Shown one piece after another: positions 1-64,000 of a DNA stretch of 64,000 bases. Location of the stretch: contig CAZFGK010000002.1 in the NCBI GenBank assembly GCA_964518635.1, forward strand, positions 101,803-165,802, in the 5' to 3' direction. The notes under the pieces are model-generated. The model had not been told where the DNA came from. It saw only the letters and a program-made list of their open reading frames with translations, and searched no databases. A program made the translations under genes and the position numbers. Origin of the DNA: an uncultured Ignavibacteriales bacterium (lineage in GTDB: Bacteria > Zixibacteria > MSB-5A5 > GN15 > FEB-12). Numbering within the stretch: the stretch's first letter is position 1; each line of letters starts with the position of its first letter.

Positions 1-729
1 TCCAAAACGTGAGGTGAAAGAATCCAGCGAACGACCCAGTGCCTTCTCCGGGTCGATTCCTGACTTTCGTGCAAACGAGGCAACAGCAAAGAGCAGGTCG
101 CCGATCTCAGATTCGAGTTTCTCAACTGACAAGTTGGATGCAACGGCTTGATCTATTTCCAGCAACTCTTCATCTATCTTCTCGCGCGCTCCCTGTGCAT
201 CCGGCCAGTCGAACCCGACCCCTCCAGCTTTCTCGCCAAGGCGAAATGCACGCGTGAGAGCGGGCATACTTTTGGGGAGACCATCCAAGAGTGACTTTTT
301 TGTCCCTGCTCGTTCCCTGCTCTTGATCTGCTCCCATTGCTCACGCACCTGATCGGGGGCGAGTTCGTTGACACTCTCAAACACATGCGGATGCCGAAAG
401 ACCAGCTTATCGACCACCTGTGCCGCGACGTCATGTAACGTGAACTCATGACGTTCTGATGCGAGTTGGGCATGAAAGACTATCTGCACCAGCAGATCCC
501 CAAGCTCTTCTTTGAGCTTGGCTGATTCACCAGATGAAATGGCATCGACTACTTCATATGATTCTTCGATGAGATATGGCGTGAGAGACTGATGGGACTG
601 TTTCCGATCCCATGCACACCCCTCGGGTGAGCGAAGAATCGACATAAGAAGGGTCAATCTCTCAATGGGTGAGAGCGATGGGTCGGTTACTCTGGCGCGG
701 AGTTGTTCCGGGGATGGTCGGTCGGTCAT
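1..729 (-). CDS. mazG: Nucleoside triphosphate pyrophosphohydrolase MazG; 3' end runs off the left window edge
   Basis: Hand translation of the minus strand from ATG (729-727) stays open to position 1. It reads MTDRPSPEQL..CAWDRKQSHQSLTPYLIEESYEVVDAI..LKEELGDLLVQIVFHAQL..VFRHPHVF..GVGFDWPDAQGAREKIDEELLEI..EIGDLLFAVASFARKSGIDPE, i.e. two MazG-type repeats. It is absent from the ORF track because there is no stop inside the window. Confidence 0.85.
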   Translation of the reverse strand, partial: MTDRPSPEQLRARVTDPSLSPIERLTLLMSILRSPEGCAWDRKQSHQSLTPYLIEESYEVVDAISSGESAKLKEELGDLLVQIVFHAQLASERHEFTLHDVAAQVVDKLVFRHPHVFESVNELAPDQVREQWEQIKSRERAGTKKSLLDGLPKSMPALTRAFRLGEKAGGVGFDWPDAQGAREKIDEELLEIDQAVASNLSVEKLESEIGDLLFAVASFARKSGIDPEKALGRSLDSFTSRFG

Positions 730-852
730 GCCTTCTGCCTATTTCGTGCAATGTGGGGGAATGATTGACTCCCTAGGCCGCTTCCGGTATCATCCCGCCC
801 CATTACAGGTAATTCCGTACACAGCAACAGCAACCTAGCGAAAGACCATCGC

Positions 853-3570
853 GTGAGCAAATCTCCGAATTCTCCCGGCGAGGGGGAGCAGCAGCAGTCT
901 GGTGAGAGCACTGAGAAAAAGTCAGTGGCGTATGATCCCCATGAAGGTGAGACTCGTCTCTATGACGGCTGGGTTTCGCAGGGGCTGTTCCATGCCGATG
1001 TGAATTCATCCAAGCCCCCTTATACTATTGTTATCCCGCCGCCGAATGTGACCGCGATTCTGCACTTGGGGCATGCCCTCAATAACACCATTCAGGATAT
1101 TCTGATTCGGACTCGCCGCATGCAGGGGTATGAAGCAGAATGGCTCCCCGGCACTGATCATGCCGGGATTGCAACGCAGGTGCTCGTTGAAAAGCAGCTT
1201 CGCAAAGAGGGGATCGATCGCCGCACGATCGGACGTGAAAAATTTCTCGAACGGACCACTGAATGGGCGGACAAGAATAAATTTGCAATTCTGAATCAGC
1301 TTCGAAAGATCGGCTCTAGTGCCGACTGGGATCGCACCCGCTATACCCTCGACCCGCAGTTGTCCCGTGCGGTCTTTGTGGTTTTCAAACATCTCTTTGA
1401 GAAGGGGCTGATCTATAAAGGGAAACGAATTGTCAACTGGTGCCCGACTGACCGAACGACTCTGTCAGATGATGAAGTCGAACATCAGGATCAGAATAGC
1501 TTTCTCTGGCAGATACGTTACAAACTCAAAGGGGCGGATGAATATCTGACCGTCGCAACTACGCGTCCGGAAACACTTCTTGGGGACACCGCACTCGCAG
1601 TGAATCCGAAAGACCCGCGCTACAAGAAATATATCGGGCAGAGTGTCCTCTTGCCGATCATGGATCGGGAAATTCCGGTTATCGGCGATACCTATATCGA
1701 CATGAACTTCGGTACCGGTGTGCTAAAGGTCACTCCCGCGCACGATACCAATGACTTTGAGATCGCGCGTCGCCATGATCTGCCAGAACTGAATATTCTC
1801 AATCCGGACGGCACCTTAAATGAAAACACCGGCAAATTCAAAGGATTGAAAGTCGCCGAAGCCCGCGAGCAGGTACTCGAAGAGCTTCGCAATCGAAAGT
1901 TGCTTGCTAAAGAAGAGCCGTATGTGCTGCCAGCGAGAATCTGCTATCGCTGCGGTTCGAAGATTGAGCCGTATCTGTCGGAACAATGGTTCGTAAAGAT
2001 GGGGCCACTTTCCGAACCGGCGATTCAGGCGGTGAAAAGTGGCACTCTCAGATTCCATCCCGAGTATTGGACGAAAACCTATCTCCACTGGATGGAGAAT
2101 ATCCGTGACTGGTGTATTTCACGGCAGCTCTGGTGGGGGCATCGGATTCCGGTCTGGTATGCAACCGACGGAACGATGTTTGTCTCGCAGGAAAGACCAC
2201 TCGCTTCAGAGTGCGTGAAAAACGGAAAGCAGTACGATCCTGCGACACTCACGCAGGATGAGGACGTGCTCGATACGTGGTTCTCATCATGGCTCTGGCC
2301 CTTCTCTACTTTTGGATGGCCGGATGAAACCCCTGAGATGAAAAAGTTCTATCCGACCAACACGCTGGTCACCGCCTCGGAGATTATTTTCCTCTGGGTG
2401 GCGCGTATGGTGATGGCCGGGTATGAATTTGTCGGTAAGTGTCCGTTCAATGATGTCTACATTCACGGGACTGTGCGTGACGAACGCGGACTCAAAATGT
2501 CGAAATCACTCGGCAACGGAATCGACCCGCTTGAGATTATCGAGAAGTACGGCACCGATGCGCTTCGTATGTCACTGGTACTGGTCTCTCCGGATGGACA
2601 GGACCCGAATGTCGGACGCAACACCTTTGAACTTGGACGGAACTTTTCAAATAAGCTGTATCAGGCCTCCCGTTTTGTGATGATGCGCTCTGAAGGGATT
2701 GCAATTCCTGCCTTCGCGTCATTAAAGTCATCCGACTTGATGCTCTTTGACAGATGGATTCTTTCACGACTGGCGCGCACCATCGAGCAGACCAGCCGCA
2801 CGACCGATGAGTTCCGTCTGTTTGCGACGGCGAAGACCCTCTACTCATTTGTGTGGGATGATTACTGCTCATGGTATCTGGAGCTAATCAAACCAGATCA
2901 GCAGGGAGAATCGATCCGCGCGCAATCACTCTCTGTGGCAAATTATGTTCTCGAAGAGATTCTTCGACTTCTGCATCCGTTTGTGCCGTTTGTGACGGAG
3001 GAGATATTCCAACAACTGCGAGATGACCGCACCGCGAGCGTGGTACGCGGCCCGTGGGCGAATCTTCGCACTGCGGACATTGATCTCGACTTAGAAAATC
3101 GATTGAAACTGATTCAGGATTTGGTGGTGGCAGTTCGTTCGTTGCGTTCGGAGTTGAATGTCCCCCCTTCGAAGAAATCTGATCTGCATATCCGCGCCGG
3201 TTCTCCGGAAACAGCGAAACTGCTTGAAGAGTATTCGAGTTACTTCCGGTCGCTTGCAAAGGTCGAGAAGCTGGAATGCGGCATCGATGTCAAACGACCG
3301 GCATTGTCTGCCTCGGCGGTAATATCAGGAGCGGAATTGTTCGTGCCACTGGCAGGACTCATTGATGTCGATCAGGAACGAGCGCGATTGAACAAGCAGC
3401 TGTCTGAATTGAAAGACGCGCTTGAGAAATTGTCCCGCAAACTCGCCAATGCCGATTTTCTCGCCAAAGCCGCTGCGGATGTGATCGATAAAGAAAAGGG
3501 GAAAAAGGCGGACTACGAAGAACGAATTGAAAAGCTGAACAAGAATCTGGAGCAGTTAGTGGGGTGGTGA
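853..3570 (+). CDS. valS: Valine--tRNA ligase
   Basis: 905-aa ORF with a class I HIGH-type motif (ILHLGHALN), KMSKS (LKMSKSLGN) and a ValRS-type C-terminal coiled coil (RARLNKQLSELKDALEKLSRKLAN). Ends with TGA. Confidence 0.97.
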   Translation: MSKSPNSPGEGEQQQSGESTEKKSVAYDPHEGETRLYDGWVSQGLFHADVNSSKPPYTIVIPPPNVTAILHLGHALNNTIQDILIRTRRMQGYEAEWLPGTDHAGIATQVLVEKQLRKEGIDRRTIGREKFLERTTEWADKNKFAILNQLRKIGSSADWDRTRYTLDPQLSRAVFVVFKHLFEKGLIYKGKRIVNWCPTDRTTLSDDEVEHQDQNSFLWQIRYKLKGADEYLTVATTRPETLLGDTALAVNPKDPRYKKYIGQSVLLPIMDREIPVIGDTYIDMNFGTGVLKVTPAHDTNDFEIARRHDLPELNILNPDGTLNENTGKFKGLKVAEAREQVLEELRNRKLLAKEEPYVLPARICYRCGSKIEPYLSEQWFVKMGPLSEPAIQAVKSGTLRFHPEYWTKTYLHWMENIRDWCISRQLWWGHRIPVWYATDGTMFVSQERPLASECVKNGKQYDPATLTQDEDVLDTWFSSWLWPFSTFGWPDETPEMKKFYPTNTLVTASEIIFLWVARMVMAGYEFVGKCPFNDVYIHGTVRDERGLKMSKSLGNGIDPLEIIEKYGTDALRMSLVLVSPDGQDPNVGRNTFELGRNFSNKLYQASRFVMMRSEGIAIPAFASLKSSDLMLFDRWILSRLARTIEQTSRTTDEFRLFATAKTLYSFVWDDYCSWYLELIKPDQQGESIRAQSLSVANYVLEEILRLLHPFVPFVTEEIFQQLRDDRTASVVRGPWANLRTADIDLDLENRLKLIQDLVVAVRSLRSELNVPPSKKSDLHIRAGSPETAKLLEEYSSYFRSLAKVEKLECGIDVKRPALSASAVISGAELFVPLAGLIDVDQERARLNKQLSELKDALEKLSRKLANADFLAKAAADVIDKEKGKKADYEERIEKLNKNLEQLVGW

Positions 3571-3633
3571 GTTTGTTACGATCAGCGAATGTGATTTCAA
3601 TTTACCCAAAAAAGTGTTGATCATTACAGCCAG

Positions 3634-4260
3634 ATGAAAGAGACAACATCCCCCTCCCCTCATCTCCATCTCTCCTCCGCCTGTTCGTTCATGGCGGAAT
3701 TGATTGCTTCTTACGGTGAATGTGCCCTCAAGCCACAACCTGCCGGGTTTCATCACCTCGTCAAGATCATCGCCAACCAACAACTCTCCGGCAAAGCGGC
3801 CGCGACTATTTATGGTCGGGTGGAAAAGCTGGTCGGCGGAAAAGTCACCCCCGAGCGGATTCTCGCTGCCAAGGAGAAAGATCTTCGCGCTGCGGGATTG
3901 TCATTCTCTAAGATCGCATCCGCGAAAGCAGCGGCAACTGCGGTTCAAACAAAGCAGCTAAAGCTGAACGCCTTCGCAAAGATGACGAATGAAGAGATCA
4001 GCGAAGCAATCACCGCCGTCAAAGGGCTTGGTCCCTGGTCGGCGCAAATGTATCTGATGTTCGTGCTGGTGCGCCCTGATATTCTCCCGCTGGGTGATCT
4101 GGGGATTCGAACCGCGCTCAAGAAAAGATACAAACTGAAGGACAGCCACTTCCCCGATTCGAGAAAGCTGCGCACCATAAGTGAACGCTGGAAGCCGTTC
4201 CGGACTTACGCCTCCTGGTATCTCTGGCGGTCTCTCGAACCAGTGCCAGAGAAAACGTGA
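3634..4260 (+). CDS. HhH-GPD family DNA glycosylase (DNA-3-methyladenine glycosylase II-like)
   Basis: 208 aa with the pattern IIANQQLSGKAAATIYGRV..LRAAGLSFSKI..VKGLGPWSAQMYLMFVLVRPDILPLGDLGIR, typical of AlkA-type helix-hairpin-helix glycosylases. The start is uncertain (an internal Met lies 19 codons in). Confidence 0.8.
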   Translation: MKETTSPSPHLHLSSACSFMAELIASYGECALKPQPAGFHHLVKIIANQQLSGKAAATIYGRVEKLVGGKVTPERILAAKEKDLRAAGLSFSKIASAKAAATAVQTKQLKLNAFAKMTNEEISEAITAVKGLGPWSAQMYLMFVLVRPDILPLGDLGIRTALKKRYKLKDSHFPDSRKLRTISERWKPFRTYASWYLWRSLEPVPEKT

Positions 4261-4277
4261 CGCGCGTTTTTCAGAAA

Positions 4278-4558
4278 TGAAAAGCTACAACGATCTTCGA
4301 AAACAATTCCCACGCGATATCTTTCAGCAGGTCATGCAGTACATTGCGTGGCAGAATCGTCTCTCGATGACCGCGATTGTCACTCTCCCGCAGGCAATCG
4401 CACTCGCACAGTTGCTGGAAAGCCACCCGGGAAAGATGATTGATGAGTTTCAGTATGCAGTGATCAAGGAGACCTTTCTCAATAATCCAAATGTTGAGCA
4501 GGACTCTGATCAGATCACACAATTGTCGGAAGCGTTGAAGTCTGCCTTACATTGGTAG
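4278..4558 (+). CDS. Hypothetical small protein
   Basis: ATG at 4278 (MKSYNDLRKQF...) is preferred over the track start at 4181, which overlaps the glycosylase gene. A terminator hairpin follows. No recognisable motif. Confidence 0.4.
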
Positions 4559-4587
4559 CCCGCTCCCTTTAGGGGCGGGTTCTTTTT
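4559..4587 (+). terminator. Rho-independent terminator hairpin, member of the GGTAGCC..CCCC-TTTA-GGGGCGGG repeat family
   Basis: CCCGC(T)CCC-TTTA-GGGGCGGG forms an 8-bp stem with one bulge, followed by TTCTTTTT, immediately after the stop at 4556-4558. Confidence 0.55.
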
Positions 4588-4728
4588 ATCTGTGGGCGGC
4601 AGACGCCCTCGTCTGCCCCTCTTCTCACCCTGAGCCTGTCGAAGGGTCTGCTTTCTCTTCGGTGCCCCACTGCGTATGCAAGCGCAGCCTGCAGAGCGTT
4701 TGGTTCCAGGTCTGTATTTCTTCCGGAT

Positions 4729-4977
4729 TAGGTGGCGTACCCCTTTCAAGGTGCGAAGTCAGTGAAGCACCTTTCGCGATTCTGCGGCTCGAATTATGCC
4801 GCACCCGACTACCGCCAATCACCCGCGCATGCAACCAGTCCGCGACAATAGTGACGATTCAGACAGCGGTCATCGTCCAAATGGAAGAGTCTATTCATTG
4901 ATTTGAAAACACGAGAGGCTCACCACGTTCGTCGATCACATCACTGACTTCGCACCCTAAAACGGGTGCGCCACCCA
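4729..4977. mobile_element. MITE-like element, copy A (~250 bp, hairpin-containing terminal inverted repeats)
   Basis: Left end is TAGGTGGCGTACCCCTTTCAAGGTGCGAAGTCAGTGAAGC. Right end is TCACTGACTTCGCACCCTAAAACGGGTGCGCCACCCA, its inverted complement. The interior aligns along its length with copy B at 6197-6448, with non-triplet indels. Confidence 0.55.
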
Positions 4978-5031
4978 ACCAAATCGACGGAAGGCGATGG
5001 AAAACAATAGGGTACAGCTGATCAACAGATC

Positions 5032-5343
5032 CTATTTCACTTGTTTTGATACCTTGATGTACTCCTGTAGCGCTTCCATATAGCCCGCGTAAGCTTTTCG
5101 CCCTACGGCCGTAAGCGTAAAGCGAGTCTTCGGCTTTCTGTCCTCAAATTGTTTCGTCGCACGTATGTATTTGGCCTCTTCCAGCTTGAGGAGATGGGTG
5201 CTCAGATTTCCATCGGTTGCGCCGGTCAAATCTCGTAGAAATACGAAATCCGCCTCCCGGACACTGACTAGGATTGTCATCACTGCCAATCGTAGCGGTG
5301 CGTGTATCACGAGATCAAGCGCTTCTAAGGGTTTCATTATCAT
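5032..5343 (-). CDS. Winged-helix transcriptional regulator (HTH_34/ArsR-like)
   Basis: 103 aa with LVIHAPLRLAVMTILVSVREADFVFLRDLTGATDGNLSTHLLKLEEAKYIRATKQFEDRKPKTRFTLTAVGRKAY, the classic winged-helix pattern. Confidence 0.7.
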   Translation of the reverse strand: MIMKPLEALDLVIHAPLRLAVMTILVSVREADFVFLRDLTGATDGNLSTHLLKLEEAKYIRATKQFEDRKPKTRFTLTAVGRKAYAGYMEALQEYIKVSKQVK

Positions 5344-5349
5344 TGGACG

Positions 5350-5994
5350 TCATTTTGCATTCAGGCTACGCACGCTTCGCCACAAAAGGTATCCGGGAAT
5401 TAAGTAACCCGGAATCACGATGGATGCCATAATCAAGGGATAGTATTTGTCGGGGAGTAGCATCATAATGACAGCCCCGTACCACCAGGACAATCCGCCC
5501 ATCTTGAACGACAATAGCCCCATGATATGTCCCGAAGAATAGACCGCAATCCCTGCCAGTATAGAAATCAGAACGTACGTCGCTCGCGGTGGGAAATAGT
5601 GTAAGATAGGATTGCCAAACACGATTACCGCGGCAGCTATCCCAGTGGCGAGCCACACGCCATCGTAGGTATGTTCCGAATGGGTCTGAACATGCGCACG
5701 GTTTCGATGACGACCCATTAGAATTACACTAATAATACCTCCTATCGGCATCAGGATTGCCCATGGAAGCCAGATGTCCCGCCCGGGATCCCTCTGTTCC
5801 AATATGTAGGTTAATATGCAAGCGACAAATAGTAGCGCGCCCCACACGAAATAAAAAGCGCTCCTATCGACTACCGTGGATTTGGTACGCGCGATCATTT
5901 CACTTGCTATTGCCAGCATCTTTTGGGCGTCCGAATCTTGCTCACGAGAGTTTTCCATCTTTATCCTTTCCGTTGTCAAAGTACTTTGCAACAC
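5350..5994 (-). CDS. Integral membrane protein (about 5 TM helices), co-oriented with the regulator
   Basis: 214 aa with several long hydrophobic segments (FYFVWGALLFVACILTYIL, WLPWAILMPIGGIISVILM, and others). A 6-nt gap separates it from the downstream regulator gene. Confidence 0.6.
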   Translation of the reverse strand: MLQSTLTTERIKMENSREQDSDAQKMLAIASEMIARTKSTVVDRSAFYFVWGALLFVACILTYILEQRDPGRDIWLPWAILMPIGGIISVILMGRHRNRAHVQTHSEHTYDGVWLATGIAAAVIVFGNPILHYFPPRATYVLISILAGIAVYSSGHIMGLLSFKMGGLSWWYGAVIMMLLPDKYYPLIMASIVIPGYLIPGYLLWRSVRSLNAK

Positions 5995-6196
5995 AAAGTA
6001 TATAGAGCATACGTTATTTGCAAGTATTTTGTTACAAGAGACTCTAATTCAAGATGTATATTTCAATCACGGTGCAAAGGCGACTACATTGAAGTCCGGG
6101 CTAGACCCCATTGCACGAGTATTCTGATCCTTTGAGGACCGGTGGCCTAGTTGATCACTTTGCTCCTCTTTTGTGGCCCGGGCTTGCGACCCGGGC

Positions 6197-6448
6197 TAGG
6201 TGGCGCACCCCTTTTAGGGTGCAAAATCAGTGAAGCACCTTACACGTTTCTACGGCTCGAATTATGCCAACTCTATCTTCACGAATCACCCTCGCGTGCA
6301 ACCAATCTGCGACAAAAAGTAACAGTTCAGACAGTGGGTAATCGTTGAAATGGAAGAGTCTGTTCATTGATTTTAAAATACGAGGGACTTACAGCGTTCG
6401 TCGATCACATCACTGATTTCGCACCCCAAAAGGGGTGCGCCATCCACC
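6197..6448. mobile_element. MITE-like element, copy B
   Basis: TAGGTGGCGCACCCCTTTTAGGGTGCAAAATCAGTGAAGC ... TCACTGATTTCGCACCCCAAAAGGGGTGCGCCATCCACC, in the same orientation and with the same internal blocks as copy A (CGGCTCGAATTATGCC, TGCAACCA, AAATGGAAGAGTCT.TTCATTGATTT, CGTTCGTCGATCACATCACTGA). Confidence 0.55.
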
Positions 6449-6490
6449 GGTCTCTTGCAGGAACTCACTAAACTTTAGTACGATGTCGCT

Positions 6491-7957
6491 GTGACTAGTA
6501 AATTAAAACGCTTAGCTCAGATGGTACTCTTGTCACTTGCCGCTATGGTGTGTTGCCTTGCAGCGTTTGTCTGGCTGCATCTGCCTGACTCTCAACCGCC
6601 CACATTCCCAAGACACATCATTGATGATGTTGCAATGATGCATCCAACTCGGGTGGACAGTTTGTTCACAATTGTCTCTGAGCAGGAGATTGGAGATGCC
6701 ATTCGCTACGCCCAATCTAAGGGTTTGCGAATTTCTATAGCGGGTCGGAGGCATAGCATGGGAGGCCATACGCTGACGCCTCAAGGGGTCACACTCCTCA
6801 TGACTGAATTTAATGACGTTTTGTCTTTTGATTCGGCATCGCAAACTGTCACCGTTCAAAGCGGGATTACCTGGGATACACTTCAGGCATATTTGAATCA
6901 GATTGGTTACGCGGTCATGTCGATGCAGGGGCCAAATATCTTTACTGTGGGTGGTTCGATGAGTGTCAACGCGCATGGTTGGGCTAAATTCAAGGAGCAG
7001 GTCGGAGAGAGCATCGTCTCTTTCAGACTGGTGCTTGCCGATGGTACCATTGCAACTTGTTCGCCATTTGAAAACGTTGAGCTCTTCAAACTTGCAATCG
7101 GTGGTTTCGGACTTTTCGGAGTTATCTCGGACGTCACCCTCCGAGTCGTAGAGAATGACATGCTTGCGCGATCCATTCGTCAGGTACGCGTGACTGATAT
7201 CGAGAAGATTTTTCGTTCAGAGTATGAACTTGATAGTAGCAGCGTCTTTTTTCATGCGGATCTTTCGATCGCTCCATCGAGCTTATTGCAAGAAGGGACA
7301 TTCTCTATTTTTCAGCGATTGCCTTTCGGTACTGATTCCATCAGCGTGACGATACAGCCTGAAAACAATGTAAATCGTGACCGGTTTTTTCTTCACCTAT
7401 CGCGACAATACGATTGGGGGAAAGAGCTGCGCTGGTGGCTACAAAAAAAACTCGTTCGCGGAGACACCCTCTCTCGAAACAACACGATGCATTCACCCTA
7501 TCAGCGACTCCAATACTATTCTCCAGAGAACGCCGACATATTGCAGGAGTATTTTGTACCAAGTGGGCGTGTTGTTTCTTTCTCGGACAAGCTTAGAGAA
7601 ATTGTCTCTTCAAGCAAGGCAAACCTCATTAACTGCACCGTACGGTCAATCCGGAAAAGTGAAGTCCCTTTCTTGAACTATGCAAAACAGGAAGGATTTG
7701 GTTTTGTGCTCTACCTAAATGTGCGAAAGGACAGTACCGGAAGAGCCGCTGACTCCCTTCTTACATCAAAGCTAATTGATGCCTGTCTGTCAGATTCAGG
7801 CACTTTCTATCTTCCCTATTTACCTTTCTACTCGGCTAAGCAGCTTCGAACTGCGTATCCGGAGATTGACGAATTCATAAGACTGAAAATTCAGTACGAT
7901 CCGAATGAACTCTTCGGGAGTCTTTTTTACGAGAGACTCAAAGCTCTGCTCCATTGA
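6491..7957 (+). CDS. Membrane-anchored FAD-binding (PCMH-type) oxidoreductase
   Basis: 488 aa with an N-terminal TM helix, the FAD_binding_4-like motif RISIAGRRHSMGGHTL and a C-terminal YDPNELFGSLFY typical of FAD-linked oxidases. Confidence 0.75.
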   Translation: MTSKLKRLAQMVLLSLAAMVCCLAAFVWLHLPDSQPPTFPRHIIDDVAMMHPTRVDSLFTIVSEQEIGDAIRYAQSKGLRISIAGRRHSMGGHTLTPQGVTLLMTEFNDVLSFDSASQTVTVQSGITWDTLQAYLNQIGYAVMSMQGPNIFTVGGSMSVNAHGWAKFKEQVGESIVSFRLVLADGTIATCSPFENVELFKLAIGGFGLFGVISDVTLRVVENDMLARSIRQVRVTDIEKIFRSEYELDSSSVFFHADLSIAPSSLLQEGTFSIFQRLPFGTDSISVTIQPENNVNRDRFFLHLSRQYDWGKELRWWLQKKLVRGDTLSRNNTMHSPYQRLQYYSPENADILQEYFVPSGRVVSFSDKLREIVSSSKANLINCTVRSIRKSEVPFLNYAKQEGFGFVLYLNVRKDSTGRAADSLLTSKLIDACLSDSGTFYLPYLPFYSAKQLRTAYPEIDEFIRLKIQYDPNELFGSLFYERLKALLH

Positions 7958-8344
7958 GCCACTCGCTCCCCCCCTCCAAAAACATATTGACTCTCACCCC
8001 TGAATCCACCACTTTTTGGGTTCTATGAGGCAGATGTTGACCCCTGTGTGTTCATTGCCGGAGAGTAGAATCCGGACAGGTCGTCTGTTCTCTGAAAGCC
8101 AATACTCTGGGCGCCAATATTCCGTGAGGCAATCTTCTGGGCGCCCCTACCATCTCATCCAACCCGAGCAACAACCCCTCCCTCTAGTCATGGTCAGGAT
8201 AAAACCTGTCCGCCGGAGCCACCCCCTACCAACGCCTGTTTTCATAGGCTAACCAGGGGGGACGGAGCCAGACCACGCGATGAACGGAAACCAGACGACA
8301 ATGAGTCCGAACCTTCCCTTCCCCGCGCGGTTGCAGGTGAACGT

Positions 8345-8875
8345 ATGACCCCCTTCGCCGAACCGACACTCATCAATCGAAACGTCCTCATGCTCAATCA
8401 GAACTATGAGCCGCTGACGGTCTGTTCTGCCCGACGGGCGATTGTCCTCGTTTTTCAGGGGAAGGCCGAGTTGATCGAAACTACCGAAGGGCTGTTTATG
8501 ACCTCGGTGCGGAGTCAGTTTGCGCTTCCGTCGGTGGTGCGGTTGTCGCAGTATCGACGGGTGCCGTACAAGCGGATCATGCTGACGAGGAAAAATGTCA
8601 TCATGCGGGACGGGCACAAATGCCAGTACTGCGGGACCTCACGCGGGCCGATGACGGTCGATCATGTACTGCCGCGCACGCGCAAAGGACCGGATTCGTG
8701 GGAGAATATGGTTTGCGCCTGTGTACGTTGTAATAATTCCAAAGGGGATCGTACGCCGGAAGAGGCGGGGTTACATCTGAAGAAACGGCCGACGCGGCCG
8801 TCACATATTCATTTTATCCAACGTCATATCGGTACTGCCGACACCAGATGGCGACCGTATCTGTTTATGGATTAG
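8345..8875 (+). CDS. HNH endonuclease
   Basis: 176 aa with DGHKCQYCG..MTVDHVLPRTRKGPDSWENMVCACVRCNNSKGDRTPEEAG, i.e. the HNH/ZnF motif. Its last ~20 codons are repeated downstream (see the repeat features). Confidence 0.85.
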   Translation: MTPFAEPTLINRNVLMLNQNYEPLTVCSARRAIVLVFQGKAELIETTEGLFMTSVRSQFALPSVVRLSQYRRVPYKRIMLTRKNVIMRDGHKCQYCGTSRGPMTVDHVLPRTRKGPDSWENMVCACVRCNNSKGDRTPEEAGLHLKKRPTRPSHIHFIQRHIGTADTRWRPYLFMD

Positions 8876-8885
8876 GCGGGCTTTG
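8810..8885 (+). repeat. Direct repeat copy 1 (the genuine 3' end of the HNH gene plus 10 bp)
   Basis: CATTTTATCCAACGTCATATCGGTACTGCCGACACCAGATGGCGACCGTATCTGTTTATGGATTAGGCGGGCTTTG. Confidence 0.9.
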
Positions 8886-8899
8886 CCGTTTTTGGGGTT

Positions 8900-9394
8900 A
8901 TGCCTGCTGCTACGCGAAACAAAAGTACGGCAAAGAGTCAAATGATTCCAAAGAAAGAGCTTTGGTCGTGCCCCGTCTGTGCAGCGCAGTTTGCCATTCG
9001 AAATCAGTCCCACTCATGCGGAGACTATAGCGTTGAAGGCTTCCTAGAGGGAAAGCCGGACCGACTTGTGGACCTGTTTCATGATTTCATTCGCGAGTAT
9101 CGAAAAATCGGAGAATTAACTCTCCACCCAGTCAAGACACGCATTGCGCTTCTTTCAAAAGTGAGATTTGCTTCAGTAAACAAGATCGGAAAAGATTGTC
9201 TTGTTGGTCATCTGGTTCTGACACGACGAGCAAATCATAAGTCTCTGTTTACAAAAATCGATAATTTGAATGACCGGTTCTATGTGCATCACTTTAGACT
9301 AAGTCACATGAACGAAATCGACGAAATATTTATTGGGTACATGCGTGAGGCCTATGACTATGGTGAACGAAAGCATTTGAAAGGTGCCAAGTAA
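8900..9394 (+). CDS. DUF5655-like protein (Cys-x2-Cys..His-x-Cys N-terminus)
   Basis: 164 aa with WSCPVCAAQFAIRNQSHSCG followed by a ..VKTRIALLSKVRFASV..FYVHHFRL..EIDEIFIGYMREAY pattern, recalled from the DUF5655 family. An alternative ATG lies at 8942. Confidence 0.55.
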   Translation: MPAATRNKSTAKSQMIPKKELWSCPVCAAQFAIRNQSHSCGDYSVEGFLEGKPDRLVDLFHDFIREYRKIGELTLHPVKTRIALLSKVRFASVNKIGKDCLVGHLVLTRRANHKSLFTKIDNLNDRFYVHHFRLSHMNEIDEIFIGYMREAYDYGERKHLKGAK

Positions 9395-9430
9395 ACGCAA
9401 ACCGAACAAAATCAGACTTTAGGGGGGAGC

Positions 9431-9505
9431 CATTTATCCAGCGTCATATCGGTACTGCCGACACCAGATGGCGGCCGTATCTGTTTATGGATTAGGTGGG
9501 CTTTG
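9431..9505 (+). repeat. Direct repeat copy 2 (orphan copy of the HNH 3' end)
   Basis: CATTTATCCAGCGTCATATCGGTACTGCCGACACCAGATGGCGGCCGTATCTGTTTATGGATTAGGTGGGCTTTG. It still encodes FIQRHIGTADTRWRPYLFMD-stop. Confidence 0.9.
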
Positions 9506-11753
9506 TCCAGATAACTCTCGTTACTTCATCGAAGCGCGGATGTTGTCGCACTAGTTCCCAGTGAGGGCTATGTCGTGACCACAATACCATCGGATCACGT
9601 TCTTCTACACATCTCTCAAGCATCCGAATCGTGTCATCAGGCAATCCTGCAGAAGAAGCAGCAATTGCCAGATAGGAGGGGGCTACAAACTCAAGTCGTG
9701 AACGTCCGGCGAGTTCATCGTACACCGCCCGAGCCAGTGCGTGACGGTTCATCTTGTAGTAGATCCAACCGGTCAAACCGAGCATCCACGGATCACGACC
9801 GGAACTCTTGATCGCGGGCAAGGCCAGTTCCACCGCTCTTTCGTACTGACCGTCAAAGGCATAAGCACGAATCTGATTCCATTTGGCAAAGAATGCCGTG
9901 GGAACCTGAGTCACTGCCTTTTCTGCAAACTCAATTGACTCACGGTTCCGACCTGCGTGACCAAGTACTATAGAATGCTGAGTAGAAATCCAGCCATTGA
10001 GCGGATCTTCGTGGAGTGCCCGTTCAGATTCGGAGAGAGACTTTTCGATAGTGAACAGCCCGCTTGAATAGGACCACGTAGTACGCTGGCTTCGCGCCCG
10101 GGAATTGCGCGGATCGATTGCCAATGCCCGCTCCATTGTTGCGTAGGCCCCTGTGAAGTCCCACTCAAACTGCTCTTGTACGCAAGCGAGCGTTGCCCAT
10201 GCCTCAGAATGTTCGGGATTCAACTGCAAGGCGTGCGTGACAAGCTCTTTTGCTTTTGTCATCGCAACCGCGGCAGGAGCCTGACCATATGTCGCCAGAT
10301 TGCGATAGGTATCCGCAAGCCAAACCATCGGATCAACATAGTTTGCGTCCAGTGCGATGGCCCGTTCAAAGAAGGGAATCGCTTCGAGCATGTACGGGCC
10401 GCGTTTTTCCATGAGGGCACGACCGCGGAGGAAGAGTTCGAAGGCTTCGATACTCCGAGTCTTCCGAACTCCCGCCGCCTTCTCGGCATCGCTGTCCATC
10501 GAGGTTCTGAGTCGACTGACTATCGCAGAAGCGATTCGATCCTGAATCTCGAAGATGTCGGTCATCTCCAGATCAAATCGCTCGGTCCAGAGTTGATAGC
10601 CATCACGTGCATTGACCAGTTGAGCGGTGATACGCAGGCGATTTCCGGCCCGCTGAACTGTTCCTTCAAGGACCGTCTGCACTTCAAGCTTCTCGGCAAC
10701 TGTCCGCAAGTCTTCCCGTTTCCCCTTGAATGCAAAACTTGATGCCCGGGCAGAAACGCGAAGACCGGGGAGTTGCGAAAGGACATTGGTTATTTCGACG
10801 GTGATTCCATCTGCGAAATACTCATACGATGCATCGCCGAGGTTTTCAAACGGAAGCACTGCAACAGAATTCTCCAATGAAGGCGCGATTGAAGCAGTAT
10901 TCGATGCGATGTTTTCGAGGGACATGCGAATCTCTCGCATGGAGCTCGGTCGATCATCTGTTGACTTTTTCAGGCATCGCTTCACAAGATCACGTAAAGC
11001 GCCGGGTGCAGAAGTTGGTAGAGATGTCCAGACTGGTTCACGTTCGAGAATTTCGACAATGAGATCCGGCGAGCTTTCGGATTTGAATGGAGGTTGTCCC
11101 GAGAGCATTTCGAAGAGCAGACAGCCGAATGCCCAGATATCAATCCGGAAATCGACCGGCTTACCGCGAAGTTGCTCAGGGCTCATATACGGGACAGTTC
11201 CCAACAATTGCCCGGCACGAGTAGCGGAGAGGTTTGCCGTCTGATCTGAAAACTCCGAACCGACGAGTGCGCCCTGGATCAGTTTCGCGAGTCCAAAATC
11301 GAGAACTTTTGAGACACCGTCAGACGTTATCATGACATTCCCGGGCTTCAGGTCCCGATGAATGATGCCGCGGTCATGAGCTGATTCTATTGCCGAAGCA
11401 ATCTGCGTGGCGATCTTTGTTGCCGCAGTTGCTTCCAGTTTGTCACGAGTCAGCAATTCGGCGAGAGAATCACCTTCGATGAACTCCATGACCAGATACT
11501 CGATCTCATCCTGTACGCCGATGTCGTACAAGACACAGATGTTGGAGTGATTGAGGGCCGAGACCGCTCTCGCCTCGATTTCAAACCTGCGCTGGGATGA
11601 TGAATCAAGATTCGCGTTGATCGGCAGGACTTTTACTGCGACGAGACGATTGAGGCGCGTGTCTCGGGCCTTGTAGACCTCACCCATTCCCCCTTTTCCT
11701 GCCAAGCCGATTAGCTCATAGGGGCCGAGACGGGTACCGGATGGAAGGGTCAA
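9492..11753 (-). CDS. Ser/Thr protein kinase with a TolB-N-like middle region and C-terminal TPR repeats
   Basis: 753 aa with the Hanks kinase motifs GKGGMGEVYKA, VAVKVL, HRDLKPGNV, DFGLA and SPEQ, then VAVLPFENLG.. and TPR-like repeats. Its stop codon lies inside repeat copy 2. Confidence 0.9.
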   Translation of the reverse strand: MTLPSGTRLGPYELIGLAGKGGMGEVYKARDTRLNRLVAVKVLPINANLDSSSQRRFEIEARAVSALNHSNICVLYDIGVQDEIEYLVMEFIEGDSLAELLTRDKLEATAATKIATQIASAIESAHDRGIIHRDLKPGNVMITSDGVSKVLDFGLAKLIQGALVGSEFSDQTANLSATRAGQLLGTVPYMSPEQLRGKPVDFRIDIWAFGCLLFEMLSGQPPFKSESSPDLIVEILEREPVWTSLPTSAPGALRDLVKRCLKKSTDDRPSSMREIRMSLENIASNTASIAPSLENSVAVLPFENLGDASYEYFADGITVEITNVLSQLPGLRVSARASSFAFKGKREDLRTVAEKLEVQTVLEGTVQRAGNRLRITAQLVNARDGYQLWTERFDLEMTDIFEIQDRIASAIVSRLRTSMDSDAEKAAGVRKTRSIEAFELFLRGRALMEKRGPYMLEAIPFFERAIALDANYVDPMVWLADTYRNLATYGQAPAAVAMTKAKELVTHALQLNPEHSEAWATLACVQEQFEWDFTGAYATMERALAIDPRNSRARSQRTTWSYSSGLFTIEKSLSESERALHEDPLNGWISTQHSIVLGHAGRNRESIEFAEKAVTQVPTAFFAKWNQIRAYAFDGQYERAVELALPAIKSSGRDPWMLGLTGWIYYKMNRHALARAVYDELAGRSRLEFVAPSYLAIAASSAGLPDDTIRMLERCVEERDPMVLWSRHSPHWELVRQHPRFDEVTRVIWTKPT

Positions 11754-11884
11754 GCGAACACTCTGCGAGCGAGAATCGTGATCATCGCCTGAGGATAACA
11801 GCGATTCGAATTGAACGGAAGATGTTTCTTTTCTGTACTGATTCTAGATCGACGTCAGATTATTGCTGGAGTCATGATCTCCGT

Positions 11885-11956
11885 ATTGTCCAGCTTCATA
11901 TCGGCACTGCCGACACCAGATGGCGACGGTATCTGTTCATGGATTAGGTGGGCTTG
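11885..11956 (+). repeat. Direct repeat copy 3 (orphan, more diverged)
   Basis: ATTGTCCAGCTTCATATCGGCACTGCCGACACCAGATGGCGACGGTATCTGTTCATGGATTAGGTGGGCTTG, which encodes IVQLHIGTADTRWRRYLFMD-stop. Confidence 0.85.
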
Positions 11957-12683
11957 AAAGACACACATATTCGTCTGCCGCTGCTGTGAGCATGTCCGTT
12001 GGATAAATCTCATGATACACGTCTCGCTGGATGAACGAATTGGCAAGTTCAATGACAGCAGGAATGTTGTAATTTCCGCTCACAAGTGGAAGCGAATAGT
12101 AGACAAAGAGAACTGAATCAAAAGTATAGGTTCGGCGAAGTCCCATGTCAGGAGTGGATCCTACAGAAATCTTCCCACCCAATTCAGCTGTAAGCCATTT
12201 AATACTCGACCATTCTTGGGCAACCTGCAACGACTCTACACCTGGCGAGTGTACGAACTGGACACTTATGCTGTCTGCATCGATAACATCGTAGCGAATT
12301 TTGAAAATGACAGACGTGTCAGCAGTAAACTCACAGTCGACAGTATCAGGCCAGGTTCGTCGAGTCTCTATTATTGCCTTCGCCCTCCCCTTTGGTAGCC
12401 GTCTGGAGAAGCTGGAGAGACTATCAGACTTGAATCCGATGACTTCCCCATCAGGATAAAGGAATCTTATCTGCGGTCGGTCGCCGGTGGCGACAGCATA
12501 GCGGAGGTCGCTGGGTTGGAATCCGTAGGGATAGTCGATGTAACAATACCACGCCAGAACCTGACCACTGACCAGCACGGTATCATTGTTTGCCGGAGCG
12601 ATGACTGATTTTTCGGTGCAGGTCACTGACGCAAAGACACAGAGCAGCAAGGCGATCACACTTGCAAATTGACTTTTTTTCAT
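11937..12683 (-). CDS. Hypothetical lipoprotein (paralog 1)
   Basis: Start chosen at MKKSQFASVIALLLCVFASVTC (signal peptide plus lipobox Cys). Shares its architecture with the next gene. Its stop lies inside repeat copy 3. Confidence 0.55.
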   Translation of the reverse strand: MKKSQFASVIALLLCVFASVTCTEKSVIAPANNDTVLVSGQVLAWYCYIDYPYGFQPSDLRYAVATGDRPQIRFLYPDGEVIGFKSDSLSSFSRRLPKGRAKAIIETRRTWPDTVDCEFTADTSVIFKIRYDVIDADSISVQFVHSPGVESLQVAQEWSSIKWLTAELGGKISVGSTPDMGLRRTYTFDSVLFVYYSLPLVSGNYNIPAVIELANSFIQRDVYHEIYPTDMLTAAADEYVCLSSPPNP

Positions 12684-12788
12684 CAAGCCCTCCAAGCTGC
12701 GTGTTGTCCTGCAGCTAATTAAACGAAACACTTACAAATTCAGAATCCAAGTTCATCGCAGAGATTGCGCTGTATATGCAGCATTCTC

Positions 12789-13535
12789 TTATTGTGGATG
12801 ACGCGAACTGGCGAGGCAAATATAGTAGCTCCCGTTTGTCCATAGTGGGACAGGAGAGATCTCTCGACTCGAATCCGCAAGCAGGAGTTCATTTGCTGCA
12901 ATTGAAACTTCAATGACGTTCGCGCTCCGGTCGGCAAGGGGAACATGATACCAGACGGAAACACTGTTGGGGTACTTGTTCACTACTCGCCATTCCAACG
13001 CAGCAACATCTGACTTCAAATTGAGGACATCATCGATCTTGCGATTGAATGATTTCAAAATAGACACTTCTCTCCATGCACCAAGTGTATCGATACCATT
13101 CTCATAGTAAAATGACAGGTACAGTGTGTCCGGGTTGGTCACCATATAGATCAGGTCGAAAATTATAGACGTGTCTCTTTGAATACGAATTGTGAAGGTA
13201 TCCAGAATCGACCACCGGGTAATGATGTCGAATGTCCAATACCCCGTGTCAAACAGCTGTCGAAAAGAAGATCGCCCATCGGTCCTGAATTCTTTCGTAG
13301 AGCCATCTAGTTTTGTCGCACGAATCAGCGGGCATTCGCCTGTATAAACCGCCATTCGCGGATCAATATTTGGCGGATAGAACGGGTTATTCGCCTCACA
13401 GAACCAGCCATTTACGACGCCCGTGACTCTTACTGATTCCCCGTTCGGTGGATTGGTGGTAAGACGATTCTCTGTGCAGGAGATTGCGAGCAACACTCCA
13501 AAGAAAATGACTATGAACAGCTTTAAGAAACGCAT
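12789..13535 (-). CDS. Hypothetical lipoprotein (paralog 2)
   Basis: Start chosen at MRFLKLFIVIFFGVLLAISC. Alignable landmarks with paralog 1: V.V.G.V..W.C, DTS(I/V)IF, and a C-terminal Y(I/V)CL(A/S)S. Confidence 0.55.
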   Translation of the reverse strand: MRFLKLFIVIFFGVLLAISCTENRLTTNPPNGESVRVTGVVNGWFCEANNPFYPPNIDPRMAVYTGECPLIRATKLDGSTKEFRTDGRSSFRQLFDTGYWTFDIITRWSILDTFTIRIQRDTSIIFDLIYMVTNPDTLYLSFYYENGIDTLGAWREVSILKSFNRKIDDVLNLKSDVAALEWRVVNKYPNSVSVWYHVPLADRSANVIEVSIAANELLLADSSREISPVPLWTNGSYYICLASSRHPQ

Positions 13536-13763
13536 TCTGTTGTACCATCCGGAAAACAATTCTTCCAATACTATGATAGATAGACATTACACCCACCCGC
13601 AAGGGGGTCGCAGAGTTCGCGCCAGACATAAAGGATGAATTCTCATCGGAAAAAACGCTTCTCGGTCGACCTGTTTGCGGACCCTGAGCGGCGATCCTTC
13701 TGTGAGTCAGCTATTGTCATACAATTCAACATGTTCGCTCATCAGAATTGAAATGTTTGACTT

Positions 13764-14264
13764 ATGCTTACAGGCATGAACACCCCGCAAGACTGTGCAA
13801 AGATCAAGCCGTACAAGCCCCGTCATATTGCATGCAAGGAGATCGCTCAGATCGACGGATGGTCTGTGAAGGTCTATACGATTACAACGAAAGACAGTTT
13901 TCAATCAAATCAGATTCTCAAGAATGCAGTTGCACAACTTCCATCATGGCTGGCACATGCTCAGACGACTGAATTCGAAACCTACGGTGCAGCTTTTCTG
14001 ATCGTGCATGAAGGGTTGGACGGTGTCTGGACCCTTATCTGTTGGTGGCTCGGCGGTGAGATGCTCCATTGCGAGACTTACTATTCTTCCTATAGTGATC
14101 CTAGTCGATTTACAATGCGCCCACGGGAGGGATTCATGGCATGTGTCTGGGAGATGGCGGTCATTATTCATGAACGAGAACAATGGATATCGCACGTCTT
14201 GACTTACTCAACTGCGCCTGACTTCAGGGCCTATCTCAATACCACCCTCAACGCCGAGATTTGA
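13764..14264 (+). CDS. Hypothetical protein
   Basis: 166-aa ORF with tight spacing to the downstream GNAT gene (1-nt gap). No motif recognised. Confidence 0.45.
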   Translation: MLTGMNTPQDCAKIKPYKPRHIACKEIAQIDGWSVKVYTITTKDSFQSNQILKNAVAQLPSWLAHAQTTEFETYGAAFLIVHEGLDGVWTLICWWLGGEMLHCETYYSSYSDPSRFTMRPREGFMACVWEMAVIIHEREQWISHVLTYSTAPDFRAYLNTTLNAEI

Positions 14265-14265
14265 A

Positions 14266-14760
14266 ATGAACTACAAGATTCGCTCCGCAGAACCAGGAGA
14301 CATTGAAGAATTGGTAACACTCTGCGCTGAGCATGCGGCCTTTGAGAGGGCCTCGTTTGATCCAAATGGTATGGCAGAGCGGCTGCGGATCTTTCTGTTT
14401 CAGGATCAGAGATTCTTTTGCTTCGTGGCAGAAGATGACTCGGACACACTCTGTGGCTATGCGACCTGCATGCTTGAGTTTTCGACCTGGGATGCGGAGC
14501 TTTATCTGCACATGGATTGTCTCTATCTTAGACCAGAGGCACGGAATCGTGGCATAGGAGATTCATTCATGCGAATTGTTGCAGCCAAAGCGATCGAATT
14601 GAAATGCTCACAAATTCAATGGCAGACCCCGCAGTGGAATATTGATGCCATTCGATTCTATCGACGACTCGGAGCAACTTCACGGGAGAAACTTCGCATG
14701 TATTTGAACCAAGAGACAATTGGCGTTCTAGGACAAGACCCAGAAGGAGAAAAAGCATGA
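14266..14760 (+). CDS. GNAT family N-acetyltransferase
   Basis: 164 aa with the acetyl-CoA binding motif LYLRPEARNRGIGDSFM and the typical GNAT length. Confidence 0.8.
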   Translation: MNYKIRSAEPGDIEELVTLCAEHAAFERASFDPNGMAERLRIFLFQDQRFFCFVAEDDSDTLCGYATCMLEFSTWDAELYLHMDCLYLRPEARNRGIGDSFMRIVAAKAIELKCSQIQWQTPQWNIDAIRFYRRLGATSREKLRMYLNQETIGVLGQDPEGEKA

Positions 14761-15266
14761 AACGCTCCGATATTAACACCCCACCCTGCTATTTTGATCG
14801 CTACATCGAGCAGATCGAAGATATTGATATCACGAAAGCATTTGAAGAATCATTGAGCGACCTGGATTCACTTGATGTCGAACGGCTAGCAGGATACGGC
14901 GACCTTTCCTACGCACCGGGGAAGTGGACTTTGAAGCAACAATTCCAGCACCTGATTGATGTCGAGCATGTGTTTGCATATCGCTCTCTTCGCGTGGGTA
15001 GAAATGACAAGACCTCCCTCCCCGGATTTGATCAGGACGTTTTTGCGTCAAATGTCGATGTCTCAAAACGTTCGCTCAAAGGGCTCGTAGACGAACTCAT
15101 TCTCGCGCGAAAGCTCACGCAACTTTTGTTTGCATCGTTTGACGACATCGCTCTGCAACGAACCGCATTGGCGAGCAACATCGAGATGTCACCGCTGGCG
15201 TTCGGGTTTACTATTCTTGGACATCAGAAACATCACCTGAAGCTCATTGAAGAACATTATCGATAA
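14757..15266 (+). CDS. DinB-family (DinB_2) metal-dependent protein
   Basis: 169 aa with QHLIDVEHVF...ILGHQKHHLKLIEEHY, a His triad pattern. A 4-nt ATGA overlap links it to the GNAT gene. Confidence 0.75.
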   Translation: MKRSDINTPPCYFDRYIEQIEDIDITKAFEESLSDLDSLDVERLAGYGDLSYAPGKWTLKQQFQHLIDVEHVFAYRSLRVGRNDKTSLPGFDQDVFASNVDVSKRSLKGLVDELILARKLTQLLFASFDDIALQRTALASNIEMSPLAFGFTILGHQKHHLKLIEEHYR

Positions 15267-15423
15267 CAGCACCTTTCGGAGTGAAGTGGATTATAGTAAA
15301 GATGTCATTACGATGGCAATCCACAGCATCGCTGGACACAGATTACTTGGCCTCACCATGTGGTAGGGGTCTGTTTCTCATCAGCAAGTTCATTGACAAG
15401 ATCGAATATCCTGCTCCCCAATA

Positions 15424-15774
15424 GTGGCGGTTGATTGCCAAGAGAGTATCTTGTGGCGGATTTCACAAAGTTCCGTGTGTACGGAAAGGAGATCGGTCAC
15501 GAAACGTCGTCAATGGGATGCCAAGACGAAGGCCAAAATCGTCCTCGATGGATTGTCCGGCAAGCCGGTGAGCGAGCTGTGCAGCCAGTATCAGATCAGT
15601 CAGACTCAGTACTATCAGTGGCGGGATAAATTCCTTGTCGAAGCCCATCGTGCTTTTGAAGTGAAAGCTGACGTTGGTGAAGTGGTTCGTCTGAAAGCAA
15701 AGACCGAGAAGCTGGAACGGATCATCGGAGTCCTGACTATCGAACTAGAAAAGACAGAGTACGAACTACGATGA
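15424..15774 (+). CDS. IS3-like transposase OrfA (HTH plus leucine-zipper-like tail)
   Basis: RRQWDAKTKAKIVLDGLSGKPVSELCSQYQISQTQYYQWRDKFL...LKAKTEKLERIIGVLTIELE. The start codon is uncertain because there is no in-frame ATG. Confidence 0.7.
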   Translation: MAVDCQESILWRISQSSVCTERRSVTKRRQWDAKTKAKIVLDGLSGKPVSELCSQYQISQTQYYQWRDKFLVEAHRAFEVKADVGEVVRLKAKTEKLERIIGVLTIELEKTEYELR

Positions 15775-16502
15775 GACGAGCATCGGAATCGGTTACCACC
15801 CGAAACGAATCAACTCTTGCATCTCTTCGTGAACTGAAAGCCGACCACCCCTTCTGGGGATACCGCCACCGCTGGGCTCATCTTCGGTATGTCAATCGTC
15901 TCGATGTGAACAAGAAGCGTGTCTACCGCCTGATGAAACAGCATCGCTTGTTAGCAACGCAGACCACGCACGAGATCCCTCGTTTACCTATGAGACCGAA
16001 GCCACGAGCAGATCGTCCGAATCAGTGGTGGGGGATCAATATGACCAAGGCGATGACGGAGCGTGGCTGAACCTATATTGTGCTGATGAAGAACTGGTAC
16101 ACGAAGCAGATAGTCGGTCATCACTGCGGAACGACGGCGACCTCACGAGAATGGTTGCTGGCACTGGAGCGAAGATTGCAACGGCAGTGTCAGGATGGAT
16201 CACGTAACGAGCAGACTCATCTGATGTCAGATAACGGTTCCCAGCCGACCTCACTGACCTTCATGAAGAGTTGCAGCATCCTTGTTGTGCAGCAGGCCTT
16301 CACGAGTTACAACAACCCGAAAGGGAACGCTGACACCGAACGGATGATACGGACATTGAAGAAGGAACTCATCTGGCTTCGAGAGTGGCGCGATCCACAT
16401 CAGTTGTCAGATAAAGTCAGTCGATGGATAGAAGAGTACAATGCGACCTGGCTGCATGCGGCGCTGAATTACCGGACGCCGAACCAAGTCGCAGATACCT
16501 AG
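15771..16502 (+). pseudogene. IS3-like transposase OrfB (rve integrase core) interrupted by an in-frame TGA at 16068-16070
   Basis: ORFs 15771-16070 and 16080-16502 are in the same frame. The sequence reads ..WWGINMTKAMTERG-stop-TYIVLMKNWYTKQIVGH..LMSDNGSQ..PKGNADTERMIRTLK. The first catalytic Asp position reads Asn (GINMT). Confidence 0.75.
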
Positions 16503-16707
16503 AACCTGAGCCACCAGACTCTTTTAGCGAACGCTTGCATAATGTGGAGCAGTACATCAGGACGGCATATCACTTAACTGTATGTAATTCACTGTATTCC
16601 GTTATTCCACATAGCATTACAGCTCTCTCTGAGATTCTATTTGTTTGCGTCAGTTTGCGCCAATTCCCCCCTGTTTTGGCACACGTTTGGCACACATTTG
16701 GCACAAG

Positions 16708-16734
16708 AAAAAGGACAGATCAGATGATCTGTCC
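16708..16734 (-). terminator. Rho-independent terminator of the tail-fibre-like gene
   Basis: GGACAGATC-AGAT-GATCTGTCC forms a perfect 9-bp stem. Read on the minus strand it is followed by TTTTT, and it lies 25 nt after the stop at 16759. Confidence 0.65.
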
Positions 16735-16758
16735 CTTTCAATTTCAACGCACTCTCAA

Positions 16759-19263
16759 TCACTTCGATTGAGAAAGTTTCTCAACACTCTTGATGAGTTT
16801 TGTCAGCTGCTTTTTCAATTCCTCATTCTGTTCAGCAAGCAACTGATTCTGCTTCTTCATCTCTTTGTTCTGTCGATTGAGCTCCTGGATCGCAGCAAGT
16901 GCTACTCCAGAGGGATCAATCGTTGAGATCGATTTCCCATCTGAACCGACTCCAAAAGTCTCTTTGAAATCCTGCGCGGTTGGTCCGATATGGTCGATTT
17001 TGTCATCACTCTTGTAATTCCACTTGGTGATCTCAAGCTCCGAGATCTTTTCGAGAAGCTCTGCTCCATCAACTTTTTCAAAATTCTCCTTAACGTTTTT
17101 GTCAGAAGCATTGATCCAGTTTGTTCCGTCGCAAGTTGCCCCACCAACTGTGACTTGAACGCCAGTTGCAGACGCGGTCATGGAAATCGAATTGATAACC
17201 GGTATCCCAGGTGGGAGTCCGTTCAGTCGCAAGGATGAACTGTCCGCCGTACTGAGAAGTTCGGCTGAATAGTCTTCAGTGCCGTCATCGGATGGGTCAG
17301 TCGAAATGCGACACGATGAGCTCGGATTTGCTGCATGTATCTTGTTTAATATTATTCCGCGGGCCTCTGCAATTCCATCGCCGTCTGCGTCGGTAGTGAC
17401 TTCGGTGAGTGAGGAATCTGAGGAAGAACTTGATATCACCCGATTCTTATCTGCTCCGGTTCCCTTTGTATTGATTGCTACGCTGGAAGTCGTTGGGGTG
17501 AGTCGTTGTTCTATCGAATTGTCAGGATCACCATCATCATCATGATCCAGAACTAAATCAGCTCGAATGGGTTTTGTAATAGTTGATGTCGGGGATCCGG
17601 TATGGGTCTCGAAGTACGATTCCGGATTGCCGTCGCCGTCATCATCGGTCGATACCTTGTGGGAAGCCGAATCTGGATACGCTAATAAACTCACAGCGTT
17701 TGACTGTCCGCTCAATCCTCGAGAGAGCGTGTTTATCACCGTCGCGGTCGGGAGATTACGTTGGTTGATTTCTCGTGTTGCTTGCCCCGCAACGAAGTGA
17801 GACGCGGAAATTTGTACCACAGAATCGGGATAAGTTGACGAAATTACTCGATTCGGATCTGCTCCAGTACCTTTAGTCTTTATTACCACGCTGGAGCTTG
17901 TAGGTGTTACGCTCGATTCAATTTCACTTTCAGGGTCGCCGTCCCCGTCATCGTCGTTGCCCATCCGGGAAACTAGAGTGGTGTGACCGGGGCTAGGGCA
18001 ACAAAGACCGCCCCAACGTGCATAGCTGTTACTTCCAGTTGAGGCACTCGAATCCAATATCTCAAAACTAACCCCACCTGTGTCGGTAATCATGACAATG
18101 CGTTGCTGGTCATCATCTACCCCTTTTGGTTGGCTCAACATCACCCTCGTGGCTGTGGGGGTGACACTTGTTTCGAATTCACTGTCATCCACTCCGTCCC
18201 CGTCGTCATCTGAGCCCATCCGTAAGAGCGTGGTGTGACCGGGACCTGTGCGTATTCGCGTAGAGCTATGTGCTGCAGTAGCAGAACTTGAATCAAGAAG
18301 CTCTACCCCTGCGCCTCCAGAATCGGTTACAAGTCTCACAATTCCGTTCGCTCCGGTTCCCCTAGTCGTTATTGCCTTCAAAGAGGTGCCAGTTGGAGTT
18401 ACTAACGACTCCATTTCCCCTTCTGGAATTCCATCCCCATCGTCATCTACTCGCATCAATACATCAGCTCGTTTTCCGCCCCCATCATTCACGATTCGAT
18501 AGGATGACGAAGCACCAGAAACGTGACCAGAATCCAGAAGTTCAAGAGTAGCTCCCCCCGTATCCGCTCCGGCTCTTGCGAGTGCAATTGCACCCGTTCC
18601 TTTGGTCTGAATCGCCTTCATCGATCCGCCTCTCGAGTCGCTGGAGATCTCTGTGGAACTCTCAAAGACACCGTTCCCCTTGACCGCCTTCATCGACCCG
18701 CCAGTGCTTGTACTGGAGATCTCAGTGATAGTCTCGAAGACACCGTTCCCATCGTCGTCCACGGAAAGTTCCATACTTGAACTTGGACCAGCTGCTCCTC
18801 CGGGTTTGGATAAAATGATACCTCTTGCCTCTGATAGACCATTTGTCGCCTTGCTCCGAACAGACGAAGCTGTGAGCGCACTAGGCACAGCCCTCAACTG
18901 AGTTCTCGGCGATATCGGAGGGTCACCAACCAACTCGATCTCCATAGAGGGTGTGAAAAACTGTTCTGGATGGTCGTGAAAATCAGTCGAATAGTCCGGT
19001 GAATTGCATCCAATACATACGGTAAAGAGTCCGTCAACGGTGTTAACAGTGACAACCTCTGTGTGAAGCAAAGTGCCGCCAATCGAATCACTCCAGAGCC
19101 GAATAGTCATGCTTCTCGGACCGTCTGGTACCGGGTTGTTCGATGCATCAGTCAGTCTTCCCTGGTAGGAAAGCGGGGGGATGTCCCCGCCATGCGTTGT
19201 GGCGGCGATCACCAGAACCAGTGTTGCGATTGTCGAAGTGATGAGAGTTGAAATGCGGGGCAT
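16759..19263 (-). CDS. Secreted tail-fibre-like protein with Asp-rich Ca-binding-type repeat modules and a C-terminal S74 intramolecular chaperone domain
   Basis: 834 aa with an N-terminal signal peptide and YQGRLTD..G.P..DG....T..LW, as in tail fiber domain-containing proteins. Repeated modules contain DDDGDG/DDDGNG. The C-terminus reads SDKNVKENFEKVDGAELLEKISELEITKWNYKSD..IGPTAQDFKETFG..ISTIDPSGVALAAIQELNRQNKE plus a coiled coil. Confidence 0.8.
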   Translation of the reverse strand: MPRISTLITSTIATLVLVIAATTHGGDIPPLSYQGRLTDASNNPVPDGPRSMTIRLWSDSIGGTLLHTEVVTVNTVDGLFTVCIGCNSPDYSTDFHDHPEQFFTPSMEIELVGDPPISPRTQLRAVPSALTASSVRSKATNGLSEARGIILSKPGGAAGPSSSMELSVDDDGNGVFETITEISSTSTGGSMKAVKGNGVFESSTEISSDSRGGSMKAIQTKGTGAIALARAGADTGGATLELLDSGHVSGASSSYRIVNDGGGKRADVLMRVDDDGDGIPEGEMESLVTPTGTSLKAITTRGTGANGIVRLVTDSGGAGVELLDSSSATAAHSSTRIRTGPGHTTLLRMGSDDDGDGVDDSEFETSVTPTATRVMLSQPKGVDDDQQRIVMITDTGGVSFEILDSSASTGSNSYARWGGLCCPSPGHTTLVSRMGNDDDGDGDPESEIESSVTPTSSSVVIKTKGTGADPNRVISSTYPDSVVQISASHFVAGQATREINQRNLPTATVINTLSRGLSGQSNAVSLLAYPDSASHKVSTDDDGDGNPESYFETHTGSPTSTITKPIRADLVLDHDDDGDPDNSIEQRLTPTTSSVAINTKGTGADKNRVISSSSSDSSLTEVTTDADGDGIAEARGIILNKIHAANPSSSCRISTDPSDDGTEDYSAELLSTADSSSLRLNGLPPGIPVINSISMTASATGVQVTVGGATCDGTNWINASDKNVKENFEKVDGAELLEKISELEITKWNYKSDDKIDHIGPTAQDFKETFGVGSDGKSISTIDPSGVALAAIQELNRQNKEMKKQNQLLAEQNEELKKQLTKLIKSVEKLSQSK

Positions 19264-19800
19264 AGCTATCCCTTCCTGTCTAGTGCGGAATTCACGCTTT
19301 CGCGCTGTTTCGCACGTGGTTTACCTGTTATTCGTTCAAAATATCTGAACTCAGCAGCGGTGTGCTGATGGTTACCACATAATCTGTCGGGGGTTAGGGG
19401 AATGCCCGACGAGAGTCAAGGAGCATGGTGCCTACGGAAGTATACTAGAAACTCGCGTGTATTGCATATCAAATTCTGTGCCTGTATGCCCATCTATAAT
19501 TCTTTAAGATCAATCTCTCATTCGCATTACTCGACGTTGAATCTCTTATCCTAAAGGTAAGAGTTGAATCTGAGTTGTCTAAAAGGGGGTTGCGGAAAAA
19601 CATCGATTGATGTTCATTTGACATGATGATTTCAAGAAGTGATCAGATGAGATACAAATCTCGCATTCAAGTCAGTTCTTACTAATCACAGGCCTCTTCT
19701 TTCGCTGAATTTTCCGAGTGAAAACTCGGGCTCAGATAACAGGATTTGGAATAGCCAGCTTGCTGGCGTTCTATCGGTCTGAAATGGCGAAGGAGGTCTT

Positions 19801-21852
19801 ATGCGTCCAAAGTTCCTTAAACTCACTCTTCCCCTCTTGATTTCATTAGTAATATCAGCGAAGGCGGACACTGTCTATGTGACAGTGGACAACCTCTCCG
19901 GAGTTACTGCGAGTGATGTCCACTTGTACTTTTCTGGTGGAGGTGGTGTGCTCTTCGTCGCACCACTCACAGTCATCGCTCCAGGATGCCCTGTTCCTGT
20001 TGTCACGACTAACCCACCAGTTGTCAGCAATCAGGTTGATATTGATTGGGGAATCTCCTGTGTGATGAATGGGACATCTGTCTCTCTCGTTGTCGCAAGC
20101 CCAAATGGTCCTCTCGTTTTGGATTCCATTTGCTGGACAGTTTCGGGCTCTGTTGTCGGGTGTCAGACATTCGGCATTGGTCTCATCGTCATGCCTCCTC
20201 CAGGGCCGTTTGGTGCGATCAAAATTCGCACTCGGTGTGTACCGAAAGGCCCAGTCATTTGCACCAAGTGGTTTCCGCCGGGAGTCATTCGGCCATTCTG
20301 CTGGGCGAGGTGGTGTTGTATCCCCAATCGACAGATTTACTACCGCGCATATTACTGTCCATTCCCGAACAGAATTTCGCGTTTCTTTGAGACCGGTCCG
20401 TGGATTCCTTTGGACTCAGTATGGAGAAAAGGTGGAATGAAGGGACCGTTCTATGGGTGGATTTTCAGAACAGTACCCCCACCGCCTGACTCAATTATTC
20501 AGGGTCCTCCTCCGGAAATTCAACAACTCGCACGCCCCCCGTATGCCCCATGGGATGAAGAGTTGCAAGTTGTCCGCACCGATGACACAGGCAAGTCTTG
20601 GCAGCAAGGACACGATTTCATCGAGTCATTCTTCGATATCTTCCACCAATTGGTAGTCACCAGCGATACTACACCAGCCCTGATGACACTTTCCGACCAC
20701 TTGATGGCAAATGCCCCCTGTTGGGATTCGGCTCGAATGGAAGTTACAGAATTGCGCCTTGAAATGCAGCAACTGCAATTGGTAAGTCCAATTCCGCAGT
20801 TACCTCCAATGATCGGTGCCCTCAACGGGATAGAGATCGAGCTCAATGCCCTCTCCCTACAGGGGCTTGCTGGAAATCCAGCGCCGCCACCCTCTTACTT
20901 CAACCTTTCGAACGCGTTCATGGGGTTGTCGTCTCAAATCAACTCTCTTGCGGGGTTATCGCCGCGATTTGTGCACGCATCACAAGATCTAGCGCTCATC
21001 GCACAAGGGTTTCAGGTATCTGGTAGTGCTGTCGCGGCAGGGCTCCTGACGCAGGATCAACAGGATGCGTTTAGATGGGGACTATTCAACCGTTTTGCGC
21101 AACATAGCGAAATGGTTGCAACAGCAATGTCTCCTCATGCGCGTGTGCAGCTTTCCGCTCCTCAGATCGAGTGGGAGCAATCGACGATAAATGGAGTCAT
21201 GGTCGTCACCCAGTCTGATCAGTCTTGCCCTGTCGATACTTCTATGCAGAATCTATCCTCAATGTCGCGTTTTGATATAGACTTGATGCCCCACTTGTCA
21301 TCAGCTCAGATGGCAGTCTGGTTTAAAGTGCCGGGCGCATTAGCGCAGTACCAAGTATTTGCTCCTACCGACGGTCAGACCTTGCCAACTTTACCTCTCG
21401 TGATCGGAGACATCGACGATGACAATTGTGTTGGCTTGACTGATCTCCTGCAAGTGACTGCCGATCAGGGAGAGGGCGGTCTTGCTGCCGATTCAGTCCC
21501 TTCGTCAGATGTGAACCATGATGGTATTGTTGATACAACGGATTTGCAGATTGTACAGAACAATCTCGGTCAATGCGGAGACAACTGGATTCCACTAGTG
21601 CCAGCATGCTCGCTTCCGAGTTGCTGTGTCGGTCCAGTCGTTGGCAATGTTGACTGCGATCTTGCGCAATCAGTTGATATCGCTGATTTGACAGTTCTCG
21701 TTGACCACTTGTTCATTTCGTTTGCGCCTTTGTGCTGCAACAACGAAGCAAATGTCGACGGTGATCTTCTGGTGAGCATTGATATCGGCGATCTGACCGT
21801 TCTCGTCGATCACTTGTTCATATCATTCACACCACTGCTACCTTGTCCTTAA
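19801..21852 (+). CDS. Secreted protein of unknown function with one canonical dockerin-like segment and a twin DI(A/G)DLTVLVDHLFISF C-terminal module
   Basis: 683 aa with a signal peptide (MRPKFLKLTLPLLISLVISAKA), GGAGG upstream, a Cys/Trp/Pro-rich N-terminal region, and GDIDDDNCVGLTDLL..SDVNHDGIVDTTDLQIV. It ends ..VDIADLTVLVDHLFISFAPLCC..IDIGDLTVLVDHLFISFTPLLPCP. Confidence 0.75.
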   Translation: MRPKFLKLTLPLLISLVISAKADTVYVTVDNLSGVTASDVHLYFSGGGGVLFVAPLTVIAPGCPVPVVTTNPPVVSNQVDIDWGISCVMNGTSVSLVVASPNGPLVLDSICWTVSGSVVGCQTFGIGLIVMPPPGPFGAIKIRTRCVPKGPVICTKWFPPGVIRPFCWARWCCIPNRQIYYRAYYCPFPNRISRFFETGPWIPLDSVWRKGGMKGPFYGWIFRTVPPPPDSIIQGPPPEIQQLARPPYAPWDEELQVVRTDDTGKSWQQGHDFIESFFDIFHQLVVTSDTTPALMTLSDHLMANAPCWDSARMEVTELRLEMQQLQLVSPIPQLPPMIGALNGIEIELNALSLQGLAGNPAPPPSYFNLSNAFMGLSSQINSLAGLSPRFVHASQDLALIAQGFQVSGSAVAAGLLTQDQQDAFRWGLFNRFAQHSEMVATAMSPHARVQLSAPQIEWEQSTINGVMVVTQSDQSCPVDTSMQNLSSMSRFDIDLMPHLSSAQMAVWFKVPGALAQYQVFAPTDGQTLPTLPLVIGDIDDDNCVGLTDLLQVTADQGEGGLAADSVPSSDVNHDGIVDTTDLQIVQNNLGQCGDNWIPLVPACSLPSCCVGPVVGNVDCDLAQSVDIADLTVLVDHLFISFAPLCCNNEANVDGDLLVSIDIGDLTVLVDHLFISFTPLLPCP

Positions 21853-21875
21853 TGGCTGAGTAGCTTTCGAAGTCG

Positions 21876-21910
21876 GGGCTGCCACACTTGATGTGGCAGC
21901 CCTCTTTTTT
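21876..21910 (+). terminator. Rho-independent terminator
   Basis: GGGCTGCCACA-CTTGA-TGTGGCAGCCC forms an 11-bp stem followed by TCTTTTTT, 24 nt after the stop at 21850-21852. Confidence 0.7.
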
Positions 21911-22115
21911 CGTTTCGGTTTCATGTAACAAGTGTTGGAGATATGAGTTCTATTGGAGTGGTGCTTGATAAAATCGGCACTCGCTGGATGCTGAATTGCT
22001 CGAAGAATTAAGAGCTGAACGGTAGTAATGGAAATAAATCGGACGGATTCCTGTTCAAATCCGCCCGAACTTCTTATCTGTCTAAAGTGCTCAAGACTTG
22101 TTTAGAAGTCACATT

Positions 22116-24236
22116 TCAGATGCAAGCCGGCAGAGGCGCAAATGAAATGAACAAGTGATCTACAAGAACAGTCAGGTCAGCAATGTCGATGCTACTGTCA
22201 ACAAGCACGTCTGCTTCATCAGGGCAGCAGAGCGGCGGAAAGCTGATAAAGAGGTGATCGACCAGTACTGTCAGATCGGCGATATCGACGCTATGCAATA
22301 CATCGCAATCGATATTCCCCCGCGTACCAATACAACAGCTAGTGCTACTTCCAGTAATGACAAACGACAGATCAAGCGACTGCGTGAAAGCCGGTGGTTC
22401 ATACATTTCAATCCAAGGTACTGAAGGAATGAATGGCGTCCCCTGTCGTATCCGTGCTATGCCCGTGGTTGATCCGGACATTCCTGCGAATGGACCGCCG
22501 GGATTACCCACAAAATCGATTCGGTAGGAAATGTCGAAGAAACTTCCGACACCCCACTGGGGACCGACTTGAGTAAGATTAGTTTGACCCGGGCTAGGCA
22601 TACCAAAAGTAGTCCCTGCGGTAATTCGCAGCAGATCAAAATCAGGATCACCCACAATTTGACCCTGCATTTCAAAATAGTCAGTGGGAAATATTTGCGG
22701 TGACGCAAATGGTACACGTGGAGCGGTATGGACCGTATTGAGAGGTAGCGGAATATTGACGATGCGGGCATACCCCAAGAAGGCGCCCGTACCATTCATT
22801 CTGAGTTGAAGTTGGGAGTTGAATTGCGATTGCGTGCCGCCGAGTCCGCCCCCCGGAGTTTCTACCACACCACTAATCGAATGCATGATCGCGTTGCATT
22901 CAATCGTGGTGGCAGGTGGCAATCCGCTTGAAATGTAAAAGAGATCATTATTGTCAAAGGGACAGGTGGCTACTTGCGTGGCTGTCCCGAATCCGTTGTC
23001 TGGAGCAATACAGATAGCTGCCGGAGTCAGCGTACGGTAGACAGCATCATCATTGAAATGATTCTGCGTCGATTTCCAACCCCAACGCTGGCCAGCCGAT
23101 GTGTCGGCAAGCTGTGCCGAAATACTAAGCCAATAGATTGTGCCGAAAGTCTGATTGAACCACTTCGGTGGCTTGAGTAACACATCGTACTGCCAATATT
23201 CGTTGTGGTTCGCAAAGACGAAAAACGGAAAATATGGGTCGTACCAGCCCTCAAATAATCCCGGAGTGATAGGCGTCATGACATAGTCAGTTACGGTATC
23301 AGCCCACAAAAGTGTTCCGGGGTGGCTGTAGGGAAGATCAAACCCGGCTGGAACATCCGTATAAATCTCCAGATAGAATCGATCGATCTTTTCAGCCTGT
23401 CCGTTGATGAAAGAGCCCCAGAAATGGAGGTCTTTCACCGGACCAGTCTCAGAGCAACTCCAGTCGTCGCTAAGTCGACGTGGCCACGTTGCCGAAACAT
23501 CCCAGCCGGTTTCGTCGGGATGCTGGGCAAAATGCATCTTATGGCTATCCCCCGGTACCCAGCGCGGACAGCCTTGATAAAATCTGATGTTGCGATTCGT
23601 CGAACCGGACATCCCTGCAAGTGATCCACCGGGCGCACCGACAAAATCAATTCTGTACTCTATATCAAAAAAGCTCTCAGATGACCATCCTGGGGTTTGT
23701 TGCGAAAAAGTAGTATGTCCCGGGCTTGGCATACCAAAATTGGTACCTGCGACGATTCGAAGCAGATCGAAATCGGGGTCACCAAAAATTTGTCCGAAAT
23801 GTTCATCAAGGTAGCCGTCAAATGGCTGAACGATCTCAAATGCAGTCCGGGGAGCGTTTTGGAACTGCACTTGAACCGGCATGACTATATTGCGTGAAAA
23901 ACCGACGAGTGCTCCGGTGCCGTTCAAATTCATCTTGAGCTGAGCATTGGCGGTGACGGTCTCTCCCAACAGTGGACCACCGGGAACACTGACTATTCCT
24001 GAAAAGTTTTCAAGTGATGCATGAATCTCGATTGTCGATCCAAACGGAAGACCATTGACGATTTGCATGGTTTGACCGCAGCACGGCGTATATGAACAGG
24101 GAGCTGGGAAATTGGCCGTTCCAAATCCATTGTCTGCTGCGGCACATGGTGAACAGGGTACCGACGGTTGCGCATGAATCACTGACGCAAACAGCACAAA
24201 ACACAGCATGACCGCAGACCATCGAATCGCTCTCAT
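22116..24236 (-). CDS. Secreted protein with an internally duplicated ~200-aa domain and the twin dockerin-like C-terminal module
   Basis: Start chosen at MRAIRWSAVMLCFVLFASVIHA, with GGAGG 7 nt upstream. Two alignable copies of ..DNGFGTA....C.....G.P....IE......SG.V..PGG.LGG.........L.MNGTGA..G..R....P.....APR..F...Q.F........GQI.GDPDFDLLRI.AGT.FGMPSPG.T.......W....FFDI.YRIDFVG.PGG..AGMSGST... It ends VDIADLTVLVDHLFISFPPLCC..IDIADLTVLVDHLFISFAPLPACI. Confidence 0.75.
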   Translation of the reverse strand: MRAIRWSAVMLCFVLFASVIHAQPSVPCSPCAAADNGFGTANFPAPCSYTPCCGQTMQIVNGLPFGSTIEIHASLENFSGIVSVPGGPLLGETVTANAQLKMNLNGTGALVGFSRNIVMPVQVQFQNAPRTAFEIVQPFDGYLDEHFGQIFGDPDFDLLRIVAGTNFGMPSPGHTTFSQQTPGWSSESFFDIEYRIDFVGAPGGSLAGMSGSTNRNIRFYQGCPRWVPGDSHKMHFAQHPDETGWDVSATWPRRLSDDWSCSETGPVKDLHFWGSFINGQAEKIDRFYLEIYTDVPAGFDLPYSHPGTLLWADTVTDYVMTPITPGLFEGWYDPYFPFFVFANHNEYWQYDVLLKPPKWFNQTFGTIYWLSISAQLADTSAGQRWGWKSTQNHFNDDAVYRTLTPAAICIAPDNGFGTATQVATCPFDNNDLFYISSGLPPATTIECNAIMHSISGVVETPGGGLGGTQSQFNSQLQLRMNGTGAFLGYARIVNIPLPLNTVHTAPRVPFASPQIFPTDYFEMQGQIVGDPDFDLLRITAGTTFGMPSPGQTNLTQVGPQWGVGSFFDISYRIDFVGNPGGPFAGMSGSTTGIARIRQGTPFIPSVPWIEMYEPPAFTQSLDLSFVITGSSTSCCIGTRGNIDCDVLHSVDIADLTVLVDHLFISFPPLCCPDEADVLVDSSIDIADLTVLVDHLFISFAPLPACI

Positions 24237-24496
24237 ATTTCCTCCTGTATTCCAATTGAATCTCGACTCCCTTTTTTCATTCAAAAAAAGAGAACCTTAC
24301 TGCCATCAATTTTCAAAGGATGTCAGAGTGCGGAAAGAAATATTGAGTCGAAGTCGAGGATAACTGTCATCCTCGAGGTCGTGGAGAGCGGGAGGATTCC
24401 GCACATGAGACTAAGTAATGTAGTGTGGCGGGTTTGCAGGTCAAGAGGAAAATACAATGCGATTCGTTAGTAGCGAAAGCGACATGGACAAACAGT

Positions 24497-24533
24497 TAGG
24501 TGGCACACCCTTTAGGGTGTGAAGTTAGTGATG
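24497..24533. repeat. Solo copy of the MITE terminal inverted repeat
   Basis: TAGGTGGCACACCCTTTAGGGTGTGAAGTTAGTGATG matches the left TIR of the elements at 4729 and 6197 and contains the hairpin CACACCC-TTTA-GGGTGTG. No element interior follows. Confidence 0.6.
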
Positions 24534-24631
24534 AGGACGGGTGTCCCTAATCTCCAGATCAGGGTTCCTGCTTCAATAAATCTTCTGTAACAAAAAAACC
24601 CAAACTGTCCGCTGGACACCCTGCTCCCCCT

Positions 24632-27202
24632 TCACTCACACCCCGGCACCAGCGGTGCGAATGAAATAAACAGATGATCGACAAGTACCGTCAAATCACC
24701 AATATCTACGCTGCAGTCCCCATTCAGGTCAGCCAACTTGAGCGGCAGAATCGGATCAAAGCTGATAAACAGATGATCGACGAGCATCGTCAAATCGCCG
24801 ATATCAGTCGAATGTGAGTAATCAACATCCCCCAACTCCCATGTCCAGAAATCGCCGCTGGATGGAATCGACGCAACCGTCAGCCCTGTAGCATCCCGCG
24901 CCGTTACTCGCCAGTAGTAATGCGTACCGAAAAAGAGTGAATCAGTCAGTGCGTATGAATTTGTTGTAAGCGAGTCCTTCACCAGCACAAAGCTGAAACT
25001 CGGCGTGAGTGATATTTCCATCTTGTAGCGCACGAAATCAGACGGATCAGGATCTGTCGACGCCGTCCAACTCATCGTCGGCAGCATATCAAAGATCGTC
25101 TCTTCATCCGCCGGATAGACCAACCCAAATGCACTAGGCGATTGCTGCTGCGCATTCATGCGGAATCTGTTGGCAGGCGACCATGGTGAATATTCGAACC
25201 CGTCATACGAACGCACACGCCACCAGAATCGCGCATTCTCCGTCAGAGCCGCCCCCACCTGACCAAATGATGTATCCGTCGGCTGTTCGGTGTTTGTCCC
25301 CTGCCATTCGAGTATCGTGAGTGCACTATCGGCGTAGACCTCAAACTGATAGGTTCGCGTGTCATTCTCTGCATCTATGGCATTGAGACAGTACAAGTAT
25401 GGGAGGTTCCCCACTGCTGCATCATTTATCGGGTTGATCGGCACAGGGGTGGTCGGCACGCTGTTCATCCGAAATGATGATTCAAACCACGGCGACCACG
25501 CGATCCCATTGTTGACTCGCAGACGAACATAGTATGTCGCGCCATCGACGAGCGTGCTGCCATCGTAAACGACGAATGTATCAGCCGACGCAAACGGCGC
25601 CGGATTCCACTTCTCAGCAAACGCCCAGTTGTTGTCAGTGCCAACAGCGATTTCGAATTGGGATTGGGGGCTGCCACCGTCGTAAGGGGAAAAATCCCAT
25701 GCAAAGAGTGGTAAGTGATCTGTGACATGAAGATTCGAGGAAACCGACTCAACTTTCAGCGAATCAGCTCCGGGAGTAGTGCGGACAAAATCAACGACTA
25801 CGTGAATTGTATCTGCGCCACAAAGATTGGTTGCTATCATGTCAAAAGAAGTATCTACTACTGTTCCAAGTACAAATCCTGCTAAGGAATCCCCCGAAGC
25901 CTGTAGCCACGATGGAATGTTTAAAAACTGCAATGAAGTGTTCTCAGCAGTACCTCCAACAATCTCTCCGCGATATCTGTAATCGGAATCATAGAGTGCA
26001 GTATCAGAAGACTTGGAGACAATTAGCGGTGGAAGGCAGGTTTCAAGACTCATGTATACCGTTACGTTGTCTGATCCAGAATTGGCAACAACTAGGTCCA
26101 GAATATTGTCGCTATTAAAATCAGAAGAATAGACAGAATACGGTTCAGTACCTACAGAATAACTACGATAGTAACTAAAACTACAATCACCGGCATTCCG
26201 AAATAAAGAGATGTTGTTTGAGTTGTGATTGGCGACCGTCAAATCATTGTCCCCGTCTAGATCGAAATCGTTCAAAATGAGAGAAGAAGGCCCATTGACT
26301 CCAGTGTAATGCGCAAGCGACCCAAAGGTACCATTACCATTATTCAGGTATCTAGAAATTCTATTCGAATTTGCTACCAATACATCTTGCCAACCGTCAC
26401 CATTGCAATCAGAAACACAAACTGACCCAGGTCCTACTAGGCCAGAGTAGTTAACAGAACTAGCAAACATGCCATTCCCAGTATTTAACAGGATTGAAAT
26501 TGAGTTTGATCCTGGAGTAGCTACCACAAGATCATGCTTGCCATCACCGTTTAAGTCCGATGTAGCAATTGATCCAGGAAAATCACCAACGGGGTATACT
26601 CCGGTTGAGGAAAAGCTGCCATTACCATTATTTCTATAAACATGAACCCAATTCGATGCCTCATATGTCACCGCAACATCTATCCTACTATCGGAGTCGA
26701 AGTCAGCAGCTACAACTGAACTAGCCCCATTGCCGCCTCCAAGGGAAATGGAACTATCGAATGCTCCGCTACCACTATTGTACAAAATAGTTAAGTTGTT
26801 TGAATTCCAATTTGGAATCGCCAAGTCTTTGTCTCCATCAGAATTAAAATCTGCCGCAATAACAGCGTAAGGGTACATCCCAACTTGATAGTTTACGGCA
26901 GTTAAGAATGTGCCTTCACCGTCGTTGAGGAGGATTGAAACATCATTGGAGAAAGCATTTGTGACTGCTAGATCTTGGTGACCATCGCCATTGAGGTCTG
27001 CAGCAATCACTGATCTTGGGGAGTCTCCGCATTGATACACTTGACTTGGCCCAAACAGCGGGTCTGTTGCTGAGACAGCATGGGAGAAAACCACCACACA
27101 CCAAAACATCATCGCAATCAGGCGACCGTGGATTCGCAGCCTAGTCTTCTTAGTAGGTTGAGTTGAGTCGGAGAGCGATTTAGTAAACTTGATCGACGGC
27201 AC
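24632..27202 (-). CDS. Secreted FG-GAP/VCBS beta-propeller protein with FN3-like middle region and twin dockerin-like C-terminal module
   Basis: 856 aa with seven FG-GAP-type repeats (VIAADLNGDGHQDLAV, VIAADFNSDGDKDLAI, VVAADFDSDSRIDVAV, IATSDLNGDGKHDLVV, VCVSDCNGDGWQDVLV, LILNDFDLDGDNDLTV, VYSSDFNSDNILDLVV). It ends TDIGDLTMLVDHLFISFDPILP..VDIGDLTVLVDHLFISFAPLVPGCE. Confidence 0.8.
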   Translation of the reverse strand: MPSIKFTKSLSDSTQPTKKTRLRIHGRLIAMMFWCVVVFSHAVSATDPLFGPSQVYQCGDSPRSVIAADLNGDGHQDLAVTNAFSNDVSILLNDGEGTFLTAVNYQVGMYPYAVIAADFNSDGDKDLAIPNWNSNNLTILYNSGSGAFDSSISLGGGNGASSVVAADFDSDSRIDVAVTYEASNWVHVYRNNGNGSFSSTGVYPVGDFPGSIATSDLNGDGKHDLVVATPGSNSISILLNTGNGMFASSVNYSGLVGPGSVCVSDCNGDGWQDVLVANSNRISRYLNNGNGTFGSLAHYTGVNGPSSLILNDFDLDGDNDLTVANHNSNNISLFRNAGDCSFSYYRSYSVGTEPYSVYSSDFNSDNILDLVVANSGSDNVTVYMSLETCLPPLIVSKSSDTALYDSDYRYRGEIVGGTAENTSLQFLNIPSWLQASGDSLAGFVLGTVVDTSFDMIATNLCGADTIHVVVDFVRTTPGADSLKVESVSSNLHVTDHLPLFAWDFSPYDGGSPQSQFEIAVGTDNNWAFAEKWNPAPFASADTFVVYDGSTLVDGATYYVRLRVNNGIAWSPWFESSFRMNSVPTTPVPINPINDAAVGNLPYLYCLNAIDAENDTRTYQFEVYADSALTILEWQGTNTEQPTDTSFGQVGAALTENARFWWRVRSYDGFEYSPWSPANRFRMNAQQQSPSAFGLVYPADEETIFDMLPTMSWTASTDPDPSDFVRYKMEISLTPSFSFVLVKDSLTTNSYALTDSLFFGTHYYWRVTARDATGLTVASIPSSGDFWTWELGDVDYSHSTDIGDLTMLVDHLFISFDPILPLKLADLNGDCSVDIGDLTVLVDHLFISFAPLVPGCE

Positions 27203-27545
27203 GATGAAAACCCCCGTGTCCTCTGTGGTGTAACCAATGTTCTGTTACTGTGAATATACATCATTCGTGGGTATGAGTCGCAAGAGGTTTGGGAAATAAC
27301 TGCACGAAATGTGACTCCCCCACCCTCCATACCGCCCGTCTAGCCCTCCGCGTCTCCTGGCTCTCAATCACTATACCACTCGCCGTTGCTCCCCTTGGCT
27401 CTGACAACATGTTGTTTGGCATACAGTTAGGTCTAACGGGGTGATTCCAATTACCAGACGCTGGTGGGAGACGAACTTTTCGGGTTGGAACTTCAACTTT
27501 TTCCTATTGACATCTGCGTTCTATGTCGATATCTCTAATAGCAGA

Positions 27546-27567
27546 TAACGGACTCCGATATCCGTTA
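27546..27567. promoter_or_regulatory. Inverted repeat TAACGGA-N8-TCCGTTA just upstream of the Rrf2 gene (candidate operator)
   Basis: Perfect 7-bp arms lie 22-43 nt upstream of the ATG at 27589, flanked by the direct repeat TAATAGCA (27536 and 27566). Confidence 0.25.
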
Positions 27568-27588
27568 ATAGCAAAAAAGGAATAAGAA

Positions 27589-28026
27589 ATGCTCTTTTCA
27601 AAAGGCTGTGCATACGCAATACGGGCGTCGCTGCTCCTCTCCGCCAAGGATGAGAAACGCGAATTTGTCCCTATTCGGGAATTAGCCGAAGAGCTCGATC
27701 TCTCCTTTCACTTCCTTACCAAAATCATGCAGGAATTGAGTGAAGCTGGAATTGTAACATCATTTCGTGGTCCTAACGGAGGGGTCGGTTTGGCGAGGTC
27801 TTCTCGAAGTATCCGGCTCATTGATGTCATAGGCGCCATAGACGGAGACGCGCTCTTTACGGAGTGTGCGCTTGGCCTCCCTGAGTGCACGAGCACCGAC
27901 CCCTGCCCGTTGCACGATGCCTGGAGCAAACGAAAGAGCGACCTGCAGCGCCTTTTTTCAGAAACGTCTCTTGCGGACCTCGCCGAAGGTCTGTCGAGAA
28001 AAAGACTTCGGAGTGCATCCAAATGA
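27589..28026 (+). CDS. Rrf2-family transcriptional regulator (NsrR/IscR-like, three-Cys cluster motif)
   Basis: 145 aa with MLFSKGCAYAIRASLLL..., an HTH (IRELAEELDLSFHFLTKIMQELSEAGIVTSFRGPNGGVGLAR) and the Cys triad CALGLPECTSTDPCPLH. Confidence 0.85.
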   Translation: MLFSKGCAYAIRASLLLSAKDEKREFVPIRELAEELDLSFHFLTKIMQELSEAGIVTSFRGPNGGVGLARSSRSIRLIDVIGAIDGDALFTECALGLPECTSTDPCPLHDAWSKRKSDLQRLFSETSLADLAEGLSRKRLRSASK

Positions 28027-28147
28027 AGACATCAAAGCCCACAATAATCTGTGAGCGGCTGCCTCTATTTCGGATATTGGACTCCTTTATCGGCTATTAC
28101 AAGGCAAAGTATCAGAAATCAGATAATTCAAGAAAGGGAACAGCACC

Positions 28148-28714
28148 GTGCTGAAGAATCGAATTTCTTTTGTAACCATTGCCCTGACGCTCGCGCTCAT
28201 TGCAAATGGCTGTAGTCAGAAAGCTGAAACAGAGGCCGAAAGGCAGGCACGTTGGGCTCAGGGAAAGCTCTCTGCCTGGGAGAATACGAATGGCATTGGT
28301 CCATTCTCCCAGTCGACATTCATCCCAAGGTCTGATGGCAGTAAGGCAGTTGAAGGAAGAGCGATGTTTATCACCAAGTGCGCCACTTGTCATCAGCTTG
28401 ACGGCGACAAAACCGGTCCGGCTCTGCGCGATGTCACGAAGAGACGTACCGAGGCCTACATCCTCAATCAAATGCTGAATCCTGAGCAGATGGGTAAGCT
28501 TCACCCGGACGGCAAGCGACTGCTCGCGAAATATGCCCAGTTCATGGCAAAACAAGTACATGATGAGAATGAAGCATTTGTAATTCTTGACTTTCTCAAG
28601 TCAGAAGCGGCAAAACCAGTCGTACCGCTTGAACAACAGCCCGGATACGCTCCGCCTGCCGCAACAACTACAACTGCTGCCACCACTACAACCACAACAA
28701 ATAGCCCAAAGTAA
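28148..28714 (+). CDS. Lipoprotein monohaem cytochrome c preceding nosZ
   Basis: 188 aa with the lipobox LIANGC, a single CATCH haem motif with downstream NQMLNPEQM (Met ligand region), and a Thr/Ala-rich tail PPAATTTTAATTTTTTNSPK. GTG start per the ORF track. Confidence 0.8.
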   Translation: MLKNRISFVTIALTLALIANGCSQKAETEAERQARWAQGKLSAWENTNGIGPFSQSTFIPRSDGSKAVEGRAMFITKCATCHQLDGDKTGPALRDVTKRRTEAYILNQMLNPEQMGKLHPDGKRLLAKYAQFMAKQVHDENEAFVILDFLKSEAAKPVVPLEQQPGYAPPAATTTTAATTTTTTNSPK

Positions 28715-28729
28715 CTATTGGAGGGTTCT

Positions 28730-30670
28730 ATGAAGAACAGATCGAAAAAGCAAAGACAGTCTCAAACGAGCAAGTACTGCATCACGCTACTTGTACTCTT
28801 CGTTTCCTCACTCATTGGATGCAGCTCACAGAAGACCGAAGTTGGTGGTGTTGGGGACGCTCCACAAAAGGTCTATGTAGCACCCGGAACGCATGACGAA
28901 ATCTACGCCTTCATGTCCGGTGGATTCAGCGGGCAAGTGTCCGTGTATGGGCTTCCATCCGGTCGTCTTTTTCGAGTAATACCGGTTTTCAGCCAGGATC
29001 CTGAAAAAGGATACGGTTACTCAGAAGAGACAAAGCAGATGTTTATGACGTCCCATGGTTTTGTCCCGTGGGATGATGCCCACCACCCACAGTTATCTGT
29101 GACCGGAGGCAAGCATGATGGACGCTGGCTCTTCATCAATGGGAACAACACGCCGCGACTAGCCCGTGTTGATCTGCGTACCTTTGAAACCGAAGAGATC
29201 ATCGAAATACCGAATTCAGGTGGAAATCACGGATCTCCATACCTCACGGAAAACACTGAGTATGTAGTCGCCTCCACACGATTCAGCGTTCCGATTCCGC
29301 AGGCCGATGTTCCAATTTCGAGCTACAAGGAAAACTTCAAGGGAACGATATCGTTCATCAAGGTCGACTCTGCGACGGGACACATGAAGATAGCGTTTCA
29401 GCTGCTCGTGCCGGGGGTTCAATATGACCTCTCTCGCGCTGGCAAAGGGCCGTCTCATGGCTGGTCATTCTTCAGTTCCTACAATACAGAACAGGCGAAT
29501 ACACAGTTAGAGGTCAATGCCTCGAAGAATGACAAAGACTTCATTGCTGCTGTAAACTGGAAGCTGGCAGAGCAGTTGGTTGCGGAAGGTAAGGCACAGG
29601 AATGGCCAACCAACTACAGACACAACCACGTTGATGAGGCTCGAATTGCTCAATCCGAGACCATTTCGACGGTGAAAATGCTCATCGCATCAGAACATCC
29701 GGGTCTTGTCTACTTCATGCCGACACCAAAGTCACCGCATGGATGTGATGTCGACCCCTCTGGTGAATACATCGTTGCCAGTGGCAAACTCGCGGCAGTC
29801 ATTCCAGTACACTCATTTTCAAAAATGCAAAAAGCAATTGCTGATAAAGCATTCGAAGGGGACTTCAACGGCATTCCAGTTCTGAAATACGACGCTACCA
29901 TAGCCGGAGAAGTAAAGGAACCAGGGCTTGGACCGTTGCACACAGAATTTGACGGCAAGGGCTTTGGTTACACTTCAATGTTTCTCTCATCAGAGATCGT
30001 AAAGTGGAAGCTCGGAACATGGGAGGTTGTTGATCGCATTCCGGCTTACTATTCAATCGGACACCTGATGATTCCGGGCGGTGACACACGCGAACCAATC
30101 GGGAAGTATGTTGTCGCGCTTAATAAGATTACCAAAGATCGCTACCTCCCAACTGGTCCTGAATTGACACAGTCGGCTCAGTTGTACGATATCAGCGGTG
30201 ATCGGATGAAGCTGCTCCTTGATTTCCCTACTATCGGAGAGCCGCACTATGCTCAGGCTTGCCTCGCCAGCCTGATAAAGGACCGCTCGATTCAGTATTT
30301 TCCACTCCAGGACAATAAAAATCCTCACGCCATTAAGTCTGAGGCAGAAGTACGCGTTGAACGGAAGGGATCTGATGTACATGTCTATGTCGGTTCAATT
30401 CGCTCGCACTTTGCCCCTGACAATGTCGAAGGTATCAAAGTCGGTGATCGCGTGTATTTTCACGTAACAAACCTTGAGCAGGATTGGGACGTGCCGCATG
30501 GTTTCAGCGTACTTGGGGCAAACAACTCAGAACTTCTAATTATGCCCGGAGATACTCGCACTTTAGTCTGGGAGCCGAAGCAGCCCGGTGTGTTCCCATT
30601 TTATTGCACCGACTTCTGTTCTGCACTACACCAGGAAATGTCCGGCTGGGTGAGAGTATCAAAGAGTTAA
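28730..30670 (+). CDS. nosZ: Nitrous-oxide reductase, Sec-dependent (clade II/atypical) type
   Basis: ATG at 28730 follows GGAGGG. The N-terminus MKNRSKKQRQSQTSKYCITLLVLFVSSLIGC has no twin-arginine motif. WDDAHHPQ marks the CuZ His region. The C-terminal CuA motif is FYCTDFCSALHQEMSGWVRV. Confidence 0.93.
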   Translation: MKNRSKKQRQSQTSKYCITLLVLFVSSLIGCSSQKTEVGGVGDAPQKVYVAPGTHDEIYAFMSGGFSGQVSVYGLPSGRLFRVIPVFSQDPEKGYGYSEETKQMFMTSHGFVPWDDAHHPQLSVTGGKHDGRWLFINGNNTPRLARVDLRTFETEEIIEIPNSGGNHGSPYLTENTEYVVASTRFSVPIPQADVPISSYKENFKGTISFIKVDSATGHMKIAFQLLVPGVQYDLSRAGKGPSHGWSFFSSYNTEQANTQLEVNASKNDKDFIAAVNWKLAEQLVAEGKAQEWPTNYRHNHVDEARIAQSETISTVKMLIASEHPGLVYFMPTPKSPHGCDVDPSGEYIVASGKLAAVIPVHSFSKMQKAIADKAFEGDFNGIPVLKYDATIAGEVKEPGLGPLHTEFDGKGFGYTSMFLSSEIVKWKLGTWEVVDRIPAYYSIGHLMIPGGDTREPIGKYVVALNKITKDRYLPTGPELTQSAQLYDISGDRMKLLLDFPTIGEPHYAQACLASLIKDRSIQYFPLQDNKNPHAIKSEAEVRVERKGSDVHVYVGSIRSHFAPDNVEGIKVGDRVYFHVTNLEQDWDVPHGFSVLGANNSELLIMPGDTRTLVWEPKQPGVFPFYCTDFCSALHQEMSGWVRVSKS

Positions 30671-30672
30671 CA

Positions 30673-31857
30673 ATGAATGTGCCGTTGTCAGAGTCGATTG
30701 TGCCCACTTCGCAATTGTCGATTGCCACTCGACTGATCCCGAGGATATGCCTCGGGTCAGTCAGGCCGGGAGGAATTACTCTCTGCTCTCGTCTGCTGAT
30801 TGCGATTGCGGCATTGTCGCTCTCGGTCTGCTACTTCTATCCGCTCTGGCACATTGATTTGAAAGCACCCCAGTACCCTGAAGGGCTGGGGTTGCGCATC
30901 TGGATCAATGAAATCGGCGGCTACCATGAAGGAGACTTGAGAAAAATCAACAATCTCAATCACTACATCGGTATGAAAGCGATAGAACCAGCATCAATTC
31001 CGGAACTTGCCATCATGCCATGGATTATGCGTGGCTTGCTACTTCTTGGATTGGCTGCGGCGATCATCGGCAAGCGATCCTTACTGATGATCTGGTTGGG
31101 ATTGTTCATTTTGATTGCCGTAATCGGGCTGGTCGATTTCTGGATGTGGACGTATGACTACGGCCACAACCTCGACAACGAACGCGCAATCATCAAAGTA
31201 CCCGGCATGATCTATCAACCACCAATCTTCGGAACTCGAAAGATGCTCAATTTTGAAGCGATCTCCTGGCCCGGCATTGGAGGTTGGACAGTTATGGCAT
31301 CTCTTGGGCTTGGTCTTATCGCTGCCTTTCTTGAATTCAAGCGAACCAGACAGAGGGTTCGTGAAATTGGCGCAAAAGTACTTCCCCTCATTGTATGTAT
31401 TGGTGCAGCAGCTCTGAGCTACGGATGCCAGGATGCAGGTCCTTCCCAAATTCAGTATGGTGTCGATCAGTGTGCCTACTGCGCAATGAGTATAGCTGAT
31501 CCGGCATTTGGTACGCAGTTGAGAACAAAGAAGGGAAAGTATCTCAAGTTTGACTCCATTGAGTGCATGATTGCATCAGAAGTCTCAGGGAAGGTCGAGC
31601 CCTCCTCAGTTCACAAGAAATGGGTGACAGACTTTCACCTGCCGAATACATGTATTCCGATTGAGAGTTCAATTCTCGTCTATACACAGCATCAGCGAAG
31701 CCCAATGGGATTGAGTCTTGCAGCCGTCGCAGATCCAGCGGCAGCCGATTCACTCATCCAGAGAGTCGGCGGGCATAGATTAACTACAATCGAGGCCGTC
31801 AACTATGTGGCTGAGAGTTGGAATCTTCCGAAAACGGGTCTGGCTGTCGGGGAATAG
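30673..31857 (+). CDS. nosL: Fusion of a NosB-like polytopic membrane domain and a NosL copper-chaperone domain
   Basis: ATG lies 2 nt after the nosZ stop. About 265 N-terminal aa carry about 5 hydrophobic helices. These are followed by KVLPLIVCIGAAALSYGC (a lipoprotein-signal-like segment) and the NosL signature YGVDQCAYCAMSIADPAFGTQL..KFDSIECM. Confidence 0.75.
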   Translation: MNVPLSESIVPTSQLSIATRLIPRICLGSVRPGGITLCSRLLIAIAALSLSVCYFYPLWHIDLKAPQYPEGLGLRIWINEIGGYHEGDLRKINNLNHYIGMKAIEPASIPELAIMPWIMRGLLLLGLAAAIIGKRSLLMIWLGLFILIAVIGLVDFWMWTYDYGHNLDNERAIIKVPGMIYQPPIFGTRKMLNFEAISWPGIGGWTVMASLGLGLIAAFLEFKRTRQRVREIGAKVLPLIVCIGAAALSYGCQDAGPSQIQYGVDQCAYCAMSIADPAFGTQLRTKKGKYLKFDSIECMIASEVSGKVEPSSVHKKWVTDFHLPNTCIPIESSILVYTQHQRSPMGLSLAAVADPAAADSLIQRVGGHRLTTIEAVNYVAESWNLPKTGLAVGE

Positions 31858-31858
31858 C

Positions 31859-33115
31859 ATGATAGTAATCTCCCCGCAGCTGCTACTCGTTCTCTTCTTT
31901 TCGGCTCTGGCAGTGCTTTCGACAGGTCGATCACATGCTGCAACGATTCATGTCGGACCGCAAATGGGAAACCATGCACTTCGTTCGTCGATTGAGAATG
32001 CCGCCGACGGGGATACAATTCTACTGAGTCACGGAACCTACTTTGCATCAAATCTCACGATCACAAAGGCAATTACTCTAATTGGGTCAGGCTGGCCGGT
32101 CATACGATCTGTTGGAGATGGGAATATCTTGAGAGTCCGTGCAACGAATGTGTCGATTCGAGGACTCCATCTGATTGGTGCACCGCTGAACCACTTACGC
32201 GAGAATGCGGCGATTCTGATCGACTCTTCACAAAACATACAAGTTGTCGGAAATCGATGTGACAGTAACTACTTTGGTGTCTACGTCTCCTCTTCATCAC
32301 AATGCGTAATTGACAGCAATATCATGACTGGAGTTGAGCGCGAGTTGTCCAGAGCAGGAAATGGTATACACTTATGGTCAAGCAGAGAAATTGTAATCAG
32401 GAACAACCTGGTATCTGGACATCGTGACGGCATTTACTTTGAGTTTGCAAAGCACTGCACCATATCAGACAATCAGAGCAATCGCAACCTGCGATACGGA
32501 CTTCACTTTATGTACTCCGACAGTTCGACCTATACCGCAAATACCTTCGATGCGAACGGTTCGGGTGTTGCAGTCATGTTTACGAGGCAAGTACACATGA
32601 GCGGGAATACATTTTCAAATAGTTGGGGTGGAGCTGCGTATGGTCTCCTGCTCAAGGATATCAAAGACTGCCGCGTAATCGGAAATACGATACATGGCAA
32701 TACGGTCGGCATCTGGATGGAGGGAACAGACCGCGCCATGATCCAGGGAAATCGCATTCAGAACAATGGCTGGGCAATGAACATCATGGCCAATTGTACT
32801 CAGAATCAGATAGTCGCCAATGACTTTATGGACAATTCATTTCTTATCGCAACAAATAGCCGCTACAGCGGAAGCTCGTTTCGGGAAAACTACTGGAGCG
32901 AGTATTCTGGCTTCGATCTTGACCGGAATGGTTTTGGCGACCAGTCGTTCCGTCCGGTCAGTCTCTATTCAATCATGGTGGAATCAGAGCCCGCAGCGAT
33001 GGTGTTGACTCACAGTCTCTTTATTGATGCCCTCGATCTTGCAGAACGAATGATTCCCTCTCTTACTCCGGTCTCACTGGTCGACGAATTGCCGAGGATG
33101 AAGCCAAATTTATGA
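31859..33115 (+). CDS. nosD: Nitrous-oxide reductase maturation protein NosD (periplasmic beta-helix)
   Basis: ATG lies 1 nt after the previous stop. Signal peptide, then repeated parallel beta-helix units (..NI.I.GN.., SGHRDGIYFEF, NRNLRYGLHFMYS, NG.GVAVMF, HGNTVGIWMEG). Confidence 0.88.
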   Translation: MIVISPQLLLVLFFSALAVLSTGRSHAATIHVGPQMGNHALRSSIENAADGDTILLSHGTYFASNLTITKAITLIGSGWPVIRSVGDGNILRVRATNVSIRGLHLIGAPLNHLRENAAILIDSSQNIQVVGNRCDSNYFGVYVSSSSQCVIDSNIMTGVERELSRAGNGIHLWSSREIVIRNNLVSGHRDGIYFEFAKHCTISDNQSNRNLRYGLHFMYSDSSTYTANTFDANGSGVAVMFTRQVHMSGNTFSNSWGGAAYGLLLKDIKDCRVIGNTIHGNTVGIWMEGTDRAMIQGNRIQNNGWAMNIMANCTQNQIVANDFMDNSFLIATNSRYSGSSFRENYWSEYSGFDLDRNGFGDQSFRPVSLYSIMVESEPAAMVLTHSLFIDALDLAERMIPSLTPVSLVDELPRMKPNL

Positions 33116-33819
33116 TCACGGTTGATAATCTATCAAAACAGTATGAATCACTCTTTGCACTGAGAAGAGTTGATTACAAATTTGAGTCAGGACACACTAC
33201 GGGCGTGATCGGTCCAAATGGATCTGGCAAGTCTACATTGATAAAGTGTCTGCTTGGATTGGTGAAGAGAACTTCTGGGCAGATATCCCTTGGCGGTGTG
33301 GCAATCCACGAAGATGGGCAATACCGAAAAAGTCTTGGTTATGTTCCTCAATTGGCGAAGTATCCTCAGGATTTGACCGGGCATGACATCATCAACATGG
33401 TATGGAAGATGCGGATGGCGGAACCAATCCGAAAAGACGAGTTGATTGATCTGCTTGGACTAAAGTCAGAACTTGGCAAGAGAACTCGAGCCATGTCAGG
33501 CGGAACCCGCCAAAAACTGAGTATTGTCATTGCAGGCATGTTCGACCCTGAGGTGCTGGTGCTTGATGAGCCCTCAGCTGGACTCGATCCGGTTGCAAAC
33601 ATGCGGCTCAAGAGTTACCTGCACGAATTACACAAAGCAGGACGGACTATTATTATTTCGACTCACATCATGAGTGATCTTGATGAACTCGCTGACGACT
33701 TGTTACTTCTTGTTGAAGGGGAGGTAAGATACAAGGGCTCAATTCGTGAGCTCAAAATGAAAACTGAAGAGCCGCAACTGGAGCGTGCGGTTGCTCAGAT
33801 ATTACAGGTGGCTGCGTAA
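33112..33819 (+). CDS. nosF: ABC transporter ATP-binding protein NosF
   Basis: Walker A GPNGSGKST, signature MSGGTRQKL and Walker B LVLDEPSAGLD. ATGA overlap with nosD. Confidence 0.88.
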   Translation: MITVDNLSKQYESLFALRRVDYKFESGHTTGVIGPNGSGKSTLIKCLLGLVKRTSGQISLGGVAIHEDGQYRKSLGYVPQLAKYPQDLTGHDIINMVWKMRMAEPIRKDELIDLLGLKSELGKRTRAMSGGTRQKLSIVIAGMFDPEVLVLDEPSAGLDPVANMRLKSYLHELHKAGRTIIISTHIMSDLDELADDLLLLVEGEVRYKGSIRELKMKTEEPQLERAVAQILQVAA

Positions 33820-33822
33820 TCC

Positions 33823-34608
33823 ATGTGGCAATACATAACATTCTACACCATTCGAGATCTGTTGCGTAATCGATGGTTCTTTCTCTACTCTGGCTTCTTG
33901 CTCATACTCACTGTCGGATTCTTTCAGCTTCAGGGGACGAGCGCAAAAGTAAGTGTTGGGCTTCTGAGTACTGGGGTCTATCTCATCCCACTGTTAAGTT
34001 CTCTGTTTGGAGTGATGTACTTTTACAATTCCCGTGAGTTTATTGAACTTATGCTCACCCAACCTATTCGTCGGTCTGTTGTGTATGGAGGCATGCTGAT
34101 CGGGCTTGGAATTGCCCTGACCATCGGCTATCTGATCGGACTTGTAGTACCTCATATTGCGTATGGAGCCACCAGCAGCGAGTCTCTTCGTTCCCTTCTC
34201 TACCTTGCAGCGATTGGAACAGTGCTCGCAATTATCTACTTATCTATTTCGTTTTACATCGCAATCCGTTTCGATGACCGTGGGAAGGGACTGGCGGCTA
34301 CGCTTGGATTTTGGCTTCTCTCTGCTCTCATCTACGACGGATTAATTCTCGCCGGGACGATGGTCTTCTCCGATTATCCGCTTGAATACCCGTTACTGTT
34401 TGCATCGCTTCTCAATCCAATTGACCTGGCCAGAGTCATCTTGTTGATCGAAACAGACTGGGCGGCACTGATGGGGTACACTGGTGCAGTCTTCCGACAG
34501 GTTTTCGGCACACCAGTAGGAATTCTCTGCGGCGCTGCCGGACTTCTCCTATGGATCTTTGCTCCGCTCTGGTTCGGCTCGCGCTTGTTCGCAAAAAAGG
34601 ATTTCTGA
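33823..34608 (+). CDS. nosY: ABC-2 type permease NosY
   Basis: 261 aa with about 6 TM helices, starting 4 nt after the nosF stop. The position in the nos cluster supports the call. Confidence 0.8.
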   Translation: MWQYITFYTIRDLLRNRWFFLYSGFLLILTVGFFQLQGTSAKVSVGLLSTGVYLIPLLSSLFGVMYFYNSREFIELMLTQPIRRSVVYGGMLIGLGIALTIGYLIGLVVPHIAYGATSSESLRSLLYLAAIGTVLAIIYLSISFYIAIRFDDRGKGLAATLGFWLLSALIYDGLILAGTMVFSDYPLEYPLLFASLLNPIDLARVILLIETDWAALMGYTGAVFRQVFGTPVGILCGAAGLLLWIFAPLWFGSRLFAKKDF

Positions 34609-34699
34609 GTCAATCCCGTTTTGAACCGTCTGCTTTCAAACACGGCCGCAATTTAGTCTGCTGCCAACGGAAAGTGAGTTACACTCATTGCAAATATTC

Positions 34700-34787
34700 T
34701 GGCGGAGAGGTAGGGATTCGAACCCTAGAAACCTTTCAGTTTAACGGTTTTCGAGACCGCCGCTTTCGACCGCTCAGCCACCTCTCC
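34700..34787 (-). tRNA. tRNA-Ser (anticodon CGA), CCA encoded
   Basis: Minus strand reads GGAGAGGTGGCTGAGCGGTCGAAAGCGGCGGTCTCGAAAACCGTTAAACTGAAAGGTTTCTAGGGTTCGAATCCCTACCTCTCCGCCA. The 7-bp acceptor stem GGAGAGG/CCTCTCC, anticodon loop CU-CGA-AA, long variable arm and T-arm TAGGG-TTCGAAT-CCCTA were folded by hand. Confidence 0.9.
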
Positions 34788-35168
34788 GGCACAAGGTCGA
34801 TTGCCAATCCAAAGGATCAGCAATGCCAGCCATAACAGCTGGCGAAGCGGGAAAGTAGGAATTCCCCGTCACTTGTAAAGTGCCCGTTTTCCGGCAGTTT
34901 GACAGCCTCGAATCACGACTATTCAGTCAATCAAATTCGAAAAATGTCCGAAGAATCGAAACCTCTGTGGTTCGAAGATTCGAAATGCTCCTCAGAATAT
35001 GTTCAGGGCACTCCGCAGAATCATTTTACGTACATACAATCGAAGCAAACATGATTCAACGCTCCCGTGAGTCTTTCCTCAGCCGCGACTCCAGCATTCC
35101 TGCGAATGCTGGAGATTTTCAAGAGTACAAGATCAACAGAGTTCTGACTTACTTGTCCGAAATGTCCA

Positions 35169-36683
35169 CTAAGGCTGTACGCCGCTGTGGCATTCCGAGC
35201 AAGGCGTATCTTCCCAGGCATCCGCGATATCGACGGGATGATCGAAGCGAAGCCCTTCTGCCCCATGCGAAGATGCCATCCGTTCGCCGGTCCCTTGCGA
35301 GAGAATAGTATGGCAGGCATTGCAGTCGGTGGTGATCGGCTTTTGGTCGGCAGAGACGAGTTTCCCGTTATGGCAGCGCATGCATCCGATGGTACTGTAA
35401 TGCCCGAGATTACTCGGATAGGCCGCCCAATTCACTTTCATCTCGGGGAAAATCGAGCGCGAAAAACCGGCCTGAACTGACTGAATTGCCTTGTCGATCT
35501 CGAGTCTTTGTGAGAGGTACACCGCCGGATAATTCTTCTCGTAGTAGGAACCAATGTAGTTGGCGATTCCGGTCATCGCTTCTGGTTCGGTCGCATAGGT
35601 CGCAGTCATCGCTTCAACTGATACACGCTTGATATCCGGTAGAGAGCGATTAACGCCGCCGACCAGAATTCCCAAATCGACTGTCTCATCCGGAGTTGGA
35701 TAGACATGGCTGGGACGATTATGGCAGTCCATGCAGTCCATCGTTCGCTTCGGTAATGAATCGAATTGCTGCGCGTTGAGGGTGTCGCCGTCATTGTTGG
35801 TGTAGACTGTTACGCGGCCAGTCTCCTTGTCGGTGATCTTCACCCACGGGATATCCTCACGATCATGATCGCGTGCAATGTATTCGACTTTCACACCGAT
35901 ATTCATATGCCAGTGGATGCCGGAAGATTGTCCGGTTTTCGGATCACCGCCGCCGGTCTTGATCAGAAGATTGATCGGCCAGTGGGTGTTGGCTGAGTCA
36001 TACATATAGTGATTGAAGACCTTCTGCTGTCCGCCGAAAAATTTCTGCGGCCAATGACACTGTTCGCAGGTCTCCTGCGCCGGTCGAAGTTCTCGAAGTG
36101 GTGTTTCGATTGGACGGGAGTATTTGTTTGCAATGACTGAGTAGACCTGATAGGCACCGGAGATTTTCGATTTCGCCCACCAGTCGGCCCCGCTCCCGAT
36201 ATGACATTCTGCGCAGGCGACGCGGGCATGAGCGGAGTGCTGATAAGCGACGTACTCCGGTTTCATAACTTCGTGACAGGTTGTGCCGCAGAATTCTACT
36301 GACTCACTGAAATGATATGCCTTGTAACTTCCGACTGCACTCATCACGACAAAAACTGAAGTTGCAAGCACGAAAATCACGACTGAGCGGCGATGGCGGG
36401 GGACGTTGAGATCAATCTTCGGCCAGACTGGTTCGGTACGTTCGATTCCTTTCTTGATTCGATTCCATTCCCGCCACATGCCAAGCGGAATAAGAATTAG
36501 ACCAAGGACCAGGAATGTCGGCACGACGCCATACAGGAAAATTCCGAAGTAGGGATTGGTGTTGTGTTCAAAAAAGCCGACCAGCAAGAGTGTTCCACCC
36601 GTGACACCAGCGACAATGGCAATCGCCGCCCCCAGTATCGTGATCGGATTGTAGCTCGCCCGTGGCAGGAGAGTATCTTTCAC
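35169..36683 (-). CDS. Inner-membrane heptahaem c-type cytochrome, NapC/NirT-related (ImcH-like)
   Basis: 504 aa with three N-terminal hydrophobic helices and seven CxxCH motifs (CGTTCH, CAECH, CEQCH, CMDCH, CMRCH, CNACH, CSECH). Confidence 0.8.
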   Translation of the reverse strand: MKDTLLPRASYNPITILGAAIAIVAGVTGGTLLLVGFFEHNTNPYFGIFLYGVVPTFLVLGLILIPLGMWREWNRIKKGIERTEPVWPKIDLNVPRHRRSVVIFVLATSVFVVMSAVGSYKAYHFSESVEFCGTTCHEVMKPEYVAYQHSAHARVACAECHIGSGADWWAKSKISGAYQVYSVIANKYSRPIETPLRELRPAQETCEQCHWPQKFFGGQQKVFNHYMYDSANTHWPINLLIKTGGGDPKTGQSSGIHWHMNIGVKVEYIARDHDREDIPWVKITDKETGRVTVYTNNDGDTLNAQQFDSLPKRTMDCMDCHNRPSHVYPTPDETVDLGILVGGVNRSLPDIKRVSVEAMTATYATEPEAMTGIANYIGSYYEKNYPAVYLSQRLEIDKAIQSVQAGFSRSIFPEMKVNWAAYPSNLGHYSTIGCMRCHNGKLVSADQKPITTDCNACHTILSQGTGERMASSHGAEGLRFDHPVDIADAWEDTPCSECHSGVQP

Positions 36684-36727
36684 TTCTTGCTCCTCTTCAG
36701 CAAAAATATAAGTTTACGAATCGTAAC

Positions 36728-38797
36728 TTACGGCTGCGAATCTCGCGGTTCTTTCGATGATTCGGCAAGGTCAATCTGAATCTTCGACATCGGAGTTTTT
36801 TCTTCCTTCTCTGATTCAGTGGTGACCTGATCCTCGTCATGGATCAATTCAGAATCTTTCCCATGCTCGTGATGATACATGGCAACCGGCATCTTCCCTG
36901 TCAACCAGGCAGGATTCATTGGATAAACCTGCGGATTGAACACGGTCGAGTAGAGATGCCAGACCAGAATCGCGAGTGAGGCGAGAATTGCTTCATAGAA
37001 ATGTACTACCAACGCGACATCCAGAAATGACTTCGGCAGGAACTGGATGACGAAATTGTCAAACCAAAGCAGGATACCGGTGACGACCATGACAATCGTC
37101 CCCCAGACCAGTGCCCAGTATTCCATTTTTTCGACATAGCCGAATCTACCAAATTGCGGACGTTCGATCGGTGCGCCGAGATTGTAGCGGATCATATTGA
37201 TGAAGTCTCTGAGATCCCCCCAACTCAGCCAGATATCCTTGACGAATTTCTTTCCGCGAGGGGTGAACAGATAGAAGAGGTGCCAAAGTGACGTGATAGT
37301 AAAGAGTACGGCCGCGGTACGGTGAATGGTGCCGCGAAGCGGGTGCCCCCCTTCTCTGCCAAAAAGAAGGACCGACCACCAGGCGTCGGAATAGCGAAGG
37401 GCAAATCCAGTGATAACGAGTACGATAAATGTAACCATCAGCCCCCAATGCTGGAGGACCTCATGCGTGGTCATACGGGTCATCTGCGGCACACCGCGAA
37501 TCGCCTTCATCTGACGTCTGAAATCGATGACGCCGTGGAAGACCATCATCCCGACAATCAGTACAATGAGGACGACGTAAATTTTTTGAACGATACCAGC
37601 GATAGGTGTGCTGGAAAGACCGGGAGTTCCGTGTACCGTCGTACTTGCCAGTGTGGCGGTGATTCCGGGATGGCATTCGCCGCAGGTCTTTTGAAGATTG
37701 TTGGCATGAATAGATGAAAGCGTGTCGGTATGCGGCAAGATCATGTGGGTGCCATGACAAGAGGCACAGTTGGCGACCGCCACATCCCCTTTTTCACTCT
37801 TAAGACCGTGATAGCTGTCCACCCAGGTTGTAAGGCGACCGGTCGGGATCCCATACTTTTCGTTGAGTGATGCTGATTCATGACACGGGGTGCAGGTGGC
37901 TTCGGCTACGCGGATCGGATGTACCGGCGAGCGTGGATCTTTCGGCGAAATAATGCCGTGCTCACCGTGACAATTGGTACAAACGGGTGAACCGGTCTCC
38001 CCTTTTTGTACGAGTTCGCCATGAATACCGCGATTGTAGGCCTCGGCCTCTTCGGTGTGGCACTTTCCGCAAGTCTTCGGAATGGCGAAGTGGTTAATGG
38101 ATGAGGCCGGATCCCCGGGCATCAGGATGCGATGCGAATTCCCGTCTGCTCCGTGACAGTCGGTACACGTCGGTGCTTTTTCACTCCCGTCGCTGAGGGC
38201 CTGTCCATGCACCGAGCTCTGGAAAACATCAACGGCAGCTCCAAACTTGATATCATGTTTCTTCACCAGATCAATGTCCTGGTGGCAGTGTCCGCACGTG
38301 CTGGTCAGTACCGCATGGTGCGTGAGCGAACCGCTGTCGCTGGAGGAGAGAATCTTGTGTCGGCCGTGACAATCGGAACAGGAGGGAATATCAGGATCAT
38401 CGGGATAAGCCGCCCGTCCATGTGAAATGTAGTCGGCGGCGACATCTTCGTGGCATTGGCCACAATCAGCTCGCGGGAGGTCATCTTCGTGCGGGACTTC
38501 CGTGATTGTTACATGACACTGTATGCAATCAAATCCGGAGTGAATTGAGCTGTCGAGCAAGGAGGCGTAAAGCCCGCTCGCTTCATGCTCGGAATCTTCG
38601 TGGCAGTCGAGACAACTTTCGTTGGTTGGAGGAGGATCTTCAGACAATGTCGTGCGAGAGGAAAACAGCACAAGTGCGGTAAGCAATCCCAGAACGGGAA
38701 GCAGCGCACGCAGGTACTGGTGCGACTTCGAATTGATTCGGTCAGTTACTCCGTCATTCATACAGCTCTCGGCGCGTTCACATCCGATGAGGTTCAC
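36728..38797 (-). CDS. Fusion of an 11-haem c-type cytochrome domain and an FdnI/HydC-type cytochrome b membrane domain (CbcL-like)
   Basis: 689 aa with an N-terminal anchor and eleven CxxCH motifs (CLDCH, CIQCH, CGQCH, CSDCH, CGHCH, CTDCH, CGKCH, CTNCH, CTPCH, CASCH, CGECH). The C-terminal part has about 5 TM helices with conserved His (VLQHWGLMV, IHRTAAVLF, VVHFYEAIL, VWHLYSTVFNP). Confidence 0.8.
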   Translation of the reverse strand: MNLIGCERAESCMNDGVTDRINSKSHQYLRALLPVLGLLTALVLFSSRTTLSEDPPPTNESCLDCHEDSEHEASGLYASLLDSSIHSGFDCIQCHVTITEVPHEDDLPRADCGQCHEDVAADYISHGRAAYPDDPDIPSCSDCHGRHKILSSSDSGSLTHHAVLTSTCGHCHQDIDLVKKHDIKFGAAVDVFQSSVHGQALSDGSEKAPTCTDCHGADGNSHRILMPGDPASSINHFAIPKTCGKCHTEEAEAYNRGIHGELVQKGETGSPVCTNCHGEHGIISPKDPRSPVHPIRVAEATCTPCHESASLNEKYGIPTGRLTTWVDSYHGLKSEKGDVAVANCASCHGTHMILPHTDTLSSIHANNLQKTCGECHPGITATLASTTVHGTPGLSSTPIAGIVQKIYVVLIVLIVGMMVFHGVIDFRRQMKAIRGVPQMTRMTTHEVLQHWGLMVTFIVLVITGFALRYSDAWWSVLLFGREGGHPLRGTIHRTAAVLFTITSLWHLFYLFTPRGKKFVKDIWLSWGDLRDFINMIRYNLGAPIERPQFGRFGYVEKMEYWALVWGTIVMVVTGILLWFDNFVIQFLPKSFLDVALVVHFYEAILASLAILVWHLYSTVFNPQVYPMNPAWLTGKMPVAMYHHEHGKDSELIHDEDQVTTESEKEEKTPMSKIQIDLAESSKEPRDSQP

Positions 38798-38942
38798 TCA
38801 TCGTAAGAGAAATGTCCGCCACGGTCTTTTCTCTCCGCGGCGGACATTGAGTATCAGATCATCTGCTTTCTGCCACTGGTGCAGTTCCGTTTCGACCGGT
38901 AGCTGCACTCACACGAATGGCAAGCGTTCGGTTCATTCTCAG

Positions 38943-39341
38943 TTATTTGCTGGCCGTTTTCAGTGTCATCAGCCAGTCGACCATGACCTTCAGCGAGTCG
39001 GCATTCCCTTTGAACTTGGTTATATGCTTCACGCCTTTGAGATCAGCAGTCTTCATCAGATAGGGACTCAGCCAGTCGGCCTTGACCCGGCTACCGAGAT
39101 CAGAAAGATCGGGGGCTTCTTTCTTCTTTGACCCGGCCTCTGCCTTTTCAGCCCCCTCTTTGGCGGGAGCTTTCTTCTCGATCTTCATGGACGCGACTGC
39201 GTGACAGTTTGCGCACTTCTGTTCAAGAAAAAGAGTCTTCCCGTCCAGGGCTGCTTTCTTTTCTTCTTCCGCTATTGCTGCAGTAAAGAGAACGCCCACG
39301 ACCACCACGACTACCCCGGTGAGGGCAAGAATTCGTTTCAT
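38943..39341 (-). CDS. Monohaem cytochrome c (tandem paralog 1)
   Basis: Start at MKRILALTGVVVVVVGVLFTAAIA, haem motif CANCH, a Lys/Glu/Ala-rich linker, and a C-terminus ..GNADSLKVMVDWLMTLKTASK identical to that of paralog 2. Confidence 0.75.
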   Translation of the reverse strand: MKRILALTGVVVVVVGVLFTAAIAEEEKKAALDGKTLFLEQKCANCHAVASMKIEKKAPAKEGAEKAEAGSKKKEAPDLSDLGSRVKADWLSPYLMKTADLKGVKHITKFKGNADSLKVMVDWLMTLKTASK

Positions 39342-39416
39342 ACTATTTCCGCTCCTTTTTGGAATAATTGTTTCGGCTGCCATTCTGGCCATCCTTCACT
39401 ACCAGGTCGCTGCCGA

Positions 39417-39809
39417 CTACTTACTGGCAGTCTTCAAAGTCATCAGCCAGTCGACCATGACCTTGAGGGAGTCTGCATTTCCTTTGAATTTCTTCATATG
39501 CTTGACACCTTCAAGGTCAGCAGTCTTCATGAGATATTGTCCAAGCCACTCGGCCTTGACCTTGCTCCCAACGTCAGAGAGATCCGGTGGTTCCTTCTTC
39601 TTGGATGCGGCATCTGCAGTCTCTTTTGCAGCAGTAGCTTTTTTCTCGATCTTCATTGAAGAAATCGAGTGACAGCTTTCGCATTTCTGATCAAGAAACA
39701 TGCTCTTTCCATCAAGGGCAGGTTTCTTGGCATCTTCGGCGATAGCCGCGGTCAGAAACACTCCCATGAGAACCAGGGTCGCTCCGGCCTGTGCAATAAT
39801 TCGTTTCAT
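39417..39809 (-). CDS. Monohaem cytochrome c (tandem paralog 2)
   Basis: Start at MKRIIAQAGATLVLMGVFLTAAIA with AGGAAG upstream, haem motif CESCH, and the same C-terminal 21 aa as paralog 1. Confidence 0.75.
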   Translation of the reverse strand: MKRIIAQAGATLVLMGVFLTAAIAEDAKKPALDGKSMFLDQKCESCHSISSMKIEKKATAAKETADAASKKKEPPDLSDVGSKVKAEWLGQYLMKTADLEGVKHMKKFKGNADSLKVMVDWLMTLKTASK

Positions 39810-39976
39810 GTTACTTCTTCCTTTCATGACGTCTTCATGCATTCTACAAAGAACGAGGGTATAGAGACGACAATTTCTGATAGTTGTCAAGACATTGACT
39901 GTCAAATTTACCAAGAATAATGCCATACTCCGGAGTACAGATTTATAAATGCACTAACAATGGTAAAGAATTGGCT

Positions 39977-39992
39977 TGTGATTCTTTTCACA
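39977..39992. promoter_or_regulatory. Perfect TGTGA-N6-TCACA palindrome (CRP/FNR-family-type site) in the divergent cytochrome promoter region
   Basis: TGTGATTCTTTTCACA lies 133 nt upstream of the decahaem ATG (40125) and 168 nt upstream of the cytochrome c start at 39809. Confidence 0.35.
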
Positions 39993-40124
39993 AATGAACG
40001 ATTGGCAATTTCTTTCCGTCGTGACAACTTTGACTACCTTGTAGAGTATTAAAAACATTGCACTTTCAGTTTTATCACTCTATTTCTTATCCATCATGAC
40101 GATACAAATGAGTGACAGGAGCCA

Positions 40125-41099
40125 ATGCTCAAGATGAAAACTTCAAAGCTTCGCATACTCTCACTCACATTTCCCTTCGCGCTGTTGGTGCTGATCGGGA
40201 CAATCTCAGGTTCACTTCTCTCTCAGCAATCTGACCCGACGATTCCAACCGAAGAAGAATTAACACTTCAAACGGATTGCCTTGATTGCCATGCGGACCA
40301 GGTCACTCAGATGACCGGCTCACCTCATGCCGTGATTGCAGACAATGAACGCGCAAAAGTCTCTTGCCTCTCCTGTCATCGTGAGGGGGCTCAGGAACAT
40401 GTTGACGATCCTTATGGCGGTAGTATTGCCTCTCCAGCGAAGGCGACACCAGCCATGCAGCAGGCCGACTGCGGCAGATGTCACCTTGCCCATATCGAAC
40501 TTGATAATATCGGGTTCGATCCGCATCTGACCGCAGCCGTCGCCTGCAGTGACTGTCATACCATTCACAGCAGCACCCCTCAGTTGACCAAAGACCCCGA
40601 TATGGAATTCTGCGGCAAATGCCACAGCTCTACCAAGCTTCATTTTCAGCATCGGTCTACCCATATGCTCACCAGCGGCGGCATGAATTGTATCTCCTGC
40701 CACAGCTTTACCGGAAGTGGTGACGCGGCGGCAGCAGGCACAGACACATATCGTTGCATGAATTGTCACGCCGAAGAGAGTGGGCCATTCTTACATGAAC
40801 ATGGCGGAGTTACTGGCTTTGCGATCGGAAGTGAATCCTGTATCGGCTGCCATGAACCGCACGGCAGCAGCAATACCGCCATGCTCACGCGAACCGGAAA
40901 CCAGTTGTGTCAGCAATGTCACGTGACTCCACTCGGACATCGCACCGCCCACAACGGCGTCGCGCTGACAGCCGATTGTATGGATTGCCACAGTGCCGTA
41001 CACGGTTCTGATGAATTCCGCAATCTGATTTCATCGGACATGGCCGCACGAGTAAGTGGCGGACCGGCCTCCTGTTATTGTCACGAGGTCAGGAACTGA
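40125..41099 (+). CDS. Periplasmic decahaem c-type cytochrome (MtrA/DmsE/PioA-like size and haem count)
   Basis: 324 aa with a signal peptide and ten CxxCH motifs (CLDCH, CLSCH, CGRCH, CSDCH, CGKCH, CISCH, CMNCH, CIGCH, CQQCH, CMDCH). Confidence 0.8.
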   Translation: MLKMKTSKLRILSLTFPFALLVLIGTISGSLLSQQSDPTIPTEEELTLQTDCLDCHADQVTQMTGSPHAVIADNERAKVSCLSCHREGAQEHVDDPYGGSIASPAKATPAMQQADCGRCHLAHIELDNIGFDPHLTAAVACSDCHTIHSSTPQLTKDPDMEFCGKCHSSTKLHFQHRSTHMLTSGGMNCISCHSFTGSGDAAAAGTDTYRCMNCHAEESGPFLHEHGGVTGFAIGSESCIGCHEPHGSSNTAMLTRTGNQLCQQCHVTPLGHRTAHNGVALTADCMDCHSAVHGSDEFRNLISSDMAARVSGGPASCYCHEVRN

Positions 41100-41106
41100 G
41101 GAACCT

Positions 41107-42681
41107 ATGAAAACCCAGCTACTCCAGCGATTACTCGTTCTCGGTCTTTTGATTTCAACTCTTGGAATTGTCAACACCGTGACGGCAGAATCCTCCGGCG
41201 AGTTTCGGCTCGGTGGAGTCCTCCTCGACACGTACGGCAGCAATGCATCGTACATGCCCGCGCAGCAGTACTATGAAGGGCTTTCCCTTTCATTTGATCG
41301 CATAAGGTATTCCGATCCACTTTGGAGATTTTCCGGACACGCCAGAAACATGACCCTCAATAGTCGTGACCTTGCTTTCACTTTCGGACATCTGAATCAC
41401 TTTTCGGTCAGTGCCAGAAATGACCAGACCACTCGAGTGTATAGCGCATCGGGGGATCAGTTTGGACGCCGTCATCTGACTCAGTTCGATCTCTGGATGG
41501 AACCGATTGAATCATTTCGAGTCTTCGGCTCATACGGAATACAGGATCGGAATGGAGTCATACTTTCATCGATCTTCCCGACCGATTCCATCTCCATCTC
41601 AAGTTCCGATTTCGGTCAGAAGACTGCCCGATTTGGCGCGAGATATGACAAAGACGGTTACGTTCTTGAAGGGGATATGAGAATTCGAAATTACAACGAT
41701 CGAAGTGATAACAACCGTGATCGTGAAGGGACTCGTTCTCGCCTCTCAGGTCGTGCCCCGATGCCGGGGATCAAGCAGGTATTTCTCAACGGTGGATTCA
41801 TGCAATACACCGAGGCGTACAAGAATACTCCCGATTCTTTCCTGACCAACACTGGTTGGGGTGGACTCCGCTGGGTCAGCCGAGATGGGGCCTCTGCCAA
41901 GTATTCATTTGTCTATGACCGCAGCCGCAAAACCGGTGACCTGCTGGCGACCGACAATATCACCCAGTCAATCTCTGTCGCAAAAAACTGGATGCGCAAA
42001 GGGGGCGTACAGGTTGGCGGACTCTATCGTTATCGGGACAACCTCACGACGGTCCTGGAAACTTTCGGATTCAACGGGAGTGCCTGGATTGCCTTGACTG
42101 ATCAGCTCACCATCCGTGGCGCGGCGGGAACAGAAAGCCGCGAGATGGAAGAGGGTTCACTCATCAACGGCGTCCGTGGTCTTGATCGTGGTTTCATTCA
42201 GGCCGAGTATCGAAAAAACCCTTTTCAATTACGAGTTCGCTATAGCATTGAAACGCGCTCGTATGATGATCTCGGCACGACCAATGATATTGATCAACTA
42301 AGTGCCGATGGCTCCTATTCTATTTCAAAAATCGGAAACTTCTCCGCGAATTATGCTTATCGCATGGCCGATCAGCAGTCGACTGAAGGAACATACAACT
42401 ACGACGAGCATCTCGTTGCTGGAGACTTTACTTCCGCATCTTTTGGAAAGCTTAGAGGTACGTTGAGCGGACTGTATCAGCGCGCGACTGGTGATATTGA
42501 TGTAGAAACCGCAAATGGGACCGCCGGACTCCGCTATGATATATCGAGACGCGTAGCCATTGACGGAAAATACTCAGCTTTCAACTTCGACAATTTCACG
42601 CAACGTGACATTCCAGCGACACTCTATACCGACTACTCGACTTTGAATGTCATTGAGTTGGCGCTCGTGGTTTCCTGGTAG
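41107..42681 (+). CDS. Outer-membrane beta-barrel candidate (MtrB/PioB/OmbB-like role inferred)
   Basis: Start at MKTQLLQRLLVLGLLISTLGIVNTVTAES (signal peptide), 8 nt after the decahaem stop. No haem motifs. Rich in alternating Y/R/G/S/D beta-strand-like patterns. The C-terminus ..NVIELALVVSW ends in an aromatic residue, as in OMP beta-signals. Confidence 0.6.
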   Translation: MKTQLLQRLLVLGLLISTLGIVNTVTAESSGEFRLGGVLLDTYGSNASYMPAQQYYEGLSLSFDRIRYSDPLWRFSGHARNMTLNSRDLAFTFGHLNHFSVSARNDQTTRVYSASGDQFGRRHLTQFDLWMEPIESFRVFGSYGIQDRNGVILSSIFPTDSISISSSDFGQKTARFGARYDKDGYVLEGDMRIRNYNDRSDNNRDREGTRSRLSGRAPMPGIKQVFLNGGFMQYTEAYKNTPDSFLTNTGWGGLRWVSRDGASAKYSFVYDRSRKTGDLLATDNITQSISVAKNWMRKGGVQVGGLYRYRDNLTTVLETFGFNGSAWIALTDQLTIRGAAGTESREMEEGSLINGVRGLDRGFIQAEYRKNPFQLRVRYSIETRSYDDLGTTNDIDQLSADGSYSISKIGNFSANYAYRMADQQSTEGTYNYDEHLVAGDFTSASFGKLRGTLSGLYQRATGDIDVETANGTAGLRYDISRRVAIDGKYSAFNFDNFTQRDIPATLYTDYSTLNVIELALVVSW

Positions 42682-42774
42682 AAGGCAAGCAAGGTGAAGA
42701 CGATGAAGACGAATGAGCATGATAGAAAAATGAACTCATACACACTCTTTGAGAGTCCAGAAAGGAGGGTTCGT

Positions 42775-43881
42775 ATGAACCCCGGAATGCGCACAAGGAT
42801 ACGAGTCGGGCAAGTTGCTCTGCTTGGCCTGGCTGCGATTTTGTTTTCTTTGGCCAGTTGTACCCGAGAGATCACTGGTGATGTCGAATTGGCAGACAAT
42901 TCATCAGATGATTGCTTTACCTGCCACAGCGACCTGAATACCGCCGTCACCAACGCGCGTTATCAGTTCGAAAATTCATTCCACGGCTCCGGCGAAAACA
43001 CGAACCGGAATCGTCTGTATCAGGCCAGCTATCAGTCCTGCGAACGCTGCCATACGAACGAGGGCTACATCGGTTATGTCGACAGCACGACAATCACTGG
43101 CGATGCCTTTACCGCTATCGGCTGCTTTACCTGCCATTCCCCTCACAGCAACGGAGATTTTACGCTGCGGCAGCTTGAAACCGTGAAGCTGATGAACGGT
43201 TACACGGTCGATTTGGGCAAAGGAAACCTTTGTGCAACCTGCCACATGAGCCGTCGTGATGTGACAACGTTTGTTGTTGCTGGAGTGAAACCTTCCGGCA
43301 CGTGGGGACCACACTACGGTAATCAGTCAGATATGTTCGTCGGACAGAATGCATATCAATATGCTGGGTATAACTACACCCGATCCTGGCACGCTACTGG
43401 TGTGACAGACGGATGCGTTTCCTGCCATATGAGTCCATCCTTCCATGAGTCAATCGGCGGACATAGCTGGAACATGCGCAACGAAGAACGTAATTTCCAG
43501 AACCTCACCGGCTGTAATGTCACCGGTTGCCACAATTCGGCGCCGATTACCGCTTTGAATCGTCTTGCCGATGCAGATCATGACTGGGACGGAACGATCG
43601 AAGGGGTTGAAACCGAAATCACTGGCCTGCTCGATTCGCTGCATGATCTTCTCGTGATCGGTAATCTCGCGGATACCCTTGGCGTTCCGAAGAACCGGGT
43701 CATTTCTACGGCTGACTCTGCAGGTGCATTGTACAACTTCCTCTTTGTGGAAGATGACCGTTCACTTGGCGTGCACAATACTGACTATGCCGTCGGGCTC
43801 CTTCGCTCGTCGATCAATTTCCTGGCAAAGGGAAATCCGAATGGAGTTCCTGAACAGCCAGTGCTGCTCAGCTCACATTAA
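42775..43881 (+). CDS. Lipoprotein multihaem c-type cytochrome (5 CxxCH plus one CxxxxCH)
   Basis: ATG at 42775 follows AGGAGGG. Signal peptide with lipobox LASC. Haem motifs CFTCH, CERCH, CFTCH, CATCH and CVSCH, plus CNVTGCH. Confidence 0.75.
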   Translation: MNPGMRTRIRVGQVALLGLAAILFSLASCTREITGDVELADNSSDDCFTCHSDLNTAVTNARYQFENSFHGSGENTNRNRLYQASYQSCERCHTNEGYIGYVDSTTITGDAFTAIGCFTCHSPHSNGDFTLRQLETVKLMNGYTVDLGKGNLCATCHMSRRDVTTFVVAGVKPSGTWGPHYGNQSDMFVGQNAYQYAGYNYTRSWHATGVTDGCVSCHMSPSFHESIGGHSWNMRNEERNFQNLTGCNVTGCHNSAPITALNRLADADHDWDGTIEGVETEITGLLDSLHDLLVIGNLADTLGVPKNRVISTADSAGALYNFLFVEDDRSLGVHNTDYAVGLLRSSINFLAKGNPNGVPEQPVLLSSH

Positions 43882-43975
43882 CACGAGGGACTCCTCGTCA
43901 TTCTCCGCTCAGAGACAGGACTCAGGCGGATCGGCGAAAGCCGGTCCGCCTGTTTGATTTGAGGGCGTGAATGAT

Positions 43976-44539
43976 TTACTGCGGTGAAGTGAGAGCTGAA
44001 GGTCGCTCACCTTTGTTGAACGATTCGATCTGTAATTCGATGAAGCGATCGACTGCACCCGGTCTGGGGCGAATGATCTGATACGCACCGGCAGCAATCA
44101 GGATAAGTATCGCCCCCTCCTGAAAGCGGGCAGTGAGAAAAAAATAGACCACGCCGAGAACCGCGATGGCTTCGAGAATTGCGCCAGAAACAATACAGAT
44201 CATCTTGAAGCGATTGGTGAGAGCTTCCGATGCCCCTTCTCCGCTTGTCAATGATGGCTGCTTGAACAGACGCTCACGCACCAGATAACTCGCTGCAATA
44301 AGGCCGAGTGAAACCGCAATGAGGGCGTAGAAGAGCATATTTGCTGATTCTCCGGCAATAGAAGCGGTCATCCCCCCTTGATTGTTCAGGTAGTAGATCA
44401 GAAAGAAGTATCCTGCCGGAGCGACGACATTGAGGAGCATGCCGAGATAGAGCCCGGGTTTCATGATCTGGTACTCGTCGAACTGGTCGGGATTGAGTTG
44501 GGTGGACATGATTCTCCCTTTTGTCTTTTCGGTCTGCAA
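43976..44539 (-). CDS. Hypothetical 4-TM membrane protein (paralog b)
   Basis: 187 aa with four hydrophobic segments. The C-terminal DRFIELQIESFNKGERP resembles IKFFIRRKVELFNAGKLP of the upstream gene. Confidence 0.5.
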   Translation of the reverse strand: MQTEKTKGRIMSTQLNPDQFDEYQIMKPGLYLGMLLNVVAPAGYFFLIYYLNNQGGMTASIAGESANMLFYALIAVSLGLIAASYLVRERLFKQPSLTSGEGASEALTNRFKMICIVSGAILEAIAVLGVVYFFLTARFQEGAILILIAAGAYQIIRPRPGAVDRFIELQIESFNKGERPSALTSPQ

Positions 44540-44554
44540 GTGCTCCAGACGAAG

Positions 44555-45088
44555 TTATTGCTTTGGTAATTTCCCAGCGTTGAACAATTCAACTTTTCTT
44601 CGAATGAAAAATTTTATTGCATCATCATTGGGAATAAGCAAATGGTAAATGATCGGCGACAAGGTTGCTAGCAAGAGAGGCAGAAGCGTTGCGTGTGACT
44701 GGAAGTTTAGACATATTCCAAGAATTGCAATCGATGCACAGAGTGAGGCAGCTTGTAGAGACCAAAAGCGGCTCGAGATTACAACGTCTTCCTGGGCAGA
44801 TATTGTTGATCTTATGCAGGGAGATTCAATGATCATTCTCTTTAGCAAAAAAAAGTAGTTGGCCATCCCAAGCAGACCAAGAACTAAGATGTATATAGAG
44901 AAGCTGTTATAATCAGCCGAAAAAGTTAGAAGATCCGAAATTTCCCAATTTACAGACTTTCCAACAAGAAAGTAGGCGATGAACGGAATAACGCAAACCA
45001 CGAAGAGACCGTTTCGCTTCCAAGTCATCGCCACTGGGTTGGCATCAATGTCTACAATCTTCACTTGATCAGTAGTGCCAACCATCAA
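44555..45088 (-). CDS. Hypothetical 4-TM membrane protein (paralog a)
   Basis: 177 aa with a 4-nt overlap with the tadA stop. Its topology resembles that of the downstream gene. Confidence 0.5.
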   Translation of the reverse strand: MMVGTTDQVKIVDIDANPVAMTWKRNGLFVVCVIPFIAYFLVGKSVNWEISDLLTFSADYNSFSIYILVLGLLGMANYFFLLKRMIIESPCIRSTISAQEDVVISSRFWSLQAASLCASIAILGICLNFQSHATLLPLLLATLSPIIYHLLIPNDDAIKFFIRRKVELFNAGKLPKQ

Positions 45089-45600
45089 TGCACCCTACTC
45101 TTCCCGGTCCGCACCTGCTGGAAAAAGGTCTTCATCAGGGCGGCGGCCTCTTCGGCGCGTATCCCTTTGATGATCTCGCAACGATGATTGGTGCGCGTAT
45201 CGGTCGGCAGTTGATAGAGTGATTCACAACCACCGAATTTCGGATCCGGCGCGCCATAGACGATCAGCGGAATACGGGACAACACCGCTGCCCCAGCGCA
45301 CATGAAACAGGGCTCAATGGTCGACACCAGCACGCATTCTTCCAGCCGCCAGTCGTTCAGCGTCGCGAACGCTGCCGATAAGGCGATCATCTCAGCGTGA
45401 GCGGTTGCATCTTTGAGGGCCTCCGTACGGTTGTGCCCCCGCCCGACCAGTCGACCGTCATGAAAAACCGCCGAGCCAATTGGCACTTCCCCTTCTTCGA
45501 AGGCGAGTTGTGCCTCGCGCAGCGCGATGGTCATGTAATTGTCCAGTATGTGGGGATCAAGCATCCTGAAATATAGGGGGACAGAGACCGTTTCTGACAA
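45085..45600 (-). CDS. tadA: tRNA-specific adenosine deaminase
   Basis: CMP/dCMP deaminase zinc motifs HAEMIAL and EPCFMCAGA, with typical length. The start is uncertain (MLDPH.. is an alternative). Confidence 0.85.
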   Translation of the reverse strand: MSETVSVPLYFRMLDPHILDNYMTIALREAQLAFEEGEVPIGSAVFHDGRLVGRGHNRTEALKDATAHAEMIALSAAFATLNDWRLEECVLVSTIEPCFMCAGAAVLSRIPLIVYGAPDPKFGGCESLYQLPTDTRTNHRCEIIKGIRAEEAAALMKTFFQQVRTGKSRVH

Positions 45601-45678
45601 GATTGAATCAGAGCAGGACTATCGATCCTTTCAATGTTTGAAAATTGCCGTCGGCGCTGCTTCTGCGTATACAATGGC

Positions 45679-46266
45679 ATGGCCACATTCCCGACCGTTC
45701 GCACCCTGGTAGGTGATCAATGCTATCTGCGCCCGAGCACTACAGAAGATATCGCCGGATCGCACAACTGGCTGCTCCAGTCTGATCCGTCATTCTTGAG
45801 TGCCACCCCAAACGGGGTTCAGTCCGCTGCTGAATCGGCTGAAGGGTTCAAGAAGCTGGAGCGAAGTGTCATGCGTCAATGGTTCACGGCTGTCAAGAAG
45901 CAGGATCATCTGCCGGTGGGACGATTCAGCTACCGAGTGATTCACCCGTTGACTGATATCGCAGAGATTGATTTTCTCGTCGATCCGGATTTCAGACGCA
46001 AAGGATTCGGAACTGAGATCATGCGATTGGGCTGCCGATATTTGTATCGCGCAGTGGCGGTACATCGTTTGCAGACGCAGGTGATTGCATTGAATCAACC
46101 GGCGATTACGCTGTTGGAAAAGTCAGGATTCCGACGTGAGGGGACTCTTCGGAGCAGCCATTTTTACAATGGCCGCTACCACGATGTGTATGTGTATGGC
46201 CAATTGGCGTTTGAATCGGGGGAAGCCCCGGATGAGTTGCCGCTGCCGTTCAGTGTCGGGGACTGA
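45679..46266 (+). CDS. GNAT family N-acetyltransferase (RimJ/RimL-like)
   Basis: LRPSTTEDI...DFLVDPDFRRKGFGTEIMRLGCRYLYRAVAVHRLQTQVIALNQPAITLLEKSGFRREGTLR. ATG at 45679 is preferred over the track start at 45634. Confidence 0.75.
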   Translation: MATFPTVRTLVGDQCYLRPSTTEDIAGSHNWLLQSDPSFLSATPNGVQSAAESAEGFKKLERSVMRQWFTAVKKQDHLPVGRFSYRVIHPLTDIAEIDFLVDPDFRRKGFGTEIMRLGCRYLYRAVAVHRLQTQVIALNQPAITLLEKSGFRREGTLRSSHFYNGRYHDVYVYGQLAFESGEAPDELPLPFSVGD

Positions 46267-46294
46267 TAACTCACGGAGTATATACAGACCTAAA

Positions 46295-46834
46295 TTATGG
46301 CTGTCTGCGAAGTGCCAAGGCCACATTTTCAAATTTTACCCGATAATATCCGTTCGCGACACGATCAAGGCATTGAAACTTGGGGACATACTTGTTGTAG
46401 TCCGAATACTTTCTATCTTTCGGAACGTCCCGATCGTTGTCTATTCTTAGAATTGAGGCAGCGTGCATTACGTCGATGTAAGGTAGATTTCTTCTAGCTT
46501 TCAATACCGTCACTGCTTCAGCATAATTGATGTACCCTTCTGAAACTGGAAATCCCAACGCTGCTTCCTTCAGTCTATTGATCATTTTTTCAAACTCAAT
46601 TGGAGTAGCGCTTTGCATGCCAAAAGAAAAACAGAAGGTTTTTGCAAAGCTATTATGAGAAAGAGCGAAAATCGTACAGATATCCCCGATATGTATACCG
46701 TCTAACATGCCCTTCTTCACCTTAATGAATGGGGACACTTGTCCTTCTGACTTTTGGATCTCGCTTTGATGATCGTATAACAATTTCAACAAATTAGTTA
46801 ACGACCAATCCTTTTCTAGTCCACTCATCTGCAA
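46295..46834 (-). CDS. Hypothetical protein (orphan, visibly AT-richer region)
   Basis: 179-aa ORF with no motif recognised, flanked by a ~220-bp AT-rich upstream spacer. Confidence 0.4.
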   Translation of the reverse strand: MQMSGLEKDWSLTNLLKLLYDHQSEIQKSEGQVSPFIKVKKGMLDGIHIGDICTIFALSHNSFAKTFCFSFGMQSATPIEFEKMINRLKEAALGFPVSEGYINYAEAVTVLKARRNLPYIDVMHAASILRIDNDRDVPKDRKYSDYNKYVPKFQCLDRVANGYYRVKFENVALALRRQP

Positions 46835-47054
46835 CCTCGCTTACAATCCTCTTAATTTTATAATAGCTCAATTTCAGACGTAAACATGACGAAGTGATGG
46901 TTGATTTAGCAAGGATGAAATTAATTATCTACAATACATAACGAGAATTACTTTAGTAGAAACTCACCAATGGATACTCTTGTAGTATTGACTAATAGTT
47001 GAGTAAAACAACTAGTTTACTACCGTTACAAAAAGTGACCAATTGTCTCAACGA

Positions 47055-47978
47055 CTACTTCACTTTGCCGAGAGTCTTCATTCGTGCGATTCGATCTGGT
47101 TCATCTCGCGTAAGCCATTTGTCATTTGAAAGTAAGGCATACGCTTTCGCGAAATACTCCACCGCCTCTGTTTCTCGCTTCAGCGAAGTCAGACACTCAG
47201 CGATCTCTTCGTAGATGTAGCCATCCGGCTGCTTTGCGCTGTCCGCTTCCTGCATCAGTTCACGTTGCTCCTTTAATGCGGATTCGAACTGTCCCGTTGC
47301 GCGCATGCAACGGGCCAGACACCAGCGCGCGGTCCGAATCGGCTCTGGTTTCCCCTGCTCTCGCCTGGCGGCAAGGGCTTTGTCGAATGCAAGCATGGCC
47401 GAATCATATTTCGCTGCTGAAAAGTGAGCCCATCCGAGATTGTTGTACAGACTCCCTCGCCAGCCACGCGCTCGCGTATCGGTCGATTGGTTGGCAATGT
47501 CGATTGCGAGTTCATTCCAGTTGTGAGATTCTTCGGGAATCGCTATCGCGAGCATATGGGCAGCGTCAATGGTGTAAAAGTCAAGCATCTCCTGATTCGC
47601 CAGATCAAAAGCCAACTTGAAATTCAGTTTTGCGGAGTCCGTTTTCTTGTCGGAGTTGTAAGCGCGCCCGCGCTCAAGATAGTAACGCACGCGAACAAGT
47701 GGAGGCGTAATGGAAAGCTGCTTTTCGATGGTATCCAGAAGGGCATGTGCCTCAACGAATTTCTGCTGAAGCCCAAGAGTACGCGCGATCTGAGTCTGTA
47801 ACTCGATATCCCAGTCGGGGCCAAAAGCATGTTTGGAAGCTGCAAGTAAGTCGCGAAAACTTTTCTCGCTTGCAACCGGATCCTCGTAGTTCCAGAGATC
47901 ATCAAAGTTGACCGCAGCCATGAGCGGTGTTCCTCCCATCAGAAATATTCCCAGACAAAGCGTGATGATCTTATTCAC
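47055..47978 (-). CDS. TPR-repeat protein with signal peptide
   Basis: 307 aa starting MNKIITLCLGIFLMGGTPLMAA, with TPR-like helical repeats (..YNNLGWAHFSAAKYDSAMLAFDKAL..). An 8-nt overlap links it to pyrF. Confidence 0.65.
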   Translation of the reverse strand: MNKIITLCLGIFLMGGTPLMAAVNFDDLWNYEDPVASEKSFRDLLAASKHAFGPDWDIELQTQIARTLGLQQKFVEAHALLDTIEKQLSITPPLVRVRYYLERGRAYNSDKKTDSAKLNFKLAFDLANQEMLDFYTIDAAHMLAIAIPEESHNWNELAIDIANQSTDTRARGWRGSLYNNLGWAHFSAAKYDSAMLAFDKALAARREQGKPEPIRTARWCLARCMRATGQFESALKEQRELMQEADSAKQPDGYIYEEIAECLTSLKRETEAVEYFAKAYALLSNDKWLTRDEPDRIARMKTLGKVK

Positions 47979-48825
47979 TGACCTGATTTCCGATTGGTAC
48001 TGCAGCGACCGGTTTCACGCCGCGAAGCCGATCAATCTGACCCTTGAGCGACTCGAGTTCCTGACGAGCACGCTGGGCATAGTCTTTGTCATGGGAGGCA
48101 TAGAGGACTGAACGGCTGACATTAATCAGCGCGGGTTTCGTAAAATTGTCGGTGCCGATGCTGGCTGCTTCTTCAAGTGAGCCCCCTTGTGCACCAACAC
48201 CGGGGATAAGAATCGGAAGGGTCGGAGCAATGGCACGAATAGAACGCAACTGATCCAGATGCGTCGCACCGACTACAAGACCGCAGTTGTCATGCTTATT
48301 CCAGCTATTCACCTTTTCTGCGACAATTTCATAGAGTGGCTTGCCGTTCACATCCAGCTGCTGAAAATCTTTTGAACCTGGATTTGAAGTCAGGCAGAGA
48401 ACAAAACTGCCGCGATCTTTGGTATCCAGAAAGGGCTGGACTGAATCGAATCCCATCCACGGATTAATCGTCGTCCAGTGTCCGCCGAGGTAATCGAAAA
48501 GAAAACGGGCGTAGTGAGAGGATGTATTCGCGATATCTCCGCGTTTGCCATCGAGGATAACCGGAATATGCTCAGGGATCCGTTCAACCAGAAGTCGCAG
48601 CAAGGAAACACCTTCCGCTCCGTGCTGCTCGAAGAATGCAAGGTTCGGCTTGTAGGCGCAAACCAGATCACTGGAGGCATCGATAATGCGATGCGCAAAC
48701 TCGAAAATCCCCTTGAGTGTTTGTCCCATATCTCCGGGCATCTTTTTGTGATCCAGATCAAGCCCGAGACAGAGCATGGAACCGGATTTTTCTATCGAAG
48801 TTTTCAACTGAGAAATTGCGCTCAT
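47971..48825 (-). CDS. pyrF: Orotidine 5'-phosphate decarboxylase (type 2)
   Basis: 284 aa with LCLGLDLD...AYKPNLAFFE...VILDGKRGDIANT... Confidence 0.85.
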   Translation of the reverse strand: MSAISQLKTSIEKSGSMLCLGLDLDHKKMPGDMGQTLKGIFEFAHRIIDASSDLVCAYKPNLAFFEQHGAEGVSLLRLLVERIPEHIPVILDGKRGDIANTSSHYARFLFDYLGGHWTTINPWMGFDSVQPFLDTKDRGSFVLCLTSNPGSKDFQQLDVNGKPLYEIVAEKVNSWNKHDNCGLVVGATHLDQLRSIRAIAPTLPILIPGVGAQGGSLEEAASIGTDNFTKPALINVSRSVLYASHDKDYAQRARQELESLKGQIDRLRGVKPVAAVPIGNQVSE

Positions 48826-48856
48826 ATAACCTGTTCAGATCTTTCCGTAGAGTGAA

Positions 48857-49828
48857 TCAATATTTTTGTACTTGTCCAATGAGCTGCGTGACGGAGTGAA
48901 GCCCTCGTTTTTTTAAATACACTGGAAGTTCCGCTGCGATTTTCAGCGGCAAGTCCGGTTCGACGAAGAGAGCTGTTCCGAGCTGAACTGCGGTCGCTCC
49001 GCAGAGCATAAACTCAACCACGTCATTTGTAGATGAAATACCGCCGATCCCGACAATCGGGATGCGAATCTTTTGATAACACGCATGCACCATTGCCAGC
49101 GCAATCGGCTTGATCGCCGGGCCGGTAAGCCCACCACGATTAAATGTGAGCGTCGGTCTCCATGAGTGAACATCGACCGTCATCCCGACCATCGAGTTAA
49201 TCACCGAAACTGCGTCCGCTCCCCCCTGCTCGGCTGCGAAGGCCATGGTAGAGATATTGGTGACGTTGGGAGTGAGTTTCACGATCAGTGGACGTGGGAA
49301 CTTCGCCTTGCATCGCTTCGTGACTTCTTCCGTGATTGCCGGAACCGCACCGAACTCCATTCCCCCCTCTTTGACGTTCGGACAGCCGAGATTGATTTCG
49401 ATCATGTCGACACAATCATGCTCTGCCAGACGATCGCAGAGGGTTTCATACTCTTCGATATTCTTCCCGCCGACGTTTACGATGATCGTCGTGTCCTGCT
49501 TCTTGAGAAATGGGATCTTGTCGGTGATGAATTTTTCGATGCCGACATTGGCAAGTCCGATTGCATTGAGCATCCCAGAAGAGGTCTCAGCCGTGCGCGG
49601 AATCGGATGACCGAGGCGTACTTCTGGAGTGATGGTTTTGGTGACCAGTCCACCGAGCACTGAAAGGGGATACATGGTAGCAAGCTCTTCCCCATACCCC
49701 GAGCATCCGGAAGCAGTCAGCAGTGGATTACGAAGAGTGACTCCGGCGAGAATCACACTCAGATTGGGGAGTTGTGATTTCTTGGCACTCCCTTTCGTTT
49801 CCTTTAACTTCGCAGGAGCAGCTTTCAT
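48857..49828 (-). CDS. pyrD: Dihydroorotate dehydrogenase, class 1B catalytic subunit
   Basis: GVTLRNPLLTASGCSGYG..GLANVG..NLGCPNV..VKLTPNV..GLTGPAIKPIAL..IVGIGGI, with an ATGA overlap with pyrK. Confidence 0.88.
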   Translation of the reverse strand: MKAAPAKLKETKGSAKKSQLPNLSVILAGVTLRNPLLTASGCSGYGEELATMYPLSVLGGLVTKTITPEVRLGHPIPRTAETSSGMLNAIGLANVGIEKFITDKIPFLKKQDTTIIVNVGGKNIEEYETLCDRLAEHDCVDMIEINLGCPNVKEGGMEFGAVPAITEEVTKRCKAKFPRPLIVKLTPNVTNISTMAFAAEQGGADAVSVINSMVGMTVDVHSWRPTLTFNRGGLTGPAIKPIALAMVHACYQKIRIPIVGIGGISSTNDVVEFMLCGATAVQLGTALFVEPDLPLKIAAELPVYLKKRGLHSVTQLIGQVQKY

Positions 49829-50616
49829 AGCTTCACCTCACCGATCCGAAAAATCGGTCCTTCGACACAGACCCGAGCATGCCCGCCAGCGGTAAGATTC
49901 ACCACACAGCCAAGACACATCCCCACACCGCAGGGCATCGGTGCTTCGAGCGAAAGCTCTCCAGGAATATTCTGAGCAAGAGCGAGAGCATTCGTTGCAC
50001 GAAGCATTCCATCAGGGCCGCAACCGTAGAGATACGGGTGAGCAACCGGTTGTGATTTCAAAAGCCGAGTCAGCCCTTCGGTGACTACTCCCTTTTCTCC
50101 GAGTGAGCCGTCATCGGTCATGATATGAACCTGCACGCCAAGTTTTTTCAATCGGCTTCGTTCGATGATATCATGCTCGGTACGACCGCCATAGAAGAAG
50201 TGAATCTGTTTTTTGGGGAATCCTTTGGCGATACTCTCTTCCGCATGATACAAAAGCGGAGGAAGTCCAACACCACCGGCCAGATAGATTGGAGTCGAAT
50301 TCCTCTTTGGTATGGAGAAGTGATTTCCAAGGGGCCCGAGCACACCGATCTCATCCCCTTTGTCAAATCCACCTAACAAAGAGGTTCCCTTACCAAAGGT
50401 TTTGAAAATAATCTGGAGTGATTTTTTTTTGCTGTCCACCTGTGCGATCGACATCGCTCGACGCAAATAGACATCCCGATGCAGAAGCTGCAGATGCACA
50501 AACTGCCCGGGGCGACATTTCGACAATCCTTCAATGGGACCGACAGTTAACTCATGATAGCCATGTTGAAGTTCAATCCGTGAAAGAACCGTGGCGGCAG
50601 TGCTCTTGATACTCAT
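49825..50616 (-). CDS. pyrK: Dihydroorotate dehydrogenase electron-transfer subunit
   Basis: FNR-like fold (RRAMSIA, GPLG) and a C-terminal 2Fe-2S Cys motif PCGVGMCLGCVV..ARVCVEGP. Confidence 0.85.
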   Translation of the reverse strand: MSIKSTAATVLSRIELQHGYHELTVGPIEGLSKCRPGQFVHLQLLHRDVYLRRAMSIAQVDSKKKSLQIIFKTFGKGTSLLGGFDKGDEIGVLGPLGNHFSIPKRNSTPIYLAGGVGLPPLLYHAEESIAKGFPKKQIHFFYGGRTEHDIIERSRLKKLGVQVHIMTDDGSLGEKGVVTEGLTRLLKSQPVAHPYLYGCGPDGMLRATNALALAQNIPGELSLEAPMPCGVGMCLGCVVNLTAGGHARVCVEGPIFRIGEVKL

Positions 50617-52790
50617 CGGTTGGGCACTACAATTCTCCAGCGGTACAAAATCCAGTACGAGGATTCGTTAATCTTCGATGGTCTCACATTCCCTCGCTGT
50701 ATTTCCTGCGCAACTCGCGTTGCATTAAAGGTGGCGGATTCGATTGCCTCTTCAGCCCTTCGATTAAGTTCATCAATCGAAGAGGGTGCTCGCAGGGAAT
50801 CTTGAATGACTCGGCCTGAAAAATCAAGAAGCAAATGGAACCCAAGTATATACTCACGGATCCCTTCTACATACGCCTCAAGTGGAAACTCAAAATCCTT
50901 CTTGAATTCTTCCGGCGGAAAGTTGAGTTCAATGATCGTATCCCCCTCTATACTGACAAAGAGACTTGCTTCAACATCACTGACACTCCTGCTCCCAGTT
51001 CCCAAGCCTTCATCTTTTTCACCAAACGGTTCGTTCGTAAACTGATTTCTCAACGAATCACTCGCCACATTCCTTGTTGGCTGTTCTTCTTCCTGATTAA
51101 GCGTCTGCGGCGTGCGAAGATTCCCCGCCAGCTGGGTTCGAATCCAACTCGCTTTGTCACTCTGCGGGAAGGAATCAAGATACTCCTGATACGCATACAC
51201 CAGACTGGAATCGCCGGGGGAATTATACTGATCGGCGAGCCAGATCATGGCAAACTCGGCTACAACTACTTCCTTTGAGTCGGGAAATCTTGTCAAGATC
51301 TCCTGGTATGCTGCACTTGCAGCGACCACATTCCCCTCGTCGATATAGAGCGACTCCGCCTGTCGAACGTAATACTGGGGTGTAAGCGAATCGAGCGGAG
51401 CCGAGGTAATCCCAAGCACCAGTCGGGCCTCCTCAGCGGATGTGGAATTCGGAAAACGCTCAACAACCTCTCGTAGCAATGAATCAACCAACAAGCTGTC
51501 GGCCGTTGTTTCACGAAGAATACCGGCCCTGAAGAGCATCGCATTCGGTGCCAGATCAGCTCGGGGGAGTGAATCGATAATCCAGGTCAGCTCAGCGACT
51601 GCCGAGTCGGCCTGGTTGAACTGAGTCCAAAACAGATCAGCTAGATCGTAAGCATCTTTGGCCGCTTTATTTATCTTTTCAGGGCTGGCGGTGGAATCGA
51701 GCACGATCTGCTTGTTCATCTGCTGTAGCTTGGTAATGTCCGATGACCGTTTGGTCGATTGCTGCCCCGGTACAGAATTAGGAGCCAGCTTCACGGTAGC
51801 TTCGTAATAGGTCTTCGCAGAGATGAGATCATTTTCGTCGAACTGCGACATCATGCCGAGGCGGTAATTCGCTTCGGCTGCGATTAATTTATTCTCGTCT
51901 TTGGCCAGGTCCCGATAGATCTCTCTGGCAAGAATCGGTTCTTCATCAATCTCATACCCCTCAGCGAGTTTCAGACGAAGCACACCGACTGAATCATGAT
52001 TGGCCTTGTCCCTTATCAAATCGTTCAAGATCGATTGTCCAAACTCCACCTGACGAACCAGATAGGCAGACTCGATTGCCTTTCGCTGTGCGCGAAACTT
52101 CCCTTCCGGATCCCTAGACGTTTTGGCAATGTCGAGATAGGCCGCGAGGGCATTGTTCGGATCGAATGAAGCAAGATAACCATCCGCGAGCAGCCCTTGC
52201 GCCTGTTCACGCTGAGTGTCGTTGCCGACACTGTCCCGCACCGCGATTAAATAGGGACGTGCCTCGACCGGCTTTTTCTCTTTGGAGTAATAGCGACCGA
52301 GCTCAAGGGAGGCCTCCGCCCGTTCTGTCTTGTCGAGACTTGTCGACGCAACTTGTTTGAAAAGGACAATCGCTGAGTCTATTTCATTCAGCTCCCGTTT
52401 TGTCTGCGCAAGAAAGAGCGGAATCCGATTGGCATATTTTCCATCCGGAAATTGTTCCTGCAGATCCCGAAATCTCCGCTCTGCCCGGTTGAACTGTTTC
52501 GTACGATAGAGTGAGACTGCAAGAATATACAGGGCATCATCGTAATATGATGACTTCGGGAAATTCTCGACAATCTTCTGAGTCTTTTCAATTGCGAGCT
52601 TGTAGTCGGCATCCCCACCCGATCCGGAAAGATTCCCCTTGCGAGTCTTTTCTGCCTGCTTAAAGCTCTTGTTTGCATTGAAGAAAGTATTGAAATAGAC
52701 CCCGCAACCGGAGAAGACAAAGGCGAGGAGTAAACTCACGGTCAAAATCTGGCGAAGCGGAGTAGTGAATGAGGATGGCATACTTCTCAT
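50613..52790 (-). CDS. Large TPR-repeat lipoprotein
   Basis: 725 aa with the lipobox FVFSGC, YFNTFFNANKSFKQAEK, and many TPR-like repeats. 4-nt overlaps link it to both neighbours. Confidence 0.65.
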   Translation of the reverse strand: MRSMPSSFTTPLRQILTVSLLLAFVFSGCGVYFNTFFNANKSFKQAEKTRKGNLSGSGGDADYKLAIEKTQKIVENFPKSSYYDDALYILAVSLYRTKQFNRAERRFRDLQEQFPDGKYANRIPLFLAQTKRELNEIDSAIVLFKQVASTSLDKTERAEASLELGRYYSKEKKPVEARPYLIAVRDSVGNDTQREQAQGLLADGYLASFDPNNALAAYLDIAKTSRDPEGKFRAQRKAIESAYLVRQVEFGQSILNDLIRDKANHDSVGVLRLKLAEGYEIDEEPILAREIYRDLAKDENKLIAAEANYRLGMMSQFDENDLISAKTYYEATVKLAPNSVPGQQSTKRSSDITKLQQMNKQIVLDSTASPEKINKAAKDAYDLADLFWTQFNQADSAVAELTWIIDSLPRADLAPNAMLFRAGILRETTADSLLVDSLLREVVERFPNSTSAEEARLVLGITSAPLDSLTPQYYVRQAESLYIDEGNVVAASAAYQEILTRFPDSKEVVVAEFAMIWLADQYNSPGDSSLVYAYQEYLDSFPQSDKASWIRTQLAGNLRTPQTLNQEEEQPTRNVASDSLRNQFTNEPFGEKDEGLGTGSRSVSDVEASLFVSIEGDTIIELNFPPEEFKKDFEFPLEAYVEGIREYILGFHLLLDFSGRVIQDSLRAPSSIDELNRRAEEAIESATFNATRVAQEIQRGNVRPSKINESSYWILYRWRIVVPNR

Positions 52791-53632
52791 ACAGTTTCCC
52801 GCTTCTGCTGTTCCGCCGGATGGCCGATGGCCATAACGAGCAGAGGGAGGATTTCACCTGAAAGGGCGGCAAATCGAAAATCGACCAGATCACTCAGAGG
52901 AGTCGGCTCAGGATTGATTTCAACGATGGTCGCTCCCTGCTGCTTGGCAATGAGGGGGAGCTGCGAGGCGGGGTAGACCAGCGCGGAGGTGCCAACCACG
53001 AAAAAGAGGTCAGCTACTCTCGCCGCTTCATACGCCTGATCAATCGTGACCGGGTCCAGATTCTCTCCGAACCAGACGACACCGGGACGAAGTTGACCGC
53101 CGCAATGTGGACACAAAGCGATCTTTGATGGATCAATTTCAACTGTATCAGAGTGGACTCGTTCGCAGTCGACACATTTGTTGATCGAGATATTTCCGTG
53201 CAGTTCCATAAGGTCGGTTGAGCCAGCACGCTGGTGAAGACCATCGACATTTTGGGTAATCAGTGTGAAGTTCCGGGTCAGTTTCTGCATTGCTGCAATG
53301 GCCCGATGCCCGTCGTTCGGTTCCACCTTAGTCAGCAAATCCCGCCGCCAGTTGTACCACTCCCAGACGATCTTTGGGTTTGCCAGAAAGGCGGTCATCG
53401 AGGCGAGTTCTTCCGGCTTGAACGAATTCCAGAGCCCTTCCTTTCCCCGAAAGGTCGGCACCCCAGATTCGGCAGAGATACCCGCACCGGTGAGCATGGC
53501 AATTTTTCGCGCGGTATGCCATTGCAACGCAATCTGAGAGAGCTGGGTCGAAACATGGGGCGGTGGCATCGATTTCGGCTGGGAAAAGGGGATGGACATT
53601 CCGTTTAAGCTACGCAGATTTGCCGCCGACAC
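52787..53632 (-). CDS. cobB: NAD-dependent protein deacylase (Sir2 family)
   Basis: GAGISAESGVPTFRG, TQNVDGLH, and a zinc ribbon CVDCE..CPHCGGQLRPGVVWFGE. An alternative start is at 53599. Confidence 0.85.
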   Translation of the reverse strand: MSAANLRSLNGMSIPFSQPKSMPPPHVSTQLSQIALQWHTARKIAMLTGAGISAESGVPTFRGKEGLWNSFKPEELASMTAFLANPKIVWEWYNWRRDLLTKVEPNDGHRAIAAMQKLTRNFTLITQNVDGLHQRAGSTDLMELHGNISINKCVDCERVHSDTVEIDPSKIALCPHCGGQLRPGVVWFGENLDPVTIDQAYEAARVADLFFVVGTSALVYPASQLPLIAKQQGATIVEINPEPTPLSDLVDFRFAALSGEILPLLVMAIGHPAEQQKRETV

Positions 53633-53675
53633 AAGGTTTGGCGGAGGTTGAGCCCGTATCAGGGAGATGAGTTTT

Positions 53676-55814
53676 TTACATCCGTCGGGTGGGGAAACGG
53701 TCGGTTAGTTTCCCTGTTTTCAGGGTGAACTGAATCTCCGTCTCGGCTGACGAAAGATCAAGGATCCAGCCAAACAGCAGAGTCGTCCCCTGATAGACCT
53801 TTTCGAATCCTCCTTCGGATTGAGAAACACTAAACAGCGGAAAACGCCAAAGTTCCGCCGACAGATTGACCGTTCCTTCCACCGCAGCCCCCTGCCACTC
53901 ATCGATCAGTGCCGCCGACCGAACGCCGAGATTCTCTGACCGCCCGTCCAGCCATTTCGGATCAGCGACGGAGCCATTGATCAGCACATAGCGATCATCG
54001 GAATGACCGGCTTGGAAAGTGAGATTCTGCTCGATGACAAATCGAACGGTCATCGGCTGATCGGTTGCGAGTGAATAGCGAACAACCAACTCCCCCGTCG
54101 GCAGCATCTGCATCTCTTTTCGAAATGCAAACTGAAGACTGAGGCCATTCTGATTGATTTGTGAATTGGTCGTGCATCGAAGGCCGGACTCAATTCTCTC
54201 AGACCCCATGCGATGATCAGTGCTGCGCCAAAGGGACGGCTGATGGTTGAACTCGAAGGCTGCAGCACTACTCTCAACCGGGAGAAGATGCTCGATAAAG
54301 GCGCGTTTGAGATACGGGTCGTGAGTCAGCAGCTTTTCCAACCCCGGCTCTTTGGTGAGAACCTGATCATGTATCGAAGCCGATCCTGATCCTTCCTGTT
54401 CCGGCGAGACTGCTCTGGAGAGCTGACGATGATACCCCTCGTCATAGCGTGAAATCGTATCGGTAAGATGACAAGCAGGGTCGAAAAGGGAATACTCGAC
54501 CAACATCCCACCCTTCGACGGGCTGATCGCGGCGCGGGTGCTCTCTGATTCGAGAATGAAATCGACGAGACCATCCCCTTGAAGCTCAGTCTCGTGAACA
54601 ACAACCCCTTTTCGTCTTTCAAGTTTGCGAAGAATCGATTCTGCCAAAAGCATTTCGGCATACACCTGCTTACGAATATGCGGCAGATAGATTCCGCCGA
54701 ATACTCCGTGCCAATAAGGGCAGTTGCACTGTGCGGCGTAGAGATGCTCTCTTGCAATGGTAAGCTGCTCTCTATTTTTTGTATTCTCTTTGATCGAGTC
54801 AATTCGGTCTGATAGTGCGAGCATCTTTTTGTGAAGGAGATTGACCTCTTCGTATTTTGTCAGGAATCCGCGCCAGTGACCGCCTCGCACAAAATGCCCG
54901 TACTGTTCTCGTTTCCCTTGCTCATCGAGCCAATGCTCGAAATCTTCAAACTCACGATTCTGCTGCGCGGGGAGTGCCCAGTGAAGCATCTCGGCATAGG
55001 AGGCAGAAGGAAGGTATGCACGAGCGCCGCTTGGTGTGGCGGCGAGTTCGCCAAGCGGCACGATCTTGAGCCAGTCTGACTGACGGCTTAGCGCTTCAAG
55101 AAAGCGATCAATCCAGCCATTGGTGTAGCAGTGTTCAAATGTCTTCGGCCAGACTCCGAATTTTTCGCCGTCATCGGCGTAGACGGCACAGCCATCCGGA
55201 TGTTTCTCGGCAGTGCGCTTGAGATATTCGATGACATCTTCGACTTTGCCAAACGGGATCAGATACCGGAGCCGTTTTTGACTCAGAAGGAGCGTGATCC
55301 CCTTCCCATTTTGATCGGTGCGAAACGATTGATGTAGTTGCCCAAAAGTAAAACCGGCATAGAGAAAATGGGTGTCATCGACCGGGGCGAATTGTATCCC
55401 GGCATCTGCGAGAATTGCCGGAAGATGCGGTTCCCAGATTCGTTCGGTCAGCCAAGCACCAGTCGGGTTCAGCCCAAAGTGATGATGCAGATAGCGGTTG
55501 AGTTTCTGAATCTGCGCGATGGCATCCCGTTCCGGAATCGAGATAAGAATCGGTTCATAGAATCCACCGCTGAGCAGTTCGAGTTGCCCATCGGCAATAC
55601 CTTCACGAATGAGTCGAAAGTATCCCGGATCATGCTCTTCCTGATATCGCCAGAGAATTCCGGATTGATGCAAGGACAAACGAACGGAGGGATACTGACG
55701 CAGCCGCTCCAGAAATGGCCGGTAAGCGCGTTGTTGCGATTGTTCGAAGACCCAGCCGAAATTTCCGACCGGCTGATGATTGTGAAGAACGATAGAAAAA
55801 CGAAAGTGACTCAT
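53676..55814 (-). CDS. Glycoside hydrolase family 57 enzyme (alpha-amylase/4-alpha-glucanotransferase-like)
   Basis: Start at MSHFRFSIVLHNHQPVGNF (GH57 hallmark), with ..WLTERIWEP.. and DDGEKFG motifs and a long C-terminal extension. Confidence 0.8.
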   Translation of the reverse strand: MSHFRFSIVLHNHQPVGNFGWVFEQSQQRAYRPFLERLRQYPSVRLSLHQSGILWRYQEEHDPGYFRLIREGIADGQLELLSGGFYEPILISIPERDAIAQIQKLNRYLHHHFGLNPTGAWLTERIWEPHLPAILADAGIQFAPVDDTHFLYAGFTFGQLHQSFRTDQNGKGITLLLSQKRLRYLIPFGKVEDVIEYLKRTAEKHPDGCAVYADDGEKFGVWPKTFEHCYTNGWIDRFLEALSRQSDWLKIVPLGELAATPSGARAYLPSASYAEMLHWALPAQQNREFEDFEHWLDEQGKREQYGHFVRGGHWRGFLTKYEEVNLLHKKMLALSDRIDSIKENTKNREQLTIAREHLYAAQCNCPYWHGVFGGIYLPHIRKQVYAEMLLAESILRKLERRKGVVVHETELQGDGLVDFILESESTRAAISPSKGGMLVEYSLFDPACHLTDTISRYDEGYHRQLSRAVSPEQEGSGSASIHDQVLTKEPGLEKLLTHDPYLKRAFIEHLLPVESSAAAFEFNHQPSLWRSTDHRMGSERIESGLRCTTNSQINQNGLSLQFAFRKEMQMLPTGELVVRYSLATDQPMTVRFVIEQNLTFQAGHSDDRYVLINGSVADPKWLDGRSENLGVRSAALIDEWQGAAVEGTVNLSAELWRFPLFSVSQSEGGFEKVYQGTTLLFGWILDLSSAETEIQFTLKTGKLTDRFPTRRM

Positions 55815-55891
55815 ACTATTCAGAATACATCCTACACGATGTGAAATTGACGCCAGTTTGAGCCACACGGCACAACGAGCATAGCCCCCTA

Positions 55892-56800
55892 TTATTCGTC
55901 GATTGAGTCACGAATAGCGAGATAATTTCGGTACCGAAAGGGGGCGATACTCCCCCCCTCGACCGCGGCCTTCACCGCACAGTCCGGTTCGGCGGCATGC
56001 TGGCAGCCGGAAAAACGGCACAAATGTGCTAGCTCGCGAAACTCCGGGTAATACTCTTTAACATCATCCGAATCGATCTCCCAGAGTCCCATCTGACGAA
56101 CCCCCGGGCTATCGACCAGAAAACCGCCGGACGGAATCGGAACCATCACGATGGTCGTAGTGGTATGTTTCCCTTTTCTTGTCTCGCTGGAGACCGCACC
56201 AATGCGAAGACCGGTCTCTGGGATGAGGGCATTGAGGAGTGATGACTTCCCCACCCCGGAATGCCCGACGAAAATCGAGCGATGCCCAACAAGATGCGTA
56301 AGAAGAGTGTCGATCCCCTCCCCTTTATCCGCCGATACCGTCAGGACCGTATATCCAATCTGTCGATAAATTTCGATAATCTCAGAATCAATCAAATCGA
56401 TTCCGAGATCGGCTTTGTTCACCAGTACAATCGGCTTAAGTGAGCCAGACTCGGCGGCAATGAGTAAACGATCAATCAGCCCGCTCTTGAGGATTGGCTG
56501 CACTACCGAGGCGACAATTACCAGTTGATCAAGATTCGCTGCGATCACTTGCTTGATCTGCCCCAGCCCGGTAGTCGGACGCGCGAAGCTGCTTCGACGC
56601 GGGAGGACCTCTTCGATTCCACCTAAGCCATCTGCCACTCTTATACGGACGTCATCACCGACTGCGACGGGTGTTTCATTCTGACGGGCGCGTTTGACTT
56701 TGGAGAGTGGTTCGCACGGGACAATGAGACCGGATTCGGACTGAACTAGAAATCGCTTCCCCTGCGTTGCAATCACGACTCCCGATTCTGTTTCTGCCAT
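55892..56800 (-). CDS. rsgA: Ribosome small-subunit-dependent GTPase A
   Basis: Circularly permuted GTPase motifs NKADL..., VGHSGVGKSSLLNAL and DSPG, plus the Zn knuckle CRFSGCQHAAEPDCAV. ATG at 56800 is preferred over the longer track ORF. Confidence 0.85.
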   Translation of the reverse strand: MAETESGVVIATQGKRFLVQSESGLIVPCEPLSKVKRARQNETPVAVGDDVRIRVADGLGGIEEVLPRRSSFARPTTGLGQIKQVIAANLDQLVIVASVVQPILKSGLIDRLLIAAESGSLKPIVLVNKADLGIDLIDSEIIEIYRQIGYTVLTVSADKGEGIDTLLTHLVGHRSIFVGHSGVGKSSLLNALIPETGLRIGAVSSETRKGKHTTTTIVMVPIPSGGFLVDSPGVRQMGLWEIDSDDVKEYYPEFRELAHLCRFSGCQHAAEPDCAVKAAVEGGSIAPFRYRNYLAIRDSIDE

Positions 56801-56863
56801 TTCCAGAGTATAGCCCGAAAGAAAATCGTGAACAAGTGAGCATCTTCGGTGGTATTCTATTGC

Positions 56864-57355
56864 ATGGAGACAGATGTGACAGTCGAACTTCGAGAAAGAA
56901 GCATCCCGAAGGAGCTTTCCCCCTACCTCCCCTTGATAGTCTTTGACGGAACATGCGGACTCTGCAATCGCCTTTCGGGATGGATTCTCGCGCACCAGTC
57001 AGAAATACCGGAACGACAGATGTTTGTTGTCGGAGGGGAGTCGACATTCGGGAAAGACTTGCTGCAGGATCTCGGCGTCGAAAAACTGGCTGAGAGTACG
57101 ATTCTTTTTCTCACCCCGGATGGAATCTTGACCAAAATGGATGCCTCGTATGCGATCTGGCGACGGCTACGATTCCCCTATTCGCTAATACCGTTTCTGT
57201 ATGGCTGGCTCCCGAGGACAGTCTTGAATTCTCTCTATGACCGAATCGCAGCGAATCGAACCCGAAAAGTCTGTACGTTAAGAGATCGGGAGTGGCGTGA
57301 GCGATACGCACGGTTTGTGCTTGATGATCTCCCCTATCCAAACATGAACTCCTAG
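56864..57355 (+). CDS. Thiol-disulfide oxidoreductase DCC family (DUF393)
   Basis: The N-terminal motif IVFDGTCGLCNR is characteristic of the DCC family. Confidence 0.7.
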   Translation: METDVTVELRERSIPKELSPYLPLIVFDGTCGLCNRLSGWILAHQSEIPERQMFVVGGESTFGKDLLQDLGVEKLAESTILFLTPDGILTKMDASYAIWRRLRFPYSLIPFLYGWLPRTVLNSLYDRIAANRTRKVCTLRDREWRERYARFVLDDLPYPNMNS

Positions 57356-57828
57356 CGTCCTCGCGCAAAGATGATAAAATCTGTCAGAGGCGGCTCGCTG
57401 CCAGCTTGACGGATCAGGAGATTGACTTGCCCACGGTGGTGAGTCGAGTGATTGATCACATGGGTGAGAGTCTCTTCGACCGTACTGGTATATGACTCCC
57501 CGCGTGAATTCACGTAGGGAATACCAGTCGCGAGATAGCTCTCGCTCTTTTCTTCAAGTAAGCCAAGCCACTCCTGAATTGACGCACGGTTGAGCATCTG
57601 CAATTCGTCCAATGGAACCTCCTCCCAGAAATTGCGCCGCATCGGACGTTGCATGACCCGATCAAACCAGCACATCTGAGAGAGAATCGCATGCCCGATG
57701 ATAGACACCCCCTTAGCAATCGGCCCAGAGCTACCTGGCTGCAATTTCATCAGGACATCTAGTGAGCGTTGATTTCCCCATTCGGTGTAGTGCAGCCGTC
57801 GTACAAACGATTGCATCAGCAGACTCAT
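57352..57828 (-). CDS. DinB-family protein
   Basis: 158 aa with ..HVINHSTHHRGQVNLLIRQAG.., typical of the DinB four-helix-bundle family. Confidence 0.75.
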   Translation of the reverse strand: MSLLMQSFVRRLHYTEWGNQRSLDVLMKLQPGSSGPIAKGVSIIGHAILSQMCWFDRVMQRPMRRNFWEEVPLDELQMLNRASIQEWLGLLEEKSESYLATGIPYVNSRGESYTSTVEETLTHVINHSTHHRGQVNLLIRQAGSEPPLTDFIIFARGR

Positions 57829-58030
57829 TCTCTCTCCTTTCAGACGGAACCAGCGGGACCAATTTCGGTTGCATCCCTCAGCTTGCGTACAAATTCAAGT
57901 GTAACAAAGACAGAAACTGAAATTGCTGTCAGGGAATTGACACGCTATCTTTTTCTTTTCCGGTCTGCGAAGCCCTATCGGGGGAGGACCGGCCATTTCC
58001 AACAGGCACTCCCAGGAGATTGCAGGACAT

Positions 58031-61000
58031 ATGTTTAAGTCGATTCTTACAAAGCTCTTCGGCACCAAGCACGACCGTGATGTCAAAGCGGCCGCCCCCC
58101 TGGTCGATGAGATCAATGAATATTTCGAGCAGTTTGCCTCGTTGACCGATGACCAACTCAAAGGGAAGACCGCCGAATTCCGCGCTCGCCTTGAAAAAGG
58201 GGAGATAGTGAACGACATCATGACTGAGGCCTTTGCTGTCATCAAGGAAGCGGCTCGACGCCACTGCGGACAGACCTGGTCGGTAGTTGATCAGCCGGTC
58301 TTGTGGGAGATGGTGCATTTTGATGTTCAGCTTATCGGCGGGATGGCTTTGCATAACGGAAAAATCGCCGAAATGGCCACCGGTGAAGGAAAGACTCTCG
58401 TCGCAACGCTGGCGACCTATGCCAATGCACTCAACAGCCGTGGTGTTCATGTCGTGACGGTAAACGACTATCTCGCACGACGTGATCGTGAATGGATGGG
58501 TCGTCTTTATGAATTCCTGGGACTGACCGTCGGTGTAATTCAAAACCAGATGAATCCCGAACAACGGCGTGTCGCCTACCAATGCGATGTCACTTTTGGA
58601 ACTGCCAACGAATTTGGTTTTGATTATCTGCGCGATAACATGGCCAGCCGGAGTGAAGATCGAGTCCAGCGCGGACATCACTATGCCATCATCGATGAAG
58701 TCGACTCTATCCTGATCGATGAAGCCCGTACCCCTCTCATTATCTCCGGTCAGGTCGAATCGACCGCCAACGAACGATACCGTGAGATGAAAATTGTCAT
58801 CGACACCATTGTGCGAAAGCAGACTTCATTGATCAATGAAATGGTCGCCAAAGCAGAAACGATGTTGAGTGCTTCGGAAAATACTGCTGGTACCAAGGGG
58901 AATGCCAAACAAGCTCGTGAAGATGAATTCGAAGCCGGGACTTTGCTGCTGGCGGCTCGTCGCGGCGCACCGAAGAACAAGCGGTTGCAGAAACTCCTGA
59001 AAGAGCCGGGTGTCGCAAAATTGATGTCCGAGACGGAATCCTCCTATATGCAGGAGAAGAAACTGCATGTGGTCGATGAACGTCTCTATTTCTACATCGA
59101 TGAACGTGAGCATTCCATCGCCCTGACCGACCTCGGTATCCATCAGCTTGCGGTCAGTGAGCAGAAGTTATTTGAGATTCCTGATCTGTCGACGATGCTC
59201 TCTGAGATTGAGGGAAACAGCTCACTCTCTGACGAAGAACGGAAACAACAGACTGATCATGCCTACAAAATGCATTCTGAGCGTACCGAAAAGGTCCACG
59301 CCATGAATCAGCTGCTGCGCGCTTTCTCCCTCTATGAAAAAGATGTCGAGTATGTCGTGCAGGATGAGAAGGTGATGATTGTAGATGAATTCACCGGACG
59401 AATTCTTCCCGGACGTCGCTATTCCGATGGCCTGCATCAGGCGATTGAGGCCAAAGAAGGAGTACGGATCGAAGCCGAAAGCCAGACCCTGGCGACGATC
59501 ACGTTGCAGAACTATTTCCGCATGTATGAAAAACTCGCCGGTATGACCGGTACCGCCGAAACCGAAGCAGGTGAACTCTGGGAGATTTACAAACTTGATG
59601 TGCAGGTGATTCCGACGAACAAGCAGATGGTCAGGGAGGATGTTGAAGACCGAGTCTATCGCTCCCGGCGTGAAAAATACAATGCCATTGTCGAGGAGAT
59701 TCAGGAGAAATACGCTGCCGGTCGCCCGGTGCTTGTCGGAACAACCTCAGTTGAGTCATCAGAGACTATCGCGCGTATGCTCAAGCGTTCAGGTGTCCCA
59801 CATAATGTTCTTAATGCCAAGCAGCACCAGCGTGAAGCAGAAATCGTCGCCAATGCCGGTCAGCGGCAAGGGGTAACTATCGCGACCAACATGGCAGGTC
59901 GTGGAACCGACATCAAACTGGGCGCAGGAGTGCGTGAGGTTGGCGGCTTGCATATTGTCGGAACTGAGCGGCATGAATCACGCCGTATCGATCGCCAGCT
60001 TCGCGGACGAGCCGGTCGTCAGGGGGATCCGGGATCGTCGGTCTTTTTCCTCTCGCTCGAAGATGACCTGATGCGTCTGTTTGGGGGCGAACGTCTCGCC
60101 CTCATCATGGACAAACTCGGGCTTGAAGAGGGTGAAGTGATCACGCACGGCATGGTCACCAAATCAATTGAGCGGGCACAGAAAAAAGTCGAGCTGAACA
60201 ATTTCGAAATCCGTAAGCGGACACTCGAGTATGATGATGTCATGAATGTCCAGCGCAAATGGATTTATGAACGTCGCCTTGCCGCTCTCGAAAAACCGTC
60301 AATCAAAGATGAAGTCCACGAGTTGATTGATACTGCCGTCGGCGATATTGTCGACACCCACTGTCCTGAAAAAGAGAATAACGAATACTGGAATTTCGCA
60401 GGGTTGAAAGAGGAACTTGCCTCAGTCTTCATGCTCTCCCTTCCGCTGACTCCTGATGAACAGGAGAAAATCACCCCGGCTGATCTGAAAGAGAAAATTC
60501 TCGCGGCAGCGATGCATCTCTACACGCTCAAAGAATCTGCCTATGGGGATGAGATCATGCGCCAACTCGAGCGATTCTGTGTCCTCTCGACCATTGATCG
60601 CTACTGGCGGGATCATCTTGCGGAAATGGATGAACTACGCACCGGAATTCATCTGCGGGCATATGCCCAGTCATCCGGCAAGCCGATTGATATCTACAAG
60701 AAAGAGGCCTTCGGCATGTTTGAAAAGATGGTCACTGCCGTCGACAAGGATATCGTGGGGCTGGTGTTCCGTCTGCAGGTGAGTGTCCAGCAGCAGCAAC
60801 AGCAGCAGATGGAGCGCAAACCTGCCCGCATGACCACCCAGCATGCTGATGCAACTGGTGCGGGTCTAGCGGCTGGACCGGGGGATGCGGTCGATGCCGA
60901 AGAACCACTCGGCGTAGGTGGCGGTTCAACTGCCACTGCAACTGCCCCGCCAAAGGCACGGGCAAAAGAGGAGTCGAGTCCGGTGCAGACTGTTGTGCGC

Positions 61001-61087
61001 ACTTCACCGAAAGTAGGTCGGAATGATCCTTGTCCATGCGGAAGCGGGAAGAAATATAAGAAGTGCCACGGGGTGAACGAGAGTTAG
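58031..61087 (+). CDS. secA: Preprotein translocase ATPase SecA
   Basis: 1018 aa with [17 protein letters not shown].., Walker [44 protein letters not shown] and the C-terminal zinc finger [14 protein letters not shown]. Confidence 0.97.
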
Positions 61088-61320
61088 TTTCGTCTCACGG
61101 TGAAAATGTGTGGGCGGTATGCCTCCCGGCATGCCCCGTGAACAACTTGTCAAAGTTTTGGTAGCAAAGCCCCTTTAGGGGCGAATGTTTCTTTTTGAAA
61201 GTTAATGCATACAACAACACCCGCCCCTAAAGGGGCAGGCTACCGCGTATGATGTAATTGAAGACCCTGAGCGGGTGCTCAGGGCTACTGTTAATTTCTT
61301 GTCACCCTGAGCTTCTGGAT

Positions 61321-61345
61321 CTCACCCTGAGCTTGTCGAAGGGTC
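61321..61345. repeat. REP-like hairpin repeat CTCACCCTGAGCTTGTCGAAGGGTC (second copy at 4624-4648)
   Basis: It differs at one base from CTCACCCTGAGCCTGTCGAAGGGTC at 4624-4648. A partial tandem copy lies at 61301-61320. Confidence 0.7.
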
Positions 61346-61349
61346 TTCC

Positions 61350-62918
61350 TCAAGGCCTTACCGAAACCGCCACACTCTCGCCAAGCGTATCCAGTTTCAA
61401 GAGTGCCTCCGGAATACAGGCGGCGACATCAGTAGCGGTCATACCGCGCCTTCCCTGATGCTCCGCTGCAATATCTCCAGCAAGTCCATGAACATAGACC
61501 GCCACACAAGCCGCATCGTAGGGGGTAAGCCCCTGCGCAAGCATCGTTGCGATCATCCCTGCCAGAATATCGCCGGTTCCGCCGGTCGCCATCCCGTCAT
61601 TGCCGGTTGAGTTGACAGTCACTCTCCCCTCTTGCGAGGCAACAATCGTCGGGCTCCCCTTCATCACCAGCGTAGTCTTCTGTTTCATGGCGGTCGCTCT
61701 GATCAGCGCAACACGAGCATGAAACTCTTTCGGCGGCGTTACACCAAACAAGCGCACGAATTCTCCTTCATGCGGAGTGAGAAGGTGCGGGATTTCAAAG
61801 ACCTTTTCGCGAATATCGCCGAGAGCAAAAAGAGCATCTGCATCGATGACTATTGGCGATGTCACTCCATCCACGAATCGTCGAACCAATTCAATTGTTT
61901 CATGGTGACGCCCAATCCCCGGTCCGATGGCAATTGCATCATGTTCTTTCGCAAGTGCGCGAATCTCTCCAAGTGACCTGAGTGCGATCACCCCTTTGCG
62001 AGCGACATCCGGGAGGCCACGAGTCGTCACTTCCATGAGTGACATCGCGATCTCCGGCCTGATCGATTCAGGACAGGCGATCTTGGCAAGGCCGCAACCA
62101 GTATGCAGTGCACCAAGTGCGCTCAATCGAGGCGCACCGGAAAGTCCTGCCGATCCACCAACGATCAGCACTTTCCCGAATGTCCCTTTATATCCATCAG
62201 GAGGACGCACGGGGAGAAGATGTGCGATCTCATCAGCAACGCTTACTTCGACTCTTGATGTATTTGTATCTGTTGACGAATCTGGTTGATCAGGCAATCC
62301 AATCGGAAGAATTTCGACCGCACCGGCTGCTTCTCTTCCCGGAGAAACAAACAAGCCATATTTTGGCAATCCAAGCGTGAAAGTCTCTTGCGCTTTGACA
62401 TGATCAGCTGCACAAGCTCCAGAATCGGCCTGCACACCGCTTGGCAGATCCATGGCGATGACTTTCCCCGATGAATGATTCATCGCAGTGATCAGTCTGG
62501 CGTAGAGTGGAGATGGCTCACCTGTCGCACCCGTTCCCAACAAACAATCGACGATAATATCCCCTTCGATCGTATCGGGAACATCCGCTTCCTTCTGGAT
62601 GTGACGAACTCGAATGTGGGATGAGGTCAGCCGTTCGGCATTGGCTCGAGCCCCGGGTGAGAGCTGTTCTATCGGTGCGGTTTGAATGACGTTGACAGAA
62701 ATCTCTGCGCGGGCAAGTACTCTCGCCATCACTAAGCCGTCCCCGGCATTATTCCCTTTGCCACAGACAATGGTAACTGATTGCTCGGCCGCGAGTGATT
62801 GCGCAACCATTGCAGCGGCAATCGTACCGGCATTTTCCATGAGGATGAGAGATGAAAGTCCGGCTGTTTCCGCAGCCGCTTCGAGTGCACGCATCTCGGC
62901 GGCAGTAACTAATTGCAT
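61350..62918 (-). CDS. nnr: Bifunctional NAD(P)H-hydrate repair enzyme (epimerase/ADP-dependent dehydratase)
   Basis: 522 aa. The N-terminal YjeF_N part reads VTIVCGKGNNAGDGLV. The C-terminal carbohydrate-kinase part reads GKVLIVGGS..GAP.L and GTGDILAGMIA. Confidence 0.85.
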   Translation of the reverse strand: MQLVTAAEMRALEAAAETAGLSSLILMENAGTIAAAMVAQSLAAEQSVTIVCGKGNNAGDGLVMARVLARAEISVNVIQTAPIEQLSPGARANAERLTSSHIRVRHIQKEADVPDTIEGDIIVDCLLGTGATGEPSPLYARLITAMNHSSGKVIAMDLPSGVQADSGACAADHVKAQETFTLGLPKYGLFVSPGREAAGAVEILPIGLPDQPDSSTDTNTSRVEVSVADEIAHLLPVRPPDGYKGTFGKVLIVGGSAGLSGAPRLSALGALHTGCGLAKIACPESIRPEIAMSLMEVTTRGLPDVARKGVIALRSLGEIRALAKEHDAIAIGPGIGRHHETIELVRRFVDGVTSPIVIDADALFALGDIREKVFEIPHLLTPHEGEFVRLFGVTPPKEFHARVALIRATAMKQKTTLVMKGSPTIVASQEGRVTVNSTGNDGMATGGTGDILAGMIATMLAQGLTPYDAACVAVYVHGLAGDIAAEHQGRRGMTATDVAACIPEALLKLDTLGESVAVSVRP

Positions 62919-62982
62919 GGCGCAGGATACACGATTTCACTCCTCCCGTACAGTAGGGAGTTGGCACCAGACAAGTGGTCGG

Positions 62983-64000
62983 CTATGAGCGACTTCGAGT
63001 TTTCTTCGTCGAGGGCATCCCTTTGGTCTTCGAAACTGGCTTAACCGGTTCAAGTGCGTACTTGATTGCAGTCAGCACATCGCTGAAGTGCTTCACTGCC
63101 AGTTTCGAGGTAATCTCTTTATTCACGTCGATCAGATCACGACGGTTTTGCTCCGGCAAGATCGCCGAAGTCACTCCAGCGCGTACTGCGGCGAGCAATT
63201 TCTCTTTCAGTCCACCTATTGGAAGAAGATCACCACGAAGGGTGATTTCGCCAGTCATTGCCATTTGTGGTTTCACCGGACGATTTGTAAACAACGACGC
63301 GAGCGCAACGGCGATGGTAATCCCTGCAGAGGGGCCATCTTTTGGTGTTGAACCGGACGGAACATGAATATGAATCTCTTTATCGTCGAAACCACGCGCC
63401 GGAATTCCCAACGCTGCGGCATTGGCACGAACGAAGGAGAGTGCCGCCTGCGCCGATTCTTTCATCACACTCCCCAATTGACCGGTGAGAATGAGATTAG
63501 TCTTCCCTTCCATTGCCGTGACTTCGATAAACAGAAGTTCTCCGCCAACACTGGTATAGGCAAGTCCGGGAACAACGCCGGGCCGATTCGTGCGAGAGAG
63601 AACTTCGCGAGTGAACTTCGGAGGACCCAGAAGTTTTCCGACTTGATCGGCATTGATCGTCGTTTTCTTTTTCCCACCGGATGCGACCATGCGCGCAACT
63701 TTTCTTGTAACCGAAGCAATCTCACGTTCGAGATTTCGCAGTCCGGCCTCACGTGTGTAGCCGTCGATGATTGCTTTGATGCCGTCATCGGTGAAGCTGA
63801 TATGTTCATCAGTCAGCCCATGATTCTCGATCTGTTTACGAATCAGATGACGACGGGTGATCATCAGCTTCTCGTGATCAGAATAGCCCGGAATCTGGAT
63901 GATTTCCATACGATCACGAAGCACCGGTGGAATCGGCTCCGCCCAGTTGGCAGTAGTGATGAACATCACTTTGGAGAGATCAAACGGAATCTCCATGTAA
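62983..64000 (-). CDS. lon: ATP-dependent Lon protease, C-terminal part (5' end beyond the right window edge)
   Basis: ..FITTANWAEPIPPVLRDRMEIIQIPGY.. (AAA+ lid) and the protease domain with catalytic PKDGPSAGITI and GLKEKLLAA. The frame is open to position 64000. Confidence 0.92.
   Translation of the reverse strand, partial: YMEIPFDLSKVMFITTANWAEPIPPVLRDRMEIIQIPGYSDHEKLMITRRHLIRKQIENHGLTDEHISFTDDGIKAIIDGYTREAGLRNLEREIASVTRKVARMVASGGKKKTTINADQVGKLLGPPKFTREVLSRTNRPGVVPGLAYTSVGGELLFIEVTAMEGKTNLILTGQLGSVMKESAQAALSFVRANAAALGIPARGFDDKEIHIHVPSGSTPKDGPSAGITIAVALASLFTNRPVKPQMAMTGEITLRGDLLPIGGLKEKLLAAVRAGVTSAILPEQNRRDLIDVNKEITSKLAVKHFSDVLTAIKYALEPVKPVSKTKGMPSTKKTRSRS

Follow-up and report, generated by a model that had tools for sequence, protein, structure and literature searches.

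Two non-coding repeats, designated here elements A and B, are found in the window, i.e., the whole 64-kb stretch of DNA that was analyzed, from an uncultured Zixibacteria-like lineage. They belong to a small, lineage-restricted family of dispersed non-coding mobile repeats, and are located at the boundaries between unrelated DNA and a two-gene cassette that is found in varying places. The best explanation, to which about an even chance is given, is that A and B are lineage-restricted, non-autonomous, long REPIN-like doublets that are moved by a RAYT encoded elsewhere.

Extent and structure of the elements

The two elements and their ends are as follows.

4726-4980, + strand: element A, a non-coding repeat of ~255 bp; inverted repeats at 4728-4765 (left) and 4941-4980 (right); heads GTGG at 4732-4735 and CCAC (GTGG inverted) at 4971-4974
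6194-6446, + strand: element B, a repeat of ~253 bp in the same orientation as A; inverted repeats at 6194-6233 (left) and 6410-6446 (right)

The earlier note on this DNA had described, with slightly different bounds, two co-linear elements in the same orientation, with terminal inverted repeats of ~37 bp that each contain a GCACCC-loop-GGGTGC hairpin. This description holds. A and B are co-linear on one strand, 1.47 kb apart, and the hairpin is present in all arms of both. The inverted repeats of A (4728-4765 versus 4941-4978) are 38 nt long and 87% complementary; those of B (6201-6233 versus 6410-6442) are 33 nt long and 94% complementary, and can be extended to ~40 nt. A global alignment of A with B shows 209 identical columns of 255, or 82%, with five single-base gap columns (a value of 87% from the A/B alignment is a mean-column figure, the pairwise identity being 82%). 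The estimate by eye of roughly three quarters was thus somewhat low. The view that non-triplet indels argue against coding holds: the indels are indeed not in triplets, and stop codons break every reading frame in at least some copies. Divergence between A and B is equal in the ends and the interior (~82% identity in each), and the two may therefore be inactive relics.

Outside of the inverted repeats, the flanks of A are unrelated to those of B. As the similarity ends at the element ends, A and B are not a segmental duplication that includes neighboring sequence, an outcome that the earlier note had set against its own interpretation. The presence of two similar copies 1.47 kb apart in the window could suggest such a duplication, or an assembly artefact, but the likeness stops at the inverted repeats, the copies differ by 18%, and more copies are found at unrelated loci in a separate data set. 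A duplication or artefact can be dismissed with near certainty.

The ends consist of a head and a palindrome

In each 40-nt end, a GTGG head is directly followed by a hairpin of 7 bp (CGCACCC-GTTTTA-GGGTGCG), after which comes AARTCAGTGA, a conserved short tail. Within an element the ends are inverted with their heads outward, and the head-to-head span is ~243 nt. A REP is defined by a 5′ GT(A/G)G tetranucleotide and an adjacent palindrome, and a REPIN is an inverted doublet of REPs (PMC3686654, PMC3116915). The end units conform to the REP definition, the GT(A/G)G head standing directly before a short palindrome.

Thirteen end units are known in total, five of them in the 64-kb window, and all are intergenic. 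Twelve read GTGG followed by C(G/A)CACCC-loop-GGGTG(C/T)G; the exception is the right end of B, which has ATGG. An invariant core, TGGC..CCC...G.G...A.T.AGTG, is common to the 13. A search of the window with the degenerate end pattern gives 5 matches, with 0.00 expected from 100 shuffles. The local (C)GCACCC-loop-GGGTGC(G) hairpin in each arm is stable as single-stranded DNA (computed energies of -6.8 to -9.5 kcal/mol); over the 13 units, 92% of the hairpin cells are paired. Covariation in the hairpin is found at a single pair and is not significant, as 67 of 500 shuffles score as high. The inverted end units of an element pair over 34-40 bp, and the ~175-nt spacer between them is not self-complementary.

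One end unit in the window stands by itself:

24497-24533, + strand: solo end unit, GTGG + CACACCC-TTTA-GGGTGTG hairpin + AAGTTAGTGA

This unit displays a G-C to A-T double change that it shares with the solo unit of L001; the solo hairpin units form a subtype of their own, in two places. The sequence had been noted as an isolated left end. It is isolated, but its inner flank, AGTGATG, resembles a right end more than a left one.

Other hairpin repeats are present around the elements and elsewhere in the window:

4592-4617, + strand: unit of a different REP-like class, GTGG-gc-GGCAGACG-ccct-CGTCTGCC, situated left of A in a spacer rich in repeats
6173-6195, + strand: REP-like unit abutting the left end of B, GTGG + CCCGGG-cttgcga-CCCGGG, a separate unit
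61265-61288, - strand: classical-looking REP unit, GTAG + CCCTGAGC-accc-GCTCAGGG

A variant of the unit at 4592-4617 with a compensated stem is found in L003 (1186-1211), and the unit at 61265-61288 occurs twice more in metagenome contig L002. Both L002 and L003 contain repeat nests and GT(A/G)G-headed units, and the metagenome contigs that bear the family share two further small repeat classes with the window. Over the whole window, GT(A/G)G-headed hairpins show no significant enrichment (10 observed, 5.05 in shuffles with a maximum of 11). An 11-nt identity, GGATTAGGTGG, is found between the left junction of A and a 73-nt repeat at 8813, 9433 and 11885; it looks coincidental, because no hairpin unit follows the 73-nt repeats. 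The repeat zone also contains the point, 4583, at which a 1,968-bp Logan contig from the same organism ends, and these repeats thus appear to break short-read assemblies.

Further copies and their conservation

The earlier note had made its interpretation depend on the existence of further copies. Eight further end units were found on four metagenome contigs, at unrelated loci, in full, partial and solo copies. They are located beside a lipoprotein-like ORF, beside recA, behind a 270-aa ORF and on the upstream side of an AraC-type gene. When searched for exactly, the degenerate end pattern matched only these 4 short contigs among 241 M metagenome records, and none of 185,579 GTDB species genomes nor any IMG/VR sequence; more diverged ends would escape such a search. 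BLAST of the whole elements against plasmids and phages gave nothing meaningful. A covariance model of the end unit, applied to the window and 18 loci (231 kb), detected the 13 known units and one truncated unit only; thus by this model the family is not present at the loci of relatives. The end has two open translations, LGGAPVLGCEVSD and SLTSHPKTGAPP; a profile built from them to detect spurious ORFs predicted over copies gave one insignificant match among 5.8 billion proteins.

Whole elements are 59-64% identical between subfamilies. The ends are ~85-90% alike and the interiors, by an estimate from pairwise identities and the alignment, only ~50%; the ~175-nt spacer is conserved within a subfamily. 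In L001, two elements in the same orientation flank a single ORF, and these two are 61% alike. Elements are found close upstream of genes in L001, in L004 and in the window, but their orientation with respect to neighboring genes is not uniform.

Target-site duplications and transposases

No target-site duplication of 2-9 bp was found in the four full copies with any pair of end offsets; no direct repeat is common to more than two of the four, and only chance 2-bp matches are seen. The flanks, which had been proposed as a place to look for such duplications, thus show none. Transposition of the HUH/Y1 type (IS200/IS605) is expected to leave no target-site duplication.

The statement that the window has no transposase with matching ends also stands. 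The sole transposase is a decayed IS3-family copy at ~15424-16502, where the end-unit model has no match; this remnant was rejected as a parent, its ends being unrelated. No RAYT gene was detected in the 64-kb window, including by tblastn, and tblastn of the element interior revealed no RAYT-derived coding remnants. No transposase is present on the four metagenome contigs that carry end units, and no parent with these ends was found in the window, the 185,579 species genomes, IMG/VR, plasmids or phages. However, a decayed RAYT gene (NCBIfam REP_Tyr_transpos, E = 2.2e-16) lies beside the same cassette in L090, where it adjoins repeats that are different from the end units of the window.

Explanations for the elements

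REPIN-like doublets are suggested because the ends consist of GTGG and a hairpin with the heads outward, and because similar GT(A/G)G-headed repeats are nearby, i.e., the units that start at 4592, 6173 and 61288, with others in L002 and L003; the lack of significant enrichment of such hairpins across the window, and covariation at one nonsignificant pair, weaken this reading. The excess of the end pattern in the window and the eight additional units on four contigs add to it, although the units number 13 in all. Across subfamilies only the ends are conserved, with a core shared by all 13 units; within a subfamily, however, the long spacer is conserved as well, in the manner of a MITE core. A classical MITE would be an internally deleted IS derivative served in trans by a DDE transposase that binds the 38-40-bp terminal inverted repeats, with the hairpin incidental. 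Size, long inverted repeats, non-coding sequence, a subfamily core and dispersed intergenic copies are consistent with the definition (PMC4133298), and short GTGAY motifs that recur by the inner ends of both inverted repeats could be transposase-binding sites. But the ends obey the REP head-plus-palindrome rule, solo hairpin units are found in two places as a separate subtype, and the duplication of 2-9 bp is absent from the four full copies, an absence at all offsets that instead fits REPIN-like elements. An IS with these ends was likewise not found in the window, the species genomes, the 241 M metagenome records, IMG/VR, plasmids or phages. Thus the MITE hallmarks of inverted repeats, small size and no transposase gene are present, and a fixed-length duplication is not; nor was an autonomous element with the same inverted repeats found by the exact pattern, which misses diverged ends. 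A classical MITE is considered rather unlikely. The proposal of a non-autonomous element family is supported insofar as the repeats are dispersed, non-coding and bounded by inverted repeats, but they are probably not MITEs in the strict sense, as neither a duplication nor a parent was found. For the REPIN-like reading, no RAYT was found in the 64-kb window; in the wider clade RAYT is present as the decayed gene of L090.

The alternative offered by the earlier note is a structured non-coding RNA of ~250 nt that the terminal stem would close. Single copies are indeed much more stable when folded than their shuffles (z = -6.9 and -7.5 for the two strands), and in L001, L004 and the window elements lie a short distance upstream of genes, as would suit such a role. 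However, the low energy derives from the 34-40-bp terminal duplex, and RNAalifold of the four full copies gives no consistent interior fold on either strand. From one subfamily to another the interiors show little conservation, some copies are truncated or are solo ends, and orientation relative to genes varies. The elements have no Rfam match at the gathering threshold and none overlapping at E <= 5, the sole match at gathering score in the window being a tRNA (34703-34787). Since only the ends are conserved across subfamilies and the interior has no conserved fold, a structured RNA is not supported and is regarded as very improbable.

If they are long REPIN-like doublets, the elements are probably moved by a RAYT-type transposase encoded outside of the window. 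Such an HUH tyrosine transposase, encoded elsewhere in the genome, would move the elements in trans as single-stranded DNA. It would recognize the head and hairpin at each end in an IS200/IS605-like manner and leave no duplication.

The enclosed gene cassette

A and B flank a regulator and membrane-protein gene pair, as had been described:

4981-6193, - strand: bracketed cassette, HTH_34 regulator and membrane-protein genes with a conserved upstream region
5032-5343, - strand: HTH_34 winged-helix regulator gene (Pfam E = 4.7e-29)
5350-5958, - strand: membrane-protein gene, 5-6 hydrophobic segments; the ORF is open to 5994
~5976-6045: conserved palindromic region upstream in the cassette

As a discrete cassette, the gene pair occurs in seven distinct genomic settings, and positions 4983-6137 are homologous to relatives that carry it in other contexts. 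The cassette proteins share 83-84% identity with their L086 counterparts, compared with 50-76% for the neighboring nos-cluster proteins. P0132, a protein of 202 aa encoded on a 1,278-bp Logan contig, falls into one 90%-identity cluster with the membrane protein of the window. The flanking FAD-binding gene, which starts 45 nt downstream of B, has its nearest homologue at only 50% identity. In ValRS neighborhoods of the nearest genomes (65-67% identity; mostly Zixibacteria, one labeled Ignavibacteriales) there is no synteny downstream. Homology to relatives stops at 4983-4986, which is 3-6 nt from the inner end of A (4980), with the exception of L090, where it stops at 5043. On the B side the breakpoint is fuzzy, the end of homology varying from 6042 to 6137 with B starting at 6194. 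The ~65 nt and small inverted arms that come next in relatives are missing beyond A and beyond B; thus A and B did not simply insert into a unit that was intact. In L090, where the cassette is trimmed further, a different palindromic unit of 40 nt flanks it on both sides as perfect direct copies.

That the elements may have mobilized the gene pair, as was proposed, has circumstantial support in the seven contexts, the edge at A and the loss of the outer sequence of relatives, and co-mobilization of the cassette, although unproven, is plausible. Because copies in the same orientation supply an outer left and an outer right end, A-cassette-B may at some time have been mobilized as a single unit, or have been linked as such to the sequences that flank it today. 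Either transposition could have used the outer left end of A and the outer right end of B, or a circle with the cassette and one element could have integrated into a resident element. This would be an addition to the REPIN or MITE mechanism, and not an alternative to it. It is entertained tentatively, as a doubtful possibility. The number of contexts, the greater similarity to L086 of the cassette proteins than of their nos-cluster neighbors, the homology edge at A in all compared relatives but L090, and the missing outer sequence are in its favor, but the outer junctions have neither a duplication nor another signature, the B-side breakpoint is fuzzy, and A and B have diverged by 18%, such that any event of this type would be old. 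Parallels are found in the L090 cassette with its direct palindromic units and in the TIME-COMPs, pairs of miniature elements able to move intervening DNA (PMC4133298). The single ORF between two same-orientation elements in L001 is another parallel, yet that pair, at 61%, also fits independent insertions in a repeat-dense region.

A more far-reaching reading is that REP-type doublets of this lineage are the ends of a duplication-free transposition or capture system that moves whole gene cassettes. The same cassette, its ancestral flanks trimmed, would then have been captured independently between direct copies of two different palindromic repeats, the 250-bp elements in the window and the perfect 40-nt unit by the RAYT pseudogene in L090. 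These propositions, taken jointly, are considered improbable.

Comparison with known systems

Several features are those of REP/REPIN elements, although no cognate RAYT is seen in the 64-kb window. As in these elements, a GT(A/G)G head and then a short palindrome are found at each end, the inverted ends point their heads outward and are able to form a hairpin with each other, both singlets and doublets are present, and the units are intergenic, clustered with other REP classes and without duplications. The doublets of Pseudomonas REPINs have a spacing of 71 or 110 bp, measured between REP start positions (PMC3116915), whereas the head-to-head distance here is ~243 nt. The spacer also differs, being ~175 nt, not self-complementary and conserved within subfamilies, and the host is Zixibacteria-like and not one of the proteobacteria in which REPINs were described. 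Enterobacterial BIMEs are similar in that several REP classes are packed in the same spacers (4592-4617, 6173-6195 and the nests of L002 and L003), but tandem arrays of REP pairs are absent here, and the 250-bp unit is one repeat with its own core.

With MITEs and TIMEs the elements share a size of ~250 bp, inverted repeats of 38-40 bp and a non-coding core that varies between subfamilies, and the same-orientation pair around passenger genes resembles a TIME-COMP. However, TIMEs (262 bp, with 38-bp inverted repeats) have 5-6-bp duplications (PMC4133298), while A and B have none, and no related autonomous transposon was found. The inverted repeats of the Tn3 family read GGGG...TAAG. A Tn3-derived TIME was rejected, as the duplication is absent and the ends start GGCTGGGTGG, with no Tn3-type GGGG...TAAG.

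Integron attC sites are comparable in that imperfect inverted repeats in direct orientation bracket small cassettes and copies are similar within a genome. They were rejected because the ends here read GGCTGGGTGG...CCACCCAGCC, with the wrong core sites: the RYYYAAC...GTTRRRY sites are absent, and the only sequence that resembles RYYYAAC, ACCCAAC in A, lies at the wrong end and is not preserved among the other copies. The copies here also occur singly, away from cassettes, and are longer than attC sites, which are roughly 57-141 bp. No integron integrase is found in the window, where an IS3 rve fragment is the only such sequence. An IS200/IS605 PATE was rejected because the ends are true inverted repeats, and a retron or group II intron remnant because there is no reverse transcriptase and no Rfam match.

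Significance

The elements are a new, lineage-restricted family of a general kind, miniature mobile repeats, that is already known, and they mark rearrangement junctions. REP/REPIN-RAYT systems are characterized mainly in proteobacteria. With REP-type repeats in this uncultured, Zixibacteria-like lineage, REP/REPIN elements would be known from a wider range of hosts, and their known forms would come to include an unusually long doublet that has a conserved core. If the elements did not carry the cassette, they are an ordinary new family of small mobile repeats. If they did, they would be among the rare examples of miniature repeats that move host genes without a transposase of their own, beyond the plasmid and resistance-gene setting in which TIME-COMPs are described. 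RAYT/REP systems are usually regarded as domesticated and cargo-free; should the cassette-moving reading be true, they would be vehicles for gene movement.

Elements A and B

Sequence reading of positions 4500-6700, together with a repeat finder, delimits two elements that are co-linear and in the same orientation, as the earlier note had described. Their terminal inverted repeats, previously put at about 37 bp, measure 38 nt in A and 33 nt in B.

4726-4980, same strand as B: element A
4728-4765 and 4941-4978: terminal inverted repeats of A (38 nt, 87% complementary)
6194-6446, same strand as A: element B
6201-6233 and 6410-6442: terminal inverted repeats of B (33 nt, 94% complementary)
24497-24533: solo end unit

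A global alignment of A with B has 209 identical columns out of 255, i.e., 82%, where the earlier estimate by eye had rightly seen two similar copies but put their identity at roughly three quarters. The five gap columns are each of a single base, and divergence is equal in the ends and the interior. Flanks beyond the inverted repeats do not align; thus a segmental duplication that includes the flanks is rejected. Stops occur in every reading frame of the family elements in at least some copies, in agreement with a non-coding nature. A degenerate pattern for the ends has five matches in the window, with none expected (100 shuffles): one at each end of A and of B, and a fifth at 24501-24531, within the isolated end seen earlier near 24497.

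REP-like anatomy of the ends

The layout of the ends is GGCTGG-GTGG-CGCACCC-GTTTTA-GGGTGCG-AARTCAGTGA, with the hairpin that had been noticed within each inverted repeat. REP units consist of a 5′ GT(A/G)G tetranucleotide and a directly adjacent palindrome, and REPINs are inverted, hairpin-forming REP doublets (PMC3686654, PMC3116915). The family ends, with GTGG and an adjoining palindrome, agree with this published definition. Folded as single-stranded DNA, the end hairpin is stable, and 92% of its cells across 13 units are paired. Covariation, suggested earlier as a check, is seen in one pair (G-C to A-T in the two solo units, while each of the one-step intermediates also occurs) and is not statistically significant across the 13 units. 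Within the window, the same intergenic spacers hold other perfect hairpins headed by GT(A/G)G, and additional ones are present in L002 and L003, contigs of the metagenome assembly CXWL01.

4592-4617: hairpin in an intergenic spacer
6173-6195: hairpin abutting B
61265-61288: hairpin with a stem identical to that of two L002 units

Window-wide there are 10 such hairpins versus 5.05 in shuffles, which is no significant enrichment; the argument from them rests on recurrence between loci and not on the count.

On the best supported interpretation, these are miniature mobile repeats of a new, non-autonomous family, with a REP-type unit at either end. The elements would thus be long doublets of REPIN-like build, and a transposase of the REP-associated tyrosine (RAYT) type, encoded outside the window, would most likely move them; no RAYT gene lies within the 64 kb. 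Described REPINs span 71 or 110 nt head to head (PMC3116915), whereas this family spans ~243 nt and has a spacer whose core is conserved and not palindromic. Among known kinds, the nearest are REP/REPIN-RAYT systems, generic bacterial MITEs (TIME and TIME-COMP among them; PMC4133298) and BIME-like REP mosaics. A DDE-type MITE is possible. No target-site duplication, for which the earlier note had proposed inspecting the flanks, was found in any copy tested at any offset pair, which is as expected for HUH/Y1 transposition and speaks against most DDE transposons. Integron attC sites are rejected because the core sites are missing.

The sole transposase in the window is a decayed IS3-family copy. 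Its ends are unrelated to the family, and it is rejected as a parent with matching ends, which the window had already been said to lack. This copy (15424-16502) has an orfA-like ORF at 15424-15774 and an orfB split by a stop into 15771-16070 and 16080-16502 (rve_3, E = 6e-12).

Distribution and conservation

The end pattern has no match in 185,579 species (one genome each) or in IMG/VR, but is found on four short contigs, all from CXWL01.

L001 1-258: copy cut by contig start
L001 880-1125: complete copy
L001 1163-1200: solo end
L002 1683-1921: complete copy
L003: truncated copy
L004: left half, cut by contig end

Genes adjoining these copies are mutually unrelated (a small lipoprotein-like ORF, recA, an AraC-type regulator and a 270-aa ORF). 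Two further small hairpin repeats are common to these contigs and the window; the contigs therefore derive from the window's organism or a close relative of it. Searching 231 kb (window and relatives' loci) with a covariance model built on the end unit gave no additional units, whole elements had no match among plasmids or phages, and a translated-end profile had no match in 5.8 billion predicted proteins. The family is real, its copies are dispersed and its range is narrow; the copies at unrelated loci beyond the window support the non-autonomous repeat family first proposed.

The copies fall into at least two subfamilies: one comprises A, B and L004 (80-82% identical), the other the complete copies of L001 and L002 (76%). 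Between them whole elements are 59-64% identical; the 40-nt ends are ~85-90% alike with an invariant core, and the interiors are barely alignable. The earlier alternative, a structured RNA of ~250 nt, is weak: RNAalifold (four full copies, both strands) supports the long terminal stem only and not an interior fold, the strongly negative single-copy folding z-scores derive from that same stem, the interiors barely align, and no Rfam family matches.

Small hairpin repeats common to the window and CXWL01 contigs (e.g., GTAGCCCTGAGC-nnnn-GCTCAGGG; GTGGGCGGCAGRCG-ccct-CGYCTGCC; TCTCACCCTGAGCYTGTCGAAGGGTCT) also form intergenic "repeat nests" (window 4559-4727 and 61100-61350; L002 1351-2493; L003 1000-1253). 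L085, a Logan contig of the window's organism, stops within a nest, at window position 4583.

Chromosomal setting and other repeats

The window is chromosomal, encoding ValRS, SecA, Lon, pyrimidine-synthesis genes, a nos cluster and multihaem cytochromes; its ValRS is 65-67% identical to that of the nearest genomes (mostly Zixibacteria MAGs, one labelled Ignavibacteriales). The gene for an FAD-binding oxidoreductase (only 50% identical to its nearest homologue) begins 45 nt past the right end of B (6447-6491 between), so the gene's promoter or leader necessarily falls within B or reads through it.

A 73-nt direct repeat (8813-8885, 9433-9505, 11885-11957; later copies 96% and 86% identical to the first) forms the 3′ end of an HNH-endonuclease gene (8345-8875) and recurs after a DUF5655 gene (8900-9394) and a Ser/Thr-kinase/TPR gene (9492-11753, minus). 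These copies look like att-type duplications from serial insertions at a gene 3′ end; no integrase was found near them. A 60-70-nt module, in tandem pairs 99-105 nt apart (21675-21845, 22123-22286, 24644-24806), sits at the 3′ ends of three large neighbouring genes (19801-21852, plus; 22116-24284 and 24632-27202, minus); it probably specifies a C-terminal domain common to the three proteins. The latter two genes have the solo end unit between them. A 200-nt direct repeat (38944-39143 and 39418-39617, 80% identical) reflects adjacent paralogous cytochrome c genes (38943-39392 and 39417-39926, minus strand).

The bracketed cassette

The enclosed genes are as previously read, an HTH_34 winged-helix regulator and a membrane protein with 5-6 hydrophobic segments and no Pfam match. 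Homologues of the latter are 61-88% identical, and an HTH_34 gene follows in every contig fetched. Contexts differ at all loci compared (L086-L094 are contigs of relatives).

Window: ORF125 and FAD-binding gene
L086-L089: Rrf2-nos cluster and histidine-kinase/STAS cluster
L090: urocanase with RAYT pseudogene, and alcohol dehydrogenase
L091: a tRNA
L092: non-coding DNA
L093: response regulator and NTP-transferase/HEPN pair
L094: TetR and MarR genes

The cassette is 81% identical to that of L086 in DNA and 83-84% in protein, versus 50-76% for syntenic nos-cluster proteins. Upstream of it (~5976-6045), palindromic blocks AAAGTACTTTG-n5-CAAAGTA and CTTGCAACAAA..TACTTGCAA are kept in all aligned relatives except the most divergent, L093, although overall divergence is 20-30%; the HTH_34 regulator probably has its operator here.

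On the A side, nucleotide homology starts at 4983-4986 in all compared relatives but L090 (5043), and A ends at 4980; on the B side its end falls within 6042-6137, ahead of the start of B at 6194. In L086, L091, L093 and L094 the homologous unit extends ~65 nt more and includes a small repeat (GACCTCACTCTC...), whose arms are inverted on both cassette sides in L086 and L094, and in L091 by inspection of the contig start.

L086 9771-9790, 11019-11038: cassette-flanking arms
L091 1-18, 1253-1267: cassette-flanking arms
L093 3030-3049, 3110-3129: arms
L094 1197-1212, 2216-2231, 3514-3525: arms

The relatives' flanking repeat, (G/A)ACCTCACTCTC...GAGAGTGAGGTC(GGGGCCGCCA), is also found away from the cassette, with a ~100-bp doublet in L093. 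In the window the extension and small repeat are absent beyond both A and B; thus A and B are not simple insertions into an intact unit. Judged from these comparisons, their inner ends appear to coincide with junctions between trimmed cassette and element, the DNA outside being unrelated.

The L090 cassette is cut back further, and each side of it carries a copy of another 40-nt unit, an imperfect palindrome; the two copies match perfectly and have the same orientation. One comes immediately after a frameshifted RAYT pseudogene (9165-9814; stitched translation E = 2.2e-16, 60 bits, below the curated cutoff of 80), and the other is at 10944-10983, across the cassette. GTAG-headed palindromes lie upstream of and within this pseudogene. 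In L001 one ORF lies between two same-orientation elements that are only 61% alike.

The most economical reading of the trimmed flanks, though not demonstrated, is that A and B as a pair moved or captured the cassette. Trimmed flanks and junctions at the inner ends favor this part of the earlier proposal, but the outer-junction signature is missing, and any such event would be old since A and B are 18% diverged. The same arrangement would result if the elements had inserted independently and adjacent DNA had then been deleted, or if dispersed copies had recombined. With the link to cassette movement suggestive and unproven, the family is REP-like, of unusual length and in an unusual host lineage.

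Follow-up and report, generated by a model that had tools for sequence, protein, structure and literature searches.

The last ~75 bp of an HNH endonuclease gene are present three times, in direct orientation, in the 64 kb stretch of DNA analysed here (the window), and bracket two single-gene cassettes (Table 1). We interpret the three copies of this repeat (R) as scars of successive single-gene insertions at a fixed point at about codon 157 of the gene, followed by recombination between the repeats. The probability we attach to this reading is about 0.45.

Table 1 Features of the HNH locus and its repeats, in window coordinates. L001, L002 and L181 are related loci.
Feature	Position	Strand	Remarks
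Conserved non-coding stretch 5' of HNH	7969–8344	+	Left part of ~918-nt block common to L001
HNH endonuclease gene, 176 aa	8345–8875	+	Pfam HNH/HNH_5/HNH_4; gene whose end is repeated
R copy 1 (c1)	8810–8885	+	Functional gene end: codons 157–176, stop codon and 10 nt
c1/c2-identical 32-nt stretch	8822–8853		Crossover interval of the L002 hybrid copy
Cassette 1, DUF5655 gene	8886–9430	+	ORF 8900/8942–9394; Pfam DUF5655 E 3e-8; absent from L002
R copy 2 (c2)	9431–9505	+	Orphan gene end; kinase stop codon inside
Cassette 2, Ser/Thr kinase-TPR gene	9492–11753 (cassette 9506–11884)	-	Pkinase E 1e-52 and TPR
R copy 3 (c3)	11885–11957	+	Decaying orphan; right side is the presumed ancestral HNH/lipoprotein junction
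Lipoprotein gene 1	11937–12683	-	Native convergent HNH neighbour; last codons SPPNP-stop antisense to R
Lipoprotein gene 2 (paralogue)	12789–13568	-	L181 gene resembling it (68% nt) adjoins intact HNH

R is a unit of 73–76 bp that comprises the last 20 codons of HNH, the stop codon and about 10 nt. A repeat search returned a single three-copy direct family (8813–8885 as the reference, 9433–9505 at 96% and 11885–11957 at 86%), with start-to-start distances of 620 and 2452 nt. The 29-nt core of R, with up to 3 mismatches, has exactly three matches in the 64 kb window and none in 100 shuffles, and c1–c3 are the sole matches there to an nhmmer profile for R (E 3e-27 to 7e-26; the next best match has E 0.2). 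The three copies described in an earlier sequence-only reading are thereby established. Candidate fourth copies at 12690–12830, 13500–13770 and 15200–15450 did not score above shuffles. The search for further copies within the window thus gave nothing in favour of a dispersed repeat of the REP or MITE kind: the 64 kb contain just three copies, and each of them is in register with the HNH end. The core pattern has no exact match in metagenome contigs, nor does a degenerate C-terminal pattern match viral contigs. The edges of the repeat are sharp, as had been noted: in-register identity is 9–10/10 inside R and falls to 1/10 (c2) and 5/10 (c3) over the 10 nt to the left of 8813. If a 1-nt indel is allowed, the left edge of c2 reaches 8809/8810. 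The right edge reads ...GGGCTTTG in c1 and c2, and ...GGGCTTG in c3.

c1 and c2 encode the identical peptide, FIQRHIGTADTRWRPYLFMD followed by the stop codon. They differ at 3/76 positions, and both coding differences (2/2) are silent, while the neutral expectation for the silent share of changes is 0.19–0.27. c3 encodes IVQLHIGTADTRWRRYLFMD and a stop codon; relative to c1 it carries 3 silent and 4 replacement changes (F157I, I158V, R160L and P170R, of which R160 is otherwise invariant). The sequence-only reading was therefore right about the peptides encoded by the orphan copies, but its description of the changes as mostly silent or conservative does not apply to c3. The graded decay of the copies (c3 > c2) agrees with the proposed repeated insertion here, the latest arrival lying closest to the gene body. 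c3 would be the oldest orphan, now decaying, and c2 a later one that has kept the exact peptide.

Each interval between copies holds one gene, as had been claimed, and both cassettes amount to one compact gene, either foreign or relocated. The GC content of cassette 1 is 0.45–0.47, compared to 0.58 in HNH. Its closest DUF5655 homologue, 77% identical, is found at a different locus without R flanks, which lends no support to 'gene + R' as a mobile cassette. The kinase gene is called as 731 aa (9492–11687) with 131–197 nt of DNA upstream; after the related loci L002 and L180, the next-closest full-length kinase homologues are about 52% identical. The minus-strand stop codons of the kinase gene (9492) and of lipoprotein gene 1 (11937) indeed lie within R. 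For the lipoprotein gene, the sequences point to an ancestral convergent overlap and not to a product of insertion; the convergent overlap with the HNH end measures 11 nt in L001, L180 and L181.

Relatives carry zero, one or two inserts, which marks the position as a site of real single-gene gain and loss. The L002 contig is 99.9% identical to the window and equals the window minus 8886–9432, that is, cassette 1 and one R. Its copy A is a c1/c2 hybrid that matches c1 at 8821 but c2 at 8854 and 8877, and the switch point falls within 8822–8853. The anticipated presence/absence polymorphism is thus observed, with the L002 breakpoints inside the repeat, and insertion or simple deletion would explain the difference between the two sequences equally. 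Empty sites are found as well: intact HNH adjoins a lipoprotein gene in L001 (lipoprotein gene 1) and L181. Positions 2500–3303 of L001 are colinear with 11889–12692 of the window, so that the c3/lipoprotein junction matches the HNH/lipoprotein junction of L001. In L180, with an HNH gene 85.5% identical at the nucleotide level over the aligned contig, intact HNH adjoins the kinase gene (80.6% nt identity), within which the contig ends; the kinase gene is likewise next to the intact HNH end in L002.

These contigs raise the question of an assembly artefact or chance similarity, which we find scarcely credible. The window and L002 are both metagenome assemblies, and an assembler working with k=31 could be led onto an L002-like path by a 73-bp repeat whose identical core spans 32 bp. 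Shared k-mers, however, cannot create cassette-flank/mid-gene junctions, and the kinase-upstream/c3/lipoprotein junction is present independently in L002. Chance is opposed by the empty shuffles, and the DUF5655 protein is recorded solely in the NCBI contig, with no record in the L002 sample.

The same relatives bear on the view that the array is old and static. Here the insertions would be rare ancient accidents, with the DUF5655 gene added later than the kinase gene, gene conversion would keep the copies alike, and relatives would vary only through losses by repeat deletion, without repeated insertion at the site. The junction types are kept in relatives (kinase/R in L180, lipoprotein/R in L001 and L181), variants are distributed as a mosaic over c1, c2 and c3 with identical c2 and c3 tails, and deletion is a trivial matter for 73-bp repeats whose cores are identical over 32 bp. 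This view nevertheless requires two or three separate losses and leaves the common left edge of c2 and c3 unexplained. In addition, c3 differs from functional copies at only 7–10/63 nt, compared to 13–15 for the functional end of L180 itself, whereas an orphan predating the L180 split should show greater divergence unless gene conversion acted; and neither L001 nor L181 carries any c3-specific substitution. We therefore regard a static array as rather unlikely.

In our preferred reading of successive insertions, the ancestral state would be an HNH gene converging on and overlapping the lipoprotein gene. With every insertion, new DNA would enter between the gene body and the last ~75 bp, and an intact ~75-bp end would be supplied or regenerated. 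The former gene end would be displaced outward as an orphan, c3 first and c2 last. The direct repeats could then recombine within their identical core, removing and perhaps adding cassettes and giving rise to strain-level variants. The most likely insertion route would be recombination of the chromosomal gene end with an R-like site on a circular 'gene + R' DNA, catalysed by an enzyme acting in trans; its products would be CIME-like cassettes (cis-mobilizable elements), flanked by att sites but lacking an integrase. We favour such an in-trans circular route because no recombinase is encoded locally, the orphans have common edges, and the differences between orphan and functional ends are enriched in silent changes. 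Against this reading stand the cassettes, which are too compact for ordinary decayed elements, the lack of an integrase, integrase remnant or circular junction, the R-free flanks of the closest DUF5655 homologue, the absence of significant structure or extra constraint in R, and the different repeat edges of L107.

The search for recombinases was a Pfam scan of those ORFs in the window that are 130 aa or longer and were taken as genes. In agreement with the sequence-only reading, no tyrosine, serine or Y1 recombinase and no integrase remnant was detected among them in the 64 kb, and the sole transposase in the window is a broken IS3 copy (15424–16502). The suggested attC-like structure of the repeat did not materialise: folding of R as DNA, on both strands of all three copies, gave no significant structure (z -1.0 to +0.4). 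R has no Rfam match. A small imperfect hairpin within it lacks covariation in 47 homologues, its free third-position pair being paired in 12/47, and no nucleotide-level constraint beyond coding was detected in R. An integron cassette array is rejected, with no attC-like hairpin in R and no Phage_integrase-type match or intI/attI in the window. A diversity-generating retroelement is likewise rejected: no reverse transcriptase occurs among the scanned ORFs, and the copies do not differ specifically at adenines.

The anatomy recurs at other loci. L107, from a second Zixibacteria lineage, contains an orphan HNH end past a 2-kb insert. Its repeat measures 41–48 nt and finishes at the stop codon, with edges unlike those of the window, and 4/4 differences between the orphan and the functional end are silent. 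L006 (Ignavibacteria) has the same anatomy at scpA, and L005 is its empty-site relative. Compared to L005, the order in L006 is R', insert, R', original downstream DNA, with R' of about 74 nt; the upstream functional copy matches L005, the orphan holds extra changes, and the duplicated segment ends before the stop codon. Since the gene-end anatomy is found also at scpA, the process is not HNH-specific. Within the HNH family, L107 is the one further case in about 165 distinct other loci (about 2 Mb of flanks). Among 180 fetched loci, with about 1 Mb of flanking DNA per side, every intra-locus duplicate of an HNH coding segment is a direct copy of the 3' terminus and lies downstream. With the window's own ascertainment discounted, the single extra HNH case is only weakly significant (about 1/15 dispersed repeats, p about 0.17, an estimate). 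A general hot spot of the HNH family is not supported by the loci compared.

It is possible that such repeats arise in situ, as long target-site duplications that need neither an att-bearing element nor an integrase. A staggered break, a pair of nicks ~75 bp apart, or replication template switching at the gene end would capture foreign or ectopic DNA, and fill-in would double the ~75-bp segment; survivors would be limited to duplications across a stop codon or a convergent-gene overlap. L006 and L005 display exactly this geometry, with a window-sized R', an L005-like functional copy and the extra changes in the orphan, and it suits in-situ duplication at least as well as attP × attB recombination, if not better. 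In its favour, too, the R tail and the native kinase 3' end overlap by 4 nt (TTTG) in L180, the inserts have the size of an mRNA and hold one gene with short flanks, and no recombinase lies nearby. On the other hand, both window events would need the same two cut positions. With four orphans pooled, 14/23 differences are silent, versus a fraction of about 0.38 estimated for a simple in-situ model (p about 0.02). c1 and c2 also differ from each other although the two strains that differ by cassette 1 are 99.9% identical, an objection that holds only if L002 represents the pre-insertion state. No bacterial transposition system is known to make duplications of 40–76 bp. We consider in-situ duplication somewhat unlikely, but the strongest of the alternatives.

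The orphans could instead be truncated HNH ends that were imported with a donor's native neighbour, the kinase or lipoprotein gene, with homology serving to join one side and illegitimate recombination the other. One or the other gene does adjoin HNH in different relatives, silent-only differences are expected of orthologous ends from two lineages, and the repeat edges of the window and L107 are unequal. For two independent ends to fall within about 5 nt in a 531-nt gene is improbable, however (roughly 0.02), linear-fragment replacement makes no duplication, and c2 is not L180-like, as it differs from the L180 HNH end at 13/63 positions and from c1 at 2. Such hitch-hiking is very unlikely in our judgement.

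The insertions in our preferred reading target a gene whose product is probably IshB-like, with a PLMP-like N-terminus and an IscB/Cas9d-type HNH domain. The NCBIfam guided_IscB model scores below its family cut-off (E 5e-19) because the match covers the HNH part only. PDB matches include the HNH domain of TbaIscB (E 2e-15), with IscB/Cas9d HNH domains ranging from E 2e-15 to 3e-8, and the best Foldseek matches are Cas9d/Cas9 HNH domains. The N-terminal motif NYEPLTVCSARRAIVL.FQGKAE aligns to a 22-residue PLMP segment of TbaIscB with a non-significant score, and AF2 models this PLMP-like region with low confidence (pLDDT 50–58). HNH homologues are 65–79% identical among the 119 other clusters listed. 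The family is conserved across phyla with one copy per locus, and the gene is probably indispensable. Upstream of it, homology between the window and L001 starts at about 7969, where the left flanks differ. The stretch from there to HNH contains large identical blocks, including a 95-nt run, and its aligned columns are conserved above the coding body (93.6%). It has no Rfam match (neither HEARO nor ωRNA) and a fold z-score of -0.5. No similarity was found at 156 other loci, so that high conservation is confined to L001, and no part of the stretch matches R or its flanks. The scanned window ORFs include no Y1 transposase/TnpA match that would place HNH in an IS200/IS605 context.

CIMEs and tandem accretion at a gene 3' end are documented outcomes of site-specific integration of the ICESt1/ICESt3 type (PMC5704250). 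As in CIMEs, target 3'-end direct repeats flank each tandem unit, the units lack integration genes, the target gene is intact, and the array would be built by reuse of the site; empty-site alleles (L001, L181) and the L002 breakpoints inside R are in keeping with this. The window differs in that the units and their 64 kb surroundings contain no tyrosine/serine recombinase gene, relaxase or remnant, nor is there any sign of a partner ICE or IME. Each of its units (0.5 and 2.4 kb) is one ordinary gene with hardly any DNA to spare, and R is without recognisable recombinase-site architecture. Outside the window, the kinase/R junction recurs in L180, whose contig ends within the kinase gene. The closest DUF5655 homologue is free of R.

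In tycheposon islands, new elements displace older ones inward and leave partial-tRNA repeats (bioRxiv 10.1101/2020.12.28.424599), and repeated site-specific integration at the tmRNA gene is reported for the Dehalococcoides ssrA islands (PMC3146451). Here, too, arrivals appear to displace older units from an intact gene, partial ends are scattered, and the oldest is the most decayed. The window target is protein-coding, however, its array spans 3 kb, and the tyrosine recombinases carried by those elements are not seen. Integron arrays resemble the window in their compact, integrase-less single-gene cassettes with a recurring site between them and the newest next to a fixed entry. In the window, by contrast, intI, attI and Pc are absent and R does not fold like attC; R recurs unchanged from unit to unit and is itself part of a gene, and the two cassettes run in opposite directions, each with upstream DNA of its own.

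IshB proteins are PLMP+HNH proteins of about 180 aa associated with IS200/IS605 (PMC10734217, PMC11610941). The HNH gene resembles them in size (176 aa), IscB-type HNH domain and PLMP-like motif, and its conserved non-coding upstream stretch lies where IscB ωRNAs are located. It differs in being single-copy and cross-phylum, without TnpA or a HEARO/ωRNA match in the window, and in an upstream stretch conserved only in the closest relatives. Target-site and CRISPR repeat duplication, finally, likewise place the same segment with fixed edges on both sides of an insert, as in L006 versus L005. Known duplications are 2–15 bp, or a 28–37-bp CRISPR repeat, versus 41–76 bp here; the window has no transposase gene apart from the broken IS3 copy and no Cas1, and the inserts are without terminal repeats.

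A more speculative proposal, which we think quite improbable, is that bacteria of the Zixibacteria/Ignavibacteria group have an unrecognised route by which single genes are added to the ends of resident genes with no integrase carried by the cassette, each event duplicating or regenerating a fixed segment of ~75 bp (41–48 bp in L107). This would produce small, reversible arrays with the oldest members furthest from the gene, and nicking by the IshB-like HNH protein could set the edges. If this were the case, the window (two events, HNH), L107 (HNH) and L006 (scpA) would be the first examples of such insertion.

The region contains a single family of three direct repeats (R), located at 8813-8885 (c1), 9433-9505 (c2, 96% identity) and 11885-11957 (c3, 86%). 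The unit consists of the final 20 codons of the HNH gene at 8345-8875, the stop codon and approximately 10 further bases. Its edges are sharp: an identity of 9-10 per 10 nt inside the repeat gives way to background only a few bases beyond either end, and c2 and c3 have both edges in common to within a few bases. One gene lies between each pair of copies, the DUF5655 gene (+) in the first cassette and the Pkinase-TPR gene (-) in the second. The minus-strand genes that follow c2 and c3 both have their stop codons inside the repeat. The peptides encoded by c1 and c2 are the same, with two silent differences in the DNA; c3 carries four replacements, one of them at R160, which is invariant in the family. 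The decay of the copies grows with distance from the gene.

A 29-nt core, with 3 mismatches allowed, has three matches in the window and none in 100 shuffles. A profile search of the 64-kb window with R returned no further copies, and neither nhmmer nor Smith-Waterman comparison against shuffles revealed a degraded fourth copy between the two lipoprotein genes downstream of c3, beyond them or near the IS3 element. Readings of R as a diversity-generating retroelement, a REP/MITE or a CRISPR-like repeat were rejected by membership tests. The kinase cassette (9492-11687) matches the PADLOC kinase models PD-T4-6 (E 2e-79) and mad6 (E 2e-71); a defence role is possible, with the match limited to the generic kinase domain.

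Related loci and repeat features compared with the window.
Feature	Position	Identity	Description
L107 (Ga0164310_10003331), orphan HNH end	4409-4449 and 6455-6495	73% HNH identity to window	
L006 (MAG CAZPRG010000077.1), scpA repeat	8677-8757 and 9707-9785		~74 nt of scpA 3' end
L002 (Logan SRR12822863)		99.9% to window	Lacks exactly one R and the DUF5655 cassette
L001		92.5% nt over aligned HNH region (918 nt)	Intact HNH convergent with lipoprotein gene, 11-nt overlap
L181		88% to window	Intact HNH adjoins gene resembling lipoprotein 2
L180		85.5% to window	Intact HNH adjoins kinase gene (80.6% nt)
L099		77% aa (closest DUF5655 homologue)	No R flanks; neighbour is homologue of window ORF 19801-21852
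IS3-family element (window)	15424-16502		HTH_21 15771-16070, rve_3 16080-16502; second reading frame interrupted

Judged by how its homologues are named, the organism belongs to the Zixibacteria (GN15). The predicted states with zero, one and two cassettes all exist (L001 and L181, L002, and the window itself). They include the empty site that the sequence-only reading had proposed to look for, with HNH directly against a lipoprotein gene, which is seen in both L001 and L181. The junction between c3 and the first lipoprotein gene of the window is colinear with the lipoprotein gene of L001. The ancestral junction is that of HNH with the lipoprotein gene, and c3 is this junction, now apart from the gene body. 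The sole HNH end of the one-cassette relative L002 matches c1 at 8821 but c2 at 8854 and 8877, so the switch lies within the 32-nt identical stretch 8822-8853. The R copies recombine, or have recombined, inside this interval.

In L180, the stop codon of the kinase gene occupies the same position within the HNH end as in the window. A mosaic origin of the L180 repeat was dropped, as its divergence profile is just mildly uneven. No kinase orthologues more than ~52% identical were found besides those of L002 and L180. In L099 (ERZ27299533 k119_1316245; compared with window 19687-19991), which shares its sample of origin with the empty-site contig L181, the DUF5655 homologue lies directly upstream of the ORF homologue. 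The two genes are 10 kb apart in the window, so that the position of DUF5655 has changed relative to the ORF.

To assess recurrence, we screened the HNH family by peptide searches and self-BLAST in 80 genome loci, 80 metagenome loci and ~20 contigs from exact-protein look-up, several of which are duplicates. Among the loci screened, an intra-locus duplicate of any HNH coding part occurs in the window lineage and in L107 only. All of these duplicates copy the 3' end of the gene and lie downstream of it in direct orientation. The L107 repeat, an independent case, runs for 41-48 nt, as far as the stop codon; its copies are 90% identical, with all four differences silent, and flank a 2 kb insert that encodes an Rrf2 regulator and a response regulator.

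Short dispersed direct repeats were also counted blind in 2.04 Mb (166 loci after duplicate removal). This census yielded 16 pairs, mostly hairpin-type intergenic or within-gene repeats. One of the 16 reproduces the anatomy at the scpA gene of L006, an Ignavibacteria locus. The insert is a single TonB_C lipoprotein gene (8833-9642), which supplies the final three codons and the stop of the functional scpA. The orphan end and its downstream terminator are the orthologue of the gene end in L005, a relative in which the scpA site is empty and uninterrupted. Given the few HNH cases and the scpA case, the process is rare, recurrent and not confined to HNH.

Two further loci contain one ORF between direct repeats: terminator-like 38-nt hairpins in L013 (6684-6721 and 8643-8680) and perfect 44-nt repeats in L071 (9033-9076 and 9840-9883). 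Both may represent the same insertion anatomy in an intergenic setting, or else be ordinary dispersed repeats. Ten JGI contigs from different samples that carry HNH protein P0003 (L083-L092) all have their breakpoint in one 25-nt interval, 507-530 nt past the HNH stop codon, which suggests a repeat or variable junction ~507-530 nt downstream of HNH in that lineage too.

The differences between orphan and functional gene ends bear on the mechanism. Pooled over c2, c3, L107 and L006 and counted from the copy sequences, 14 of 23 are silent, while the expected fraction is ~0.22 under neutrality and ~0.38 if duplication in situ was followed by decay. This enrichment suggests divergence of the paired ends at a time when both still functioned, as would be expected if incoming DNA brings its own gene end in an attP-like manner. 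Together with the shared edges of c2 and c3, it argues for a defined site rather than accidents. On both grounds we tentatively rank first, with a probability of about 0.45, an insertion of the attP x attB type in which circular 'gene + R' DNA is integrated by an enzyme acting in trans. Insertions would have occurred one after another on the gene-proximal side.

Duplication of a ~75-bp target in situ is a strong rival, if on balance unlikely. It fits the comparison of L006 with L005 equally well, and the size of ~75 bp common to the window repeat and L006 is striking, but the silent fraction it predicts is lower than that counted. Less likely still is an old array that is kept uniform by gene conversion and varies by deletion alone: it explains why relatives keep both junction types, yet leaves the shared edges and the modest divergence of c3 unexplained. 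We give low odds to the repeats being imported fragment ends, and an artefact is hardly credible. Compared with these, attP x attB-type insertion remains our preferred reading; that a new integrase-independent insertion process is at work is quite doubtful.

The sequence-only reading had considered an attC-like structure, but R has no significant DNA fold on either strand. Amino-acid conservation accounts for an imperfect hairpin at 8830-8858, which does not covary across 47 homologues. Across the family, silent sites of the last 9 HNH codons are conserved to no greater degree than those in the rest of the gene. There is no Rfam family in the R region, the sole match in the window being tRNA-Ser. 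A phage or attP origin was rejected, as no viral contig with the C-terminal coding motif was found. The exact R DNA pattern has 0 matches in metagenome contigs, a collection that evidently lacks the sample of L001.

Consistent with the earlier observation that no integrase is visible nearby, none of the window ORFs of at least 130 aa taken as genes encodes a recombinase of the tyrosine, serine or Y1 type or a reverse transcriptase. The only mobile-element genes among the scanned ORFs belong to the broken IS3 copy, which is probably inactive and lies 3.5 kb past c3 among small accessory genes (GNAT, DinB). Separately, two copies of a MITE-like ~255-nt element (4723-4977 and 6191-6446, 82% identical, terminal inverted repeats of ~35 nt) bracket two minus-strand genes, 5032-5343 (HTH_34) and 5350-5994.

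The target gene encodes a 176-aa protein of the ~180-aa class that matches NCBIfam guided_IscB over the HNH domain (E 5e-19). Its best solved relatives are the HNH domains of IscB/Cas9d (PDB TbaIscB, E 2e-15), and structure prediction is confident in the HNH domain only. The N-terminus contains a PLMP-like motif. By size and architecture, which are described for IshB (PMC10734217, PMC11610941), the protein appears to fit IshB, with a putative PLMP domain. The family occurs once in each locus retrieved from Zixibacteria, Ignavibacteria, Bacteroidota, Cyanobacteria and Acidobacteria, and behaves like a conserved single-copy host gene.

Homology between the window and L001 begins abruptly at ~7969, with unrelated left flanks. 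The upstream non-coding stretch 7969-8344 (376 nt) shares long identical blocks with L001, including a 95-nt run. Its conservation exceeds that of the adjacent coding body (93.6%), which points to a functional non-coding element, perhaps a lineage-specific ncRNA or leader. An ωRNA was rejected: the stretch has no homologous sequence in 156 other HNH loci, its fold is not significant, and Rfam gives no match. A guide-target relation was also rejected, with no match of at least 9 nt between 7969-8344 and R ±30 nt on either strand, and no other link between this stretch and R was found.

Outside integrons and classical islands, the routes by which ordinary single genes reach bacterial chromosomes are not well understood, least of all in uncultivated phyla. 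The locus is a clean, small example: public data contain the states of zero, one and two cassettes, crossover is confined to a defined interval of 32 bp, the displaced gene ends form a dated series, and the anatomy recurs at a second gene in another phylum. Should an enzyme act on the ~75-bp unit, this would be a compact, sequence-defined gene-insertion system. If no enzyme is involved, the locus shows how convergent, overlapping genes limit which insertions survive, and how leftover gene-end repeats drive strain-level gene loss. What appears to be a single-copy, widely conserved IshB-like IscB relative, with its strongly constrained upstream non-coding region, is of interest for the domestication of OMEGA nucleases.

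The nearest concepts are cis-mobilizable elements (CIMEs) and tandem accretion at a gene 3' end (PMC5704250), as well as tRNA- and tmRNA-anchored islands, in which each newcomer displaces its predecessors inward and partial gene copies remain (bioRxiv 10.1101/2020.12.28.424599). The window locus has their defining repeats and empty sites, but not their recombinase within 64 kb. It differs from an integron in both attC structure and intI. The cautious sequence-only reading was largely right, in that the feature is real and polymorphic. We liken the way the locus works to that of an att-flanked cassette array without an integrase, and file it under no named family; it is best classed with tandem, att-like gene-end repeats, a class already known. 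Its unusual traits are the single-gene units, the lack of a recombinase in the window, the ~75-bp unit and the recurrence at another gene.
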